From positions 113,263 through 177,262 of the forward strand of contig CAZNPH010000002.1 in the NCBI GenBank assembly GCA_964574985.1: a stretch of DNA of 64,000 nucleotides. Reading direction: 5' to 3'. Position numbers and translations under genes: made by a program. The DNA comes from an uncultured Bacteroidaceae bacterium (lineage in GTDB: Bacteria > Bacteroidota > Bacteroidia > Bacteroidales > SM23-62). This document shows, piece after piece, positions 1 through 64,000 of this stretch (position 1 is the stretch's first letter; each line of letters begins with the position of its first letter). The notes below the pieces were generated by a model. That model was given only the letters and a program-made list of their open reading frames with translations, did no database searches and was not told the origin of the DNA.

Positions 1-7
1 ACGAACT

Positions 8-1165
8 ATGGAAGCATTAGAGCTTATTGAAATAATTGATTTGGGGGAAACCAGTACTGTAGAATTTAAAGAGAAAATTCCTTCCATTGATGGGCTTGCT
101 GCGGAAATGGTCGCATTTGCCAATTCATTGGGTGGTTTTCTCATCGTTGGTGTTGATGATAACGGTCAGATCAAAGGTTTAACCGGTGAACAGCTTAAGG
201 AATACCAGGACATGGCTATGAAGGCTGCATCTAATGGGGTAAAACCGCCACTTGGAAGTATTTGGACTGAAATTGTTAAAATTGAAGAGAATAAAGTCCT
301 GGTAATGCATATTGAAAAAGGCAATACGCTTCATAGAGATAAAAATCATGCAATCTATGTACGTAGTGGTCCTAACAAAAGGAAAGTAACGGATAATGCG
401 GAGCTGTCAAGATTGATGCAGGAAAAGCAACTCTTGTATGCAGAGCAGCAAGTAATTGGAAACTGCTCGGTTGATGACCTTGATATTCGGCTTTTTACAA
501 CTTTCTACAAGGAACGGCATAAGCAGGAAGTAGGTGATTCAAATGAAGAAATCACAAGAGTTCTAAACAATCTTAGACTTTTGAAGGACGGTTCCCTCAC
601 TCTTGCATCCCTTTTGTTATTCGGGAAAAATAATGATATAGTGATCCCCCACTTCTGCATTAAAGCAATTTGGTTTCATACCAATGATTTTTTGACAGAC
701 CAATATCGTTCAAGCGATAATATTTATGGGAATATTTTGGATCAATATACCAAAGGAAAGGATTTTATTGTTGCTAAGCTCCCCCGTATACAAGGTGAGA
801 AGAGTTTTAACAGTATTGGAGATTTGGAAATCCCTGAACTTGTAATTAATGAGCTCCTTATAAATTCCATCATGCATAGGGATTACTTTATTGAAGATTC
901 TATAAAGCTTTATGTTTACCCCGACCGGATAGAAATAAAAAGTCCTGGTAAACTCCCTAACAACCTCACTGTGGAGGATGTAAAACAAGGCATTCAAAGG
1001 AGAGACAGAAATATTTTACTCACATCCTACGGGTTTAATTTATTGCCCTATAGAGGGGTTGGAAGTGGCATACTAAACTCTTTGCAAGCTTATCCAAGTA
1101 TTGATTTTGAAAACAATATTGACGGTGATTATTTCAAAGTAACTATTTACAGACCGGTGGAATAA
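8..1165 (+). CDS. AlbA_2 (Schlafen-like) DNA-binding domain plus C-terminal HATPase_c_4/RecG-C-like domain protein ('divergent AAA' putative regulator)
   Basis: 385-aa ORF. The N-terminus (GETSTVEFKEKIP...FANSLGGFLIVGVDDNGQIKG) is typical of AlbA_2. The C-terminus (ELLINSIMHRDY...IEIKSPGKLPN) is typical of HATPase_c_4. Its TAA stop directly abuts the ATG of the next gene. Confidence 0.7.
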   Translation: MEALELIEIIDLGETSTVEFKEKIPSIDGLAAEMVAFANSLGGFLIVGVDDNGQIKGLTGEQLKEYQDMAMKAASNGVKPPLGSIWTEIVKIEENKVLVMHIEKGNTLHRDKNHAIYVRSGPNKRKVTDNAELSRLMQEKQLLYAEQQVIGNCSVDDLDIRLFTTFYKERHKQEVGDSNEEITRVLNNLRLLKDGSLTLASLLLFGKNNDIVIPHFCIKAIWFHTNDFLTDQYRSSDNIYGNILDQYTKGKDFIVAKLPRIQGEKSFNSIGDLEIPELVINELLINSIMHRDYFIEDSIKLYVYPDRIEIKSPGKLPNNLTVEDVKQGIQRRDRNILLTSYGFNLLPYRGVGSGILNSLQAYPSIDFENNIDGDYFKVTIYRPVE

Positions 1166-3802
1166 ATGAAACTCCAATTCGACCCCAATCAAAATTATCA
1201 AAAGCAAGCCATCAACGCCATTGTTGACATCTTTGAAGGGCAGCCTTTGAGCAGTAGCGAGTTGGATTTCACATTGACGTACGGCAGTTTAAGCCTTTCC
1301 GAAAATGGCGTAGGAAACAATATCGTGCTGACAGATGAACAAATTCTGAATAATGTTCAGGAGGTTCAGCAACGAAACGACATTGAACCTGTATCTGAAC
1401 TGGACGGCATGAACTTCTCCATTGAAATGGAGACCGGAACCGGTAAAACATACGTGTACCTTCGAACCATATACGAACTCAACGAAAAGTATGGATTTAA
1501 AAAGTTTGTGATTGTTGTGCCGGGTGTAGCCATCCGGGAAGGCGTGTTGAAAAACCTTGAGATTACCTGCGATCATTTCCAAACGCTTTATGACAAAGTA
1601 CCCGTTGATTTTGGCGTGTACGATTCCGGGAAAGTTTCTCAACTTAGAGGGTTTGCATCAAGCAATACGGTTCAGGTTCTGGTGATGAACATTGATGCCT
1701 TTGCCAAAGATGAAAACATCATCAACAAGCCCAACGACAAACTGACCGGCAAACGTCCGATTGAGTTTATCCAATACACTCGTCCATTCGTCATTGTGGA
1801 CGAACCGCAAAATATGGAAACCGATATTCGAAAGAAGGCTGTAAAAAACCTGCATCCTTCCTGCACTTTACGCTATTCGGCAACTCACCTGAATCTATAT
1901 AACCTTGTTTACAGTTTAGACCCGGTAAAGGCTTATGACCTCGGTTTGGTGAAAGAAATTGAAGTGGATTCCGTATTTGCGGAGGATAACTACAATGATG
2001 CTTTCGTAAGCCTGGAATCGGTCAATGCCACCAAAACCCGGACATCCGCCAAGTTGCGGATAGATGTAAACCAGGACAGCGGTGTCACCAAAAAGTCAAT
2101 TACCGCGAAAGTTGGTGATGATCTGTATGCCTTATCCAACATCCGCGAAATCTATCAGAACGGATTTATCATTGACGAAATTGATGTTGCCAATCAGTGC
2201 ATCTCGTTTACCAATGGAACCATGCTTTATGTGGGAGACACGCAAGGTGGACTGACGGACGAGATCATGAAATTCCAGATTCAGAAAACCATTGAAGAAC
2301 ATTTCAAAAAGGAACACAAGCTCAAAGAAAAAAACATTAAAACACTTTCACTGTTTTTTATTGATAAGGTGGCCAACTACCGCCAATATGATAATACCGG
2401 CAACTCCTTACCGGGTCGCTTTGCCCAATGGTTTGAAGAAGCTTTTAAAAAAGTTACCGGAAAACCGGCTTTCAAGGGATTGATTCCATTCCCGGTCGAA
2501 CAGGTTCATAACGGCTATTTCGCACAAGACAAAAAAGGAAGGTTCAAAGACACTTCCGGTGAAACAAAAGCGGATGATGATACTTACAGGCTCATCATGA
2601 AGGACAAAGAAAGGTTGTTGGATAACAATGAACCTTTACGATTCATTTTCAGTCACTCGGCTTTGCGTGAAGGATGGGACAGCCCCAATGTGTTCCAGAT
2701 TTGTACGCTGAACGAAACCAAGTCGGAAATGAAAAAGCGACAGGAAATAGGCAGGGGATTGCGTTTGGCGGTGGACGAAACCGGCAATAGAATTCACGAC
2801 CGGAACATTAACCGGCTTACAGTCATTGCCAACGAGAGTTATGAAGACTTTGCCAAAAAGCTGCAACAGGAAATTGAAGAAGATTGCGGAGTGGCATTTA
2901 GGGGTCGTATCAAAGACAAGCGGAAACGGGTAAAAGTGGAATACCGCAAAGGTTTCCAGGCAGACCCGAAATTCCTTGAAATATGGGAACGGATCAAATC
3001 GCGAACTTATTATCGGGTGGCGTATGATACAAAGGAGTTGATAAAGGCAGCTTCCAAATCCGTAAAGGAAATTGAAGAAATCAAAAGGCCCCGGATCAAG
3101 TCCGTAAAAGTGGGCATTCTCCTTGAAGAACCCGGAGTGAATTATGAAGTAAGAGCCTCGAAGGTGCTTGAGCCGGAAAAAGATCATGACATCCCGGACG
3201 TACCTGGTTATATCCAAAGCAAAACCGAACTGACACGCAGCACTGTTCTGGAAATTTTGAAACAGTCCGGGCGAATGAATGACATTCTGGTCAATCCGCA
3301 ATTATTTCTTGACAGAGCCGTAGCTGCCATCAGAATCGTACTTTATGAATTGATGATTGACGGCATTAAGTATGAAAAGATCGGCAGCAAAGACTTTGAA
3401 ATGCTGCTCTTTGAAGAAAACGAGATTGAAACCTACCTTGACAGCCTGACTTTTGAGGTAAGCAAAAACGACAAGACCATTTACGATAAGTATATGCCCC
3501 TTGACTCGGACGTTGAGACAGACTTTGCCAAAGAGTGTGAGACACGGGAAGACATTGAGTTTTACTTCAAACTCCCATTCTGGTTCCACATTGATACGCC
3601 AATAGGAAAATATAATCCCGACTGGGCATTGGTCTTTAAGAACGAGAAGAAAATCTACTTTGTGGCCGAAACAAAAGCTACAAAAGATTTATCAAAACTA
3701 AGGAACGAAGAACGATTAAAGATAAAATGTGGAATTAAGCATTTTCGTCAGTTTGAGGATGTCGGATACAAGTATGTTACGAAGGTGCAAGACATTATTT
3801 GA
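1166..3802 (+). CDS. Type III restriction Res-like SF2 helicase with C-terminal PD-(D/E)xK nuclease
   Basis: 878 aa. Helicase motif I is MEMETGTGKTYVY and motif II is VIVDEPQNM, followed by SALREGWDSPNVF. A C-terminal nuclease-like signature is present (YNPDWALVF...YFVAETK). The architecture is that of ResIII-type enzymes. Confidence 0.8.
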   Translation: MKLQFDPNQNYQKQAINAIVDIFEGQPLSSSELDFTLTYGSLSLSENGVGNNIVLTDEQILNNVQEVQQRNDIEPVSELDGMNFSIEMETGTGKTYVYLRTIYELNEKYGFKKFVIVVPGVAIREGVLKNLEITCDHFQTLYDKVPVDFGVYDSGKVSQLRGFASSNTVQVLVMNIDAFAKDENIINKPNDKLTGKRPIEFIQYTRPFVIVDEPQNMETDIRKKAVKNLHPSCTLRYSATHLNLYNLVYSLDPVKAYDLGLVKEIEVDSVFAEDNYNDAFVSLESVNATKTRTSAKLRIDVNQDSGVTKKSITAKVGDDLYALSNIREIYQNGFIIDEIDVANQCISFTNGTMLYVGDTQGGLTDEIMKFQIQKTIEEHFKKEHKLKEKNIKTLSLFFIDKVANYRQYDNTGNSLPGRFAQWFEEAFKKVTGKPAFKGLIPFPVEQVHNGYFAQDKKGRFKDTSGETKADDDTYRLIMKDKERLLDNNEPLRFIFSHSALREGWDSPNVFQICTLNETKSEMKKRQEIGRGLRLAVDETGNRIHDRNINRLTVIANESYEDFAKKLQQEIEEDCGVAFRGRIKDKRKRVKVEYRKGFQADPKFLEIWERIKSRTYYRVAYDTKELIKAASKSVKEIEEIKRPRIKSVKVGILLEEPGVNYEVRASKVLEPEKDHDIPDVPGYIQSKTELTRSTVLEILKQSGRMNDILVNPQLFLDRAVAAIRIVLYELMIDGIKYEKIGSKDFEMLLFEENEIETYLDSLTFEVSKNDKTIYDKYMPLDSDVETDFAKECETREDIEFYFKLPFWFHIDTPIGKYNPDWALVFKNEKKIYFVAETKATKDLSKLRNEERLKIKCGIKHFRQFEDVGYKYVTKVQDII

Positions 3803-3813
3803 GTTATTCTTTT

Positions 3814-4545
3814 ATGAATTACATAAATCAATTTGAATTGATTCATGCAATAATGGAGCATAAGGACGGATGGCTTGACTATAAGGAACTTCTGTCCACT
3901 GTCAACAGGCAGCAAATCATGAAGAAGCTTCAAAAGTCTAACCCTGGACTGAAAGGAATAAGCGATTTTTTTATCACAGAAGAACCAATCGAAGATGAGA
4001 ACTGGTTAAAGTTACCGGAAAGAGACAAGAAGAAGATAGCGATACTGAATGCAAAGATTAAAAAATCTAAAAATCTCCATTCGGTCATTGCAGATCTGCT
4101 CAAATATAAATTGAAGTATCCGGATGTACCACCTATCTATAATTACCTTGGGATTGCATATAACAGAGCCGATCAACAAAAGGAGTTTTATCGCATTTTA
4201 CTGGAAACCAGGGAAAAGTTTCCGGACTATGTTTTTGGGAAGATTTCAATGGCTGAGTATTATCTTTCTATTGACCGACATAAAAAAATACCCGACATAC
4301 TTGACCATAAATTCGAAATTACCCAGCATTACCCAGTCGGAACAGAAGCCTTCCATATTTCAGCAGTCAGGGGCTTTTACTACGTAACCGGCATGTATTT
4401 TATCAGAGCCGGGAAAGCAGAGATGGCATACAAATCATATTTCCTTTTAAGTGATCTTGATATTGATAATCCATCCACCCAAATACTCGGACATGAGATT
4501 ATTGGCCATGAAATCAAGGCCTTAAAAAGGAGAATGGATAGTTAA
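3814..4545 (+). CDS. Hypothetical protein with a small N-terminal helical domain and TPR-like C-terminal repeats
   Basis: The ORF track starts at TTG 3799, overlapping the Res stop; the first ATG is at 3814 (MNYINQFELIHAIMEHKDGWLDYKEL). No catalytic motif was recognised. TPR-like helices are present (YNYLGIAYNRADQQKEFYRILLETREKFPDY). It lies 15 nt upstream of the SNF2 gene. Confidence 0.5.
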   Translation: MNYINQFELIHAIMEHKDGWLDYKELLSTVNRQQIMKKLQKSNPGLKGISDFFITEEPIEDENWLKLPERDKKKIAILNAKIKKSKNLHSVIADLLKYKLKYPDVPPIYNYLGIAYNRADQQKEFYRILLETREKFPDYVFGKISMAEYYLSIDRHKKIPDILDHKFEITQHYPVGTEAFHISAVRGFYYVTGMYFIRAGKAEMAYKSYFLLSDLDIDNPSTQILGHEIIGHEIKALKRRMDS

Positions 4546-4560
4546 TCGCTGATTTAATAA

Positions 4561-7500
4561 ATGAAGAAATACGGACAAACCTGGTGGGGTGCCAGATGGA
4601 TGAACGCCCTTTCTCATATCGACTATTCCAACCGGCTGCCCAGGGGACGGAGTTATGCCAACAAAGGCGCCGTGAAAGACCTCAGGATCTCGGGTCGCAG
4701 AATTATAGCGAACGTCAAGGGCACACGTATCAAACCCTATCAGGTGACCGTGGAGATCCCCTCCTTTACGCCTAAGGAGAAGGAGTCACTGACCGGTGTG
4801 ATCCTGAACAATCCGCTGCTGCTTTCTAAGTTGCTGAACCGTGAGCTGCCCGAAAGCCTTCACTCCATAGCGGAATCTCATCAGATCCGGATTTTTCCCG
4901 GCCGGTGGAACGATCTGGATATGCATTGTTCATGTCCTGACTGGGCCGTACCCTGTAAACACCTGGCAGCTGTGATCAATGTCATTGCCAATGAGATTGA
5001 CCGCAATCCCTTCCTGATATTCAAACTCCACGGCTACGATATCATACATGAGCTACGGAGCCTCGGGATTGAAGCCATCAGCGATACCGTTACAATCCCC
5101 AATCTCGCATCCCTGGCCGTAGCTGAGCCGGCAGAGGATTACCACAGGGAGAAGACCATGGCGCTGGAAGATATCGATTTTTCAGTGCTGGACGATATGC
5201 GGGAAAAGCTGCTCTCCCTGCTCCCTGAAAAACCGGTTTTCCATTCAAAAGATTTTAAGAAGGTGCTGGATACACTCTACCGGAAAACATCCAGGAAAAT
5301 AGCCAGGGAGAACATGGCGAGTGCCGGATTATCACACATACCGGATCAAAATTCATCACACTACGAGAGATACTCGGGTATAGATATCGTGCTGGACAGA
5401 CTCAATGGGCTGGCAGAGTGCAGGATTCATGGCGAACCTGGTGGCTCGTGGAGCGACCATCATCAGGTAGGCCAGGAGGAAACCTGGGGTTTTCAGAGCG
5501 ATTTTGAAATGCTTCAGTTTGTATCAGCGATTACTCCCAAACAGGCACACCGCTTATCCCCCGGAATAACTTACCTTTTCCTGGTTTATCATTTCAGCAG
5601 GAAACTGGCAGAGACCTCATCCTTTATCCCACAGCTACTCAAGATCACGGACGGCAACTATTCCGTCCGCTGGATCCCGGCCCTGATGGATCAAAAAGTC
5701 GATGAGATCTTCAGAAGTCTGGCTGCAGCCTTTCCTGATGAAGAAGAACTCAAAATCGAACGGGAATCCACGAAACCGAAATTCACAAAACAGGAACAGT
5801 TGAGAAGCCTGATCTCCTATTTCATTGGTCAGTTTATCAGGGATATTGGATCTGACAAGCAAATGGCAGGTGATCCGGTCTACGCTATATTTGTTGAAAA
5901 TCACTCCTACCCCTTTGATCTTCCGGGCGAAAAAGAGATCCCTTCTTCCATTCAGCGCTGGATTGACAGGTTCTACCTTACCCGTCAGGCATTTTCCCCG
6001 GTGCTGGAGATCTTCGAAAAGGATGATTCAGGTACGTTTGGCCTGAAAGTTCTGGTGGAAGATAGCCAACAGCCGCTGAAAGAAGCGATTCCCCTGTCCG
6101 ATATAATGACCCTTCCTGAATACAGCAACTCCAGGTACGAAGTACTGCGCAGCATCGAACTGCTGACTCCTTCACTTCCCGAACTGGAGTTTATTCTCTC
6201 CACTTCGGGCAGACATATCCCGGTCTACACCCCCGCTGAGTTTGCTAATGTATTGTTCAGCATTCTGCCCATCATCAGGCTTTATGGCATCCGTGTACTG
6301 TTGCCGGATGAGCTGAAAAGCCTGATCCGCCCCGCCGCCTCTGTGGCGCTTTCTTCTTCGGGCAGGGTTGTCAAAAAATCATTGCTGAACCTGGAGAAGA
6401 TACTCAGCTTTCAATGGAAGATTGCCCTGGGAGACACCCTGATGGATGCAGGCGAGTTTTTCAGGATGGTGAAAGGGCTCTCGGGAATTGTTAAGATGAG
6501 AGATCAGTATCTCTACCTGAACACGGCGGAGCTGAAAACACTGATGGATCAGGTACAGCAGCAGGAGGGGAAAATAGAGAGGAGCCAACTGCTGCAGGCT
6601 GCCTTAACCGGCGAACTGAATGGCGAGAAGGTGAGTATCGATAAGGCCACGAGGAAGCTGATCGATGAGATGCTTAGCGTGGAACAAATCGAAATTCCCG
6701 GGGGACTCGATGCAACGCTGCGGCCCTACCAGCAGAATGGCTTTGACTGGTTATACAAAAATGCCACCCTTGGTTTTGGAAGCATCATTGCCGATGACAT
6801 GGGACTTGGAAAAACCCTGCAGGTGATTGTCACGTTGCTGAAACTGAAGGAGGAGGGAGCGCTTGATTCCCGGCAAGTGCTTATCGTGGTGCCTACCACC
6901 CTGCTTACAAACTGGAAAAAGGAGTTTGAGAAGTTTGCTCCCGGCATATCTCATGCCTCTTTTCACGGACCGAACCGGACCCTGAACGAAGAGGTTGATG
7001 TGATCCTTACCAGTTACGGGATTACACGCAGCGACCAGGAGCTGCTCTCGAAAAAACGATGGGGCGCAGTGATCATTGATGAAGCACAGAACATCAAAAA
7101 TACAGAGGCCGGGCAGACCCGGGCAGTAAAAAAGCTGAAGTCGGATATCCGGGTAGCCATGAGCGGCACCCCGGTGGAAAACCGTCTGTCGGAGTACTGG
7201 AGCATCTTCGATTTCATCTACAATGGATACATGGGAAACCTTAAAAGATTCACAAAAGAATATGCATATCCCATTGAGGTAAACCGGAACAAGAAACAGC
7301 TTGACCGCTTTCTGAAGATCACCTCCCCCTTCATTCTGCGCAGACTCAAGAGCGACAAGTCAATTATCAGCGATCTGCCAGAGAAGATTGAAAACGATTA
7401 CATGGCTGCGCTTGTGAAGGAACAGGGAGCGCTCTACCAGGGCGTTTTAAATACTATGATGGAAGATATTGAGGGGATTGATCCGGAAGAAGAGGAAGCT

Positions 7501-8130
7501 GCCATCAGGCGACGTGGCATGGTATTGAAACTGATCATGGCCCTGAAACAGGTTTGCAACCACCCCTCGCAGTATCTGAAAAAAAGCGACCCTTCACCAG
7601 AATTGTCCGGCAAATCCGGCATGCTACTAGACATGCTTGTTAATATCCTGGAAAATAATGAAAAGGTGCTAATATTTACCCAGTTCAGGGAAATGGGAGT
7701 GATCCTGCAACAGATGATCCGGGATCGATTCGATACCGACAGCATGTTCCTGCATGGCGGAACCACCCGGAAAAAACGTGATGAGATGGTGGAGCGCTTT
7801 CAGAATGATCCCAGGGAGAAAATCTTTTTACTCTCCATCAAAGCCGGGGGAACCGGGCTGAACCTGACCGCAGCCAGTCATGTGATCCATTACGACCTGT
7901 GGTGGAACCCTGCCGTTGAGACCCAGGCCACCGATCGTGCCTACCGGATCGGACAAAACAAAAATGTGATGGTCTACCGCCTGATTACACAGGGTACCTT
8001 TGAGGAGAAAATTAATGACATGCTGAAGGATAAGAGAGAGCTGGCCGACCTGACAGTCTCCACCGGCGGAAAATGGGTGGGCGAGCTGTCAAATCGCGAG
8101 CTAAAAGCACTTTTCACTATCTCAGATTGA
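4561..8130 (+). CDS. SWIM zinc-finger / SNF2-family helicase (YwqA-like)
   Basis: 1189 aa. SWIM finger: CSCPDWAVPCKHLAAV. SNF2 motifs: LRPYQQNGFDWL, DDMGLGKT, IIDEAQNIKN, MSGTPVENRL. Helicase_C motifs: LSIKAGGTGLNLT, QATDRAYRIGQ. Confidence 0.9.
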   Translation: MKKYGQTWWGARWMNALSHIDYSNRLPRGRSYANKGAVKDLRISGRRIIANVKGTRIKPYQVTVEIPSFTPKEKESLTGVILNNPLLLSKLLNRELPESLHSIAESHQIRIFPGRWNDLDMHCSCPDWAVPCKHLAAVINVIANEIDRNPFLIFKLHGYDIIHELRSLGIEAISDTVTIPNLASLAVAEPAEDYHREKTMALEDIDFSVLDDMREKLLSLLPEKPVFHSKDFKKVLDTLYRKTSRKIARENMASAGLSHIPDQNSSHYERYSGIDIVLDRLNGLAECRIHGEPGGSWSDHHQVGQEETWGFQSDFEMLQFVSAITPKQAHRLSPGITYLFLVYHFSRKLAETSSFIPQLLKITDGNYSVRWIPALMDQKVDEIFRSLAAAFPDEEELKIERESTKPKFTKQEQLRSLISYFIGQFIRDIGSDKQMAGDPVYAIFVENHSYPFDLPGEKEIPSSIQRWIDRFYLTRQAFSPVLEIFEKDDSGTFGLKVLVEDSQQPLKEAIPLSDIMTLPEYSNSRYEVLRSIELLTPSLPELEFILSTSGRHIPVYTPAEFANVLFSILPIIRLYGIRVLLPDELKSLIRPAASVALSSSGRVVKKSLLNLEKILSFQWKIALGDTLMDAGEFFRMVKGLSGIVKMRDQYLYLNTAELKTLMDQVQQQEGKIERSQLLQAALTGELNGEKVSIDKATRKLIDEMLSVEQIEIPGGLDATLRPYQQNGFDWLYKNATLGFGSIIADDMGLGKTLQVIVTLLKLKEEGALDSRQVLIVVPTTLLTNWKKEFEKFAPGISHASFHGPNRTLNEEVDVILTSYGITRSDQELLSKKRWGAVIIDEAQNIKNTEAGQTRAVKKLKSDIRVAMSGTPVENRLSEYWSIFDFIYNGYMGNLKRFTKEYAYPIEVNRNKKQLDRFLKITSPFILRRLKSDKSIISDLPEKIENDYMAALVKEQGALYQGVLNTMMEDIEGIDPEEEEAAIRRRGMVLKLIMALKQVCNHPSQYLKKSDPSPELSGKSGMLLDMLVNILENNEKVLIFTQFREMGVILQQMIRDRFDTDSMFLHGGTTRKKRDEMVERFQNDPREKIFLLSIKAGGTGLNLTAASHVIHYDLWWNPAVETQATDRAYRIGQNKNVMVYRLITQGTFEEKINDMLKDKRELADLTVSTGGKWVGELSNRELKALFTISD

Positions 8131-8253
8131 AGATGATTTGCGATAATCCAATAAGTGTTACTAATTTCATGTCCGAGAGAATTAAGTTTCTCCACCCGGT
8201 TTGCCCATTTCAGGATTTTTTGCGTGGAGACGGCTCAAGTTTGCTAATACTTT

Positions 8254-9306
8254 TCAAGCAACTCCGATCTCTTTGGCAAGGTAAACATCCTGTATGGCAT
8301 GCAGCAATTCCACACCTTCCTTCATGGGTTTCTGAAAGGCCTTTCTTCCGGATATGAGTCCGGTGCCCCCGGCACGTTTATTGATTACAGCCGTTTTCAC
8401 GGCCTGTTGTAAATCGTTCTTGCCGCTGGGCCCGCCTGAATTGATCAATCCGGCTCTTCCCATGTAACAATTGACTACCTGGTAACGTGTAAGGTCAATG
8501 GGGTGGTTGCTGGTAAGTTGTTCATATACCAGATCATGGGTTTTCCCAAAGCCGATTGCCCTGAAACCCTCATTGCACACAGGCATTTTTTGCTTGACAA
8601 TGTCGGCCTGGATGGTCACGCCAAGATGGTTTGCCTGCCCTGTCAGATTGGATGCAAGGTGGTAATCGGTGCCTTCCTTTTTGAATGAAGCATTTCTCAG
8701 GTAGCACCACAGTACGGTGAACATTCCCAGTTCATGGGCATATTCAAAGGCCTGGGACACTTCTTCAATTTGCCTGCCTGATTCTTCCGAGCCGAAATAA
8801 ACGGTGGCTCCGACAGCCACGGCTCCCATATCGAAGGCCTGATCCACGGAAGCGAACAACCGCTGGTCGTATTTATTCGGATAGGTGAGGAGTTCATTGT
8901 GATTCAGTTTGACGATGAAAGGGATCTTGTGTGCGTATTTTCTTGATACAGATCCCAGCACGCCCAATGTGGAGGCCACGGCATTACAGTTTCCCCCGAT
9001 GGCCAGTTTCACGATATTCTCCGGATCAAAATAGGCCGGGTTGGGGGCAAAGGAAGCGCCGGCCGAATGCTCGATGCCCTGGTCTACAGGCAGTATGGAA
9101 AGGTATCCGGTGTTTGCGAGCCGGCCGTTGCCGAATACAGACTGCAGGTGACGAAGGACGGCGGTGGGCCGGTCGGTATGTACCATGATCCGGTCGATAA
9201 AATCAGGACCGGGCAGGTGCAGATCATCCTTATTCACTGTTTTGCATTGATGTTCCAGTAATGACCGGGCATCATCTCCGAGTAATTGTTGGATTTTATC
9301 AAACAT
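8254..9306 (-). CDS. fbaB: Class I fructose-bisphosphate aldolase (FbaB/DhnA type)
   Basis: The internal ATG at 9306 gives 350 aa starting [23 protein letters not shown]. Length and sequence are typical of class I FbaB. The 77 codons upstream in the ORF track do not look like coding sequence. Confidence 0.85.
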
Positions 9307-9424
9307 AATTGCGGTTGTTACAATAAAGGTGAATAAAGTTAATCCGATAAAAAAGAATTTCAAACAAATACCGGCATTATCTGAAGGTATTTTATTTTCA
9401 TCCGGACACATAATGGGCATTATC

Positions 9425-10498
9425 TCAGGGTTTGAAACAGAATGCCGAAGGGGCGATGTCGGTTTGAAACGAATCGATGAGCATACCGGTGGGTGCATGG
9501 CGGTATATCCATCCCGGACTGATGTAATCCACGGCATCGCTCACATACACTTCGGAAGTGACGGGATCCACTCCCAGTCCGTAAAACAACCGGGTTTTTT
9601 CGGGAATAAAAGGCTTGCCGGGTATGTTTTCTGCGGTAACGGCCATTCTGTAAACTCCGGGTTCGGTTCCTGAATTGCCTCCCCAGCCTCCGTTCAGATA
9701 GAAAAGCGTGTCCTTCGATTCGTTGAGTGTGAGCCGGGTAGGTGAAAATTCCTCATCCGGAAAGACGAAAACCCTGTCGATGGTGAAGCTGACCAGGTCG
9801 ATGCAGGTCAGTGCAGGTTTTTGCTGTCCGCCCGGGATCCCGGGATAACCTCCGTCAGAGAGCACCCAGAGCTTTTCATGGATATCCTTTGCCATGCTGT
9901 TGGGTTGCAGGGCAACGGTCAGGGAATCTGTCAGCAGATCCTGCCGGCAATCTATCTTGTATACTTTGTCCCCGTATGACCAGTTACAGGCATATGCGAA
10001 ATTCCCCGATTTCACCATATGTTCGGTTCCCCGGCCGGTTTTGATATGACCGGTCACCTGGAATGATCCCGGATCCATGATGGTGATGAACGGACTGTAC
10101 AGATCGCTGACATAGGCTTTGGTTGCACTGACCATACAGATATACCGGGGCGATGTGAGTCCGTTTACCGTAGACAAAACCCTGAAATCATCCACGTTGA
10201 TCACCAGTATCTTGCCGGAGTTGTTGATGACCACGAATCCGGTTTGGTCCCGTATGACCATGGATTGCATGACATCCCCCGGCGGAAATCCGTTGGCGTT
10301 GAAGAATACTTGGTTGGATACTTCTTTGGTGACCGGATCATAAAAAGAAAGGGAGGAATTGCCATAGGTGAAGTTCCCCTCATTGCATATGAAAACTCCT
10401 TCGCCGGAATCATATTCCCCGTAGGGTGTCCCGTTTTCGCTGCACTGGCTGAGGATGAACAGGGACATCAGGATGAACGGCCGGATGCGGATGGTCAT
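9425..10498 (-). CDS. YncE/DUF5074-like beta-propeller surface lipoprotein (candidate BtuG-like corrinoid-binding partner of the receptor)
   Basis: The start was moved to ATG 10498: [19 protein letters not shown] is a lipoprotein signal with a lipobox Cys. The body is beta-rich and repetitive. It lies 10 nt downstream of the TonB-dependent receptor gene, in the riboswitch-controlled operon. Confidence 0.55.
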
Positions 10499-10508
10499 GT
10501 GAACTGAT

Positions 10509-12443
10509 TTAAAATTTGATTTTGCATATGAACATATGGTTGCGTCCCGGCATGGCCCTCCAGAGAACCGCCTGGTAATCTTCATTGAACAAGTTCCTGA
10601 TGGTATACTCCAGGTGGAACCGGAACCCGGAAACCCTGAATTTTCTTCCCGCGCTGATGTTGTGCAGGTCATATGCAGGCAGACTGTGCCGGTTGGTTTC
10701 ACCGCCTTCGGCTGTAAATCTTTTCCCCGTCAGTGCAAAAGAATAGGAAAAATTATTGTTGCCCAGTGTGGAAATGAACCTGGCACCCGCTTTGTGCAGG
10801 GGGATATATATCAATTGGTTGTTTTTCTGGTTGGTCGTCCGGGTATAGGCATAATGGGCGTTCAGGCGCAGGTTCATATTCCGCATGAGGTAATTGCCCG
10901 TGAACATGCATTCCAATCCCCTGGAAAAAACCTTTTTGATATTGTCTGCCTGCCAGAACCTGAATTTGCCCGGGGCCCACATGATCCAGTCGTCAATCAG
11001 CGATGCATATGTGTTTGCCCTGGCGGTGAATGCAAATGTGCTGTCCCGGGCGAACCGGTATTCCAGGGAGAGGTCTGCCATGGTCCCTTTTTCCGGACGG
11101 AGGTTGGGATTCCCGCCGGGGCTCCAGTAAAGGTCGTTCAGCGAAGGAATGTTGTATACTGCGGATACGTTGGATCTGAGTTTCAGATCCTGCAGTCCGG
11201 GAACGGTCCATTCAAATCCTGCCGAAGGCATAAAAGGCGTGAATTCCCGGTCCGCGTACTCTTCCCGTAGGAGTCCGAATACCGTCAGTTCGCTGCTTGC
11301 CGCATGATGGAGGCTGACAGTGGCTCCAAGCTCATTGCGAACCACATCAAATCCGCCGGTTTTCAGGTGATCGGTGACGGTTCCCCTGTGGAAATAATAA
11401 TTCACCTGGCTTTTGAAGACCGTTTCCGGTGAGATCCGGATTTCCAGTTTGTGCCGGTTATACAAGCCTTCAAATTCATTTTGTGTATCAAAATTTTGAA
11501 GTATCCCCCCTTCTGTATGGTTGGCCAGGCGGTACCGGAGATCCTGATGGCTGAAACCCGTGATGAGTTCAGACCGGAACTTTTCCCCGTGCCTGATCCA
11601 TGAGGCGGTCAGATGCAGGTCCCGGTCCTTTTGGTTCTCATCCCTTTCGCTTCCCTGGTAAGACATGATGGGAGGGAGGTTGCGGTCGGATTCCTGGATC
11701 CAGGCATGGACGGATACGGTCCCGCCGGAGTAAGTCCGCATATACACCTCCCCCTGCGCACCGGTTTTGGCGTAATCCGCGTTTTTTTGCTTTTCATATC
11801 TCCACAGTCCGTTGGCATCATTGTAAAAAGTAAAATCATTTTCAGAGCGCTGATGGAAAACCCTGAAGTTCGTCTGCCACTTCGTATTTCCCCCGCCCAG
11901 GGTAAGAAATGACTGATAGGTGTCAAAGCTGCCGATACCCTGAATGGCCGATCCTGAGAATCCTTCGTACCAACCGGTACGGGTACGGAGATGGATGCTT
12001 CCGCCCAGGGCCCCGGGTCCTTCATGTAAAGTGCTTCCCCCATGGAACAGGTTGATCTCGTCGATCAGAAATACAGGGACCAGGGAAAGATCCGCCTGTC
12101 CGGTAAGCGGACTGTTCAGGGGGATGCCGTTCCAGACGATGCGGGTATGGGATGAAGCAGTGCCACGGAAAGAGACGGTCGACAGTGCCCCGGGTCCGTA
12201 ACTCCTGATAAATACAGGAGTGTTTTCAGATAGCAGTTCGCCAAGTGAGATATTGAATGCTTTTTGTATCGCGGATGAGTCCACCCGGGTTTTGACCAGT
12301 CCTTTTTCCGGGACAGGAATGGAGGCCTTGATCCGCACTTCGCGCAGCAGTATGACCGTATCGGCCAGATTCTGTGCCTGGAGGGACAGGCAAAAACCGG
12401 TCAGCCATAGGAAAACCACAATATGTATGCATTTTCCGGTCAT
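10509..12443 (-). CDS. TonB-dependent outer-membrane receptor (BtuB-like by context)
   Basis: 644 aa with a signal peptide. Plug region: VSFRGTASSHTRIVWNGIPLNSPLTGQADLSLVP. A long beta-barrel ends in an aromatic residue (...FICKIKF). It lies downstream of a cobalamin riboswitch. Confidence 0.8.
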   Translation of the reverse strand: MTGKCIHIVVFLWLTGFCLSLQAQNLADTVILLREVRIKASIPVPEKGLVKTRVDSSAIQKAFNISLGELLSENTPVFIRSYGPGALSTVSFRGTASSHTRIVWNGIPLNSPLTGQADLSLVPVFLIDEINLFHGGSTLHEGPGALGGSIHLRTRTGWYEGFSGSAIQGIGSFDTYQSFLTLGGGNTKWQTNFRVFHQRSENDFTFYNDANGLWRYEKQKNADYAKTGAQGEVYMRTYSGGTVSVHAWIQESDRNLPPIMSYQGSERDENQKDRDLHLTASWIRHGEKFRSELITGFSHQDLRYRLANHTEGGILQNFDTQNEFEGLYNRHKLEIRISPETVFKSQVNYYFHRGTVTDHLKTGGFDVVRNELGATVSLHHAASSELTVFGLLREEYADREFTPFMPSAGFEWTVPGLQDLKLRSNVSAVYNIPSLNDLYWSPGGNPNLRPEKGTMADLSLEYRFARDSTFAFTARANTYASLIDDWIMWAPGKFRFWQADNIKKVFSRGLECMFTGNYLMRNMNLRLNAHYAYTRTTNQKNNQLIYIPLHKAGARFISTLGNNNFSYSFALTGKRFTAEGGETNRHSLPAYDLHNISAGRKFRVSGFRFHLEYTIRNLFNEDYQAVLWRAMPGRNHMFICKIKF

Positions 12444-13519
12444 TCTGTAATCAAAAGTTTGCCTTTAAAAATCTTTTTTTCCTGCCGGAACATCAAAATG
12501 TATATACCCGGCACCAGGTTCCCGGGTATGTTCAGAGCGGCCGGGTGTATGTTTTCCTTCCGGGTCATTTGTGTGGTCTTCCCTTCAAGGTTTATCAGAG
12601 AAGCTCCCCGGATCATTTTCCGGGAGTTCAGGCATGGATGGCGGATTGAAATCCGGTCGCCTTTGGAGACCGGATTGGGGGATATTTCAAGGAATTCCCG
12701 GATGTTATGCCTGCAGGGGGAATACAGGTGCCCGGTGCCCGCAGTCTGTGCATAATGGATCACTCCGATTGCATTCAGGTCGAATCCGCCGTTCCAGTAT
12801 GGAGTGGGCCAGGGGTCGTTGATGATGGTTCCCCGGGAGTCAAAACTGCAAAAACTGCTGTCGATGCTTCCCACCACATCGATGACCCTGACCTGCCGGA
12901 TGTTGTGGATATCGATTCCTGAGCTGTCCCTCAAATCCTGCAGATCGAAAGGCGTACCATACCCGCGGGGATATTTGCCGGCCAGGTTGTGGAAATTTTC
13001 CGGGTCCATGGGCGTAAAGCTTCCGACCTGCAGGGTGTCCTGGTTATCTGATATGGACGGGAAGCGGACAAAATGAATACCGTCCGAACTGACTTCTACA
13101 AAAGCCAGCTCAAGATAATACAGGTTTTCGCTGCCTGCCGCATGAAAACCATTTTCGAATACGGCAAAATCAGGACCTTCACCGTCGGACAAGGGACGGT
13201 GGAATTCCAGGATGGCCTGTCCCCCGTCGCCCAGACTGACACAGTCCATGTTGCCTGACGGTTTGCCGGTGGCCAGACTATCATACCCGAAGAAAGCACG
13301 GTTGGAGGTGATCCCTCCCTCCGTGCAGGTAAGATTGGTGTCAGCGATGTTGAGATAACCCCTGCTTGTCCGGCAGCCGGCAGCCCATCCGGCAAATACG
13401 GAACTGTCCTTGTGGATAGGCCCGGTTCCGTTCTGCCCGGAGGAAAGAAACTTCTGTGCATATCCGCCGGTTGATGCAAGAAAACACAGACAAAGAAAAA
13501 TGAAGCAAGGTCTTTCCAT
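12440..13519 (-). CDS. Secreted/cell-surface protein with a T9SS C-terminal sorting domain; first gene of the B12-riboswitch operon
   Basis: 359 aa. Signal peptide: MERPCFIFLCLCFLASTGGYAQ. The last ~80 aa (ISPNPVSKGDRISI...PGIYILMFRQEKKIFKGKLLITE) fit the Por secretion tail pattern. Its stop overlaps the receptor ATG (ATGA). Confidence 0.65.
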   Translation of the reverse strand: MERPCFIFLCLCFLASTGGYAQKFLSSGQNGTGPIHKDSSVFAGWAAGCRTSRGYLNIADTNLTCTEGGITSNRAFFGYDSLATGKPSGNMDCVSLGDGGQAILEFHRPLSDGEGPDFAVFENGFHAAGSENLYYLELAFVEVSSDGIHFVRFPSISDNQDTLQVGSFTPMDPENFHNLAGKYPRGYGTPFDLQDLRDSSGIDIHNIRQVRVIDVVGSIDSSFCSFDSRGTIINDPWPTPYWNGGFDLNAIGVIHYAQTAGTGHLYSPCRHNIREFLEISPNPVSKGDRISIRHPCLNSRKMIRGASLINLEGKTTQMTRKENIHPAALNIPGNLVPGIYILMFRQEKKIFKGKLLITE

Positions 13520-13649
13520 CGTTTGCCGCCATTTTATGAAGCCTGATTTTGCAGCAAACGATGTCGGGGAGAGTTGAAATAGACATTGCTGATTTGCTTC
13601 CTGTTCACCGCAGGCTGCAAAACCGGCAATGCACTGGCAGGTCTTCTGA

Positions 13650-13812
13650 CTTGTCCCGGTTCCTGCCCCCTTCCCATCTTGTTTTGTTCAAAACAGTGGT
13701 ATATCCGGCAGAAACCATGTGGCCCCGATGGGCCCGGGTTCACAGCAGCGGGAACTGTTGCCGATTCTCACGGCATTCCTTATTAATCCCTGCAAACGGG
13801 AACCAATGCATC
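13650..13812 (-). promoter_or_regulatory. Cobalamin (B12) riboswitch
   Basis: The minus-strand RNA reads TGGTTCCCGTTTGCAGGGATTAATAAGGAATGCCGTGAGAATCGGCAACAGTTCCCGCTGCTGTGAAC...ATACCACTGTTTTGAACAAAACAAGATGGGAAGGGGGCAGGAACC. It shows the conserved core (AAGGAA / GTGAGAATC / CCCGCTGCTGTGA), the B12 box (CCACTG...GGGAAGG) and P1 closure GGTTCC/GGAACC. Confidence 0.8.
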
Positions 13813-13816
13813 ATGT

Positions 13817-13824
13817 CAAATGTA
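13817..13824 (-). promoter_or_regulatory. Bacteroidetes -7 promoter box (TACATTTG) for the riboswitch operon
   Basis: The reverse complement of caaatgta matches TAnnTTTG, about 5-10 nt upstream of the first riboswitch helix. Confidence 0.5.
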
Positions 13825-13884
13825 AGGCAATTTTGTGGAATTTTTTGTATTTTCACCATTGGATTTGAATTGATCCTCTTCAAA

Positions 13885-15576
13885 ATGATGAAAAAAAGCT
13901 TTTTACTGCCGGTGTTGCTGTTGATCGCCCTGCCTTCCTTCCCACAGGGGGAGGCAGTGAACAAGGTGTCCGTAGAAGTCATCCTGGAAAAAAAATACAT
14001 GAACTTTCCGGTTTGCAACCGGGAAAAAAGACAGATCGTGCGGATTTATGCAGGGGGCGAAACAATCAGGGAATTCACCATTCACCTGGCAGCCGGCAGT
14101 GTGGATTGGTGGGCGTACCTGGACATCAAACCTTTTTCCGGGAAAAGGGTTGTTGTTGCGGTGGAAGGATACCCGCAGAATTCAAGGGGCCTGGATATGA
14201 TCTTTCAGGACGATACCATGGCCAACGCGGAGGAACTGTACAGGGAAGAGCTGCGCCCCGTTTACCACTTTACGGCTGCCCGGGGATGGCATAATGATCC
14301 GAACGGACTGGTATTTCATGATGGGATTTATCACCTCTATTTTCAGCACAATCCCTACGGATGGAACTGGGGAAATATGCACTGGGGGCACGCGGTCAGC
14401 ACCGACCTGGTGCACTGGAAGCAACTGGATGAGGCCCTTTATCCCCCGGCTCTTCATGACATGCGTTTTTCGGGTTCGGCCGTGGTCGATCACCAAAATA
14501 CGAGCGGTTTTGGCCGGCCGGGGCGGCCGCCCCTGATCACGGCCCATACCAGCACCGGGCGGGGGGAAGTCATCGGTTACAGTCTGAACAACGGGAAGAC
14601 CTTCACCGGGTATGAAGGCAATCCCGTAGTTGTGCATGAGCATACGGGAAGGGATCCGAAAATATTCTGGTACGAGCCGGGCGGACACTGGGTTATGATC
14701 GTTTATGATGAAAAGCCCGATAAAAATCAACAGGGCATTCAAATCATCAAAAGGACTTTTGACATACATACTTCGCCGGACCTGAAACATTGGACCTGCC
14801 GTTCCGCCATACCTGGTTTTTTTGAATGCCCCGAACTTTTTGAATTGCCGGTGGACGGGAATGAGAAGGATACCCGGTGGATCGTGTATGACGGGATGGG
14901 CGACTATCTGGTCGGAAAATTCGATGGCATGGTTTATGCTCCGGAATCCGGCAAGCATGATTTTCATAAAGGCCATTTTTATGCATCACAGACATACAAT
15001 AACATGCCTGGCAACAGGCGCGTACAGGTCGCATGGGGAAAGGGCATGGAATTCCCCGGAATGCCATTCAACCAGATGATGCTGTTTCCCACCGAACTGA
15101 GTCTGCATACCACCCAGGACGGAATCCGGATGTTTGCACAACCGGTCCGGGAGATCGAAAAACTCCACGGAAGATCGTACCACCGTGAGGATATCACATT
15201 GACCGATACCAATTCCCTGGTTATATATCCTGAAACCTGCGCCCTGCATATCTTGTCCACCATCAGGCTTGATGATCCGGCAAGTTGTGGGATGGAGGTA
15301 AATGGTTACCGGGTCCATTTCGACCGCAGAAGATGGGAGCTGAACGGACATTTTGTCCGGCCGGTGAACAACAGGATCCATCTGGAAATCCTGGTGGACC
15401 GTGCAAGTATTGAGATATTTGCCAATCACGGACGGTTGTACATTCCGGACTACCATTTTTCAACGGGTAAAAATCCCTGTGTAAAGATCTATGCCGGAAA
15501 AGGCGGAGGCGGAACAGGGATCGCGACAGTCGAAAACCTGGAAATCTATGAAATGAGGTCTATCTGGCTTGATTAA
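13885..15576 (+). CDS. Glycoside hydrolase family 32 (beta-fructofuranosidase/levanase-like), secreted
   Basis: ATG 13885 gives the signal peptide MMKKSFLLPVLLLIALPSFPQ. GH32 motifs present: WHNDPNGLVFHDGIYHLYFQHNP, RDP (GRDPKIFW) and EC (FFECPELF). The upstream 112 codons of the ORF track overlap the riboswitch and were rejected. Confidence 0.9.
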   Translation: MMKKSFLLPVLLLIALPSFPQGEAVNKVSVEVILEKKYMNFPVCNREKRQIVRIYAGGETIREFTIHLAAGSVDWWAYLDIKPFSGKRVVVAVEGYPQNSRGLDMIFQDDTMANAEELYREELRPVYHFTAARGWHNDPNGLVFHDGIYHLYFQHNPYGWNWGNMHWGHAVSTDLVHWKQLDEALYPPALHDMRFSGSAVVDHQNTSGFGRPGRPPLITAHTSTGRGEVIGYSLNNGKTFTGYEGNPVVVHEHTGRDPKIFWYEPGGHWVMIVYDEKPDKNQQGIQIIKRTFDIHTSPDLKHWTCRSAIPGFFECPELFELPVDGNEKDTRWIVYDGMGDYLVGKFDGMVYAPESGKHDFHKGHFYASQTYNNMPGNRRVQVAWGKGMEFPGMPFNQMMLFPTELSLHTTQDGIRMFAQPVREIEKLHGRSYHREDITLTDTNSLVIYPETCALHILSTIRLDDPASCGMEVNGYRVHFDRRRWELNGHFVRPVNNRIHLEILVDRASIEIFANHGRLYIPDYHFSTGKNPCVKIYAGKGGGGTGIATVENLEIYEMRSIWLD

Positions 15577-15623
15577 CAAAATCTTACACATAAAACATAT
15601 TTGGATAAAACCTCCCATTGGTT

Positions 15624-15631
15624 TATATTTG
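15624..15631 (+). promoter_or_regulatory. Candidate -7 box (TATATTTG)
   Basis: Matches TAnnTTTG, 36 nt upstream of the ATG at 15667. Confidence 0.4.
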
Positions 15632-15666
15632 AATGAATTATATCATGCCTTTATATTTTTCTTTCC

Positions 15667-17058
15667 ATGAAAATCAGGGATAAGCTCATTGTATGTGCAA
15701 TCATCATCGGCCTTTCATATTACGTTCTTGATGCATTCATTGATTACCTTCTTTTTTACGAAGATCTTTCCTTTTTTCAGATCCTGGTGCTGAAAGTTCC
15801 CATTGCCGAGCTATACAACCGGCTGATCGGCATTACTGCCATATTAATTTTCGGGATCATCATTTCGGGTTTTATGGCCGATCTGCAAACCGACCGGCAC
15901 CTGACCATCAGAAAACCGGAGAACGTGAAGGACGAAATGATCTTCGATCCCAATCTTATGGTCAAACTGGCCCATCAGATCAGGATACCGATGAATGCCA
16001 TTGTCGGCTTTTCTGACCTGCTGAAGGATCCTTCACTTTCCGTACAGTCCAGGCAAACCTATATCAATCATATCAATTCCAGCGGGAAGTACCTGCTCAG
16101 CCTCATTACCAATATGGTTGACATAACCCGGCTGGAGATGGGCCAGTTGCCGGTGAACAAAAAAAATTTCAGTCTGAATGAACTAATGCAGGAGATCCAT
16201 AATGATTTTGAAAAGCGGAAGAAAGAAAGTGGGCGGACTGAAGTCGGGATCGTCCTCAGAAAAGGCATCAGGGAAGGGGATTTCACCTTCCATACGGATC
16301 CGGACCGGCTCCGGCAGGTCATATCCAATTTGCTGGAAAATGCGCTTAAATTCACCGAGGAAGGCTTCATCGAATTCGGGTACAAAAAGCCGGATGGAAA
16401 TGAACTCGAGTTTTATGTGAAGGATACGGGTTCGGGTTTTTCCGGAGAAAGGCTTGAAGTCATATTCAAACGTTTCAGAAACATGTCCGACAACCAGATC
16501 CATCCTTTCGACAGTGCTGCCCTGCGGCTGAACATCGCCAAAAACCTTGTCTGCCTTCTCGGTGGAGGAATGTGGGCGGAATCCAGGATCGGACAAGGGT
16601 CCACGTTCCGTTTTACCATATCCGGTAAAAGCTATGAAGAGATCATTGAGAAAGAAAAAATTGAGAAAAAAGAAACCGGACAAAAAAACTGGAAGAACAA
16701 AACAATCCTGATCGCGGAAGACATTGAATCCAACTTCATTTACCTTCATGAGATACTGAAACCCACAGAAGCCCGATTGATCTGGGCAAAAAACGGAAGG
16801 GAAGCGGTTACGCACTGCCAGAAAAATGACCGGATCGATATTGTGCTTATGGATATTCTGATGCCGGAAATGGATGGATATGAAGCATTGGAAAAGATCA
16901 AGGGGATCAATGAAGACCTTCCTGTTGTTGCACAAACCGCATATTCCCTGGAAGGAGAAACAGACAGAACACAAACGGAACGTTTCGATGATTATCTGAC
17001 CAAACCCATCTGGTCAAACCATCTATTGTCAACCCTGGGGAAATATCTCAATCAATAG
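15667..17058 (+). CDS. Hybrid sensor histidine kinase/response regulator (2 TM, no obvious sensor domain)
   Basis: H-box LAHQIRIPMNAIVGFSDLL; N-box LLENALKFT; G-boxes DTGSGFS and GQGSTF. A receiver domain follows (ILIAEDIESN...DIVLMDILMPEMDG...LTKP). Confidence 0.85.
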   Translation: MKIRDKLIVCAIIIGLSYYVLDAFIDYLLFYEDLSFFQILVLKVPIAELYNRLIGITAILIFGIIISGFMADLQTDRHLTIRKPENVKDEMIFDPNLMVKLAHQIRIPMNAIVGFSDLLKDPSLSVQSRQTYINHINSSGKYLLSLITNMVDITRLEMGQLPVNKKNFSLNELMQEIHNDFEKRKKESGRTEVGIVLRKGIREGDFTFHTDPDRLRQVISNLLENALKFTEEGFIEFGYKKPDGNELEFYVKDTGSGFSGERLEVIFKRFRNMSDNQIHPFDSAALRLNIAKNLVCLLGGGMWAESRIGQGSTFRFTISGKSYEEIIEKEKIEKKETGQKNWKNKTILIAEDIESNFIYLHEILKPTEARLIWAKNGREAVTHCQKNDRIDIVLMDILMPEMDGYEALEKIKGINEDLPVVAQTAYSLEGETDRTQTERFDDYLTKPIWSNHLLSTLGKYLNQ

Positions 17059-18585
17059 TTACGGTTTTTCCGCATCGCGTTTTTTCTTCTGCAGCTCCTT
17101 TAATTTCTGGCGGAGTTCGCTTTCGCTTTTGGCAGATTGTTCCTGAATGGCTCTCATCTCTTCCATGTTCTGGCGGAGTTCTTCCTCCTGCGAAGCAAGT
17201 TCCTCGGTTTGTTGCTGTGATTTTTTCAAAAGCAGGGATGTTCTGATGTTTGAGCGGACTGAAGAAATGGTGCTGGCAATGTTGATGGCAATCCGTTCCA
17301 CGAAATCGATTTGATACGGCCGGAGTATATGGAAAGAAGCAATTTCAACGGCACCCAGAATGACCTCGTTTAGTTTCAGGGGGACAATGAGGATGCTCCT
17401 GGGATTCGTTTCTCCCATTCCTGACGAGATGGTAATATAACCCGGGGGTATATCGGTCAGGAATATGGTTTCTCCCTCCTGAACGGATCTTCCCAACAAG
17501 CCCTCTCCATAGGGGATCTTTTTTTCAAGGGCCTTCTTTCTGTCGAAGGCAAAGCATGCCATCATCTCGATATATTGGTAATCCTTTTCCCGGTCATCAA
17601 CAATGAAAAGTCCCCCTGCCCTGGCATCCAGATATTTTACCAGGTTGCGGATTATATTGTGTGACAGGTCCCGTAGATCCTTGTGCTCTTCCCTGAGAAT
17701 GTCACTGAAAACTGCTATGCCCTGCGCGGCCCAGTTTCGCTGGTCATCTTCCTTTTTTCTTTTGGCTTCTTCCCGGGCCGCGTTCCTGAGTTCGTTCCGC
17801 ATGTTCATCAATGCGCTTCCCAGTAAATCATGTTCGCTCAGGGGATTGAATTCCTGTTCAAAGTGCCCTTTCCCAATCTCTGCAGAAAAATGGGTCAATT
17901 GTTTGAGCCGTTCGGAGAGTGCGTTCAATGCTCCGGCGATCTTGCCCATTTCATTTTTGGCTTCCGGGATTTTTTCGGTGGGCAAAATGCCGTTTTTCAT
18001 ATCCCGGATGATCGTGCTGTACCTGGAAAGGGGCCGGGTGACCAATCGGATCATATACCAGGCGGCGCTGATGATCAACGCGATGAGAACCGCTGCCACC
18101 ATGAACAGGAACCTGCCGGACCGGTCGGACAATGCTTGCAGATTTCTTCTTGCCTCCCGGGTTTGTTGTTGGAAAGTGCCGGTCAGAAAACTGATGTTCC
18201 CGGAGATCTGGTTGATCCGGGTAGCCGGGACCGTGTCTTTCATAAGAAGCGAATCTTCGATCTGCCTGAACAGATCCTGCAGCAGGAGGGCCCGGTCTTT
18301 TTCCCATTCCACTGAAAGTTCCCTGAGATGTGTTTTCAGTGAAGGGTACCGGATGTGCTCCGGAGTGTGAAGCTTTTCCCCGGGATATGTTCCGGCCTGA
18401 AGGACAAGTTCGTTCAACTGCTTGAGTCCGTTTACCGCCGGATCCAGTGAGTATGCGATGCCGGTGTTCAGTTGACTGATCCTGTTCAGATGTTTTTTTC
18501 CTGCAAATGCAGCCAGCACAATGGCCGCTGTGATCAGGCCAAACAGCAAAACGCAACGAAAAGCAATGGTATGCCAAAACCTCAT
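17059..18585 (-). CDS. Membrane HAMP-GAF domain protein with C-terminal coiled coil and no output domain
   Basis: N-terminal TM segment, second TM segment plus HAMP (RPLSRYSTIIRDMKNGIL...MGKIAGALNALSERL). GAF-like core: DARAGGLFIVDD...LGRSVQEGETIFLTDIP...LIVPLKLNEVILGAVEIASF. The tail is Q/E-rich coiled coil. Confidence 0.7.
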   Translation of the reverse strand: MRFWHTIAFRCVLLFGLITAAIVLAAFAGKKHLNRISQLNTGIAYSLDPAVNGLKQLNELVLQAGTYPGEKLHTPEHIRYPSLKTHLRELSVEWEKDRALLLQDLFRQIEDSLLMKDTVPATRINQISGNISFLTGTFQQQTREARRNLQALSDRSGRFLFMVAAVLIALIISAAWYMIRLVTRPLSRYSTIIRDMKNGILPTEKIPEAKNEMGKIAGALNALSERLKQLTHFSAEIGKGHFEQEFNPLSEHDLLGSALMNMRNELRNAAREEAKRKKEDDQRNWAAQGIAVFSDILREEHKDLRDLSHNIIRNLVKYLDARAGGLFIVDDREKDYQYIEMMACFAFDRKKALEKKIPYGEGLLGRSVQEGETIFLTDIPPGYITISSGMGETNPRSILIVPLKLNEVILGAVEIASFHILRPYQIDFVERIAINIASTISSVRSNIRTSLLLKKSQQQTEELASQEEELRQNMEEMRAIQEQSAKSESELRQKLKELQKKKRDAEKP

Positions 18586-18624
18586 GGAAAAAGGTTTACT
18601 GAACTGCAGAGTAAAGATAATGAA

Positions 18625-19110
18625 TTATTTTTCCTGCTTCTTAAAGAATGCATCTTTGCCGGGATAGTACAGCCCTTCCCTGGCTTTTTCCAGGGGATAA
18701 ATGTAGTAATCGACCAATGCGCTGGCACATACTTTTCCTTCGGCGTCGATCAGATCCACGTCGATGCTGGCAATTCTGCGCACGATTTCACGGACTTTTG
18801 CGACCAGCCGGATTTTTCCCCTGTTCAGGTACATGGTTTTTTTGAATTTCATATCCAGTTTGTATGTCACCCCGGCCGTGCCTGCTTTGACGTAAACGGT
18901 CCAGCTGGCAATCTCGTCCGCCAGCGTGGCCTGGATGCCTCCATGAAGGATATTGGAGTATCCCTGGAATTGTGGTTCGGGATCCCATTCGCTGACCACC
19001 AAATCACCGTCTTCAAAAAACCGCAACCGGAGTCCGTTTAAATTCCCGGGAGAACAACCAAAACAATTATAACCCTCGTATTGGGTAAATGGATTCTGGA
19101 TTTCTCGCAT
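18625..19110 (-). CDS. PaaI/hot-dog fold thioesterase-like protein
   Basis: The start was trimmed to ATG 19110 (MREIQNPF...). It has a CxxC motif (YNCFGCSPGN) and HGGIQATLADE, typical of PaaI-type thioesterases. Confidence 0.55.
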   Translation of the reverse strand: MREIQNPFTQYEGYNCFGCSPGNLNGLRLRFFEDGDLVVSEWDPEPQFQGYSNILHGGIQATLADEIASWTVYVKAGTAGVTYKLDMKFKKTMYLNRGKIRLVAKVREIVRRIASIDVDLIDAEGKVCASALVDYYIYPLEKAREGLYYPGKDAFFKKQEK

Positions 19111-19183
19111 ATTTTTGCCTGTTTTTGGGCAAATGTAAGCTTTTCCGGGGAAAAATAAACCTGTCATTCACCGTGAAAAGTCT

Positions 19184-19191
19184 TAAATTTG
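19184..19191 (+). promoter_or_regulatory. Candidate -7 box (TAAATTTG)
   Basis: Matches TAnnTTTG, 20 nt upstream of the rsmA ATG (19211). Confidence 0.45.
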
Positions 19192-19210
19192 CCCAAATGC
19201 ATGGTAAAGC

Positions 19211-20002
19211 ATGAGAGCAAAGAAAAGCCTCGGGCAGCATTTTCTGACCGACCATAATGTGGCCCGGAAGATTGTGGATCTTTTGCATCCCGGTCCGCAT
19301 GAGCCCGTTCTGGAAATCGGTCCGGGCGCGGGCATACTGACCGGGCTGTTGCTGGAAAGGTTTGGGGAAAGGCTTTATTTGGTTGAGATCGACCGGAATG
19401 CGGTTCGTCAGCTTGTGAATCTTTATCCTTCACTTTCAAAGAGGATCATACTGAATGATATCGTGAAGTTTGATTTTGCCTCGATTCCCGGGAGGAAAAT
19501 AAGTGTCATAGGGAATCTTCCGTATAATGTATCCAGTCAGATATTTTTTCATTTTCTGTCCAACCGGATGCTGATTGCAAGGGCCGTTTGTATGGTACAG
19601 AAGGAAATGGCTGAACGCATTGCCGCACCCCCCGGAACACGTAATGCAGGGATTTTATCGGTTTTGCTGCAGGCATACTATGAAATTGCCTTTCATTTCA
19701 CGGTGACCGAAAAAGTATTCCGGCCCGTACCCGCTGTGAAATCGGCTGTGATCACCCTGAACAGAAGACCGCTTGGGAAATTGCCCTGCAATGAAGCACA
19801 TTTTTTCAAGGTGGTAAAAACATGTTTCGGGCAAAGAAGAAAAATGATCAGAAATTCAATAAAGGTACTGACAGTGGAAAATGCAGATATGGGTGATTAT
19901 GCAACCAAAAGGCCCGAACAACTGACCGTGGATGATTTTGTACACCTGACTTTGATGTTGCAAAGTCAGATTGAAGCATCAGAAAAACGGGAAAATACAT
20001 AA
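19211..20002 (+). CDS. rsmA: 16S rRNA (adenine1518/1519-N6)-dimethyltransferase
   Basis: Motifs KSLGQHFLTD, the SAM motif EIGPGAGILT, and GNLPYNVSS. Confidence 0.9.
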   Translation: MRAKKSLGQHFLTDHNVARKIVDLLHPGPHEPVLEIGPGAGILTGLLLERFGERLYLVEIDRNAVRQLVNLYPSLSKRIILNDIVKFDFASIPGRKISVIGNLPYNVSSQIFFHFLSNRMLIARAVCMVQKEMAERIAAPPGTRNAGILSVLLQAYYEIAFHFTVTEKVFRPVPAVKSAVITLNRRPLGKLPCNEAHFFKVVKTCFGQRRKMIRNSIKVLTVENADMGDYATKRPEQLTVDDFVHLTLMLQSQIEASEKRENT

Positions 20003-20008
20003 AAAACA

Positions 20009-20016
20009 TATATTTG
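20009..20016 (+). promoter_or_regulatory. Candidate -7 box (TATATTTG)
   Basis: Matches TAnnTTTG, 41 nt upstream of the mgtE ATG. Confidence 0.4.
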
Positions 20017-20056
20017 CCGGTAATTTGGCATCATTGATTCAGAATAACTGACAGCA

Positions 20057-21415
20057 ATGCATTTTGAACTAACCCGGGAATATGTCGATCAATTGAAAGT
20101 GCTGATCGATAACCATGATGAACCTGGTATTGCTGAGCTTGTTTCTCCCCTTCATGCTGCGGATATTGCGGAAATTTTCAAAGAGCTGGATGAAGAAGAG
20201 GCCAGAACCGTCTACCTGCTTCTGGACGGAGAAAAAGCGGCGGATGTTATGATCGAAATGGAAGAAGACCGGCGGGAAAGATTCCTGAAAACCCTGCCCG
20301 GCCATGTGATCGCCCGTCAATTCATCGACAATATGGATTCTGACGATGCAGCGGACATCATCGGAGAGCTTTCTGATGACAAAAAAGAAGAAGTCCTCCA
20401 GCATATCGTGGATGTGGAGCAGGCGGGGGATATTGTGGATCTGTTGAGTTATGACCGGGATACGGCGGGAGGATTGATGGCCAAGGAGCTGATCCGTGTA
20501 AACGAGAACTGGTCCATAAAAACATGCCTCAGGGAAATGCGCAAGCAGGCAGAAGAGGTCGATGAAGTGTATTACGTTTATGTGGTGGATGACGATAACA
20601 AACTGAAAGGAATCCTTTCCCTGAAGAAAATGCTTATCAGTGATGCAGGCACAAAGGTGAAAGACCTTTACAATCCGGATGTCATCTCAGTCAGAACAGG
20701 AACCCAGGCCGAAGAAGTGGCCAATATCATACACAAGTACGACCTGGTGGCCCTGCCGGTGATTGACTCCGTCGGCCGGCTCATGGGCAGGATCACCATC
20801 GATGATGTGGTGGATGTGATCAGGGAAGAAGCGGAAAGGGATTATCAGATGATCTCCGGTATTTCAGAGGACGTCGAACCTTCGGACAATGTCTGGCTTC
20901 TGACCCGGGCACGGCTTCCCTGGCTTTTCATCGGCCTGCTTGGCGGAATACTGGTTGCCGGGGTGATCAGCGGTTTTGAACATGACCTGAGGATCTATCC
21001 CGAAATGGCTTTTTTTATTCCCCTGATCGCAGCAATGGGCGGAAACGTCGGTGTACAATCCTCCTCCATCATTGTGCAGGGTCTGGCAACCAAAACCATC
21101 GGTCTGGAAAGTACAGCAAAAAAGCTGCTGAAGGAATTTTCAGTGGCACTGGTCAACGGCATTACGCTGTCCGGACTCATTTTCGCATATAATCTTCTGG
21201 CCAGTGATTCCTATGCCCTTACCATAACGGTGAGCAGTGCGCTGTTTGTGGTCATCCTGTTTGCGTCCCTTTTCGGAACCTTCGTTCCCCTCATCCTCGA
21301 CAAGCTCCGTGTTGACCCGGCCCTGGCAACCGGACCGTTCATTACCACGGTCAATGACATCATCAGTCTGTTCTTTTATTTTTTCATCGGCCGGATCCTG
21401 TATGCCGTTTTTTAA
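20057..21415 (+). CDS. mgtE: Magnesium transporter MgtE
   Basis: 452 aa with an acidic MgtE N-domain, tandem CBS region and a C-terminal 5-TM domain (AAMGGNVGVQSSSIIVQ). Confidence 0.9.
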   Translation: MHFELTREYVDQLKVLIDNHDEPGIAELVSPLHAADIAEIFKELDEEEARTVYLLLDGEKAADVMIEMEEDRRERFLKTLPGHVIARQFIDNMDSDDAADIIGELSDDKKEEVLQHIVDVEQAGDIVDLLSYDRDTAGGLMAKELIRVNENWSIKTCLREMRKQAEEVDEVYYVYVVDDDNKLKGILSLKKMLISDAGTKVKDLYNPDVISVRTGTQAEEVANIIHKYDLVALPVIDSVGRLMGRITIDDVVDVIREEAERDYQMISGISEDVEPSDNVWLLTRARLPWLFIGLLGGILVAGVISGFEHDLRIYPEMAFFIPLIAAMGGNVGVQSSSIIVQGLATKTIGLESTAKKLLKEFSVALVNGITLSGLIFAYNLLASDSYALTITVSSALFVVILFASLFGTFVPLILDKLRVDPALATGPFITTVNDIISLFFYFFIGRILYAVF

Positions 21416-21417
21416 AT

Positions 21418-22686
21418 TCAGAATGTGGTATTGATCGCTTCCACCGGATTCATCCGGGAAGCAGAATACGCAGGTGCATATCCGGAAATCAGGCCGATGA
21501 TGCTCGAAGTGGCCAGTCCGAGTACAATGTTCCCGGCAGTAAGGGTTATGGAAAAGTTGGTGGTTACGCCGAGAATGGCAGTGCCGATGAATATGAGCAG
21601 CAGTCCAATGGCCCCGCCCGTGACTGCAAGGAGTATCGATTCGGACAAAAACTGAATCAGAATAAAGAACCTTTTGGCGCCAAGCGCTTTTTGTATGCCG
21701 ATGATGTTGGTCCTTTCCCTGACCGATACAAACATGATGTTGGCAATCCCGAAACCTCCCACCAAGATGGAAAAGCCCCCGATAAACAAACCAGCCAGAT
21801 TGAATACGCTGAATATCTGATCGATTCCGCTGGAGATCATACTGGTCTGGTTCAGTGCGAAATTGTCATCTGCTCTTGGTTTCAGACGTCTTGCCGAACG
21901 CAGGATCATACGCAGTTCACTGATAAGCTCATCGTTTGACACGTAGGGTTTGGCCTCCACCCAGATCATGGGATTCGCGTTTTCTTTTCTGATATCCACC
22001 AGGGTTCTCATAAAACCGATGGGAACAACAACGATTTCATCCAGGGAGCCCCCGCCGAAAAGGCTTTTGCCTTCCTTTTCGCTTACGCCGATGACATGGA
22101 TATTCCTGCCCATGACCTTGATTTGCTGCCCCAGAGGATCCTGGTCCCGGAATAGTTCTGTGGCAATGGTATGCCCGATGACGGCAAGGTTCTTTGCGGA
22201 CTGGAATTCGAACCGGGAGAAAAAACGTCCCTTTTCGATCTCCAGGTTGCGGAGTTTTTCAAATTCATGAGAAACACCCCAGATTTGGGTTTCTTCAATG
22301 CTGTTGTTCTCCCATTTGATGCCTTTACTGGTAAGGCTGAAGAACATGACTTGCCGGGCAAGCTGTGAACGGTGCCTGATCATTTCATATTCATCATAGG
22401 TGGGAACAGGCCGGTTCAGGTATTGCCACCATTCATAATTTTCTCCTTCCTCCGGGGCCCATGGCCACTTTTCAACATAAATTACATTTTCACCGAAAGA
22501 GGACAGACTGTTGCGGATATTGTTTTCCAGGGAATCAATCACGGTAAATACCGAGATGATGGCAAAAATACCGATGGTAATGCCCAGCAGGGAGAGGAGG
22601 GTCCTGAGTTTATTTACCACCACCGAACGGAAAGCGAAAGAAAGGCTTTCGCCGATCATTCTCGGTAGTTTAACCGGATTTGGCAT
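21418..22686 (-). CDS. ABC transporter permease, MacB/FtsX family
   Basis: 422 aa with an N-terminal TM segment, a MacB-like periplasmic domain and a C-terminal FtsX module (IGIQKALGAKRFFIL...). No ATPase gene is adjacent. Confidence 0.8.
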   Translation of the reverse strand: MPNPVKLPRMIGESLSFAFRSVVVNKLRTLLSLLGITIGIFAIISVFTVIDSLENNIRNSLSSFGENVIYVEKWPWAPEEGENYEWWQYLNRPVPTYDEYEMIRHRSQLARQVMFFSLTSKGIKWENNSIEETQIWGVSHEFEKLRNLEIEKGRFFSRFEFQSAKNLAVIGHTIATELFRDQDPLGQQIKVMGRNIHVIGVSEKEGKSLFGGGSLDEIVVVPIGFMRTLVDIRKENANPMIWVEAKPYVSNDELISELRMILRSARRLKPRADDNFALNQTSMISSGIDQIFSVFNLAGLFIGGFSILVGGFGIANIMFVSVRERTNIIGIQKALGAKRFFILIQFLSESILLAVTGGAIGLLLIFIGTAILGVTTNFSITLTAGNIVLGLATSSIIGLISGYAPAYSASRMNPVEAINTTF

Positions 22687-22736
22687 TAAATGCAGGTTTT
22701 CACGGCAAATTTACCTATTTTTAGCAACATTTTTAA

Positions 22737-22744
22737 TAACTTTG
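22737..22744 (+). promoter_or_regulatory. Candidate -7 box (TAACTTTG)
   Basis: Matches TAnnTTTG, 25 nt upstream of ATG 22769. This supports the shortened purH start. Confidence 0.5.
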
Positions 22745-22768
22745 TCGAAACTTAACAAATACCTGTTA

Positions 22769-24292
22769 ATGAGTGATTTAAGAAGAGTCAAGCGGGCGCT
22801 GATTTCGGTATATCACAAGGATTTTCTGGATACAGTTCTTGCCGCCCTGGGCAATTTTTCAGTCGGTGTAATTTCTACCGGAGGAACCGCAAAATACATC
22901 AGGGAAGCCGGGTACACGGTGGAAACGGTTGAAGAGATCACCGGATATCCATCCATTCTCGGGGGGCGGGTGAAAACATTGCACCCCTGCATATTCGGAG
23001 GAATTCTTGCCCGAAAGGATGTGCAAGAGGACCATGATCAGCTGGTAAAATACAATATACCCGCCATTGACCTTGTCATAGTTGACCTGTACCCTTTTGA
23101 GGAAACCGTCCGGTCCGGAGCTGTCGAGAAGGATGTGATCGAGCAGATCGATATCGGGGGGATTTCCCTGATCAGGGCTGCAGCCAAGAATTACAAGGAT
23201 GTTCTTGTGGTTTCCGGCCGGCATCAGTATGATGAATTGATCTCATTACTGCAGGGAAAAGAGGGTGCTACAGAATTGAGTGACCGGAAACGGTTTGCCG
23301 CGGAAGCATTTGATCTGACGTCTGCCTATGATGCGGCCATCTTCAATCATTACAATGATGATTCTCAAAGGGTTTACAAAATAAGCATGGGGAATGGTTA
23401 TAAACTCAGATATGGAGAAAATCCCCATCAATCCGGTATCTTTTATGGCGGTTTTCGTGAGATATTCGACAAACTCCACGGCAAGGCGGTTTCATACAAC
23501 AATCTGCTGGATATTGATGCGGCGGTCGGACTCATATCTGATTTCCGGGAAACGACTTTTGCCGTTCTCAAACACAACAATGCATGCGGAGTTGCCTCCA
23601 GGGAGTCCCTGGTACAGGCATGGAAGGATGCCCTGGCCGGCGATCCCGTATCGGCTTTCGGAGGTGTTTTGATCACCAATCGCATGCTGGATGAAGAAAC
23701 TGCCGGTGAGATCCACAAGTTGTTCTTCGAAGTGATCATCGCACCCGGATACGAGCAAAAAGCCATGGAGATCCTCCGGCAGAAGAAGAACCGGATCATA
23801 CTGAAACAGAAAAAACCGGTTTCCGTCGAAAAGACAGTACGTTCCTGCCTCCATGGCATGCTGGTCCAGGATAAGGACAGGGTGACCGAGAATGCAGGGG
23901 ACCTGCAGGTAGTCACTACCCGGAAACCCGGGGAAAAGGAAATGGAGGACATGCTTTTTGGGAACAAGATCGTCAAACATACCAAATCCAATGCCATTGT
24001 GCTGGCCAAAAATAAACAATTGATCGCCAGTGGTGTGGGACAGACCTCCAGGGTGGATGCATTGAAACAGGCTGTTGCCAAAGCAGAAAGCTTTCATTTC
24101 GATCTGGACGGAGCCGTTATGGCCTCAGATGCTTTCTTCCCCTTTGCAGACTCGGTTGAGATTGCACATCTGGCAGGAATTTCCTCGGTCATTCAACCGG
24201 GCGGTTCGATACGCGACAAGGATTCCATAGAGTATTGCAACAGCAAAAACATGGCCATGGTATTCACCGGCATACGCCATTTCAAGCATTAG
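22769..24292 (+). CDS. purH: Bifunctional AICAR formyltransferase / IMP cyclohydrolase
   Basis: The start was trimmed to MSDLRRVKRALISVYHKDFL (MGS-like domain, STGGTAKYIRE). It contains YGENPHQ and ends ...FTGIRHFKH. 507 aa. Confidence 0.95.
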   Translation: MSDLRRVKRALISVYHKDFLDTVLAALGNFSVGVISTGGTAKYIREAGYTVETVEEITGYPSILGGRVKTLHPCIFGGILARKDVQEDHDQLVKYNIPAIDLVIVDLYPFEETVRSGAVEKDVIEQIDIGGISLIRAAAKNYKDVLVVSGRHQYDELISLLQGKEGATELSDRKRFAAEAFDLTSAYDAAIFNHYNDDSQRVYKISMGNGYKLRYGENPHQSGIFYGGFREIFDKLHGKAVSYNNLLDIDAAVGLISDFRETTFAVLKHNNACGVASRESLVQAWKDALAGDPVSAFGGVLITNRMLDEETAGEIHKLFFEVIIAPGYEQKAMEILRQKKNRIILKQKKPVSVEKTVRSCLHGMLVQDKDRVTENAGDLQVVTTRKPGEKEMEDMLFGNKIVKHTKSNAIVLAKNKQLIASGVGQTSRVDALKQAVAKAESFHFDLDGAVMASDAFFPFADSVEIAHLAGISSVIQPGGSIRDKDSIEYCNSKNMAMVFTGIRHFKH

Positions 24293-24324
24293 GTTTTTGA
24301 ACCGATAATCATCACATACAAGAT

Positions 24325-25347
24325 ATGGGCATTTTTTCATTTTTGACTCAGGAGATTGCAATTGATCTGGGAACTGCCAATACGATCATCATTCACCATG
24401 ACAAGGTGGTGGTGAATGAACCCTCAATCGTGGCCATTGATCAGACAACCAAAAAACTGATAGCCATCGGGGAGAAAGCCCGCCAGATGCACGGGAAAAC
24501 GCATGAAAACATAAAGACTGTCAGGCCCCTGAAAGACGGGGTGATCGCGGATTTCAATGCAGCGGAACAGATGATCAGGGGGATGATCAAAATGATCAGC
24601 AGCAAAAGCCGCCTTTTTACTCCCTCCCTGCGCATGGTGGTTTGTATTCCGTCGGGAAGCACCGAGGTTGAGATCAGGGCTGTGAGAGATTCTTCTGAAC
24701 ATGCCGGAGGGCGGGACGTTTACCTGATCTATGAACCCATGGCGGCAGCCATCGGGATCGGTATTGATGTGGAAGCGCCGGAAGGGAACATGGTGGTTGA
24801 TATCGGCGGAGGTACCACAGAAATCGCGGTAATCGCCCTGGGAGGCATTGTGGTCAATCAATCCATACGCATCGCAGGTGATGGTTTTACCAAGGACATC
24901 CAGTCCTATATGCGGCACCAGCACAACATCAAGATCGGTGAAAGAACGGCAGAAGAAATCAAATTCGCTGTTGGATCCACCATGCCTGATCTTGAGGATC
25001 CCCCCGGGGATTTTATGGTGCGGGGTCCGAACCTGATGACCGCCATGCCCATTGAAATTCCGATATCTTACCAGGAGATTGCCCATTGCCTGGACAAATC
25101 CATTTCAAAAATTGAAACAGCCATACTGGCCGTTCTTGAACAAACACCCCCTGAACTGTATTCTGACATCGTAAGCAAGGGCATTCATTTGGCCGGCGGA
25201 GGCGCATTGTTGCGGGGTTTTGACAAACGTTTGACAGACAAGATCAACATTCCCTTTTATCTTGTCGAGGATCCCCTTCAGGCCGTGGCCAGGGGCACAG
25301 GCATTGCTCTGAAGAATGTGGATAAGTTTTCATTCCTGATGAGATAG
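24325..25347 (+). CDS. mreB: Rod shape-determining protein MreB
   Basis: 340 aa with actin-fold motifs IAIDLGTANT and DIGGGTTEIAV. Confidence 0.95.
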   Translation: MGIFSFLTQEIAIDLGTANTIIIHHDKVVVNEPSIVAIDQTTKKLIAIGEKARQMHGKTHENIKTVRPLKDGVIADFNAAEQMIRGMIKMISSKSRLFTPSLRMVVCIPSGSTEVEIRAVRDSSEHAGGRDVYLIYEPMAAAIGIGIDVEAPEGNMVVDIGGGTTEIAVIALGGIVVNQSIRIAGDGFTKDIQSYMRHQHNIKIGERTAEEIKFAVGSTMPDLEDPPGDFMVRGPNLMTAMPIEIPISYQEIAHCLDKSISKIETAILAVLEQTPPELYSDIVSKGIHLAGGGALLRGFDKRLTDKINIPFYLVEDPLQAVARGTGIALKNVDKFSFLMR

Positions 25348-25360
25348 TCAGATTTGAAAT

Positions 25361-26188
25361 ATGAGGAATTTGTTACGGCTCATTGTTCGCTATCATTTCC
25401 TGCTGTTGTTTCTGGCCTTTGAGGCCCTTTCCTTTATAATGGTTTTCAATCACAACCAGTTTCAGAAAGCAGGTTTTGTGAATTTCAGCCGGTCGGTGGA
25501 CGGATTTCTTCACCGAAGGCTGGGAAGGATCAGTAATTATTTTTCATTGTATAAGCTCAATGAAGCCCTGTACCGTGAAAATCTCAGGCTACGGAACCGG
25601 GTGGACCAACTTGAGGAGTCTGTTTCTGCTGCCGGGTATCCTGTTTCCGATACCGCGGCCGGAAGGAAGTTTTATTATCAGTCTGCCAGGGTCATCAACA
25701 ATTCTGTGACCAGGCAATACAATTACCTGACCATTGATAAGGGAAGCAAACACGGAGTTGCCGAGGAAATGGGCGTGATCGGCACCGGGGGTGTGGTGGG
25801 TGTGGTCTACACCGTATCCCCGAATTTCTCAACCGTTATTTCCTTGTTGAACAGAAATTTCAGATTGAGCGCAAAAATCAAGAAGAACGATTATTTCGGA
25901 TCCCTTGCCTGGACAGGTACCGGTTACCGGAGGGGACTGCTGACCGAAATACCGTATCATGTAGATGTGCAGACCGGAGATACGGTGGTCACCAGTGGTT
26001 ATTCAGCCATCTTCCCGGAAGGCATCATGATAGGCACTGTGGCCGGCTACAGTGTCAGGGAGGGCAATTTTTATGAGATAGAGGTGGAGTTGTCAACAGG
26101 ATTCAAGGATTTGGTTTATGTATACGTGATCGGGAACACCACCCGTGCAGAACAAATGGAATTGGAAAACATCAGGAATAATGGTTAG
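25361..26188 (+). CDS. mreC: Rod shape-determining protein MreC
   Basis: 275 aa with an N-terminal TM segment, a coiled coil (LYRENLRLRNRVDQLEE) and a beta-rich C-domain. Its position between mreB and mreD supports the call. Confidence 0.85.
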   Translation: MRNLLRLIVRYHFLLLFLAFEALSFIMVFNHNQFQKAGFVNFSRSVDGFLHRRLGRISNYFSLYKLNEALYRENLRLRNRVDQLEESVSAAGYPVSDTAAGRKFYYQSARVINNSVTRQYNYLTIDKGSKHGVAEEMGVIGTGGVVGVVYTVSPNFSTVISLLNRNFRLSAKIKKNDYFGSLAWTGTGYRRGLLTEIPYHVDVQTGDTVVTSGYSAIFPEGIMIGTVAGYSVREGNFYEIEVELSTGFKDLVYVYVIGNTTRAEQMELENIRNNG

Positions 26189-26687
26189 GATACTTTCCCG
26201 GAACATATTCAGGTTTTTCCTTTTGATATTTCTGCAGATATTGATCTTCAACAATATCCAGCTGAGCGGTTACATCAATCCCTATTTTTACATCCTGTTC
26301 ATTCTGCTCCTGCCTTTCGAAACACCCGGATGGACCATACTGCTCTCGGGTTTCCTGCTGGGTTTGATGATCGACCTGTTTATGCATACCCCGGGTATGC
26401 ATGCAGCAGCAACGGTATTCATTGCCTTTTTGCGTCCGTCCATTCTGGAATTTATTGCACCCAGGGACGGATACGAATCAGGTTCATTCCCCCGTTTATA
26501 TCATTACGGCTTTGCCTGGTTTCTGAAATATACCGTGATCCTTGTGTTTGCCCATCACTTTTTTTTGTTTTATGTGGAAGTTTTCCGGCTGGCTGATTTT
26601 TTTCATACCCTGGTCCGGGTGATCATGAGCACGCTGTTTTCAAGTTTGCTGATTGTTATCAGCCAGTATTTCATTTTCAGAAAGTAA
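26181..26687 (+). CDS. mreD: Rod shape-determining protein MreD
   Basis: A small polytopic membrane protein located between mreC and mrdA. I prefer the ATG at 26181 (8-nt overlap with mreC) over 26145, but the start is uncertain. Confidence 0.65.
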   Translation: MVRILSRNIFRFFLLIFLQILIFNNIQLSGYINPYFYILFILLLPFETPGWTILLSGFLLGLMIDLFMHTPGMHAAATVFIAFLRPSILEFIAPRDGYESGSFPRLYHYGFAWFLKYTVILVFAHHFFLFYVEVFRLADFFHTLVRVIMSTLFSSLLIVISQYFIFRK

Positions 26688-28508
26688 ATGAAGCAGTTTT
26701 CGAACAGAAAATATTTGATCGGGGGCATCATTCTGGTCACTGCCTCTGTTCTTTTGATACGCCTGCTGGAGCTTCAGGTGCTGGAGTCATCCTATAAATA
26801 TTCTGCCGACAGCAATACCCGCAGGACCATAACCATTTATCCGGCAAGGGGGCTCATCTTTGACAGGAACAGGGATCTGCTCGTATGCAATGTTGCAGCT
26901 TATGATTTGATGATGAACCCTTCCCAATTGAGTGGCTTTGATACCACGGATTTCTGCGGGATCCTCAACATCACAAAAGAAGCGGTCAGGGAAAAGATCA
27001 AAAAAGCAAGGGATTATTCAAGGTTCAGGGCATCCATATTCCTGAAGCAGATTTCCTCGGAGACATACGCGGTCCTTCAGGAAAAGCTGTATAAATTCCC
27101 CGGGTTTTTTGTACAGCCCCGAACCCTGAGGAAATATCCTCCGAATATCGCAGCCCATGTTCTGGGGTATGTGGGGGAAGTGGATGAAGGGATTATTTCC
27201 CGTGATCAATATTATAAAATGGGGGATTATATCGGGATCAGCGGAATTGAACAGGCGTATGAGATAATATTGCGGGGCAAAAAAGGGGTCCGGGTATATC
27301 TTGTGGATGTACACAACCGGATCAAAGGATCATACCAGGACGGCAGGCTGGATAAACCTGTTAGGGTAGGCAGGGATATTGTATGTACGCTGGATGCCGG
27401 CCTTCAGAAGTACGGTGAGAAACTGATGGACCGGTTCGCAGGCAGTATCGCAGCCATTGAGCCATCATCCGGGGAAGTTCTGGCACTGGTAAGTTCTCCC
27501 GATTACCAGCCGGAGTTGCTGGTTGGACGGGCAAGATCGCCCAATTACACGAAACTGGTGAAAGATACCCTGAATCCATTGTTCAACCGGGCGGTCATGG
27601 CACAGTATCCTCCGGGTTCCACATTCAAGGTGGTGAACGGATTGATTGCCTTGCATGAAGGAAGGGTCAGGACCACCACGGAATATTATTGTGACCTGGG
27701 ATTTCATTACAAGGGATATACGGTTGGTTGTCATTATCATGATTCACCACTTGATTTTGTGGGAGCTATCCAAAACAGTTGCAATGCATATTTCAGTCAT
27801 GTTTTCCTGAACATCATCAATGACCCCGAATTCGGATCTCCTGCCGAAGCATTCAACAATTGGCGGAAACACATTCTCAGTTTCGGGCTCGGGCAGAAGC
27901 TTGAAACTGATTTTACCAATGAGCTTTCGGGATTGATTCCCACACAGGAGACCTATGACAACATTTATGGCAAGGGACACTGGAATTTCCTCACCATTCG
28001 CTCTCTGGCCATCGGACAGGGAGAGTTGGGGATCACTCCCCTGCAAATGGCCAATTTGTCAGCGACAATAGCCAACCGGGGGCATTATTTCATTCCCCAT
28101 GTGGTAAAATCCATTCAGGGAGAAACATCCATTGATCCGTATTTTTCAGAAGTCATACGGACAACCATCGATACGGCTTATTATGAGCCGGTTGTCGAGG
28201 GAATGTACCAGGCAGTCAATGGTGGCAGGGGTAGTACGGCATGGAGGGCGAAAGTCCGGAATATTGCCATTTGCGGAAAAACCGGTACTGCAGAGAATCC
28301 CCATGGGGAGGACCATTCCATCTTCATTGCTTTCGCTCCCCGGGAAGATCCGCAAATTGCGGTTTCCGTATATGTGGAAAACGGCGGCTTCGGAAATACC
28401 TGGGCGGCTCCGATCGCCAGTCTTATGATCGAAAAGTATCTGACTGACAGCATTTCCCGTCCCTATATGGAAGACTATGTATTACATTCGGAATTCGATC
28501 CTGAATGA
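26688..28508 (+). CDS. mrdA: Penicillin-binding protein 2 (elongasome transpeptidase)
   Basis: 606 aa. Transpeptidase motifs SxxK (GSTFK), SxN (NSCN) and KTG (GKTGTA). Confidence 0.9.
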   Translation: MKQFSNRKYLIGGIILVTASVLLIRLLELQVLESSYKYSADSNTRRTITIYPARGLIFDRNRDLLVCNVAAYDLMMNPSQLSGFDTTDFCGILNITKEAVREKIKKARDYSRFRASIFLKQISSETYAVLQEKLYKFPGFFVQPRTLRKYPPNIAAHVLGYVGEVDEGIISRDQYYKMGDYIGISGIEQAYEIILRGKKGVRVYLVDVHNRIKGSYQDGRLDKPVRVGRDIVCTLDAGLQKYGEKLMDRFAGSIAAIEPSSGEVLALVSSPDYQPELLVGRARSPNYTKLVKDTLNPLFNRAVMAQYPPGSTFKVVNGLIALHEGRVRTTTEYYCDLGFHYKGYTVGCHYHDSPLDFVGAIQNSCNAYFSHVFLNIINDPEFGSPAEAFNNWRKHILSFGLGQKLETDFTNELSGLIPTQETYDNIYGKGHWNFLTIRSLAIGQGELGITPLQMANLSATIANRGHYFIPHVVKSIQGETSIDPYFSEVIRTTIDTAYYEPVVEGMYQAVNGGRGSTAWRAKVRNIAICGKTGTAENPHGEDHSIFIAFAPREDPQIAVSVYVENGGFGNTWAAPIASLMIEKYLTDSISRPYMEDYVLHSEFDPE

Positions 28509-29932
28509 TACGGAAAGAAAACATCGTAAGCAATATTGACTGGATGACGGTGGTGCTGTTCATACTGCTGGTCCTGCTTGGCTGGTTGAATATCTATTCT
28601 GCGGTCTATAATAACGAACAACACTCCGGCATTCTGGACACCTCCCAGCGCTACGGCAGGCAGGCCATATGGATTATTGCTGCCATGGTGATGGCTTTTC
28701 TGATATTCCTGATCGACGGGAAATTCCTGGCTTTTTTTACATATCCCATATATGCGTTTCTCTTGCTGCTGCTGATCGCCGTGCTTGTTTTTGGCCGGGA
28801 GATCCATGGTTCCACCTCCTGGTTTGAACTGGGCAGTTTTCATTTTCAGCCCGCGGAATTTGCCAAAATAGGGACCAGCATGGTTCTGGCAAAATATCTC
28901 AGTTCCTACAATGTCAGGGTCAATTCGTTCCGGTCGGCCGTGATCACCGCACTGTTTGTTTTACTGCCCGCCGCTCTGATCGTGATCCAGCCAGATATGG
29001 GATCAGCGCTTGTATTTGTCTCCTTCCTTCTGGTGATCTGCCGGGCAGGTTTTTCCCCCTGGATCCTGCTGACCGGGATCCTGATGGCAGCTTTCTTTCT
29101 GATGGGCCTCCTGCTGGACAGATTGATCATTCTGGCCATCATTCTGGGCATCGCCCTCATCACATTCTGGCTGGTCAGCAGGAAATTCAGTCAGGTTATG
29201 GCGGTTCTGGCCATTCTTGCAATACCGGCGGGGGCCGTGTGGCTGCTGTCCCTTTATCCCGGAGTCGATATTTCGCTTTATGCAACCATTCTGCTCGCAC
29301 TTGGTTTTTCCGCCCTGGTTTATTTGTACCTGGCGTTTCGCCACAGGCTGCAAAAAACTTTATGGATCCTTTTGTTTACGGCGGCATCGATCGGATTGAC
29401 CTTTTCGGTTGACTATGTGTTTACCAATGTGCTGAGTGAACATCAGCAGAACCGTGTCAGTATTATGCTGGGAATAGAATCGGATCCGCTGGGTACGGGA
29501 TACAATGTCAATCAGTCCAAAATAGCCATCGGATCGGGCGGATTCTGGGGGAAAGGATATCTGCAGGGAACACAAACAAAATTTGATTTTGTGCCGGAGC
29601 AGAGCACGGACTTTATTTTCTGCACAGTAGGGGAAGAATGGGGTTTTGCCGGGACCTTCCTGGTGGTATTGTTGTTTGTAATCCTTTTTCTCCGGCTGAT
29701 CCTCATAGCCGAAAGGCAGCGGTCCGATTTCAGCCGGTTGTACGGATATGGTGTTATTTCTGTTCTGTTTTTTCACTTTGCCGTCAACATCGGTATGACC
29801 ATCGGGATATTTCCGGTGATTGGCATACCGCTGCCGTTTTTCAGTTACGGGGGTTCCTCTTTTTGGGCCTTTACCATTTTGCTGTTCATATTGCTGCGGT
29901 TGGATGTTTCCAGAAAGGCATTGTTTATGTAA
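28505..29932 (+). CDS. rodA: Rod shape-determining protein RodA (SEDS family)
   Basis: 475 aa, polytopic. Contains PEQSTDFIF and GIPLPFFSYGGSS. It has a 4-nt overlap with mrdA. Confidence 0.9.
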   Translation: MIRKENIVSNIDWMTVVLFILLVLLGWLNIYSAVYNNEQHSGILDTSQRYGRQAIWIIAAMVMAFLIFLIDGKFLAFFTYPIYAFLLLLLIAVLVFGREIHGSTSWFELGSFHFQPAEFAKIGTSMVLAKYLSSYNVRVNSFRSAVITALFVLLPAALIVIQPDMGSALVFVSFLLVICRAGFSPWILLTGILMAAFFLMGLLLDRLIILAIILGIALITFWLVSRKFSQVMAVLAILAIPAGAVWLLSLYPGVDISLYATILLALGFSALVYLYLAFRHRLQKTLWILLFTAASIGLTFSVDYVFTNVLSEHQQNRVSIMLGIESDPLGTGYNVNQSKIAIGSGGFWGKGYLQGTQTKFDFVPEQSTDFIFCTVGEEWGFAGTFLVVLLFVILFLRLILIAERQRSDFSRLYGYGVISVLFFHFAVNIGMTIGIFPVIGIPLPFFSYGGSSFWAFTILLFILLRLDVSRKALFM

Positions 29933-29957
29933 AGAGCCGATGATGCATCCCGGCAGG

Positions 29958-30551
29958 TCAGGCGATCAGCTTGATTTCGTGTTTCGATTCCACGTAATCC
30001 ATTATTTCCCTGAAAAAGCGGGCAAAATGGTCTTTGATCAAAAGGTAATTGTTTTTCAGGCTGGTGATGGCAAAATCAACATGATCCGGAAGTGATGTCC
30101 GGTAAGTCATCCGGTTGAGAACGGACTGAACCCCTTCTATATTTGCGTATGCTTCCAGCCAGTTGCTTCTGATGAAATACGGAAAAAAATTCTTTACTTC
30201 TCCGGGGAAGATATCATAATAGATATTCAGGATGTTATATTTTTCCCGGGTGTATTTCTTCAGGGGCATATCTGAATATTGATCCCAGCCGGCGGCAAGA
30301 AAATGATCATAAAAAATGTCGACCACAATGCCGGAATACTTGCCGTATTCTTCGCTGATCAATTCACGGGAAGCCCGGGTGAGGGAATGTGAATCGGTAA
30401 AAAAGTCAATGTTCCTGTGCAGGAGGATCCCTTTCCGGATGGAAGGGGAATATTTTTCATAATCCCGGCCTTTGACATAGTCGCCGATGAAATTGCCGAT
30501 CAGAACCCCTTCTGATTCGCCTGATAAATACATATGGGCCAGGAAATTCAT
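29958..30551 (-). CDS. acpH: Acyl carrier protein phosphodiesterase
   Basis: 197 aa with the AcpH-typical N-terminus MNFLAHMYLSGESEGVLIGNFIGDYVKG. Confidence 0.8.
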   Translation of the reverse strand: MNFLAHMYLSGESEGVLIGNFIGDYVKGRDYEKYSPSIRKGILLHRNIDFFTDSHSLTRASRELISEEYGKYSGIVVDIFYDHFLAAGWDQYSDMPLKKYTREKYNILNIYYDIFPGEVKNFFPYFIRSNWLEAYANIEGVQSVLNRMTYRTSLPDHVDFAITSLKNNYLLIKDHFARFFREIMDYVESKHEIKLIA

Positions 30552-30696
30552 CGATTATGTGGTCATTTTATGTAGTCATTAAAATCTGGTTATACTTACC
30601 AACGGAAAATTCGCCGGTATATGTATATCATAAATGATGTTGTGAAATATGCTGTATAGTATGATTTTCATGGAGCCGGATTTGCCCGGTAAAATG

Positions 30697-30704
30697 TACC
30701 TTTG
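30697..30704 (+). promoter_or_regulatory. Candidate -7 box (TACCTTTG)
   Basis: Matches TAnnTTTG, 28 nt upstream of ATG 30732. It overlaps the TTG used by the ORF track, which argues for the ATG start. Confidence 0.45.
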
Positions 30705-30731
30705 ATTGATTTTTCATCAATCAGCCAGGCC

Positions 30732-32063
30732 ATGGACCAGGAAAAAAGAAAGAAAGTGATCATCATGGGAGCCGCGGGGAGGGATTTTCATAATTTCAAC
30801 CAGTTATTCAGGGACCATGGGCAATACGAGGTTGTTGCCTTTACGGCTGCCCAGATACCTGATATAGAAGGCAGGAAATATCCGCCTGAGCTTGCAGGCA
30901 GACTCTATCCCCGGGGCATCCCCATTTACGCTGAGGAAAACCTTTCCCGGCTGATCCGGGATCTGGACGTGGATGAATGCATTTTCTCATACAGTGATGT
31001 TCCCTATCAAAAAGTAATGTCGGTTTCCGCCCTGGTGAATGCGGCGGGTTCCGGATTTATCCTGCCGGGTTGGAAGGATACCATGATCAGTAGCAGCAAG
31101 CCGGTCATTGCGGTCGGTGCAGTAAGGACCGGTTGCGGGAAAAGTCAGACATCCCGGAAAATCATTGATATCCTGATGGAAAAAGGGTACAGGGTGGTGG
31201 CCATCCGCCATCCGATGCCGTACGGAGACCTTGTCAAACAAAGAGTTCAGCGGTATGCGGATCTTGATGACCTGGAAAAGCATCATTGCACCATTGAGGA
31301 GATGGAAGAATACGAACCCCATATCGAGAGGGGCAATGTCATTTATGCAGGCGTTGATTACAGCGCAATCCTCAGGGAAGCCGAGCAGGATCCCAAAGGA
31401 TGTGATATGATAGTCTGGGATGGGGGCAACAATGATTTCCCTTTTCTCAAGCCCGATCTCATGATTACGGTGACCGACCCGCACAGGGCAGGTCATGAGC
31501 TGACGTATTATCCGGGAGAGGTGACTTTGAGACTGGCCGATGTGGTGGTGATCAACAAGACCGACAGTGCCCGCCGGGAGGATATCCGGATACTGAAGAA
31601 CAATATCGGAAAAGTCAACCCGGGTGCCGTGGTGGTCGATGCTGCGTCTCCCATTTCTGTGGATGACCAATCGGTGATCCGGGGCAAGAAGGTGCTGGTC
31701 ATCGAAGATGGTCCCACCCTGACACACGGTGAAATGAAAATCGGCGCAGGCGTTCTGGCTGCCAGGAAGTACGGAGCCAGTGAACTGGTAGACCCGAGGC
31801 CCTATGTGGTGGGGCGGTTAAAGGAAACTTACAGGACCTATCCGGAGATCGGGACATTGCTGCCGGCCATGGGATATGGAAGGCAACAACTCAATGATCT
31901 GGAAGAAACCATCAACCGGACCGAATGTGATTCGGTGGTGATCGGAACACCCATCGACCTGAACAGGGTCATCAGGATCAGGAAGCCATCGGTGAGGGTA
32001 CATTATCAATTGCAGGAAACCGGGAGTCCCGGACTGCAGGAATTGATCGAAAAATTCATCTGA
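30732..32063 (+). CDS. COG2403-type P-loop protein (cyclic 2,3-diphosphoglycerate synthetase-like / predicted GTPase)
   Basis: N-terminal Rossmann-like segment KVIIMGAAGRDFHNFN, P-loop AVRTGCGKS and RHPMPYGD. The overall length (~443 aa) fits this family. Confidence 0.55.
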   Translation: MDQEKRKKVIIMGAAGRDFHNFNQLFRDHGQYEVVAFTAAQIPDIEGRKYPPELAGRLYPRGIPIYAEENLSRLIRDLDVDECIFSYSDVPYQKVMSVSALVNAAGSGFILPGWKDTMISSSKPVIAVGAVRTGCGKSQTSRKIIDILMEKGYRVVAIRHPMPYGDLVKQRVQRYADLDDLEKHHCTIEEMEEYEPHIERGNVIYAGVDYSAILREAEQDPKGCDMIVWDGGNNDFPFLKPDLMITVTDPHRAGHELTYYPGEVTLRLADVVVINKTDSARREDIRILKNNIGKVNPGAVVVDAASPISVDDQSVIRGKKVLVIEDGPTLTHGEMKIGAGVLAARKYGASELVDPRPYVVGRLKETYRTYPEIGTLLPAMGYGRQQLNDLEETINRTECDSVVIGTPIDLNRVIRIRKPSVRVHYQLQETGSPGLQELIEKFI

Positions 32064-33411
32064 AATTTTTCAACCTTTCCCGGATCCTGCGGGTTTCTTC
32101 TTCAGATCCCGGCTTTTCAAGAAGCGCGAACATGTTCTTTTTGTATGCTTCGACTCCCGGCTGGTTGAACGGATTGATGCCCAGGATATATCCGCTGATG
32201 CCACAGGCTTTTTCAAAGAAATACATCAGTTCACCCAGGGCATGTTCATCGATCCTGGGAATTTCGATCCGGATATTGGGAACACCTCCGTCGACATGGG
32301 CAATCAGGGTGCCGAGTTCAGCCATTTTGTTTACTTCATCGATCCTTTTCCCGGCCAGGTAATTGAGCTGGTCCAGGTTGTCCTTGTCCTTTGGTATGCG
32401 AAGGGTATGAATCGGTTCTCTGACCGAAATGACGATCTCAAAGAGATTTCTTTCGCCTTGTTGAATATATTGCCCCATGGAATGAAGATCGGCGGTGAAA
32501 TTGACGCTGGCGGGAAAGATGCCCTTGTTTTCCTTTCCTTCACTTTCTCCGTACAATTGTTTCCACCATTCAGACAACCACACAAGCTTCCGGTTGTAAT
32601 TGGCCAGGATCTCCGTGGTTTTCCCTTTTCTGTAAAGGGCATTGCGTGCAGCCGCGTAAAGTGCCGAATGATTGCTGCGAAAAGGAATGTCCAGACCGGT
32701 TTCTTTTTCCATGACGCGTGCCCCGGCAATAAATGCCCGGATGTTGATACCGGCACATGCAATGGGCAGCAGTCCCACCGGAGTTAACACCGAATAACGG
32801 CCCCCAACATCATCGGGGATGATGAATGACTGATAGCCTTCGTCATCTGACAATCTCCTGAGGGCACCCTTGTCGCGGCCGGTTACGGCCACGATTCTTT
32901 TTCTTGCTTCGTCAACGCCTTTTGTTTTTTCCAGGTGGTTTCGCAATACACGGAAAGCAATTGCCGGTTCGGTGGTGGTTCCCGATTTTGATATGACAAT
33001 CAGTGAATAATCTTTGTCTTCCAGGATATCCAGCAGGTCGTTCAGATAATCCTCCCCGATATTGTTTCCGGTAAAAAGGATCTCAGGCAGTTCCGGTTTT
33101 TCTTTCAGGGTCCTGAAATTGTGACTGAGCGCCTCGATGGTTGCCTTTGCACCCAGGTACGATCCGCCAATACCCACCACAACGATATACTCTGACATTT
33201 CCCTGAGTTTTGCCGCGGTGTCTTCAATCTCCCCGATGTGATCTTCTCCTGTGCGGGACGGAAGATCGAGCCAGCCGGTAAATTCGCTGCCCGATCCTGT
33301 TTTATGGTGCAGGGCTTTCAGGTGCCCCCTGATTTCCTCCTCGTAGCCAAAGATGGTTGCTTCCGGGACAAAGGAGAATACATGCTCAATGCTCAATGAT
33401 AGTCCTGCCAT
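32056..33411 (-). CDS. pgi: Glucose-6-phosphate isomerase
   Basis: 451 aa. Motifs VVGIGGSYLGAKA, GGRYSVLTPVGLLP and GINPFNQPGVEAYK. Confidence 0.9.
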   Translation of the reverse strand: MAGLSLSIEHVFSFVPEATIFGYEEEIRGHLKALHHKTGSGSEFTGWLDLPSRTGEDHIGEIEDTAAKLREMSEYIVVVGIGGSYLGAKATIEALSHNFRTLKEKPELPEILFTGNNIGEDYLNDLLDILEDKDYSLIVISKSGTTTEPAIAFRVLRNHLEKTKGVDEARKRIVAVTGRDKGALRRLSDDEGYQSFIIPDDVGGRYSVLTPVGLLPIACAGINIRAFIAGARVMEKETGLDIPFRSNHSALYAAARNALYRKGKTTEILANYNRKLVWLSEWWKQLYGESEGKENKGIFPASVNFTADLHSMGQYIQQGERNLFEIVISVREPIHTLRIPKDKDNLDQLNYLAGKRIDEVNKMAELGTLIAHVDGGVPNIRIEIPRIDEHALGELMYFFEKACGISGYILGINPFNQPGVEAYKKNMFALLEKPGSEEETRRIRERLKNFR

Positions 33412-33526
33412 AACGAATGAATAATTAATTATTTGAAAATCAGTAAGATTTATTGATTGATCCGATCCGCCAAATTTAGTAAAATATTTTTTCTATTTTT
33501 ATTGATGAATTAAAAAACGGAACATT

Positions 33527-34441
33527 GTGGAACTGGGTTTTATGACAGCCATCTTTCCGGACCTTGAACTTGAAGAGGTCCTTGAATTTGCATCCGAAGA
33601 TACGGGTTACTCCTGTATCGAGGTGATGTGCTGGCCGAAGGGAAAAGCCGAAAGGCGATATGCAGGCATCACTCATATTGACGTAACGGATTTCACCAAA
33701 AACCGTGCCGATGAGGTCCTGGCGCGTTTCTCCGAATACGGGATAAACATAAGCGGACTCGGTTACTATCCCAATTTTCTGGCACCTGACAGGAAAATGG
33801 CCGGAACCTTCATTGATCATTTCAAAAAACTGATCAGGGCCGCTTCCCTGATGAATGTTCCGGTAGTGAATACTTTCATCGGAAGGGACCGTACAAGAAA
33901 TGTTGAAGAGAACTGGCCGGGGTTCCTTGAAGTATGGAAAGACATCATCGGGACCGCCGAAGAGCACGATGTAAAGGTGGGCATTGAAAACTGCCCCATG
34001 ATCTTTACCTGGGACGAATGGCCCGGGGGCAAGAATCTGGGACACTCTCCCCGGTTGTGGGAAAGAATGTTCGAAGCCATCCCAAGCGATCATTTCGGAC
34101 TCAATTACGATCCCTCACACATGATCTGGCAGCATATGGATTATCTTGCCCCTCTCCGGCAGTTTTCCGGCAAGCTTTTCCACATCCATGCCAAGGATGT
34201 CCGCATCGACCGTCATAAACTGGACCAGATGGGGATCATGACCCCTCCGAATTTCTGGCATACGCCCAAGCTGCCCGGACTCGGAGAGGTGGACTGGGGA
34301 AAATTCTTTTCCGTCCTTTCCGACACGGGATATGACGGTCCGGTATGTGTTGAAGTCGAAGACCGGGCGTATGAAGGTTCACTTCAAAGGCGGCAGGAAT
34401 CCTTGTTGCAGGCCGAAAGATTTCTCAGGCAATTTGTTTGA
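33527..34441 (+). CDS. Sugar phosphate isomerase/epimerase (xylose isomerase-like TIM barrel)
   Basis: 304 aa with a GTG start ([18 protein letters not shown]). Contains [22 protein letters not shown] and VCVEVED, typical of the AP_endonuc_2 fold. Confidence 0.75.
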
Positions 34442-34444
34442 ATC

Positions 34445-35116
34445 TCAGGACCCCTCCTTTGCCGGGATCTTTTCCAGAAATATGTTCCTGAACTCCATGG
34501 GGCCTCCTTCGGATTGAATCCCTATTTTCCCTTTCCTCAGGGTGGCATCATGGCCGCGGTTTTGAAGTGCTCCGTTGACTTTCAGCTCGATGAGGTCCCC
34601 ACTGCATTTTATTTCATAGACATTCCACCTGCCTGCCGGCTTTTCCGAACTCTCCCTGAATTTTGAAATGGACTCAAATTGTCCTTCCCCTTCTTCGATC
34701 AGATGGGTTGTATCATTTACGGTTATGCCACTGCCTTCGCTGATCAGCACAAGATCTCCGGCATTCCCGTGCATTAACTGGGCTTCGATGCACAAAGGCC
34801 ACAGGCGATCCTCCCCCTGGATATGCAAAAGGACTCCTGAGTTTTTGGGCTCTTCCACCCATCTCCATTCCACATGGAGCAGATAATCACTGTAGGACTC
34901 CTTCGTACGGACATAGCCGTTGGGGACACCCTTTACTTTCAGAAGTCCGTTTTCAACATAGAAAACATCCCCGGGATCTACAGCAGAGTCGGCGACGTAC
35001 ATGGTCCAGTTATCCAGGTCGTTTCCATTGAATAACTGAACCATTTCAGATTCCTTGCAGGAATATGAACCCGCAACCAGCATAATTCCGAGAATGAGGC
35101 CAAATAAGTGTCTCAT
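34445..35116 (-). CDS. DUF1080 (3-keto-disaccharide hydrolase-like) lipoprotein
   Basis: Signal peptide plus Cys (LVAGSYSC). Contains LFNGNDLDNWT, NSGVLLH and GKIGIQSEGGPMEFRNIFL, typical of DUF1080. Confidence 0.75.
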   Translation of the reverse strand: MRHLFGLILGIMLVAGSYSCKESEMVQLFNGNDLDNWTMYVADSAVDPGDVFYVENGLLKVKGVPNGYVRTKESYSDYLLHVEWRWVEEPKNSGVLLHIQGEDRLWPLCIEAQLMHGNAGDLVLISEGSGITVNDTTHLIEEGEGQFESISKFRESSEKPAGRWNVYEIKCSGDLIELKVNGALQNRGHDATLRKGKIGIQSEGGPMEFRNIFLEKIPAKEGS

Positions 35117-35152
35117 GATGTATATGTTTTGGTTAGGTAATATATTTTGATT

Positions 35153-36886
35153 CTACCGGATCCATCCGGCGACCTGATCGACGGACACGGTTTCAATATC
35201 CAGGCTGTTTTTTTTCCGGTATCCCATCATTTCCTGATGAAGTTTCCCGGGTCTTTCCACCTTTTTCAGCTTTTCAATGGTGGTATACCCGAGCTTTTGC
35301 AGAGGTTCCACCCATTTTTCGGGGATTCCCATTTCTGTGTATTTTCCGGTGTTGTCGGCTTGTTCCCGGCCGCTTCCCGTTTGCTTCATCTGGGGGAAAA
35401 AGATCACTTCCTGGATGGACCGTGAGTTGGTCAGGATCATGACCAGCCGGTCAATCCCGATGCCGAGACCGGCCGCGGGAGGCATCCCGTGTTCCAGGGC
35501 CCTGAGAAAATCCTCGTCCAGGGCCATGGCTTCCTGGTCCCCTCTTTTCCCCAGCAGGACTTGTTCCTCAAGCCTTTCACGCTGATCAAGGGGATCATTG
35601 AGTTCAGAAAAGGCATTGGCGATTTCTTTTCCGTTGCATATGGCTTCGAACCTTTCCGCAAGACCGGGTTTCGAACGGTGTTTCTTGGCCAGGGGAGACA
35701 TCTCCACAGGATAATCCATGATGAAGGTTGGCTGGATCAGCCGGCCCTCGACCTTTTTGCCGAATATTTCGTCGATCAGCTTGCCCTTGCCCATTGAATC
35801 TTCCGTTTCAATATCCAGTTCCCGGGACAGCCGGAACAATTCTTTTTCCCCCATTGCGGAAATATCATATCCGGTATATTCCTGAATGGCACCGGACATG
35901 GTCAGTCTTTTCCATGGACGTTGAAAATTGATCAGGTGGTCACCTGCCTGTATGCTGGTTTTTCCGAAAAGGTCCATGACAACTTTCTCGATCATCTCCT
36001 CGACCAGATCCATCATCCAGAGATAATCCCTGTATGCCACATACAATTCGACCTGGGTGAATTCGGGGTTGTGAAAACGGTCCATCCCCTCATTGCGAAA
36101 ATCCTTTGCAAATTCAAATACACCCTGAAATCCGCCCACGATCAGCCGTTTCAGATAGAGTTCATTGGCAATGCGGAGATACAGTTTCTGGTCCAATGTG
36201 TTGTGATAGGTTGTAAAAGGCCTGGCTGCGGCCCCTCCGTATATGGGCTGAAGTATGGGAGTCTCCACTTCAAGGTATCCCCGGCGGTTCAAAAAGTCCC
36301 TCATGGATTGGATAATCCGGGTCCTTTTGACAAACAACTGCCTGATCTCCGGGTTTACGATCAGGTCAATGTACCTTTGCCGGTACCGGATTTCGGGATC
36401 GGTAACCGCATCCCATGTTTTGCCCTCTTTTTCCTTGACTACCGGTAACGGACGAAGGGATTTGCAGAGCAGGGTCAGTTTTTGCACATGGACGGTGATC
36501 TCTCCCAAACGGGTTTTAAATACAAAGCCCCGGATACCGATGATGTCTCCCATATCCAGTAATTTCTTGAAAAAAACATTGTAATAGGACTTATCTTCTC
36601 CGGGGCAAAGGTCGTCACGGCGTACATAAATCTGTATCCTGCCCTGTTCATCCTGAATTTCTGCAAAAGAAGCATTCCCCATGATCCTTCTGGATATGAT
36701 CCTGCCTGCAATGCTTGTCTGGCGTTTATTCTCTGCCCAGGAATCAAAATTATCCAGGACATCGGAGGTGGCGGCATTGACCGGGTAGGTTTCTGCCGGA
36801 TAGGGATCGATGCCCATGCGGATGATCTCCCTGAGCATATTCCGTCTGATTTGTTCCTGTTCACTCAGTTGCGGATGACTGGCCAT
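35153..36886 (-). CDS. lysS: Lysine--tRNA ligase (class II, long Bacteroidetes form)
   Basis: The start was trimmed to ATG 36886 ([15 protein letters not shown]). Motif 2 is [15 protein letters not shown] and motif 3 is [11 protein letters not shown]. It has the C-terminal extension typical of the phylum. Confidence 0.95.
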
Positions 36887-37023
36887 GATCGCTCGATTGG
36901 AATTATTGCAAAGATAGTCAATTAAGAAAAAAATCCGGTGTTGTTCATGGTTTTCGGTACCCCCTGCAGTATGGATTGTCAAAATTGAGTTTTTTGAGGA
37001 TTTTTCAATTAAATTTGCATGAT

Positions 37024-37884
37024 ATGCATCACAAGACAGACGTTCAAAGATTGGCACGTTGGCTGAAGGTGAAAATGCCGGGGGGAGGACAATATGCCGC
37101 TGTGAAAAGAGTAGTGGAAACCCATCATCTGCACACCATATGCATGAGCGGTCGCTGCCCTAATATCGGTGATTGCTGGAGCAGAGGGACGGCCACATTC
37201 ATGATCCTGGGCGACATTTGTACGAGATCCTGCAGGTTTTGCGGGGTGCGGACGGGAAAACCGGGTCAACCGGATCCGGATGAACCTTTCCGGGTGGGGG
37301 AATCGGTCAGACTCATGAAATTGAAACATTGCGTCATTACTTCTGTGGACCGCGATGATCTGGAAGACGGGGGAGCCGGTCACTGGGTGAAGACCATTGG
37401 GGAAATCAGGAAACAAAATCCGGGCACCACCATGGAAGTGCTGATCCCCGACTTCAGGGGAAATCAGGAATCCCTGCAGCAGATAACAGCATGCAAACCG
37501 GAAGTTATTTCCCATAACCTGGAAACGGTGGAGCGCCTGACCCCCGTGGTGCGCAGTGCAGCAAATTACCGGAGAAGCCTCAGGGTGCTGGAATTCATTG
37601 CCCTTCGCGGATTCGCCGCCAAATCAGGGATCATGCTCGGACTGGGAGAAACGGAAAAGGAGGTGCTCAGGACGATGGATGACCTGATCGGGGTGGGTTG
37701 CAGTGTGCTTACCATGGGGCAGTATCTCAGGCCTTCCGAAAAGCATTATCCGGTTATCGAATACCCGGAACCACGCGTCTTTGATCGTTATAAAAACATG
37801 GCCCTGGAAAAAGGATTTTGGGCGGTTGAAAGTGCACCCCTGGTGAGGTCATCTTTTCATGCCGAAAAACACGTAAGGCAATGA
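37024..37884 (+). CDS. lipA: Lipoyl synthase
   Basis: Clusters CPNIGDCW and radical-SAM CTRSCRFC are present. The start is uncertain: ATG 37024 is preferred over TTG 36976. Confidence 0.9.
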
Positions 37885-38573
37885 TGAAAACCATTCGTTT
37901 CCGTGACCTGGGGCTGGTCGGTTATAAGCAAGCCTGGGATATGCAGGAAAAAACCCTTGAAGCGGTCATTCGAAGGAAACTGGGGAAAAACAACCTGTCT
38001 GAAGACCACCAGGTTGTTTTTTTTTGTGAGCATCCGCATGTATATACACTGGGCAAGAGCGGACAGGAAGGCAACCTGCTGGTGGACACCGACCACCTGA
38101 AAAAGATCGGGGCGGAGCTGTACAGGATCAACCGGGGGGGAGACATAACCTACCATGGCCCGGGGCAGATCGTGGGATATCCGGTGATCGACCTGGATGA
38201 ATTCGGTATGGGAGCAAGGGATTACATTAACCGCCTGGAGGAGTCGGTGATCCGGTTGCTTCAGAACTATGGAATTGTTGCCGGCAGAAAGGAAGGGGCC
38301 ACCGGTGTGTGGATAGATCCGGAAGATACTGGTTCCGGCAGGAAAATATGTGCCATTGGAGTGAGGATAAGCCGTTCGGTGACCATGCACGGTTTTGCAT
38401 TGAACGTAGCACCGGATCTCAGGTATTTCAATTATATCAATCCCTGCGGATTTACCGGCAGGAATATTACATCCATGAAAAAAGAACTGGGAAGACATCC
38501 CGGAAAAGAACAGGTAAAAAACAGACTGAAGCAGATAATGGCGGAGGTGTTCGCCATTGAATGGAAAAACTAA
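37881..38573 (+). CDS. lipB: Octanoyltransferase
   Basis: 230 aa. Motifs CEHPHVYTLGKSG, RGGDITYHGPGQ and KICAIGV. It has a 4-nt overlap with lipA. Confidence 0.9.
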   Translation: MMKTIRFRDLGLVGYKQAWDMQEKTLEAVIRRKLGKNNLSEDHQVVFFCEHPHVYTLGKSGQEGNLLVDTDHLKKIGAELYRINRGGDITYHGPGQIVGYPVIDLDEFGMGARDYINRLEESVIRLLQNYGIVAGRKEGATGVWIDPEDTGSGRKICAIGVRISRSVTMHGFALNVAPDLRYFNYINPCGFTGRNITSMKKELGRHPGKEQVKNRLKQIMAEVFAIEWKN

Positions 38574-40301
38574 ATGTTTATGGTGCCCGAAAAACATTGG
38601 ATATTGAAGACACAGGCATCTCCCGGTGAGATCGAAGCATTGCAGAAGCAGTTGAAAATTGACTGGCAATTGGTAAATTTGCTGATACAGAGAAGAATAT
38701 CCACATATGAGGAAGCAAGGAAGTTTTTCAGTCCGGACCTGGCGGCTTTGCATGATCCGTTTTTGATGAGGGACATGGACATGGCCGTGGAACGGATCGA
38801 AAAAGCCATTCAAAATGAAGAAAAGATCCTGATCTACGGTGACTATGATGTGGACGGAACCACTTCGGTGGCCCTTTTATACACGTTTTTTAAGAATTTC
38901 TCCGGAAACCTTGATTTTTATATCCCCGAGAGATATTCGGAAGGTTACGGAATATCATACAAAGGCATCGATTATGCAGAGCAGCACGGATATTCATTGA
39001 TCATTGCACTGGATTGCGGTATCAAAGCGGTGGATAAAGTGGCTTATGCCGGCGGAAAAGGCATTGACTTCATCATATGTGATCACCACACCCCAGGGAA
39101 CCGTATTCCGGATGCAGTGGCCGTGCTTGATCCCAAACGCCCCGGATGCGATTACCCGTTCAAGGAACTCTCCGGTTGCGGGGTCGGTTTCAAGCTGATC
39201 CATGCGTTTGCCCTCAGGAACGAAGTGCCCTTTGATGAGATTGTGCCCTGTCTTGATCTGGTTGCCGTAAGCATTGCCTCGGATATTGTGCCCATAATCG
39301 CTGAAAACAGGGTTTTGGCATATTACGGACTCAGACAGCTGAATGATGATCCCCGGACCGGATTGAGGATCATCATTCAACTGGCCGGCATGGATAAGAA
39401 AAAAATCGGAATAGAGGACATCATTTTCAGGATCGGGCCCCGGATCAATGCAGCAGGCAGGATAGAATCCGGCAGGAGTTCCGTTCGCCTGCTGGTGGCG
39501 GAAGATGAACATCAGGCCCTGCTGATCGGTGAAAAAGTCAATGCATACAACCGGGAACGCCGGCATATTGACAATGACATAACACAGAAAGCTCTTGCAT
39601 TCCTGCAAAGGGATCCGAAAGCCCGGGAATCCAGAACAACGGTGCTGTATCATCCGGACTGGCACAAAGGGGTCATTGGCATTGTGGCTTCAAGATTGAT
39701 CGATTATTACTACCGCCCCACGGTGATCCTTACCGAGTCGAACGGACTGGCCACGGGATCGGCCCGTTCGGTGTTCGGATTTGACCTGTATTCTGCCATT
39801 GATTCCTGCAGTGCTCTGCTGGAAAATTTCGGCGGACATAAATATGCTGCCGGATTAACCATGAATATTCAAAATGTTCAGAAGTTCAGGGAAAAATTTG
39901 AGCAGGTGGTCGCCGAAACCATTGCCCCGGAGCAAACCATTCCCGTGGTCGGGATTGATTCAGAAATCGGCCTGGCTGAGATCACATCCACTTTCTTTGA
40001 GAACCTGAAACAATTCGAGCCTTTTGGTCCGGAGAACATGGCTCCGGTGTTTCTGACAGAAAATGTTGTTGACAACGGAACAGGGAAAAAAGTGGGCAGC
40101 ACCGGGAATCATTTGAAGCTGAACCTCATCCAGGAAGAAGATCCTTTCCGGGTTTTTCCTGCCATCGCCTTCCAGCAGGGTCATCAATACAAGCGAATAC
40201 GGCAGGGCAAAAGTTTTGATATTTGCTATTCCATCGAAAAGAATGAATACATGGGGAAAAAAACACTTCAATTGAACATCAAGGATATCAAAACCGACTG
40301 A
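38574..40301 (+). CDS. recJ: Single-stranded-DNA-specific exonuclease RecJ
   Basis: 575 aa. DHH motifs (IYGDYDVDGTTS, ICDHHTP) and DHHA1 (GGHKYAAG). Confidence 0.9.
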   Translation: MFMVPEKHWILKTQASPGEIEALQKQLKIDWQLVNLLIQRRISTYEEARKFFSPDLAALHDPFLMRDMDMAVERIEKAIQNEEKILIYGDYDVDGTTSVALLYTFFKNFSGNLDFYIPERYSEGYGISYKGIDYAEQHGYSLIIALDCGIKAVDKVAYAGGKGIDFIICDHHTPGNRIPDAVAVLDPKRPGCDYPFKELSGCGVGFKLIHAFALRNEVPFDEIVPCLDLVAVSIASDIVPIIAENRVLAYYGLRQLNDDPRTGLRIIIQLAGMDKKKIGIEDIIFRIGPRINAAGRIESGRSSVRLLVAEDEHQALLIGEKVNAYNRERRHIDNDITQKALAFLQRDPKARESRTTVLYHPDWHKGVIGIVASRLIDYYYRPTVILTESNGLATGSARSVFGFDLYSAIDSCSALLENFGGHKYAAGLTMNIQNVQKFREKFEQVVAETIAPEQTIPVVGIDSEIGLAEITSTFFENLKQFEPFGPENMAPVFLTENVVDNGTGKKVGSTGNHLKLNLIQEEDPFRVFPAIAFQQGHQYKRIRQGKSFDICYSIEKNEYMGKKTLQLNIKDIKTD

Positions 40302-40307
40302 ATCCGC

Positions 40308-41375
40308 TCACAGCCACTTTTTGATCTTCATATATACGAGCATGATGACCGCAATAACAACCATCAGGATCAAAACCGCAGGATAACCATATCTCCATTC
40401 CAATTCGGGCATGTTGGCAAAGTTCATTCCATAGATCCCGGCAATGAAAGTCAATGGGATAAAAATGGTGGCAATGACGGTCAGGGTCATCATGATATTG
40501 TTCATCTTGTTTGCCTGGTTGGTCCTTTGCAGGTCCATGAGTCCGGTATTCAGTTCGAGGAAGTGTTGTATAACTGCATTCGCATGTGACAGATGATCTT
40601 TCAGGTCATTGAAATGGGCGTAATTCCGTTCCTCGATCAGTTCGAATTCGGCTGTCTGTACCCTGCACATTTCATTCTGCAGGGGGGCAACCAGCTTGTT
40701 CATCGTCAAAATGATCTTTTTCAGTGAAAAAATATCTTCCGTTCGTTCTTCTTTGGGATTCTTTTGCAGCAAAAATTCCAGTGAATTGACCTGGTTGCTG
40801 AGTTCATCGAGGATGACCAGATATTCATCAACGATGCGGTCGACCAGCAGGTAAAACAAATAATCGGCTTTCCGGGATCTCATCCTGCCATGTCCTCTGA
40901 TGATCCTTTCCCGTATGGGTTCAAATACATCCTGCAATTCTTCCTGGAAGGAAATGACAAAATGATCCCCGAGAACAAGTCCGACGTGCTTCATTGTAAG
41001 CTCATGGGATACGGACTGGTACCGGAGCATTTTCATGATCAGGAAGAGACAATTCCGGAATTCTTCCACCTTGGGCTGTTGTTCCGTGTTCAGAATGTCT
41101 TCCAGCAAAAGAGGGTGAAGATCAAACCGGTTCCCGATTTTTTCAACCAGTTCCGGATTCTGAAGATTACTGAGATTGATCCAGTTAATGACATTTATGT
41201 CTGTTTTTTCCAGCAATTGCATTACCGGAAGCTGCTCAAAATCTTCACAGAATTCCGGAGAATATTGTACAAGGCGAAAAACAGGTTTTCCCGTGGTGAT
41301 TTCACCGGTATAGGACAGGGTGCCGGGTGGCTGACCGGACTTCCTGCCCAGTTTCAGAAATCTGGATTTTTGCAT
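40308..41375 (-). CDS. corA: Magnesium/cobalt transporter CorA
   Basis: The start was trimmed to ATG 41375 (MQKSRFLKLG). It has two C-terminal TM segments and the GMN motif (IYGMNFANMPE). Confidence 0.85.
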   Translation of the reverse strand: MQKSRFLKLGRKSGQPPGTLSYTGEITTGKPVFRLVQYSPEFCEDFEQLPVMQLLEKTDINVINWINLSNLQNPELVEKIGNRFDLHPLLLEDILNTEQQPKVEEFRNCLFLIMKMLRYQSVSHELTMKHVGLVLGDHFVISFQEELQDVFEPIRERIIRGHGRMRSRKADYLFYLLVDRIVDEYLVILDELSNQVNSLEFLLQKNPKEERTEDIFSLKKIILTMNKLVAPLQNEMCRVQTAEFELIEERNYAHFNDLKDHLSHANAVIQHFLELNTGLMDLQRTNQANKMNNIMMTLTVIATIFIPLTFIAGIYGMNFANMPELEWRYGYPAVLILMVVIAVIMLVYMKIKKWL

Positions 41376-41454
41376 GGTTACGGGTTTAATCGGCTTTATT
41401 AAAGATAACCAGATTTTTTGATATGGCACACCGCCATGCACATATTGTACAGGG

Positions 41455-43593
41455 TCAGAACCTGAAACGGCACTGCAGGGTCAGGTCGGAACGTTTGTTT
41501 CCCTCTGTGGCGGATAAGCCGCTGCCTACGCGGTCACGGTCATTGTATGCGGTCATGGCATATTTCATCCAGAGATCGATCTTTTCCGAAAGGGGGTAGC
41601 GCAGGTTCAGGTAGGTCCGAATGCCCCTTCCATAATAAGCCGGCACCGAAAAAGCATACAACACATCGTGTTCATAGGCATATATTCTGGCCGCATAATT
41701 TTCCACGTCGAACACTGCAATGCGGAAAGCCATCCTGAGGGGGAAATTCCCGAAATTCCCGGTGGCATCATGGTACAGTAAATACCCCGATGATTTTCCG
41801 TGGTCGGTATCTGTCGAAGCAGTGATTTCAACCCTGTTCCGGAACCTGAATTTTTCAGATATTTTGTAGGAAATATCATACCGGAATCCGGACAGCCTGT
41901 TTTTGCCTGTGGGTGCGATCCCGGGTTGCGCGGTTTGTGCGTCTTCTTCGCGCATTCGCATCCTGTAACGAATGTACATGGTGAGGTCATCACCGGCCAG
42001 ATATTTGCATTCGAAAAAATGATCATGGCCATGGGAAGGGCCACTGGTATTATATCGTACCCATGGAAATGAAAAAACGTCGAAATATCCCGAGATCATC
42101 CAGTTTTTAAAAGGTTCCAGGGACGTTCCCAGATAGAAACCGTTCTCATTGACCGCATTTTGATCTTCCCCGAACGCGTCTGCGTAAAGGGCCTGGTGAT
42201 TCTTCTGATACCATCTGTGCAGCAAGGCCAGCCGTATCATTGGAAAAGGATCGAAATTGATGCCATTAAGCAGGGCTTTCCCACGGTTTATGCTCATGGC
42301 CGCTTCCCCGAACATGGATACCCTGCCTGTCATCAGATGGTAATCGATGCCGAAATTTGTGTTGGAGGTTCCGCTGAACCGGTATTGATTCCACGGAGTA
42401 TCATCCCGTTTGAGTTCAGCGCCGAAAAAATAATGCACAGCGGTGAATCCGATTTCCAGCTTTTCGGAATTGTATCTGAAATGGCCGCCTCCGATGGTTT
42501 CCGGAACGGATTTTTCATCCTCAATTTCACGGGGGATCCTGTGCATGCCGGTTTCCTGAAAGGCTGAAAATACCACGGGTTTGTTGTTCGCCGAATCGTA
42601 TTTGACAATATTGCCATCCACTTTTTTGTGCGAAAAGAAAGTGGATAATTCAAAACGGTTGAATGCCAGTGTGGTGGCAATGCCCCTGAGGAAACGGTTT
42701 TCATTGGTGGAGGCGTAGGGAATAATGCCCGTGGCCTTTTTTCGTATGGAAACGGCGTAGGGTGATTTTCCGAAAGAAAGGCCCGACCAGAAATTCAGGC
42801 CCTGCCCCAGTCTCAGTTGATAATCTCCAAGAATGGCATTTTTTATTGTGCCCGGACCTGTTACGGCGATGTGCCCCGAATAAAAATCAAATCCGGTTTT
42901 GCTGGTTCCGGCAAAGAATTCTTCACCGGGATCCTTTTCGGCAATGAACCCTGCCCTGATCCTGCTACCCATGGCGTATTTGTAGCGGGCATAATATCTC
43001 CAGGGATTCCCCGGGTACCGGCTGTTGGGGTCGGGAATCCCTGCCGTGTCTCCCGGGGATGTATATCCTTCCTGTTGCTCCAGGACCCTTTTTGATCTCA
43101 GGATCAGTGAATGCCTGCCGTGCCGCCGCCAACCGGAAAATTTCAGGTCCCGTACTGAAGAAGGGACGGATTGAACAGTGACAAACGGACTGATCAGCCG
43201 GGCGATTTCTTCCGTAAATCCGTAAACCAGGGGTAATTCATAAATGGTTTCCAGGGGACCGTTGGTTTCAATGTAGGTATGCAGACTGCTCACCTGAAAA
43301 TCGGTCAGCACCTGTAATTTTTCCAGTTCATCCCGGGTTGCCGCGTTCAGGTTCAGTGGATCTTCAAGGAAACGGTTGAGATCGGCGAACAGGGTATTCA
43401 GATCGGTCTCGTCACCGGTGGATTCAAATATTTTTTCAGCATACTCCTCGATGACCAGGCTCCGGTTTTGATCACGGTTCTGGCCAAGAGCCCTGTGAAA
43501 TCCAGGCATCAGGAAAAACAGGGCGGGCAGAAAACATTTCAGTATTTTTTGAACCGGCTGGCCGGCAGAACAAAGGGATCCGGGGAAATGCAT
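41455..43593 (-). CDS. Outer-membrane beta-barrel-like protein with an N-terminal ComEA-type helix-hairpin-helix domain
   Basis: 712 aa with a signal peptide. HhH segment: LNLNAATRDELEKLQVLTDFQVSSLHTYIETNGPLETIYELPLVYGFTEEIARLISPFV. The ~550-aa remainder is rich in aromatic and Gly residues and ends ...LQCRFRF. Confidence 0.6.
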   Translation of the reverse strand: MHFPGSLCSAGQPVQKILKCFLPALFFLMPGFHRALGQNRDQNRSLVIEEYAEKIFESTGDETDLNTLFADLNRFLEDPLNLNAATRDELEKLQVLTDFQVSSLHTYIETNGPLETIYELPLVYGFTEEIARLISPFVTVQSVPSSVRDLKFSGWRRHGRHSLILRSKRVLEQQEGYTSPGDTAGIPDPNSRYPGNPWRYYARYKYAMGSRIRAGFIAEKDPGEEFFAGTSKTGFDFYSGHIAVTGPGTIKNAILGDYQLRLGQGLNFWSGLSFGKSPYAVSIRKKATGIIPYASTNENRFLRGIATTLAFNRFELSTFFSHKKVDGNIVKYDSANNKPVVFSAFQETGMHRIPREIEDEKSVPETIGGGHFRYNSEKLEIGFTAVHYFFGAELKRDDTPWNQYRFSGTSNTNFGIDYHLMTGRVSMFGEAAMSINRGKALLNGINFDPFPMIRLALLHRWYQKNHQALYADAFGEDQNAVNENGFYLGTSLEPFKNWMISGYFDVFSFPWVRYNTSGPSHGHDHFFECKYLAGDDLTMYIRYRMRMREEDAQTAQPGIAPTGKNRLSGFRYDISYKISEKFRFRNRVEITASTDTDHGKSSGYLLYHDATGNFGNFPLRMAFRIAVFDVENYAARIYAYEHDVLYAFSVPAYYGRGIRTYLNLRYPLSEKIDLWMKYAMTAYNDRDRVGSGLSATEGNKRSDLTLQCRFRF

Positions 43594-43602
43594 GGCCGAA
43601 GG

Positions 43603-44424
43603 TTATTGAAAAGCGAGCTGAAATGAAAAATGAGGGGTGAAACCCAGGATCTGATGATGGGTAAAAGCAACATCTGCACTGACCCTGCGGATATTGATGC
43701 CTATCCCGAAAGTATTTCTCACAGGGTTTGTGGAGACACCGGTCCGCAGATACAGATTCTCAATGATCCGGTACTCAATGCCTGATCTGAAAACAGCCGG
43801 ATTTTCCAGGTCTTTTTCCGTTTCCACGGAAAGGATCAGTTTTTCAAAGAACATATAGGAGAGTCCGCCCCTCATGATGGTAGGGATTTGTTCGTTTTCA
43901 TGTATGTTGGAAAGTCTGGCCCCGGTTGGATTGAAAATGTGGACACCGATGAAAAAATCCTCAGCTGGTTTCGCGATCAGTCCTCCTTCCACGGCAATGG
44001 TTCCTGTATTTCCTGTTTCATCCGCAATATATGTGTTGAAATAATTCAGCTGGATGCCTGCAGAAAAAACCTCATTCAATTTTTTGCCGAAACCGATCCC
44101 GATTTTGCTTTCGTTGTACAGCCGGTATCCGAAATAGGTATAATTGAGTCCGAATACACCTCCGGCGGCAGGCAGGGTGAATGCGAGTGAATGCAGGTTG
44201 TATTCGGGAACCACGAACATGTTCTCGTGATGAAAACCGATGGCCATCCGGTTGTAGATCCCGAGACCGGCCTGGTTATGATGAACCGACCAGATCCCGG
44301 CATGCATCACGGTTGCGTTGGCCAGGGCAGAGGCCCTTGCCCCCACGGGATGATTGTCGTTGGCTCCCGATGAAACGACACAATCCAGCAGTAAGGCGGT
44401 TATGATCAGCAACGGGGGTTTCAC
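43603..44424 (-). CDS. Small outer-membrane beta-barrel protein, PorV/PorQ-like
   Basis: 273 aa with a signal peptide. It has the motif GARASALANATV near the N-terminus, alternating beta-strand pattern, and ends ...SFQLAFQ. It lies 9 nt upstream of the HhH protein gene. Confidence 0.45.
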   Translation of the reverse strand: MKPPLLIITALLLDCVVSSGANDNHPVGARASALANATVMHAGIWSVHHNQAGLGIYNRMAIGFHHENMFVVPEYNLHSLAFTLPAAGGVFGLNYTYFGYRLYNESKIGIGFGKKLNEVFSAGIQLNYFNTYIADETGNTGTIAVEGGLIAKPAEDFFIGVHIFNPTGARLSNIHENEQIPTIMRGGLSYMFFEKLILSVETEKDLENPAVFRSGIEYRIIENLYLRTGVSTNPVRNTFGIGINIRRVSADVAFTHHQILGFTPHFSFQLAFQ

Positions 44425-44469
44425 CGAGAATATTTTATTTAAACATCTTATTATTAGCCTGTTGCAATA

Positions 44470-44982
44470 TCAGTTTGCCTTAAAGGGGAATTCAATTTTT
44501 TTCAGTTCTTTGTTGGCCTGCACGATTTTACCGGACAGGTTCTTTTTGAACGCCTTTACTTTTTCCAAAATCTTCCTGTCCCCGGCAGCCAGGATCTGGG
44601 CAGCCAGGATCGCTGCATTCCCGGCCCCGTTCAGTGAGACGGTTGCCACCGGTATGCCGGGTGGCATTTGCAAAATGGATAGTATGGAATCCCATCCGTC
44701 AAGGGAAATGGAAGCCTTGACCGGAACCCCGATTACGGGAAGCGGGGTAATGGCCGCGATGATCCCCGGCAGGTGAGCCGCACCTCCCGCTCCGGCGATG
44801 ATTACCCGGATCCCCCGTTTGTCCGCTTCACGTGCATATTCGATGGTTTGTTCCGGCGTCCTGTGCGCCGACAAAGCATTCATCTCAAAGGGGATTTCAA
44901 ATTCGTTCAGGATCTCTGCAGCTTTTTCCATGACCGGAAGGTCGGATGTGCTGCCCATAACGATTCCGATGCTGGGTTTCAC
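44470..44982 (-). CDS. purE: 5-(carboxyamino)imidazole ribonucleotide mutase
   Basis: 170 aa with an apparent GTG start. Contains IGIVMGSTSDLPVM and AGGAAHLPG. Confidence 0.9.
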   Translation of the reverse strand: MKPSIGIVMGSTSDLPVMEKAAEILNEFEIPFEMNALSAHRTPEQTIEYAREADKRGIRVIIAGAGGAAHLPGIIAAITPLPVIGVPVKASISLDGWDSILSILQMPPGIPVATVSLNGAGNAAILAAQILAAGDRKILEKVKAFKKNLSGKIVQANKELKKIEFPFKAN

Positions 44983-45056
44983 GAGAAATATATTTACGTT
45001 AAATATTTAATATTTAGCACTTTATAATGTCAGTTCTAACGCTTTGTTCTTTTATT

Positions 45057-45093
45057 GCCGGCCTCCCGCAGGCTGTCCACCTGCCTGGCCGGC
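45057..45093. other. GC-rich extended hairpin in the purE-hpt intergenic region
   Basis: GCCGGCC (45057-45063) pairs with GGCCGGC (45087-45093). An inner stem GCAGG (45068-72) pairs with CCTGC (45080-84). A second hairpin CCGGTA/TACCGG lies at 45114-45131. Confidence 0.4.
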
Positions 45094-45166
45094 GAACCCT
45101 CTTTTGTCTTCAACCGGTAGCTTGATACCGGATCGGTGATGGGGGTTTGACAGTTAATGGGCAACT

Positions 45167-45195
45167 TGCTGAAAAATCAGCAGTTTATTGTATTT
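45167..45195 (+). terminator. Terminator-like hairpin upstream of hpt (possible attenuator)
   Basis: TGCTGA-AAAA-TCAGCA (6-bp stem) is followed by GTTTATTGTATTTT. No upstream plus-strand gene exists for it to terminate. Confidence 0.3.
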
Positions 45196-45227
45196 TCGTA
45201 CAAAATAAGAAATCAAATGATTATTTC

Positions 45228-45761
45228 ATGAATGCCGTCAGGATTTTTGACAAGGAATTCCGTCTTATGATAAAATCAGGCGAAATATCCGCCTGTGTGG
45301 AACGACTTGCCGGAAGGATTTGCCAGCAGCATGAAAAAAACGAAGTGATTTTCATCGGGGTGCTGAACGGGGCTTTTGTTTTCGCATCGGATCTGATCAG
45401 GAGGATGCCCTTCATGGCAAGGGTTTCTTTTGTAAAACTCGCGTCCTACAGCGGGGGAAAAAGTTCCGGGGATGTGCAGGAACTGATCGGACTGGAAGAG
45501 GATATACGAGGAAAGACCGTGGTGGTGCTGGAGGATATCGTGGATACCGGATTGACCCTGGAAACCATTAACGGTATACTGGAACGGAAAAATCCGGAAA
45601 AGATTACCACGGTGACCCTCCTTTTCAAGCCGGATGCTTTCCGTGGGAAGGTTCGTCCGGATTACACCGGAATGGAGATACCCGGGGGGTTTGTGATCGG
45701 TTACGGACTGGACTACCGGGGTTACGGGCGCGGACTCCCGGATATTTATATGCTTGCATAG
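45228..45761 (+). CDS. hpt: Hypoxanthine phosphoribosyltransferase
   Basis: The start was trimmed to MNAVRIFDKEF. PRPP-binding motif VVVLEDIVDTGLTL is present. ~177 aa. Confidence 0.9.
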   Translation: MNAVRIFDKEFRLMIKSGEISACVERLAGRICQQHEKNEVIFIGVLNGAFVFASDLIRRMPFMARVSFVKLASYSGGKSSGDVQELIGLEEDIRGKTVVVLEDIVDTGLTLETINGILERKNPEKITTVTLLFKPDAFRGKVRPDYTGMEIPGGFVIGYGLDYRGYGRGLPDIYMLA

Positions 45762-45783
45762 AGCCGGAAATAGCATATTTTCC

Positions 45784-45791
45784 TAACTTTG
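45784..45791 (+). promoter_or_regulatory. Candidate -7 box (TAACTTTG)
   Basis: Matches TAnnTTTG, 31 nt upstream of ATG 45822. It overlaps the alternative start used by the ORF track. Confidence 0.45.
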
Positions 45792-45821
45792 TCAGCTCCA
45801 AAAAAAACTAAATATTATACC

Positions 45822-46394
45822 ATGCTGAATATCGTAATGTTTGGTCCTCCGGGATCCGGAAAGGGAACCCAGTCCGAAAAGATCATTGATCAATACGGAT
45901 TGGTGCATCTTTCCACCGGAGACCTCCTGAGGAGTGAAATTTCCGGTGACACACCCCTTGGCAGGAAAGCTGCCAGGATCGTGGACCAGGGAAAGCTTGT
46001 CCCGGATGAGATCGTGATCGGGATGATCCGGAACCAGCTTGACCAGGCGACTGATGCGCCGGGCTTTATTTTTGACGGATTTCCCAGGACTGCGGACCAG
46101 GCAAGGTCGCTTGACCGGTTGCTTGAGGAACGCGATACCGCCGTGTCTGTTATGATATCCCTGGACGTTGAACGTGAAGAGCTGATCAAGCGCTTACTGA
46201 AAAGGGGCAAGGAATCAGGACGGTCAGATGACAACCTGGAAGTGATCGAAAACAGGATCCGGGTTTATCATGAACAGACATCGCCGGTCATGGATTATTA
46301 CCGGAAAGCCGGGAAATTTGAATCTGTGAACGGAACCGGTTCAATTGAAGAGATTTTTGAAAGGCTGGTCCGGGTGATCGATTCCTACCGGTAG
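45822..46394 (+). CDS. adk: Adenylate kinase
   Basis: Begins [17 protein letters not shown] (P-loop) and has the short LID form. 190 aa. Confidence 0.95.
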
Positions 46395-46396
46395 CC

Positions 46397-47401
46397 ATGG
46401 AAGGATCGAATTTTGTCGATTATGTGAAAGTCTTTACCCGTTCAGGCAACGGCGGGGCAGGATCCGCTCATCTGCACCGGGAAAAATACAAACCAAAAGG
46501 AGGACCTGACGGAGGTGACGGAGGTCGTGGCGGGGATGTGGTGTTGCGGGGGAACCGGCAGCTCTGGACCCTTTTGCATTTGAAATATAAAAAACATGTT
46601 TTCGCGGAAAATGGCAAACCGGGTGCGGCATCCCTGAAGACGGGCGCTTCCGGCAGGGATGCGGTGATTGAAGTACCCCTGGGTACGATCGCGAAAGATG
46701 CCGGAAGCGAAAAAATACTGTTTGAGATCACCGGGGATGGCGAAGAAAAGTTGTTGAGGAAAGGGGGGCGGGGCGGACTCGGGAATTATCATTTCAGATC
46801 ACCGACCCGCCAAACCCCCAAATATGCCCAACCCGGTGAACAGGGATCGGAAGGCTGGAACATACTGGAATTGAAGATCCTTGCGGATGTGGGCCTTGTG
46901 GGTTTTCCCAATGCCGGCAAGTCCACCCTTCTGTCGGTTATGTCGGCTGCCAGACCCAAAATATCAGATTATCCGTTTACCACCCTTACACCCAATCTGG
47001 GCATTGTCCCTTATCGCAACAGCAGGTCTTTCGTGATGGCTGACATTCCCGGGATCATCGAAGGAGCAAGCGAGGGGAAAGGGCTGGGTCTCAGGTTTCT
47101 GAGGCACATAGAACGGAACCCTGTCCTTTTGTTCCTGGTGCCCTGTGATACCGGTAACATCAGGCAGGAATACAATATTCTTCTGAATGAATTGAAAAAA
47201 TATAATCCCGGGCTGCTGGACAAGCGCAGATTACTGGCCGTGACCAAGTCCGATCTGCTGGACGGGGAACTCATGGACGAGATCATGGACGAGCTTCCGG
47301 AGGTTCCCTGCCGCCTGATATCCTCGTTCTCAAAATACGGAGTGGGAGAATTGAAGGATATGCTCTGGGGACAGCTGAATAAAAAGGACGAAAATGCTTG
47401 A
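46397..47401 (+). CDS. obg: GTPase Obg/CgtA
   Basis: Obg fold ([10 protein letters not shown]) and G-domain ([24 protein letters not shown]). Confidence 0.95.
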
Positions 47402-47996
47402 AGCATTGCTGAATATTGACCGTGAATTATTCCTGTTACTGAACGGATTCCATATATCCTGGATGGATCAGCCCATGCAGTGGGTCAGCGGGAGATTCTC
47501 CTGGTGGCCGTTATATCTGTTCATCCTTTTTTGGATGTTCAAACGGTACAGGAAAAAGACCCTGTTGATACTCCCGGTGCTGATTTTCCTGATAGCCCTG
47601 AGTGACCAGACATCGGTTCATTTGTTCAAAAATGTTTTCCAGCGGCTCCGGCCCTGCCATGAAAATGAGATGGTCCGGACAGTACACCTGGTAGAGGACC
47701 ATTGCGGAGGGTTGTATGGATTCATTTCTTCCCATGCATCCAATGTTTTTGCTGCAGCTGTGTTTCTTTCCCGGCTTTTCAGGAAACCCTGGTTCTCCTG
47801 GACGGTCTTTGCCTGGGCCGTACTTGTCGCTTACAGCCGGATCTATCTCGGCGTCCACTACCCGGGGGATGTACTGGGAGGTGCCTTATGGGGTTTCCTG
47901 ATGGGATATGGTTTTTACCGGTTGATGGTTCAGGCGACCGGAAAATATGTATCAGGAGCAAACTGGTGGACAGGAACCGGTCACCCTGTCCGGTAA
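47394..47996 (+). CDS. PAP2-family membrane phosphatase
   Basis: Motifs [14 protein letters not shown] and [12 protein letters not shown], corresponding to KxxxxxxRP / SxH / SRxxxxxHxxxD. Confidence 0.8.
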
Positions 47997-48008
47997 ATTA
48001 GAATCATC

Positions 48009-48989
48009 ATGCATTGTTTCATCAACAAACGGACCGATCCCTGTTTCAATCTGGCAATGGAGGAATATCTGCTGAAACAGTCCGATAAGGAATATTTTAT
48101 ATTGTATAGAAATGATCCCTGCATCGTTGTCGGAAAGCATCAGAATACACTGGCCGAGATCAACCTGGAATACATCATGGACAAGCAGGTTACAATCGCA
48201 AGAAGATTGTCGGGAGGGGGAGCCGTTTACCATGACAGGGGAAATTTGAATTTTACCTTTATCCGGAACGGGAAAAAAGGAAAAATGATCAATTTCAGGA
48301 TGTTTACTCAACCGATCCTGGAAGTTCTGTGGTCACTTGGCCTGCCGGCCCGGTTCGAAGGGAAAAACAATCTGACCCTTTACGGCAGGAAGATCTCAGG
48401 CAATGCGGAGCATGTATTCAAAAACCGGGTCATGCATCACGGGACCCTGTTGTTTGAATCATCCCTGGAAGACCTGACCACGAGTCTGCGTACAGGACCT
48501 TCTGAATATCTGGACCGCGCGGTGCAGTCTGTCCGGAGTCAGGTTACCAACATAACCGAACACCTGGGGAAGCATATGAACATGGATGATTTTGCCAGGA
48601 TGATCCTGGATCATATCATGAAGACATACCGGGAAGCACAACCATATACTCTCAAACCGGAAGAATCTGAGGCCATTCATGCATTGGAAAGGGAAAAATA
48701 TTCAACATGGAAGTGGAATTTTGGCTATTCCCCTGATTATGAGCTGAAAAGAGAGATCAAACAGGAAGGGAAAAGACTGAATACCCGTCTGCTGGTTCAA
48801 AAAGGGTATATCGGGCGGATGGAGATCACGGGCGACCTTCTGGATGACCGTGCTGCCGGACAGATCATCCGGATCATGACAGGCAGTGCCCATGAGGTCC
48901 GGCGGATCAGAAAAAAGCTTAAACCGGTCTTTGACCAGACATCCGGCGGTTCACTGTCCGTTGACCGATTCATCCGGGCATTGTTCTGA
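48009..48989 (+). CDS. lplA: Lipoate--protein ligase
   Basis: 326 aa. Contains RRLSGGGAVYHDRGNLNFTF and KISGNAEH. Confidence 0.85.
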   Translation: MHCFINKRTDPCFNLAMEEYLLKQSDKEYFILYRNDPCIVVGKHQNTLAEINLEYIMDKQVTIARRLSGGGAVYHDRGNLNFTFIRNGKKGKMINFRMFTQPILEVLWSLGLPARFEGKNNLTLYGRKISGNAEHVFKNRVMHHGTLLFESSLEDLTTSLRTGPSEYLDRAVQSVRSQVTNITEHLGKHMNMDDFARMILDHIMKTYREAQPYTLKPEESEAIHALEREKYSTWKWNFGYSPDYELKREIKQEGKRLNTRLLVQKGYIGRMEITGDLLDDRAAGQIIRIMTGSAHEVRRIRKKLKPVFDQTSGGSLSVDRFIRALF

Positions 48990-49040
48990 AAGTCTGTGAA
49001 CACTGACCGGCGAATCCGGTGAATGACGGCAAAAACTTTG

Positions 49041-49048
49041 TAGATTTG
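49041..49048 (+). promoter_or_regulatory. Candidate -7 box (TAGATTTG)
   Basis: Matches TAnnTTTG, 20 nt upstream of ATG 49068. Confidence 0.45.
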
Positions 49049-49067
49049 AAAGAAACCGGTTGCAGTT

Positions 49068-49832
49068 ATGAAAAAGCTTGCCGCATGGATTTTTTCTTTG
49101 ATGTACTGGTTGTTTTTTGTGACCAGCTGTATTTTCTTTTTTGCCGTTGCTTTCGTCATATGGCTGTTTACTTTCCTGTTTGACAGGCGCTTGTATATTT
49201 TGCATACATATTCAAGTTTCTGGGGTTCTGTCTATATATGGCTGAATCCTTTATGGCGTGTCAGGATCCTGGGCAGGGAAAACGCAAAAGCCGCCGGTCC
49301 CTGCATTATGGTTTGCAACCACCAGTCCATGCTGGATATTCTGGTCCTGTACAATCTTTTCCTGAACTTCAAATTTGTGTCCAAAAAAGGGATTTTCCGC
49401 CTGCCCCTGATCGGATGGCTGATGAGAATGAACCGGTATCTTGAAGTGGACAGAAAGAAACCGGAAAGCTACCACAGACTGCTTCGTTCTGCAGCCATGC
49501 ATCTGGAACGGGGCAGTGCCCTGCTGATGTTTCCCGAAGGGACAAGGCGGCCGGCAGGCGGATTGGGAAATTTTAAGGAAGGCGCATTCAGGATGGCCCT
49601 GCAGAACCGTGTCCCCTTGCTTCCCATTGTTCTGGAGGGAACAGGAGGGGCCATGTCGGGGAAATTTCCCGTGATGAAAAAAAAGCAAACCATCTACGTA
49701 TCAGTCATGACCCCCATACCCTATTCCTTTTTCCGTGATATGCCCCCTGCCGATCTGCTTGAACACACCCGGAAAAAAATGAAAAAGACCTATGCGGACC
49801 TGAAGCGTTTTCGGAACAACCAGTCATCATGA
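49068..49832 (+). CDS. plsC: 1-acyl-sn-glycerol-3-phosphate acyltransferase
   Basis: N-terminal TM segment and acyltransferase motifs NHQSMLD and FPEGTR. Confidence 0.85.
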   Translation: MKKLAAWIFSLMYWLFFVTSCIFFFAVAFVIWLFTFLFDRRLYILHTYSSFWGSVYIWLNPLWRVRILGRENAKAAGPCIMVCNHQSMLDILVLYNLFLNFKFVSKKGIFRLPLIGWLMRMNRYLEVDRKKPESYHRLLRSAAMHLERGSALLMFPEGTRRPAGGLGNFKEGAFRMALQNRVPLLPIVLEGTGGAMSGKFPVMKKKQTIYVSVMTPIPYSFFRDMPPADLLEHTRKKMKKTYADLKRFRNNQSS

Positions 49833-50620
49833 GCAGGGAGGACCGGGATATAAGAGCGGATGCGCGCATCCTGCGCAAAATGAAGGTTCTTTCAGACCAA
49901 CAGGGCATCATAAACCGGTATCTGCGGGAAAAGGATCTCTGGAACGAACACCTGGAAAACAGCAAATCCTTTATCACCGGGTGCTTAAAGAAAAGGATGG
50001 CCCGGAACATACTGGTACTGGGCAGTGGGTGGCTTCTCGACCTGCCGGTGGATTATCTGAGAAAACATGCCCGGAATGTGCGTCTGGCCGATATTCATCA
50101 TCCGCCCCAGGTAAAACACAGGCTGGCCAGAGAACATGTGTTTACTCTGGAAGAACTTGACCTCACAGGGGGAGCAGTAAAGGCATGTTATGAAGTTTCC
50201 AGGGAGTACAGAATGAACCGAAGGAAAACTCCCGTCGATGAGATTCCGGTAAATGCCCCTTTTGCCGGCACCGGTGCTTATATCATTTCGCTCAACATCC
50301 TGAGTCAGTTGAATGCCCTGGTCACGGAGTATCTCGAGCGTTTCGGCATCTACAGCCGGGAGGAGCTTGACAGGTTAAGCCGGAGGATACAGGATGTCCA
50401 CCTCAAAGCATTGCCTCCGGGCAACAGCTGTTTGATCACCGATTGCGAAGAAATAATTATCAACAGGAAAACAGGAAGTAAGCGTGTACGCGGACTCCTT
50501 TATGTTCCCCTGCCAGGACAATACAGCCGGATACGCCGGTGGGAATGGCATTTTGATTCGGCGGGCCGGTATCACAAAGACTCATTCACCACCATGAAAG
50601 TCAAGGCACTCGAATTATAA
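49829..50620 (+). CDS. Hypothetical protein (possible Rossmann-fold, methyltransferase-like)
   Basis: 263 aa with an ATGA overlap with plsC. The only hint of function is a glycine-rich segment, NILVLGSGWLLDLP. Confidence 0.45.
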   Translation: MSREDRDIRADARILRKMKVLSDQQGIINRYLREKDLWNEHLENSKSFITGCLKKRMARNILVLGSGWLLDLPVDYLRKHARNVRLADIHHPPQVKHRLAREHVFTLEELDLTGGAVKACYEVSREYRMNRRKTPVDEIPVNAPFAGTGAYIISLNILSQLNALVTEYLERFGIYSREELDRLSRRIQDVHLKALPPGNSCLITDCEEIIINRKTGSKRVRGLLYVPLPGQYSRIRRWEWHFDSAGRYHKDSFTTMKVKALEL

Positions 50621-50738
50621 ACGGTTTCCGGAGTTCCTGGCTGCACCGGGCAATTGGATCCGCCCCCGGCGTTCAATAAAGGGTTTGTTGTTCATTCCGT
50701 TGTTGAAAAACAAGTTCCGATCCATATTTTGTTTTGTA

Positions 50739-50746
50739 TATATTTG
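50739..50746 (+). promoter_or_regulatory. Candidate -7 box (TATATTTG)
   Basis: Matches TAnnTTTG, 18 nt upstream of ATG 50764. This supports the shortened parE start. Confidence 0.45.
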
Positions 50747-50763
50747 TGCAAAATTGCGGGAAA

Positions 50764-52602
50764 ATGACTGCCAACTATTCGGAAGAATCCATAAAAACGC
50801 TTGACTGGCGGGAGCACATCAGGAAACGCCCCGGTATGTATATCGGGAAGCTTGGTGACGGGTCATCCAGGGATGACGGCATTTATGTTCTACTGAAGGA
50901 GGTCCTGGACAATGCCGTGGATGAATTCATGATGGGTTACGGGAAAGTCATCGATATTACCATCAATGACAAGATGGTCAAGGTCCGGGATTTCGGCCGT
51001 GGCATACCCCTGGGTAAATTGATGGATGTTGCTTCCAAAATGAATACAGGCGCCAAGTATGATTCCAGGGTATTCAAAAAGTCGGTCGGATTGAACGGTG
51101 TGGGCATCAAGGCCGTCAATGCACTTGCTTCTGATTTTCAGATCAAATCCATACGGGACGGGCATGCGAAATGGATCAGATTCTCCGAGGGTAATTTTGT
51201 CCGGGAGAAGGATCTGACTGATACCGGACTGAAAACCGGCACCATTGTCTCCTTTGTCCCCGATGAATCCATGTTCGGAAATTACCATTACATTTCCGAA
51301 TATGTAGAAGCCCTGTTAAAGAATTACATTTACCTGCACAGCGGATTGAAGATCATTTTTAACGGCAAGGAGTTTGTTTCCAGGAACGGGTTGCTGGACC
51401 TGCTCAATGAAAACCTCGACAGTCCGGGCCTGTACCCGGTCATCCACCTGAAAAACGGAGATATTGAAATTGCCATGACCCACGGCAGCCAGTATGGCGA
51501 GGAGTACTTCACCTATGTCAACGGGCAGTATACCCCGCAGGGCGGCACCCATCTGATCTGTTTCCGTGAGGCCCTGGTGAGAACCATCCGCGAATTCTAC
51601 CGGAAAGACTTTGAGCCTGCGGATATACGTGCATCCATTGTGTCTGCACTGAGCATCAAGATCGAGGAACCTGTATTTGAATCACAGACCAAAACCAAAC
51701 TCGGTTCCAGGAACATGGGTCCGGACGGCCCCACCGTCAGGAATTTCATTCATGATTTTGTCAAAACAGAACTGGACAACTACCTGCACAGGAACCCCCA
51801 AACCGCCGACATTCTTCTGAGGAAGATTCAGGACTCAGAAAAAGAAAGAAAGGCCATATCAAACATCAAGAAACTGTCCCGGGAAAGAGCCAGGAAAGCG
51901 AGTCTGCACAACCGCAAACTCAGGGATTGCAAGGTGCATTACAATACAAACCACGAAAACAGACTGGAAACCACCATATTCATCACGGAAGGTGATTCGG
52001 CAAGCGGATCCATTACCAAAGCCAGAAATGTAATGACCCAGGCGGTTTTCAGTCTGAAAGGGAAACCTCTGAACACTTTTGGTCTGACCAAAAAGGTGGT
52101 TTATGAAAATGAAGAATTCAATCTGCTGCAAGCGGCATTGAACATTGAAGAGGATCTTGACAACCTGAGATACAAAAATGTGGTCATCGCCACGGACGCG
52201 GATGTTGACGGGATGCACATCAGGCTTTTGCTGATCACTTTCTTTCTTCAGTTTTTCCCCAACCTGGTCAGAAAAGGGCATGTATATATCCTGCAGACCC
52301 CTTTGTTCAGGGTGAGGGATAAAAAGCAGACCCTGTATTGCTACAGTGGGCAGGAAAAGGAGAAGGCGGTGCGCAGGATGGGGGGAAAACCTGAAATAAC
52401 CCGGTTCAAAGGTCTGGGGGAGATATCCCCGGATGAGTTCAAACATTTCATAGGAAGGGACATGCGCCTGGAGCCGGTCACCCTCAGCAAGGAAGATGCC
52501 GTATCAGAATTGCTGAAATTCTACATGGGAAAAAACACCCCTGAAAGGCAGGACTTTATCATCGGGAACCTGAAGCTGGAAGAAGATCTGGTTGAAGCAT
52601 AG
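50764..52602 (+). CDS. parE: DNA topoisomerase IV subunit B (type IIA, ParE-like)
   Basis: Contains [14 protein letters not shown], a GHKL ATPase fold, and Toprim motifs ([15 protein letters not shown]). ~612 aa, paired with the ParC-like gene. Confidence 0.8.
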
Positions 52603-52614
52603 AAAATCATTTTT

Positions 52615-55254
52615 ATGGACAGGGAAGAAAATAAGGCCGGAAAACAATCCGCTGTTGAGGATAATGGGATACAGGTGCCTCCGGAAGATTTGCACAAAGT
52701 GGTGCACCTTTCGGGAATGTACAAGAGATGGTTTCTCGATTATGCTTCCTATGTGATCCTGGAGAGGGCCGTTCCCGATCTCAAGGACGGACTGAAACCG
52801 GTCCAGCGGAGGATCCTTCATGCCATGAAGGAATTGGATGACGGGAGATACAACAAGGTGGCCAACATCATCGGCCATACCATGAAGTATCACCCCCACG
52901 GGGATGTGTCCATAGGCGATGCCCTGGTCCAGCTCGGGCAAAAAGAATTGCTGATCGATACCCAGGGGAACTGGGGCAATGTACTGACCGGGGACGGGGC
53001 CGCGGCATACCGGTATATAGAAGCACGGTTCTCCCGCTTTGCCCTGGATGTGGTCTTCAGTCCCAAGGTGACTGCCTGGAAACTTTCCTATGATGGCCGG
53101 AACAGGGAACCCCTGACCCTGCCGGTTAAATTCCCGCTTCTTTTATACCAGGGGGTGGAGGGCATTGCGGTCGGACTCGCATCCAGGATACTGCCCCACA
53201 ATTTCAATGAGATCATTGATGCTTCCATCCATTACCTCCAGGGGAAGGATTTTGAACTATATCCGGATTTTCCCTCAGGTGGACACGCCGATTGTACCAG
53301 GTACAACGAGGGGATCCGGGGAGGGGTGGTCAGGATCCGGGCAAAAATTGAAAAGAAAGACAACAAAACGTTGGTTATAAATGAGATACCCTACGGTAAA
53401 ACCACCATTTCACTGATCGATTCCATCATCAGGGCCAATGACAAAGGAAAGATCAAGGTCAGAAAGATCGATGACAACACCTCTGAAAAAGTCGAGATCA
53501 TTATTCATCTTGCCCCCAAAGTATCCCCTGACAAAACCATTGACGCCCTGTATGCATTTACAGATTGTGAAGTGAGCATATCGCCCAATGCATGTGTCAT
53601 TGATGAGAGCAAGCCCGAATTCATCGGTGTGCATGAAATACTCCGGCGTTCAGCCGATCAGACCGTGGACCTGCTCAGGCGGGAACTGGAGATCCGCCTT
53701 TCCGAACTTGAAGACCAGTGGCACTTTGCCTCATTGGAAAGGATATTCATCGAAAAGAGGATCTACCGGAAAATTGAAACCTGTGAAACCTGGGAGGCGG
53801 TGATCGATACCATTGACAAAGGCCTGGATCCTTTCAAGGAACTGTTGAAGCGTGAAGTAACCAGGGAAGACATTGTCCGGCTTACCGAGATCAGGATCAA
53901 AAGAATATCCAGGTATGACCTGAACAAGGCCGGGGAACATATCAATTCCATTGAACTGGAGATCGGGGAAGTGGAAAACCACCTGCGCCATATCACCGAT
54001 TATGCCATCAACTATTTCCGGCAGGTGAAAAAGAACCATGGCAAAGGCAGGGAAAGGCAAACCGAGATCAGGAGCTTTGAAACCATTGTGGCCACGAAGG
54101 TGGCTGCCGCCACCCAAAAACTGTATGTAAACCGGAAAGAAGGGTTTTTCGGCACCGGACTGAAGAAGGAGGAATATGTTTGTGATTGCTCGGATATCAG
54201 CGACATCATCGTTTTCAGAAGGGACGGGGCCTATACGGTGAACAAGGTAGACGAAAAGGTCTTTGCCGGAAAGGACATCATTCACATTGCGGTATTCAAA
54301 AAGAATGACACACGCACCATCTATAATCTGATATACCGGAACGGGAAAAAAGGCCATGCCATGATCAAAAGAACGGCCATTACGGGAATTACCCGGGAGA
54401 AAGAATACAATCTGACCCCGGGCGGAAATTCCAGGATCCTGTATTTAAGTGCCAATCCAAATGGTGAAGCGGAAATTGTCAAGGTATACCTGAAACCCAA
54501 ACCCAGGTTAAGAAACACCGTGCTTGAAGCGGATTTCAGCGGCCAGGCAATTAAGGGGAAGAATGCACGGGGGAATATCCTGACCAGGCATGCGGTTCAA
54601 AGGATCGTCATGAAAGAGAAAGGCGAATCAACCCTGGGAGGCAGAAAACTATGGTTTGATGATGCGGTCCTGCGTCTGAATGCCGAGGGCAGGGGCAGAT
54701 GCCTGGGGGAGTTTTCCGGTCATGACAAACTCCTGGTCATAACCGCTTCGGGGAAATTCAGGCAAACATCATTCGATCTGTCGAATCACTTTGAGGACGA
54801 TCTGCTTCTGATTGAAAAATTCAAACCGGGGAAAGTATTTTCTGCTGTTTATTTTGATGCCGGCCGGCAATACCATTACGTGAAAAGGTTTGAGCCCGGG
54901 ATTACCCATAAGCCCGTGAGTTTTATCGGGCAAAACCCCGGGTCAAAACTCATCAGGCTTACGGAAGTTGAATACCCCCGGCTGGAAGTGAGTTTCGGCG
55001 GAAAGAATAAAGACCGCAAACCGGAAATCATAGAAGTGTCGGAATTCATCGGTGTGAAAAGTTACCGGGCCCGGGGCAAACGGCTGACCAGATATCAGGT
55101 AGATCAAATCAAGGAACTGGAGCCAGCGGTTCGGGAAGACCCCGCGGATCAAGCCGGTCCTGACGGAAAATCAAAGGAAGGAGGCATGGAGGAAAAACCG
55201 GAGATGAAGGCAGGCAGGCACGATGATTCGCAAATGATGCTGGATCTGAAATAA
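52615..55254 (+). CDS. parC: DNA topoisomerase IV subunit A (ParC-like)
   Basis: 879 aa. Contains DGLKPVQRRILH and the catalytic Tyr region AAAYRYIEARF. The C-terminal beta-pinwheel region has an acidic tail. Confidence 0.8.
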   Translation: MDREENKAGKQSAVEDNGIQVPPEDLHKVVHLSGMYKRWFLDYASYVILERAVPDLKDGLKPVQRRILHAMKELDDGRYNKVANIIGHTMKYHPHGDVSIGDALVQLGQKELLIDTQGNWGNVLTGDGAAAYRYIEARFSRFALDVVFSPKVTAWKLSYDGRNREPLTLPVKFPLLLYQGVEGIAVGLASRILPHNFNEIIDASIHYLQGKDFELYPDFPSGGHADCTRYNEGIRGGVVRIRAKIEKKDNKTLVINEIPYGKTTISLIDSIIRANDKGKIKVRKIDDNTSEKVEIIIHLAPKVSPDKTIDALYAFTDCEVSISPNACVIDESKPEFIGVHEILRRSADQTVDLLRRELEIRLSELEDQWHFASLERIFIEKRIYRKIETCETWEAVIDTIDKGLDPFKELLKREVTREDIVRLTEIRIKRISRYDLNKAGEHINSIELEIGEVENHLRHITDYAINYFRQVKKNHGKGRERQTEIRSFETIVATKVAAATQKLYVNRKEGFFGTGLKKEEYVCDCSDISDIIVFRRDGAYTVNKVDEKVFAGKDIIHIAVFKKNDTRTIYNLIYRNGKKGHAMIKRTAITGITREKEYNLTPGGNSRILYLSANPNGEAEIVKVYLKPKPRLRNTVLEADFSGQAIKGKNARGNILTRHAVQRIVMKEKGESTLGGRKLWFDDAVLRLNAEGRGRCLGEFSGHDKLLVITASGKFRQTSFDLSNHFEDDLLLIEKFKPGKVFSAVYFDAGRQYHYVKRFEPGITHKPVSFIGQNPGSKLIRLTEVEYPRLEVSFGGKNKDRKPEIIEVSEFIGVKSYRARGKRLTRYQVDQIKELEPAVREDPADQAGPDGKSKEGGMEEKPEMKAGRHDDSQMMLDLK

Positions 55255-55266
55255 AAGGGATACATT

Positions 55267-55773
55267 TTGAGAATATTCCTGATCGGTTTTATGGGTTCGG
55301 GAAAAACCACCCATGGAAAAGCCCTTGCCGGTATGATGGGTTATGATTTCATTGACATGGATGAACGGATCAGCCGGGATCGGCAGAAATCCGTCGAAAA
55401 AATATTCCGTGAGGGCGGAGAGGATGTTTTCCGGAGGTATGAACGTGATCTGCTGGCCAGACTGGTCAAAATGGATAATATCGTGGTATCCACCGGAGGC
55501 GGGGTCCCCTGCCGGGAGGATAATATGGAGCTGATCAACCGGCACGGATTGTCGGTATACCTGAAGCTGGAAGTCCGCCACATCGTCAGCCGTTTGCTGC
55601 ATTCTTCGGGCAGGCCTTTGATTTCCGGAAAAAACAAACAGGAATTGACCATTTATGTGAGGAATGTATTAAAAAAACGTTCGGAATATTATGAAAAGGC
55701 CCGGCTGATCATCGATGCACGGGATCTGGAAACCGCCGGCCTTTGCCGGGAAATTCAGGAAGCTGCACTATAG
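55267..55773 (+). CDS. aroK: Shikimate kinase
   Basis: Apparent TTG start. Contains IFLIGFMGSGKTT (P-loop) and VVSTGGG. Confidence 0.85.
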   Translation: MRIFLIGFMGSGKTTHGKALAGMMGYDFIDMDERISRDRQKSVEKIFREGGEDVFRRYERDLLARLVKMDNIVVSTGGGVPCREDNMELINRHGLSVYLKLEVRHIVSRLLHSSGRPLISGKNKQELTIYVRNVLKKRSEYYEKARLIIDARDLETAGLCREIQEAAL

Positions 55774-56571
55774 GTTGAAATCATGGTCACCCCGTTTTTC
55801 GGACCGGGTAAATTCACTGTCCGGATCCAGATGAAGATATTTCACCAGGGCCCTGGTACCGATATAAAAGGGAATGGTGTCAAGCAATGCAGAAACCATT
55901 TTGAATACATAATTGGAAAGGATCAAAACCAGAAGTGCATGAAACACCGTTTCTCCGGGTTGGATCTGAATGGCATTGGTGGCGTAGAAATAGGTGATGG
56001 TGACCACGGACAGGGAATCGACCATCTGGCTGGTCAGTGTGGAACCGTTGTTTCTCAGCCACAGCATTTTCCCCCGGGTCAGTTTTCTGATCAGATGGAA
56101 AATCTGCACGTCAACAAATTGTGCGGTCAGGTAGGCGATCATGGATGCTATGGTTGCCCCGAAGGTCCATTTCCGGATCTGAAAGAAAGTCCGGCTTGGA
56201 TCTTCCAGTGCAGGCAAACCGTTGTCCACAAGCTCAGGATGGGGGGGGAGGGCTCCGCCCACCCACATGATGAACAATACCCATATATTCAACAGCAACC
56301 CCACCCACACAACGGTACTGGCCCTCTTTTTGCCATACAGTTCGCTGATAAAATCGGTGCACAGGAAGGTAATGGGATAGGGAAGAACCCCGACAAAAAC
56401 CACAAAAGGGACCTCCATGCTGTTTATCCTGAATGAAAGGTCTATTTGCCTCGAGATCCCCAGAATATTAAGAATGGCAAGTGTTCCGAGAAACATTCCG
56501 GACAGTATGATGAAAACAATCTCCCTGCGGCGGCTTATCTTTTTATCAACTTTGTCACCGAAGTCAAACAT
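55768..56571 (-). CDS. yhhQ: Queuosine-precursor transporter (YhhQ/VUT, DUF165 family)
   Basis: 267 aa, polytopic. Contains LPYPITFLCTDFISELYGKKRA, typical of YhhQ. Confidence 0.75.
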   Translation of the reverse strand: MFDFGDKVDKKISRRREIVFIILSGMFLGTLAILNILGISRQIDLSFRINSMEVPFVVFVGVLPYPITFLCTDFISELYGKKRASTVVWVGLLLNIWVLFIMWVGGALPPHPELVDNGLPALEDPSRTFFQIRKWTFGATIASMIAYLTAQFVDVQIFHLIRKLTRGKMLWLRNNGSTLTSQMVDSLSVVTITYFYATNAIQIQPGETVFHALLVLILSNYVFKMVSALLDTIPFYIGTRALVKYLHLDPDSEFTRSEKRGDHDFNL

Positions 56572-56791
56572 GAGATCCTGAATGTACCTCTTTAATTACG
56601 GGATTATGACGAAACCGGCGTTTAATTTATGAAATAAAATTGAAAACCTAACAATTTATTGATAAAGCCATCGCACCCTATGGTTATTTTGACTAAATTT
56701 ATGACCGGTTTTTCAAGAAGATCAATATGCCCTGGCGCTATACGCAACAGGGCAGCAAAAGCGGGGATGTTATGTTTCTTATATCAGCAGT

Positions 56792-59700
56792 ATGCCTCGT
56801 GGAATATACAAAGCATTGAATATTGAACAGGAAGAAAAGACCACTGTCCTGTTGCTCATCGTTCAATCGGTTTTCCTGGGAACTTTTTACGGCGCTTTTG
56901 ACATCGGTGCCCATGCCTTGTTCCTGGACCGCTTCCCTGCCCAAATGATCCCCAAGGCTTTCGTGGTATCCGGTTTTGCAGGCATCCTGATGACCTCTGT
57001 ATATTCCTGGTTCCAGGCCCGGATGAAATTTGCCCTTTTTACCCTGGCCAACCTGTTTTTTATTGCTGCCGTCAGTTTTTTACTGTGGATGGGTTTTTTC
57101 TTTACCGGCGGTGACCGGCATGTATTCATAATATTCGTGATGATGGGTCCCCTGAATATTATTGCCTTGCTCGGATTCTGGGGTACCGTCAGCCGGATGT
57201 TCACCCTCCGGCAGGGGAAACGCTTGTTCGGACTGATCGATACCGGACAGATATTCGGGATCATTCTCGCCAGCTATGCCATACCTTTTCTGCTTTCTTT
57301 ACAGATCGGCACACGTGATTTGCTACTGATCAGTGCTATAAGTATATTGGCTGCCCTGGTTTTCCAGTGGATACTTACCCGGAAATTCGAATTGGAGAAA
57401 GGTTCAAAACAAGAAGAAGAATCCGGAGAAAAAACCGGTTTGTTTTCCCTGCTGAAAAATCCCTATGTGCTTAACATGTCGGTCTTTGTCGGTTTGTCGG
57501 TTATGGCTGCCTTTTTTATTCATTATTCTTTTCTGGCAGTCACCAAAGAGAATTATCCCGAGAATGTCGATCTGGCTGCCTTTCTGGGATATTTTAATGG
57601 CACCCTGATGGTATTCAGCATTTTGATTAAAACTTTTGTGTTCAGTAAATTGCTTAAGACATACGGCCTGAAGCTGGCCCTTGTGCTGTCACCGATTCTG
57701 CTTTTCATGTTCACCGTTTTTGCAGTGCTGGTAGGGCAACTTGGAGGATATACCGCCGCTGCGGCCAGCTTTACGTTTTTCTTCCTGCTGATCTCGGTCA
57801 GCAAATTATTTTCAAAAGCACTGCATGATTCGATTGAAGCCCCGTCTTTCAAAATACTGTACCAGTCCCTGAACATCAACATCCGGTATCATGTGCAGGC
57901 CAGGGTAGACGGGACCATTAACGAAATATCCGCCCTCTTTTCCGGACTGATGCTGACCGGACTGGGAGCCATTGTTTTTATAAATCTCCTGCATTTCTCG
58001 TATTTCCTGCTGATCATATTGCTGGCGTGGAGCATTGCGGCCTTTGGTCTGTACAGAAGCTACAAGAGATCCCTGAACGAATCGCTTGCCAGGTATAAGA
58101 AATCCGGGGAATTGGTTGAAGAAAGCCGGAAGCGGGAGGAACCGCATGCAGCCGATCAAAAAGGATCTCCCCGGGAGCTGATCAACACGGTGACCCTGTA
58201 TGAGATCGCTTTTCCGGAGAAGCTCAGGGACTATATCCGTGATGTTTTGAAAAAGGCCTCCGGCCGGATGGGGAAATTCCTGCTGAACAAAATCGGTGAA
58301 CATGAGCTGTTCACAATGAAAGAAGCATTGGATCAATGGGTTGATGATAATCCTGATGAAGAGATCAAAACCCTTGCAGGCGACTTGTCTTCGCGGTTTG
58401 ATGAAGTTCTTTCGGCAAATTATTCCTTTGAGCAGCTTGAAGATGGAATGAAATCGCAGGATCCGGAAAAAAGAAAACTGACGGCCGTATATATCGGGTT
58501 TCATCCATCTGCTGAATACACTCCGCTCGTGAATATATTGCTCAGGGATCATGACATCACGGTCAGAAGGTCTGCGATCGGGGCCGCGGGTGCTGTTAAA
58601 TCCGGGGAACACGGTCCTGTACTGGTTGAACTTCTCTCCGGGCCGCTGTACCGTGAGGCCTCCGGGGCGCTCGTCCGCATGGGAGCCGCTTCGTTGGAAG
58701 GGCTGTCCCAGGCATTTTACCGGACAGGGGTTGAAGAGAAAACACTGGTCAGGATCATGAGAATCCTTCCCGGGATCGAAGATCCCGGCGCCCGTGCACT
58801 GTTGATGACACATATTGATCATTACAGTGCAGATGTTTCCCGGCAGGCGGTTGCATCGTTGCGGGAGATGAATTATCAGGCAGAGGCCGGGGAGGTTCCC
58901 AAAATGATCGAGCGGATCAAATCACACATAGGTGTCATTGCCTGGGATTTTTCAGCTTCGTATTCGCTGGAACAAAATGCTGGTTTCGATCACCTGCACA
59001 AGGCCTTCCGGGATGAACTTGCTGCTGATTTTGACCTTTTGTACCAAATGCTGTCCATTGCCTACGATCCCAGGAGCATCCATCATATCAGGAAAAACAT
59101 TGAAACCGGAACCAGTGAAAGCATCGGATTTGCCATCGAGCTGCTGGACCTGTTTATCGCAGAAGACCTCAAAACAGTACTGTTCGCCGTGCTTGAGGAT
59201 GCGACACTTCCCGAGAAGATCAGGCAGCTTCAGCAGTATTATCCGGTGAATCCCGTTGATATCCGGGAATTGTTGCTTTCCCTCATCAACCGGAACCCGA
59301 ATCTGGTGAGTTCCTTCACCCGGGCATGTGCAGTCTATTATCTTAATATGCTTGAAGATTACCAGGCAAACGATGATCTGGTTGCCCAGCTGTTCAATCC
59401 CGATCCGATGCTCAGGCAGGTTGCCGGGATCAGGTTGAAGGAGATGGATCCGGAAAAATATGCATCGGCACTGCGAAGATTGCCGGAAGAATGGCAGCAT
59501 GAAATGAGGGCATGGGCAGAAGACAAAGCGGATACAAATGGAGAGCTGATCCTGGAGAAGGTTTTTTATTTGCTCAAAAATGCTTACTTTTCTGATTTGC
59601 ACGGGGAGGTTCTTGCCCGGATGGCGCGGGAATTATATACAATTGAAATGAAGCCCCGTGACGAATTGAAATTGAGCCCGGATTCTTCTGCAGGCAGGTT

Positions 59701-59983
59701 ATGCTTTTTCGTCACCGGGGAGGTCAATGTTTTTCTGGGTGAACAGTTGCTTGAAAAACCCGGGAAAGGGGATATGATCGGTTTCCTGCCACTGCAGTAC
59801 ACGGGTGAGCAAAGTGTAACCTTGCGGGCCCTGAAAAAAAGCATATTGTATTATCTGGACAGCAGGATCCTCGATGAACTGATGTACGACCATCCGGATC
59901 TGGCAAGGGCAATATATGACTGGATGAATGAGTCCGGGCAGGAAAAATCAGAAAAAGGCAGGAGGCACGCAAAAGCGGTTTAA
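56792..59983 (+). CDS. Fusion protein: N-terminal ~12-TM MFS/nucleotide-transporter-like domain, central HEAT repeats, C-terminal cyclic-nucleotide-binding (CAP-type) domain
   Basis: 1063 aa. The first ~420 aa are polytopic. HEAT-like repeats are present (LLRDHDITVRRSAIGAAGAV...LVELLSGPLYREASGALVRMG). The C-terminal cNMP-like beta-roll reads LEKVFYLLKNAYFSDL...GRLCFFVTGEVNVF...GDMIGF...TLRALKKS. Confidence 0.65.
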   Translation: MPRGIYKALNIEQEEKTTVLLLIVQSVFLGTFYGAFDIGAHALFLDRFPAQMIPKAFVVSGFAGILMTSVYSWFQARMKFALFTLANLFFIAAVSFLLWMGFFFTGGDRHVFIIFVMMGPLNIIALLGFWGTVSRMFTLRQGKRLFGLIDTGQIFGIILASYAIPFLLSLQIGTRDLLLISAISILAALVFQWILTRKFELEKGSKQEEESGEKTGLFSLLKNPYVLNMSVFVGLSVMAAFFIHYSFLAVTKENYPENVDLAAFLGYFNGTLMVFSILIKTFVFSKLLKTYGLKLALVLSPILLFMFTVFAVLVGQLGGYTAAAASFTFFFLLISVSKLFSKALHDSIEAPSFKILYQSLNINIRYHVQARVDGTINEISALFSGLMLTGLGAIVFINLLHFSYFLLIILLAWSIAAFGLYRSYKRSLNESLARYKKSGELVEESRKREEPHAADQKGSPRELINTVTLYEIAFPEKLRDYIRDVLKKASGRMGKFLLNKIGEHELFTMKEALDQWVDDNPDEEIKTLAGDLSSRFDEVLSANYSFEQLEDGMKSQDPEKRKLTAVYIGFHPSAEYTPLVNILLRDHDITVRRSAIGAAGAVKSGEHGPVLVELLSGPLYREASGALVRMGAASLEGLSQAFYRTGVEEKTLVRIMRILPGIEDPGARALLMTHIDHYSADVSRQAVASLREMNYQAEAGEVPKMIERIKSHIGVIAWDFSASYSLEQNAGFDHLHKAFRDELAADFDLLYQMLSIAYDPRSIHHIRKNIETGTSESIGFAIELLDLFIAEDLKTVLFAVLEDATLPEKIRQLQQYYPVNPVDIRELLLSLINRNPNLVSSFTRACAVYYLNMLEDYQANDDLVAQLFNPDPMLRQVAGIRLKEMDPEKYASALRRLPEEWQHEMRAWAEDKADTNGELILEKVFYLLKNAYFSDLHGEVLARMARELYTIEMKPRDELKLSPDSSAGRLCFFVTGEVNVFLGEQLLEKPGKGDMIGFLPLQYTGEQSVTLRALKKSILYYLDSRILDELMYDHPDLARAIYDWMNESGQEKSEKGRRHAKAV

Positions 59984-59988
59984 ACGAT

Positions 59989-62037
59989 ATGGACCAAAGA
60001 TACACAACCATTTTCAGGCAGTTGATCTACAACATTGTCGGTCCGGCAATCATAGCCCTTCTGATATTGGGTGTGCTGAACTATAACCACACCAAAAATA
60101 TCCTGATCGAATCCAGTGAAAACAAGAAGGAAATCATCATTGACGAAATAACCCACATCCATGAATTGCAGGATATGGCCCTTGAGATCCTTGAACGGGA
60201 ACTCAATGAAGAGATGCGGGTGATCAGCGACAAGCTTGTTACCGAATATTTTGCGGATACCCGGAATATTGAAAATGTAGATCTTTATGAAATCAGGAAA
60301 GAATTGGGGATGAATCCCGAATTTGAGGACATCTATATCATCAACCGGGAAGGCACTGTGGTAAATACCACATTTTCCAAGGATAAGGGTTTGAATTTAT
60401 TCGCTTTTGGTGAAGAGCACAAAAAGCTGCTGATGGATGTTTTTGAACAAAACCGTTATGTCAGTGAGCGGTTTGCCATGGAAAGCCAGACCAAAAGACT
60501 CAAAAAGTTCACCTATCAACCCACCCTGGACGGCGCTTATATTGTGGAACTGGGCGTATATTCCCCCAAAGCCGATGAAACCATCCAATACATAAAAAGT
60601 ACACTGAATGAGATCTCCCGGCAACAGGAAAACATCGTATCGGTGCATCTTTTCATCGGATCCGACAATCCTTTTTCGCTGAATGAGGATGTGCAGATCA
60701 AGGAAGAACATATGGACCTGTACCGGAAAACCCTGAATGAAAAAACCAATATCAGGACCAGCGAAAAGGAGGAAAAAACCCGGCTCAATTACAACTATAT
60801 TTACATGCAGCGAAAGCATACCGATCTGTATAAGGGGTCGGTGATCCGGATCATTTCCGACCGTTCCGCAGAACGAAAACTGCTTCGTTACGAGACCTTC
60901 AAGTTCCTGATCATATTCGGGGTGACCATACTGGTGGTTATCGTGTTGTTATACAGAAAAACCCGGGTAATTACCGATCCCATCAAGAAGCTGGTGGAAA
61001 ATGTGAACAGGATCACCAACGGGCATTTGGAAGAAAGGGCCGATGTGATCGGAAACAATGAGATCACCAAACTTTCCGAACAGTTCAACCAGATGATTGC
61101 CCAGCTGGAAAGCTATTACAATGAACTGGAACAGAAAGTCAAGGAACGAACTGCAGAAATTGAGAGGCAGAAAGAAGAGATTGAGGCCCAGCGTGATTCA
61201 CTGGCCGAGCAGCGGAATATACTGAGGCAGACCAATTCGGATTTGCAGAAAGCGTATGGAGAGATCGAAGAAAAAAACAAGCATATTGAGGACAGCATCC
61301 ATTATGCAAAAAGAATTCAGAATGCCATCCTCCCCCCCGACCATTATGTTAGTGACCTTCTGGGGGACGGTTTTATTTTTTACCGGCCAAAAGACATTGT
61401 CAGCGGGGATTTTTACTGGCTGAACAAAAAGAAGGACCTGGTCATGATAGCTGCAGTGGATTGTACCGGGCACGGGGTTCCCGGTGCATTCATGTCCATT
61501 GTGGGAAACAACCAGTTGAATTACGCCGTCAATGTGCTGGGTACAAGAAAACCTGCGGAGATACTGAACGCCCTGAACGAGGGAGTTACCAGAACACTCA
61601 GGCAGACCCGGGGAGGCAGGGGGGTTAAGGACGGAATGGATATGGCCCTCTGCGTCATCGACTACGGTGAGATGAAACTGGAATTTGCCGGGGCCTATAA
61701 TCCAATGTTTCATATCCGGGATCATGAACTGAATGTGATCAAGGGCGACAAGCATCCGGTGGGTGGCTTCCTGGATGAGGAATTGCCTGAATTTACCAAT
61801 AAAAAGCTGTCGCTCAAAAAGGGCGACATGATCTATATTTTTTCAGATGGCTATGCCGACCAGTTCGGCGGATCCAAAAACAAGAAATTCATGACCAGGC
61901 GTTTCCGGGAACTCCTGCTTGAGATTTGCCAAAAACCGATGCAGGATCAGAGAGACATACTGGAAGAGAGTCTGGACAACTGGATGAACGGACAGGTTCA
62001 GGTGGATGACATACTGGTCATAGGGGTAAAGGTTTAG
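59989..62037 (+). CDS. Membrane sensor PP2C/SpoIIE-family phosphatase (extracytoplasmic Cache-like domain, HAMP, coiled coil, PP2C)
   Basis: 682 aa. Two TM segments flank a ~270-aa loop. HAMP: ITDPIKKLVENVNRITNGHL...ITKLSEQFNQMIAQLE. PP2C motifs: SGDFYW, DCTGHGVPGAFMS, DGMDMAL, FSDGYADQFGG. Confidence 0.85.
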   Translation: MDQRYTTIFRQLIYNIVGPAIIALLILGVLNYNHTKNILIESSENKKEIIIDEITHIHELQDMALEILERELNEEMRVISDKLVTEYFADTRNIENVDLYEIRKELGMNPEFEDIYIINREGTVVNTTFSKDKGLNLFAFGEEHKKLLMDVFEQNRYVSERFAMESQTKRLKKFTYQPTLDGAYIVELGVYSPKADETIQYIKSTLNEISRQQENIVSVHLFIGSDNPFSLNEDVQIKEEHMDLYRKTLNEKTNIRTSEKEEKTRLNYNYIYMQRKHTDLYKGSVIRIISDRSAERKLLRYETFKFLIIFGVTILVVIVLLYRKTRVITDPIKKLVENVNRITNGHLEERADVIGNNEITKLSEQFNQMIAQLESYYNELEQKVKERTAEIERQKEEIEAQRDSLAEQRNILRQTNSDLQKAYGEIEEKNKHIEDSIHYAKRIQNAILPPDHYVSDLLGDGFIFYRPKDIVSGDFYWLNKKKDLVMIAAVDCTGHGVPGAFMSIVGNNQLNYAVNVLGTRKPAEILNALNEGVTRTLRQTRGGRGVKDGMDMALCVIDYGEMKLEFAGAYNPMFHIRDHELNVIKGDKHPVGGFLDEELPEFTNKKLSLKKGDMIYIFSDGYADQFGGSKNKKFMTRRFRELLLEICQKPMQDQRDILEESLDNWMNGQVQVDDILVIGVKV

Positions 62038-62038
62038 T

Positions 62039-63421
62039 ATGGTTACAAAGGCCAAAATAGGTATCATTCTTCCCGGGCCCGGGGATCAGTTGCCTGCCGG
62101 AATAATGGAATGGGTGGATACTTTCAGGAAGCATTTTGATGTGATGCTGAAAAGACTGACCGGAAGGGAAACAAAATGGATGGAACCGGAGTCGGGATAT
62201 CAGTTTCGTCCGGAATGTGAGACCTGCATATTGATAATGCATGCGGGTCATCCGGAAAAGATGCCCGGTGATATACCGGAAAAGACCCTGCAGAAAGCAG
62301 TCAGACTGATGTTGTCGAGGTTCCGGTCCGGCGGTATCCCCGACGAACTGGTCAGGATTGAGAATTTTGATTTTTTCACCAAAGGTTCCGGAGAAGGGGA
62401 CCAGGGTTTGCTTTCACCCCGGCAAAAAGAATACTGGCTTAAGCTGGCCGACCTGGTCATTGATATTTCAGACCGGTTTGACACCCGAAAAACGGGCATG
62501 AAGCCGGATGGAAAAGAAACCATATATCTGGCCGCCGGATGCTACGGACAGGAATCTGAAAGGGATGTTCTCCGCCGGGAATTTTCACAATGGGGATACC
62601 GGGTGGTCCCTGAGTATGACTTATCATGCCTTGATGCCGGAAAGCTTGTAAACCATATCAGGGAACAATGTGCAAATTCCATTCTTTCCGTTCACATCAT
62701 CGGGGATGAATTCGGGACATCTTCCGGGGCCGGGAAGGAACCGGTTGATGATATGCAGATCAGGATCTGTGAAGAAGTTTTTTCCCGGCAAAGAGGGCAA
62801 CCGGGTTCCGGTGAATGGCCTTACAGTTTTATCTGGCTGCCTGCCGGTTTTGTACCCCGGGACGAACAACAAAATGAAACAATTCAGCGCCTGAAAAGAT
62901 CTGTTGCAAGTCAGCCCAATACCGAGATCATCCAGACTCCCCTGGAAGCATTCAAGGAAATTATACGGAAAAAATTGCTTGAAAGGTCTGTAGATAAAAA
63001 AACTGAAAAATCCCGCCAAAAAGCCCGGAAATCGGTTTATATGATTTGTGACCGGAACGATTTGCAAAAGATCGAACCCATAAAAAAGACCATTCTTGAG
63101 CATGGTTTTGAACCATTAACCATTGATTACGGATCGGGAAAGTATAATCTCATTCATGAACACAAACAGCATCTTGTTGAATGTGACGGGGTGATCGTTT
63201 ATTATGGCAACCGAAATGAAAAATGGTTGATGAGCAAGCTCAAGGATCTTTTGAAATCACCGGGATTCGGACGACAAAAACCCATTCCCGGGAAGGCGGT
63301 ATTCAAGGACCCCGGTTCAAAAGTTCCGGATATTCAGGGATTGGGGGACCTGCTGGTCATTGATCACAACGGGGAACCGGACAAATCGTTGCTGCAACCT
63401 TTTTTTGATAAGCTGACATGA
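62039..63421 (+). CDS. Hypothetical protein built of two to three TIR/DUF4062-like alpha/beta modules
   Basis: 460 aa. Repeated strand-helix starts resemble TIR-like or DUF4062 modules: KIGIILPGPGD..., ETIYLAAGCYGQESERDVLRREFSQWGYRVV...ILSVHIIGDEFG, and SVYMICDRNDLQKIEPIKKTILEHGFEP...CDGVIVYYG. This is a pattern-level call only. Confidence 0.45.
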   Translation: MVTKAKIGIILPGPGDQLPAGIMEWVDTFRKHFDVMLKRLTGRETKWMEPESGYQFRPECETCILIMHAGHPEKMPGDIPEKTLQKAVRLMLSRFRSGGIPDELVRIENFDFFTKGSGEGDQGLLSPRQKEYWLKLADLVIDISDRFDTRKTGMKPDGKETIYLAAGCYGQESERDVLRREFSQWGYRVVPEYDLSCLDAGKLVNHIREQCANSILSVHIIGDEFGTSSGAGKEPVDDMQIRICEEVFSRQRGQPGSGEWPYSFIWLPAGFVPRDEQQNETIQRLKRSVASQPNTEIIQTPLEAFKEIIRKKLLERSVDKKTEKSRQKARKSVYMICDRNDLQKIEPIKKTILEHGFEPLTIDYGSGKYNLIHEHKQHLVECDGVIVYYGNRNEKWLMSKLKDLLKSPGFGRQKPIPGKAVFKDPGSKVPDIQGLGDLLVIDHNGEPDKSLLQPFFDKLT

Positions 63422-64000
63422 GCGATCAAACTTTGAACAAAAAAACCATGCCGAAACCCGGTACCGCCCGGAATTATGCAAATCCTTTTCCCGGACTCCG
63501 GCCTTTTGGTATCGATGAAAATCACTTGTTTTTCGGACGCGAGGGACAAAGTGAGGAAGTATTGATGCATCTGGCAAGGAACCGGTTCGTTGCCGTGATC
63601 GGGGCATCGGGAAGCGGAAAATCCTCCCTGATGTATTGCGGGCTTGTCCCTACTTTATACGGGGGATTTATTGCAGATGCGGGATCCTCCTGGAAAATCA
63701 TCACCACCCGCCCGGGCAACGATCCACTGGGCAATCTTGCCAGGTCCATTGCCCTGGAAGAAACCACCGGCCTCCGGGATGAAAATCCGGAAGTTGCCGT
63801 AAACATTACCGAAGCGGTCATAAGAAGGAATTCAAAGGGACTGGTCAATGCCCTGGAGCACATCGGATTGTCTGAGGGAGAAAATATTTTGCTGCTTGTT
63901 GACCAGTTCGAGGAACTTTTCCGGTATAAAGGCAGCAGGAAGGATGAGAATGCCTTCAATGACTCGGAGGTTTTTGTCAGGTTGCTGGTACAGGCCGTAA
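63418..64000 (+). CDS. STAND-class P-loop NTPase (5' part only; ORF runs off the window and is absent from the ORF track)
   Basis: My own translation from ATG 63418 is open to the window end: MSDQTLNKK...NPFPGLRPFGIDENHLFFGREGQSEEVL...AVIGASGSGKSSLMYCGLVP (Walker A)...ILLLVDQFEELF (Walker B). The ATG overlaps the stop of the upstream gene (ATGA). Confidence 0.75.
   Translation, partial: MSDQTLNKKTMPKPGTARNYANPFPGLRPFGIDENHLFFGREGQSEEVLMHLARNRFVAVIGASGSGKSSLMYCGLVPTLYGGFIADAGSSWKIITTRPGNDPLGNLARSIALEETTGLRDENPEVAVNITEAVIRRNSKGLVNALEHIGLSEGENILLLVDQFEELFRYKGSRKDENAFNDSEVFVRLLVQAV

Follow-up and report, generated by a model that had tools for sequence, protein, structure and literature searches.

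A conserved six-gene cluster of Bacteroidota as a possible trans-envelope STAND signalling switch with TIR-like scaffolds

What brings a transporter fusion, a sensor phosphatase, a TIR-like protein and a STAND NTPase together, with almost no DNA between their genes, in an uncultured Bacteroidaceae bacterium? The window analysed here (64,000 nt of contig CAZNPH010000002.1) ends within the last of these genes, and the original prediction, made from the window, was of a four-gene signalling or NLR-like system. The combination of TIR domains, a STAND NTPase and a repeat sensor is a hallmark of immune systems, which counts against the envelope switch that we favour below. Re-reading of the coordinates bore out the four co-directional ORFs, separated by 5 nt, 1 nt and a 4-nt ATGA overlap (-4), and the PP2C, Walker A/B and PFxGLxxF...FFGRE motifs were all found as quoted. 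Identical metagenome contigs reaching beyond the window reveal that the conserved cluster has six genes (g1–g6), of which the window holds the first four (Table 1); the full length of g4 was taken from contig L001, whose sequence agrees with the window at every position over 11,161 nt.

Table 1. Features of the cluster and its upstream neighbour (nucleotide positions in the window)
Feature	Position	Strand	Description
vut	55768..56571	-	Vut_1/YhhQ-type transporter (Pfam Vut_1, E=2.3e-46)
Intergenic, vut/g1 (divergent)	56572..56791	.	220 bp; presumed promoter region of the six-gene cluster
g1	56792..59983	+	NTT(TLC/MFS-like)-HEAT-cNBD transporter fusion, 1063 aa
g1 alternative start	56816	+	TTG
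g1 HEAT repeats	58412-59491	+	aa ~541-900
g1 cNMP-like beta-roll	59579-59941	+	aa ~930-1050, degenerate
g2	59989..62037	+	two-TM HAMP-PP2C sensor phosphatase, 682 aa
g2 periplasmic domain	60091-60888	+	aa 35-300
g2 HAMP	60964-61110	+	
g2 PP2C/SpoIIE	61309-62034	+	
g3	62039..63421	+	cytoplasmic protein, three TIR-fold modules, 460 aa
g3 M1	62039-62488	+	degenerate TIR, aa 1-150
g3 M2	62510-63028	+	DUF4062-like, aa 158-330
g3 Gln240	62756-62758	+	
g3 M3	63029-63418	+	TIR/NDT-like, aa 331-460
g3 Lys400	63236-63238	+	
g4	63418..64000 in window, continuing past its edge	+	nSTAND1 NTPase; N-terminal 194 of 1044 aa visible
g4 Walker A	63601-63627	+	
g4 Walker B	63889-63915	+	
g5	beyond window		outer-membrane beta-barrel
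g6	beyond window		beta-propeller lipoprotein

The order, strand and tight spacing of g1–g6 are kept in 46 independent Bacteroidota genomes spanning Bacteroidales, Marinilabiliales, Cytophagales and Flavobacteriales MAGs, with median intergenic gaps from g1 to g6 of 25, 8, 1, 5.5 and -1 nt, and since order and strand recur in this way the adjacency is not due to chance. The neighbourhood is thus co-conserved and operon-like as foreseen, though with six genes instead of four. That unrelated membrane and signalling genes are neighbours by accident, or merely share a promoter, is scarcely credible given the 46 loci, the pairwise identities of g1, g2, g5 and g6, which co-vary with those of g4, and the independent recurrence of g3–g4, g1–g4 and g4–outer-membrane-protein adjacencies in other phyla or arrangements. 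The cluster is flanked by parE, parC, aroK and vut, a neighbourhood that identifies its setting as core housekeeping synteny and therefore not as the variable or defence island that had also been considered. The identities of ParC rise and fall with those of g4 (Spearman 0.95, n=8), and we propose from such comparisons that the six-gene cluster has been inherited vertically in Bacteroidota. PADLOC found no defence family at the locus, a tblastn search with g3 gave 0 matches in plasmid and phage collections, and, as the original prediction had supposed, neither the literature nor PADLOC yielded a described system with the same gene combination. The invariant core of the cluster is the g3+g4 pair, which is shared with other phyla. 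It is present in Acidobacteria-like MAGs, in Caballeronia and in Hymenobacter, and an nSTAND1 gene lies immediately 3' of a g3-like gene in 6/6 sampled distant relatives as well as in the latter two genera.

The assignment of g4 to the STAND NTPases is upheld by Pfam nSTAND1 matches of E=3e-36 for the window fragment and 3e-96 for the full-length protein; PFPGLRPF...FFGRE, GASGSGKSS and LLLVDQFEE are present, and Walker A and B are invariant in 40/40 sequences. Completion of the gene past position 64000 adds the rest of nSTAND1, a juxtamembrane segment, a TM helix (aa 507-525), a coiled coil of ~160 aa and a WD40 propeller, the type of sensor anticipated for the unseen part. Conservation is highest in the juxtamembrane segment (81%) and lowest in the WD40 propeller (36%). 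All of the full-length orthologues (39/39) have a single TM helix, with 6-7 K/R before and 2-5 after it, and a TM helix is found in the Acidobacteria-type, Runella, Persicobacter, Caballeronia and Hymenobacter relatives as well. Considering this one TM helix and the positive-inside bias, the STAND module would lie in the cytoplasm and the WD40 propeller in the periplasm, and g4 is predicted, on hydropathy and the positive-inside rule only, to be a receptor that crosses the membrane and has its sensor in the periplasm. In its family, its PFPGLxxF...FFGRE motif and its intact Walker motifs g4 agrees with the nSTAND1-clade STAND NTPases (PF20703) of predicted conflict systems (Kaur, Burroughs, Iyer & Aravind, eLife 2020, 2021), and like these, which carry WD40 or TPR repeats, it has a C-terminal WD40 sensor and a neighbouring TIR-type protein. 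It differs from them in lacking an effector or effector-associated domain at the N-terminus, with only 22 residues ahead of the NTPase, in its conserved TM helix with a repeat sensor predicted outside the cytoplasm, and in belonging to a cluster with a transporter, a phosphatase, an outer-membrane barrel and a lipoprotein within core synteny.

The TIR-like nature of g3 was likewise confirmed. In the window protein the Pfam DUF4062 match is sub-threshold (E=0.003), and among family members DUF4062 is detected in 25/27 and TIR_2 in 18/27; the family profile matches TIR structures (E=2.5e-5), and the AF2 model (pLDDT 81 for the whole protein, 89 for M3 alone) matches in Foldseek the TIR domains of SARM1, MyD88 and TIR-STING. 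The M1 TIR motif is deleted in the window protein; M2 has an invariant Gln240 where the DUF4062 'E-Y' motif has its catalytic Glu, in a register set by the end of the Pfam model and a motif from a preprint and not by alignment to a validated enzyme; and in M3 both Trp396 and Lys400 are invariant. On these alignments, all three modules of the window g3 are without the catalytic Glu, which weakens their reading as NADase effectors, and we therefore propose that they are scaffolds and not NAD+ hydrolases. Of the predicted TIR-like effector or adaptor, the fold stands but the sense of an NADase effector is weakened.

We consider it unlikely, if well worth weighing, that the cluster is an NLR-like immune or conflict system, in which the STAND–WD40 protein would sense an invader cue, oligomerise and activate a TIR-like effector (NAD+-consuming or signal-producing), leading to growth arrest. 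Besides the description of the nSTAND1 family in conflict systems, recent work has established DUF4062 domains as NADase effectors in Avs2, where the domain is named NIR, and in Swarozyc, Vulcan, Vesta and Evangelion, which are single- or two-gene DUF4062 defence systems (2026 preprints); these and the present locus alike couple a DUF4062-type, TIR-like domain with a STAND NTPase that carries a repeat sensor. Here, however, the DUF4062-like domain is on a separate polypeptide, between two more TIR-fold modules, their 'E-Y' Glu corresponds to the invariant Gln of g3, and E-to-Q abolishes both NADase activity and defence in characterised DUF4062 proteins. The TIR 'CxxEL' Glu of M1 is kept in some Bacteroidota orthologues (L006, L020, L043 and L044) and in the Acidobacteria-type and Caballeronia relatives, and the Caballeronia pair is on a mobilizable plasmid, adjoining a DUF4231 gene and an IS3 element, a setting that suggests conflict-type ancestry and so counts against an envelope switch. 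The low conservation of WD40 and the many nSTAND1 paralogues of Cytophagales also favour immunity. These points have to be set against the 0 PADLOC matches, the conserved synteny and co-divergence with ParC, the lack of g3 matches in the phage and plasmid collections, and a predicted sensor side, the periplasm, where the phage capsid, portal and terminase triggers are absent; in a variant of the immune reading, the sensor would watch the envelope or periplasm for adsorbing phages, incoming DNA or contact-dependent attack. The eukaryotic DUF4062–NACHT–WD40 proteins TEP1, NWD1, NWD2 and NPHP3 share the logic of a DUF4062/TIR-like domain, STAND and WD40, but here it is split over two genes, with nSTAND1 and not NACHT, and is predicted to span the membrane; unlike g3 with its Gln, TEP1 retains the catalytic Glu and has NADase activity.

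In g2, two TM helices (aa 8-26 and 303-321, TM scan) enclose the periplasmic domain and are followed by HAMP, a coiled coil and PP2C/SpoIIE (Pfam E=8.6e-11 for HAMP and 1.7e-19 for SpoIIE); SGDFYW, DCTGHGVPG and SDGYAD are all present, and the PP2C Asp motifs are invariant in 39/39 orthologues. No match to the Cache domain of the original prediction was detected. With its two TM helices, periplasmic domain, HAMP and full set of metal-binding Asp motifs g2 resembles the HAMP-PP2C phosphatases of the SiaA/RsbU/SpoIIE type, and its C-terminal half aligns to SiaA (NCBIfam, E=3.7e-77), at 260 bits against an equivalog cut-off of 700; unlike these, its cluster has no SiaB/SiaC, STAS or RsbW partner, STAS/RsbW-like genes occurring only in a variant locus of Runella.

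The g1 product begins with ~11 TM helices (aa 1-430, TM scan), for which the Pfam MFS_1 match is weak and below cut-off; its orthologues bear PF03219 (TLC) and HEAT_2 and are named ATP:ADP antiporter, and HEAT repeats are found in g1 itself (Pfam HEAT_2, E=3.6e-13). Exactly this architecture is described for NTT-HEAT-cNBD fusions (Major, Embley & Williams, GBE 2017; PMC5381601), where their function is given as unknown and where the passages searched hold no mention of a conserved operon partnership with PP2C, TIR-like or STAND genes. In contrast to those fusions, the cNBD of g1 is degenerate: it scores 24.2 bits for cNMP_binding (Pfam gathering cut-off 27.5), has no phosphate-binding Arg and no conserved phosphate-binding cassette, and is conserved at 17% (NTT 52%, HEAT 35%), so that the proposed cNMP second-messenger input loses its footing.

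An NTT-family transporter could nevertheless belong to a nucleotide-handling module, in which g3 would bind or process NAD+, ADP-ribose or a nucleoside monophosphate, g1 would carry that nucleotide over the inner membrane, and STAND and PP2C would gate the process. Some NTT members transport NAD+; the nucleotide N-glycosidases DNPH1/Rcl and BcmB are among the fold matches of M3; and strictly invariant polar residues lie at the expected active-site position of g3, where non-canonical residues (the Glu/Asp238 and Gln240 pair, or Trp396, Lys400 and Asp403) might serve. Additionally, the g1–g4 adjacency persists in Persicobacter without g2 and g3, and is kept in Runella. We regard this module as distinctly improbable, because the g3–g4 loci of Acidobacteria-like MAGs, Caballeronia and Hymenobacter contain no NTT gene and every tested E-to-Q change at the TIR/DUF4062 catalytic site has been inactivating. 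The frequent adjacency of the preQ0-type transporter gene vut would suit it: vut adjoins g1 in 30/40 loci, in two of which (L034 and L046) it is directly upstream on the same strand, and it is possibly an associated gene of the cluster.

The two remaining genes point outwards. A signal peptide and an OMP_b-brl_2 barrel characterize g5, which is small and PorT-like with an N-terminal helical domain, and in g6, which is SBBP-like, the lipobox Cys is invariant. Considering the membrane-spanning STAND protein with its periplasmic sensor, these outer-membrane and lipoprotein genes, the housekeeping synteny, the missing Glu and the weak cNMP domain, the evidence points to trans-envelope signalling more than to classical cytoplasmic NLR-like immunity. 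We suggest that the six genes form a trans-envelope STAND signalling switch with TIR-like scaffolds, a reading that we hold to be quite possible if short of probable, and whose topology, protein contacts, direction and output we infer as follows. A periplasmic or outer-membrane cue would act on the g5 barrel with its helical domain, the g6 lipoprotein and the g4 WD40 propeller, kept near the outer membrane by the ~160-residue coiled-coil stalk; the signal would pass through the single TM helix and juxtamembrane segment to drive nucleotide-dependent oligomerisation of the cytoplasmic STAND module; and the oligomer would arrange g3, with its TIR-like modules as assembly or ligand-binding scaffolds. 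The g2 phosphatase and g1 may be co-regulated input/output arms in the same membrane. Counting against such a switch, no DNA-binding domain, enzyme or sigma factor that could be its output module was identified among the cluster genes. Overall, the cluster resembles a classical anti-phage system less than it does a signalling device of the envelope, of a kind not described before.

TonB-dependent transducers with FecR-type regulators offer a works-like analogy only for the proposed switch. In both, a barrel of the outer membrane that bears a periplasmic extension at its N-terminus is encoded beside a single-pass inner-membrane protein, and the periplasmic domain of g4 could receive a signal that its cytoplasmic domain could transmit; the inner-membrane partner here is, however, a STAND NTPase and not an anti-sigma factor, the cluster has no ECF sigma, and g5 is a small barrel, a true TonB-dependent receptor occurring only in the Runella variant. 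The Runella rosea gene of this receptor lies directly 3' of the g4 homologue, with an NTT-HEAT gene resembling g1 and partner-switching genes of STAS/RsbW-like type nearby, and the pre-plug N-terminal extension of the receptor is homologous to the N-terminal domain of g5 (E=3e-9).

We show that the four same-strand ORFs closing the window (g1 to g4; see the table) belong to a six-gene cluster. Reading of their junctions bore out the spacers of 5 nt and 1 nt and the ATGA overlap, and every motif quoted in the original prediction was found in these ORFs; its observation is thereby confirmed, and its interpretation, a possible NLR-like system joining a cNMP second messenger to TIR-like modules, is supported in part, the STAND, TIR-like and PP2C assignments having held and the cNMP and Cache domains not. 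Gene callers differ on the start of g1 (ATG 56792, giving 1063 aa, or TTG 56816, giving 1055 aa). A search for the exact ORF3 protein yielded four contigs from microbial-mat metagenomes. One of these (L001) matches the window identically for 11,161 nt and then continues for 6.1 kb, giving a full 1044-aa g4 in which the repeat sensor expected in the unseen part is present as a C-terminal WD40 propeller (residues ~700–1000). On this contig g4 is followed by g5 (351 aa, with a 4-nt overlap with the STAND gene), which carries a signal peptide and an OMP_b-brl_2 beta-barrel, and by g6 (415 aa), which has a lipobox Cys and a weak likeness to SBBP beta-propeller lipoproteins. The gene 3' of g6 (g7, 402+ aa) was left out of the cluster, being conserved in no locus. 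A scan for sigma-70 promoters and terminators gave background level only, the sigma-70 scan being one that does not cover Bacteroidota promoters. A search of RNA runs turned up none containing the locus.

Positions of the cluster genes in the window and of related genes and gene sets on other sequences
Feature	Sequence	Positions	Strand	Product
g1 (ORF1), NTT-HEAT-cNBD transporter fusion	window	56792-59983	+	1063 aa
g2 (ORF2), HAMP-PP2C sensor phosphatase	window	59989-62037	+	682 aa
g3 (ORF3), TIR-fold modules	window	62039-63421	+	460 aa
g4 (ORF4), nSTAND1 NTPase	window	63418 to window end	+	partial in window
Vut_1/YhhQ-type transporter gene (vut)	window	55768-56571	-	
vut	L034	1313-2050		
vut	L046	3987-4757		
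g3 relative P0257	L056	2958-6089		
g1-like and g4-like pair	L060 (Persicobacter psychrovividus pPP2)	5831-12030		
Gene set around g4 homologue	L061 (Runella rosea plasmid)	5534-18307		
TIR-like and nSTAND1-TM-WD40 pair	L062 (Caballeronia sp. SBC2 pSBC2-4)	6098-16570		

Conservation of the neighbourhood across Bacteroidota, which the original prediction had raised as a question, extends to both order and strand. When one genome for each GTDB species was scanned with a pattern built from a 7-sequence alignment (a 27-sequence alignment had no stretch conserved enough), g3 relatives were found encoded at 46 loci, all in Bacteroidota MAGs and spanning Bacteroidales including Rikenellaceae, Marinilabiliales, Salinivirgaceae, Cytophagales and Vicingaceae. 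By tblastn with the window proteins, the order g1-g2-g3-g4-g5-g6 on one strand was recovered in essentially every sufficiently long locus, with median gaps between successive genes of 25, 8, 1, 5.5 and -1 nt and typical identities to the window proteins of ~50 % (g4), ~57 % (g2), ~40 % (g1), ~36 % (g5), ~31 % (g6) and ~28 % (g3). The genes upstream are parE, parC, aroK and a Vut_1/YhhQ-type (queuosine-precursor-type) transporter gene; vut adjoins g1 in 30 of 40 loci, and parC-aroK-vut are adjacent in ~10. ParC identity also tracks g4 identity (Spearman 0.95, n=8). Taken together, the conserved gene order, the neighbours and this co-variation indicate that the cluster has been inherited vertically in core synteny, and argue against a variable island. 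Across the loci no gene 3' of g6 is conserved, and g3 had zero tblastn matches among 72,556 plasmids and 50,697 phage genomes. PADLOC likewise returned nothing meaningful, only P-loop and WD40 noise; low complexity or shared domains best account for its matches of PycTIR/‘Effector TIR’ to the g1 cNBD region, of HEAT-ARM_XIII to the WD40 repeats, and of ZorA and JetC to the coiled coil of g2, all of which we treated as noise. The cluster occurs without g2 at two loci (L039 and L048), and the PP2C phosphatase therefore appears dispensable in some lineages; both are in Bacteroidales, and their g1 is far more divergent (23–24 % identity). In L034 and L046 vut lies on the same strand, 16–31 nt upstream of g1, and may be a seventh associated gene.

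Comparison with distant relatives suggests that the core of the cluster is the g3–g4 pair. A search of 1.84 billion representatives with the profile of the middle g3 module matched 2,634 representative clusters at E<=1e-3; the best 150 matches were close family members only, with no canonical DUF4062 enzyme among them. Six distant members were sampled (three Acidobacteria-like, one Ser/Thr-kinase fusion, and proteins of 649 aa and 792 aa), and in all six an nSTAND1 gene lies directly 3' of the g3-like gene, with an overlap or a gap of ~10 nt or less, g1, g2, g5 and g6 being found at none of these loci. The pair also occurs in two cultured organisms, Caballeronia sp. SBC2 and Hymenobacter tibetensis. 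In Caballeronia it is carried by a mobilizable plasmid and has a DUF4231 gene and an IS3 transposase as neighbours, a context that looks more conflict-like than that in Bacteroidota. Some g3 relatives (P0257, P0010 and P0253) carry a Ser/Thr protein kinase at the N terminus or a WD40 propeller at the C terminus, fusion to a kinase deserving mention beside the PP2C phosphatase of the window cluster.

The assignment of ORF4 to the STAND NTPases proved correct: the window fragment matches nSTAND1 (PF20703, gathering score 27.1 bits) at E=3e-36 and 126 bits, and the full-length protein at E=3e-96 and 324 bits, with the key residues of Walker A (GASGSGKSS) and Walker B (LLLVDQFEE) invariant in 40/40 orthologues. 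N-terminal to the NTPase there are only 22 residues. A single strongly hydrophobic stretch near residue 500, a TM helix standing between the NTPase and the WD40 repeats, is found in all 39 full-length orthologues, and also in the relatives of Acidobacteria-type (which carry TPR in place of WD40), Runella, Persicobacter, Caballeronia and Hymenobacter. Since 6–7 Lys/Arg occur in the 15 residues before this stretch and 2–5 after it, the positive-inside rule predicts that the NTPase is cytoplasmic and that a ~160-residue coiled coil and the WD40 repeats are periplasmic; 160 helical residues would span ~24 nm, roughly the width of the periplasm. Tandem Repeats Finder detected no DNA repeat in the coiled-coil region. 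Among orthologues conservation is highest in the 65 residues immediately N-terminal to the TM helix (81 %) and lowest in the WD40 repeats (36 %). Of the features of Avs and NLR-like anti-phage proteins, an N-terminal effector domain and a match to a defence model are lacking in g4, and its sensor is predicted to lie outside the cytoplasm.

The tandem TIR-like reading of g3 was upheld by an AF2 model (pLDDT 81), which has three alpha/beta modules (M1, aa 1–150; M2, aa 161–328; M3, aa 332–460). Foldseek related g3 to the TIR domains of SARM1, MyD88 and TIR-STING with probability 1.0 and TM-scores of 0.55–0.67. With the whole model, single-domain TIR, BcmB and SARM1 were the only usable matches; GluA2, GlmS and others were spurious multi-domain matches that swamped the search, and M3 was therefore modelled alone (pLDDT 89), giving TM-scores of ~0.6 to the TIR domains of TIR-STING, SARM1 and MyD88 and to the NDT-fold proteins DNPH1 and BcmB. 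The modules resemble one another weakly in hhalign (M2–M3, E=7.8e-4; M1–M3, E=0.018; none for M1–M2), and the TIR Pfam profiles PF13676 and PF01582 have no match in window g3 itself. In relatives of window g3, M1 appears to be a canonical TIR domain: TIR_2 is found in 18 of the 27 members of the family, whose profile matches plant and animal TIR crystal structures through M1 (E=2.5e-5). M1 identity among orthologues is only 16 %, and M1 of window g3 and its nearest relatives has lost by deletion the SxWCxxEL segment that bears the catalytic Glu, so that the Glu in (W)CxxE(L) after strand beta-C that marks a TIR NADase is missing there; it is retained in Acidobacteria-type and some Cytophagales relatives.

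M2 of window g3 scores 18.2 bits against PF13271 (DUF4062), under the cut-off of 24.7; among the 27 family members 25 match (best E=2.5e-8), P0150 and P0152 over the full-length model. The M2 profile gave nothing significant against PDB sequences. DUF4062 has been described as a TIR-like NADase with an essential Glu in an ‘E-Y’ motif, and its E-to-Q change as abolishing activity and defence (recent preprints). The Pfam model ends in relatives at exactly ...S-x-x-x-L-Q-Y-E-x-A, and the position of the ‘E-Y’ Glu is held by Gln in 44/44 Bacteroidota orthologues and 27/27 family members (S-x-x-E/D-x-Q), in a register taken from the Pfam model end and the preprint motif rather than from structure superposition; in that register M2 lacks the catalytic Glu of DUF4062/NIR NADases. 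M3 has invariant Trp396 and Lys400 at the place of the TIR W...E. As modelled and aligned, window g3 would thus comprise three TIR-fold modules without a catalytic Glu.

A link to the outer membrane emerges from Runella rosea, in which the gene after the g4 homologue encodes a TonB-dependent receptor that has, before its plug domain, an N-terminal extension homologous (E=3e-9) to the helical N-terminal domain of g5; seven further loci also show this domain at the start of their g5. That one periplasmic domain is carried by two unlike barrels, each encoded directly 3' of a g4-type gene, argues for a partnership between g4 and the outer-membrane protein, as far as gene order and homology can indicate. 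On the same plasmid two STAS/anti-sigma-antagonist genes and an RsbW-like kinase gene precede the g4 homologue, and a GNAT gene and a g1-like NTT-HEAT gene follow that of the receptor. STAS proteins and RsbW-like kinases are the usual partners of PP2C sensor phosphatases, and the Runella gene set hints at a partner-switching link for the PP2C.

The PP2C claim for g2 is well founded (SpoIIE, E=1.7e-19; HAMP present), with D474, D491, D548/D551, D620/D624 and D673/D674 invariant in 39/39 orthologues. The protein has two TM helices, a 265-residue periplasmic domain, HAMP and PP2C; the proposed Cache domain was not recovered, since for the periplasmic domain Pfam at E<=0.1 yielded no Cache family and a sequence search of the PDB yielded no match. 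Equivalence to SiaA was rejected, the score being 260 bits against an NCBIfam cut-off of 700 with the C-terminal half alone aligning. g1 has ~11 TM helices, HEAT_2 (E=3.6e-13) and a weak MFS_1 match, and its orthologues carry PF03219 and are named ATP:ADP antiporters; an NTT/TLC domain followed by HEAT repeats places it in the NTT-HEAT(-cNBD) family, an architecture described by Major et al. (2017) and still uncharacterized. The cNMP domain of the original prediction fared poorly: cNMP_binding scores 24.2 bits against a gathering cut-off of 27.5, the cNBD is 17 % conserved among orthologues against 52 % for the transporter part, and its cassette (...GEQSVT...) has Gln at the phosphate-binding Arg position. 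In Persicobacter psychrovividus a g1-like HEAT membrane protein gene directly precedes a g4-like TM-nSTAND1-WD40 gene, without g2 and g3, amid a contractile-injection-system (phage-tail-like) cluster.

To our knowledge, nearly all current understanding of bacterial STAND/NLR-like proteins and TIR/DUF4062 domains casts them as phage sensors in the cytoplasm and as effectors that degrade NAD+. In contrast, the g4 clade is predicted to span the membrane with an extracytoplasmic sensor; the catalytic Glu of g3 appears naturally replaced, once by the very E-to-Q change that experimentally kills DUF4062; and in Bacteroidota both genes seem fixed in one operon that is passed on vertically and also encodes an outer-membrane protein, a lipoprotein, a PP2C sensor and an NTT-HEAT transporter. 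This anatomy is easier to reconcile with a signalling device spanning the envelope than with a phage sensor in the cytoplasm. In such a device the outer-membrane barrel and lipoprotein would pass a cue to the periplasmic WD40 on its coiled-coil stalk, the single TM helix would carry the signal to the cytoplasmic STAND NTPase, and the NTPase would act on the TIR-like scaffold, with the PP2C sensor and NTT-HEAT transporter beside it. The cluster may have an immune or conflict origin, or even a present immune role such as envelope surveillance, because some lineages retain the TIR Glu, the Caballeronia pair is plasmid-borne and nSTAND1 is generally tied to conflict systems. More specifically, and on balance we think it unlikely, the envelope-spanning device could be a trans-envelope NLR, in which a periplasmic-WD40 STAND protein with its own barrel and lipoprotein would detect an extracytoplasmic event (for example adsorption or injection by a phage, damage to the envelope, or contact-dependent attack) and NTP-driven oligomerization would assemble catalytically silent TIR-like scaffolds; if true, it would parallel in bacteria the logic by which receptors signal through MyD88-type TIR adaptors, and Bacteroidota would have domesticated it as a core function.

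No description of the six-gene cluster, or of a TM-nSTAND1 and triple-TIR-like pair, was found in the passages of the literature that were searched, and what appears to be new is the combination of member types, the STAND and TIR modules being already known. If confirmed, envelope signalling through this cluster would show immune-type modules used for, or derived from, such signalling, would give NTT-HEAT fusions a first functional context and would provide a bacterial case of TIR domains as scaffolds, not enzymes.

Many nSTAND1 relatives of g4 are labelled in public records as ‘High-affinity carbon uptake protein Hat/HatR’ or ‘energy-coupling factor transporter ATP-binding protein EcfA2’, which look like propagated misannotations, and Cyclobacteriaceae apparently have many paralogues. 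Finally, the G+C content is 0.40–0.42 at window positions 1–4000, against ~0.46–0.51 elsewhere in the window.
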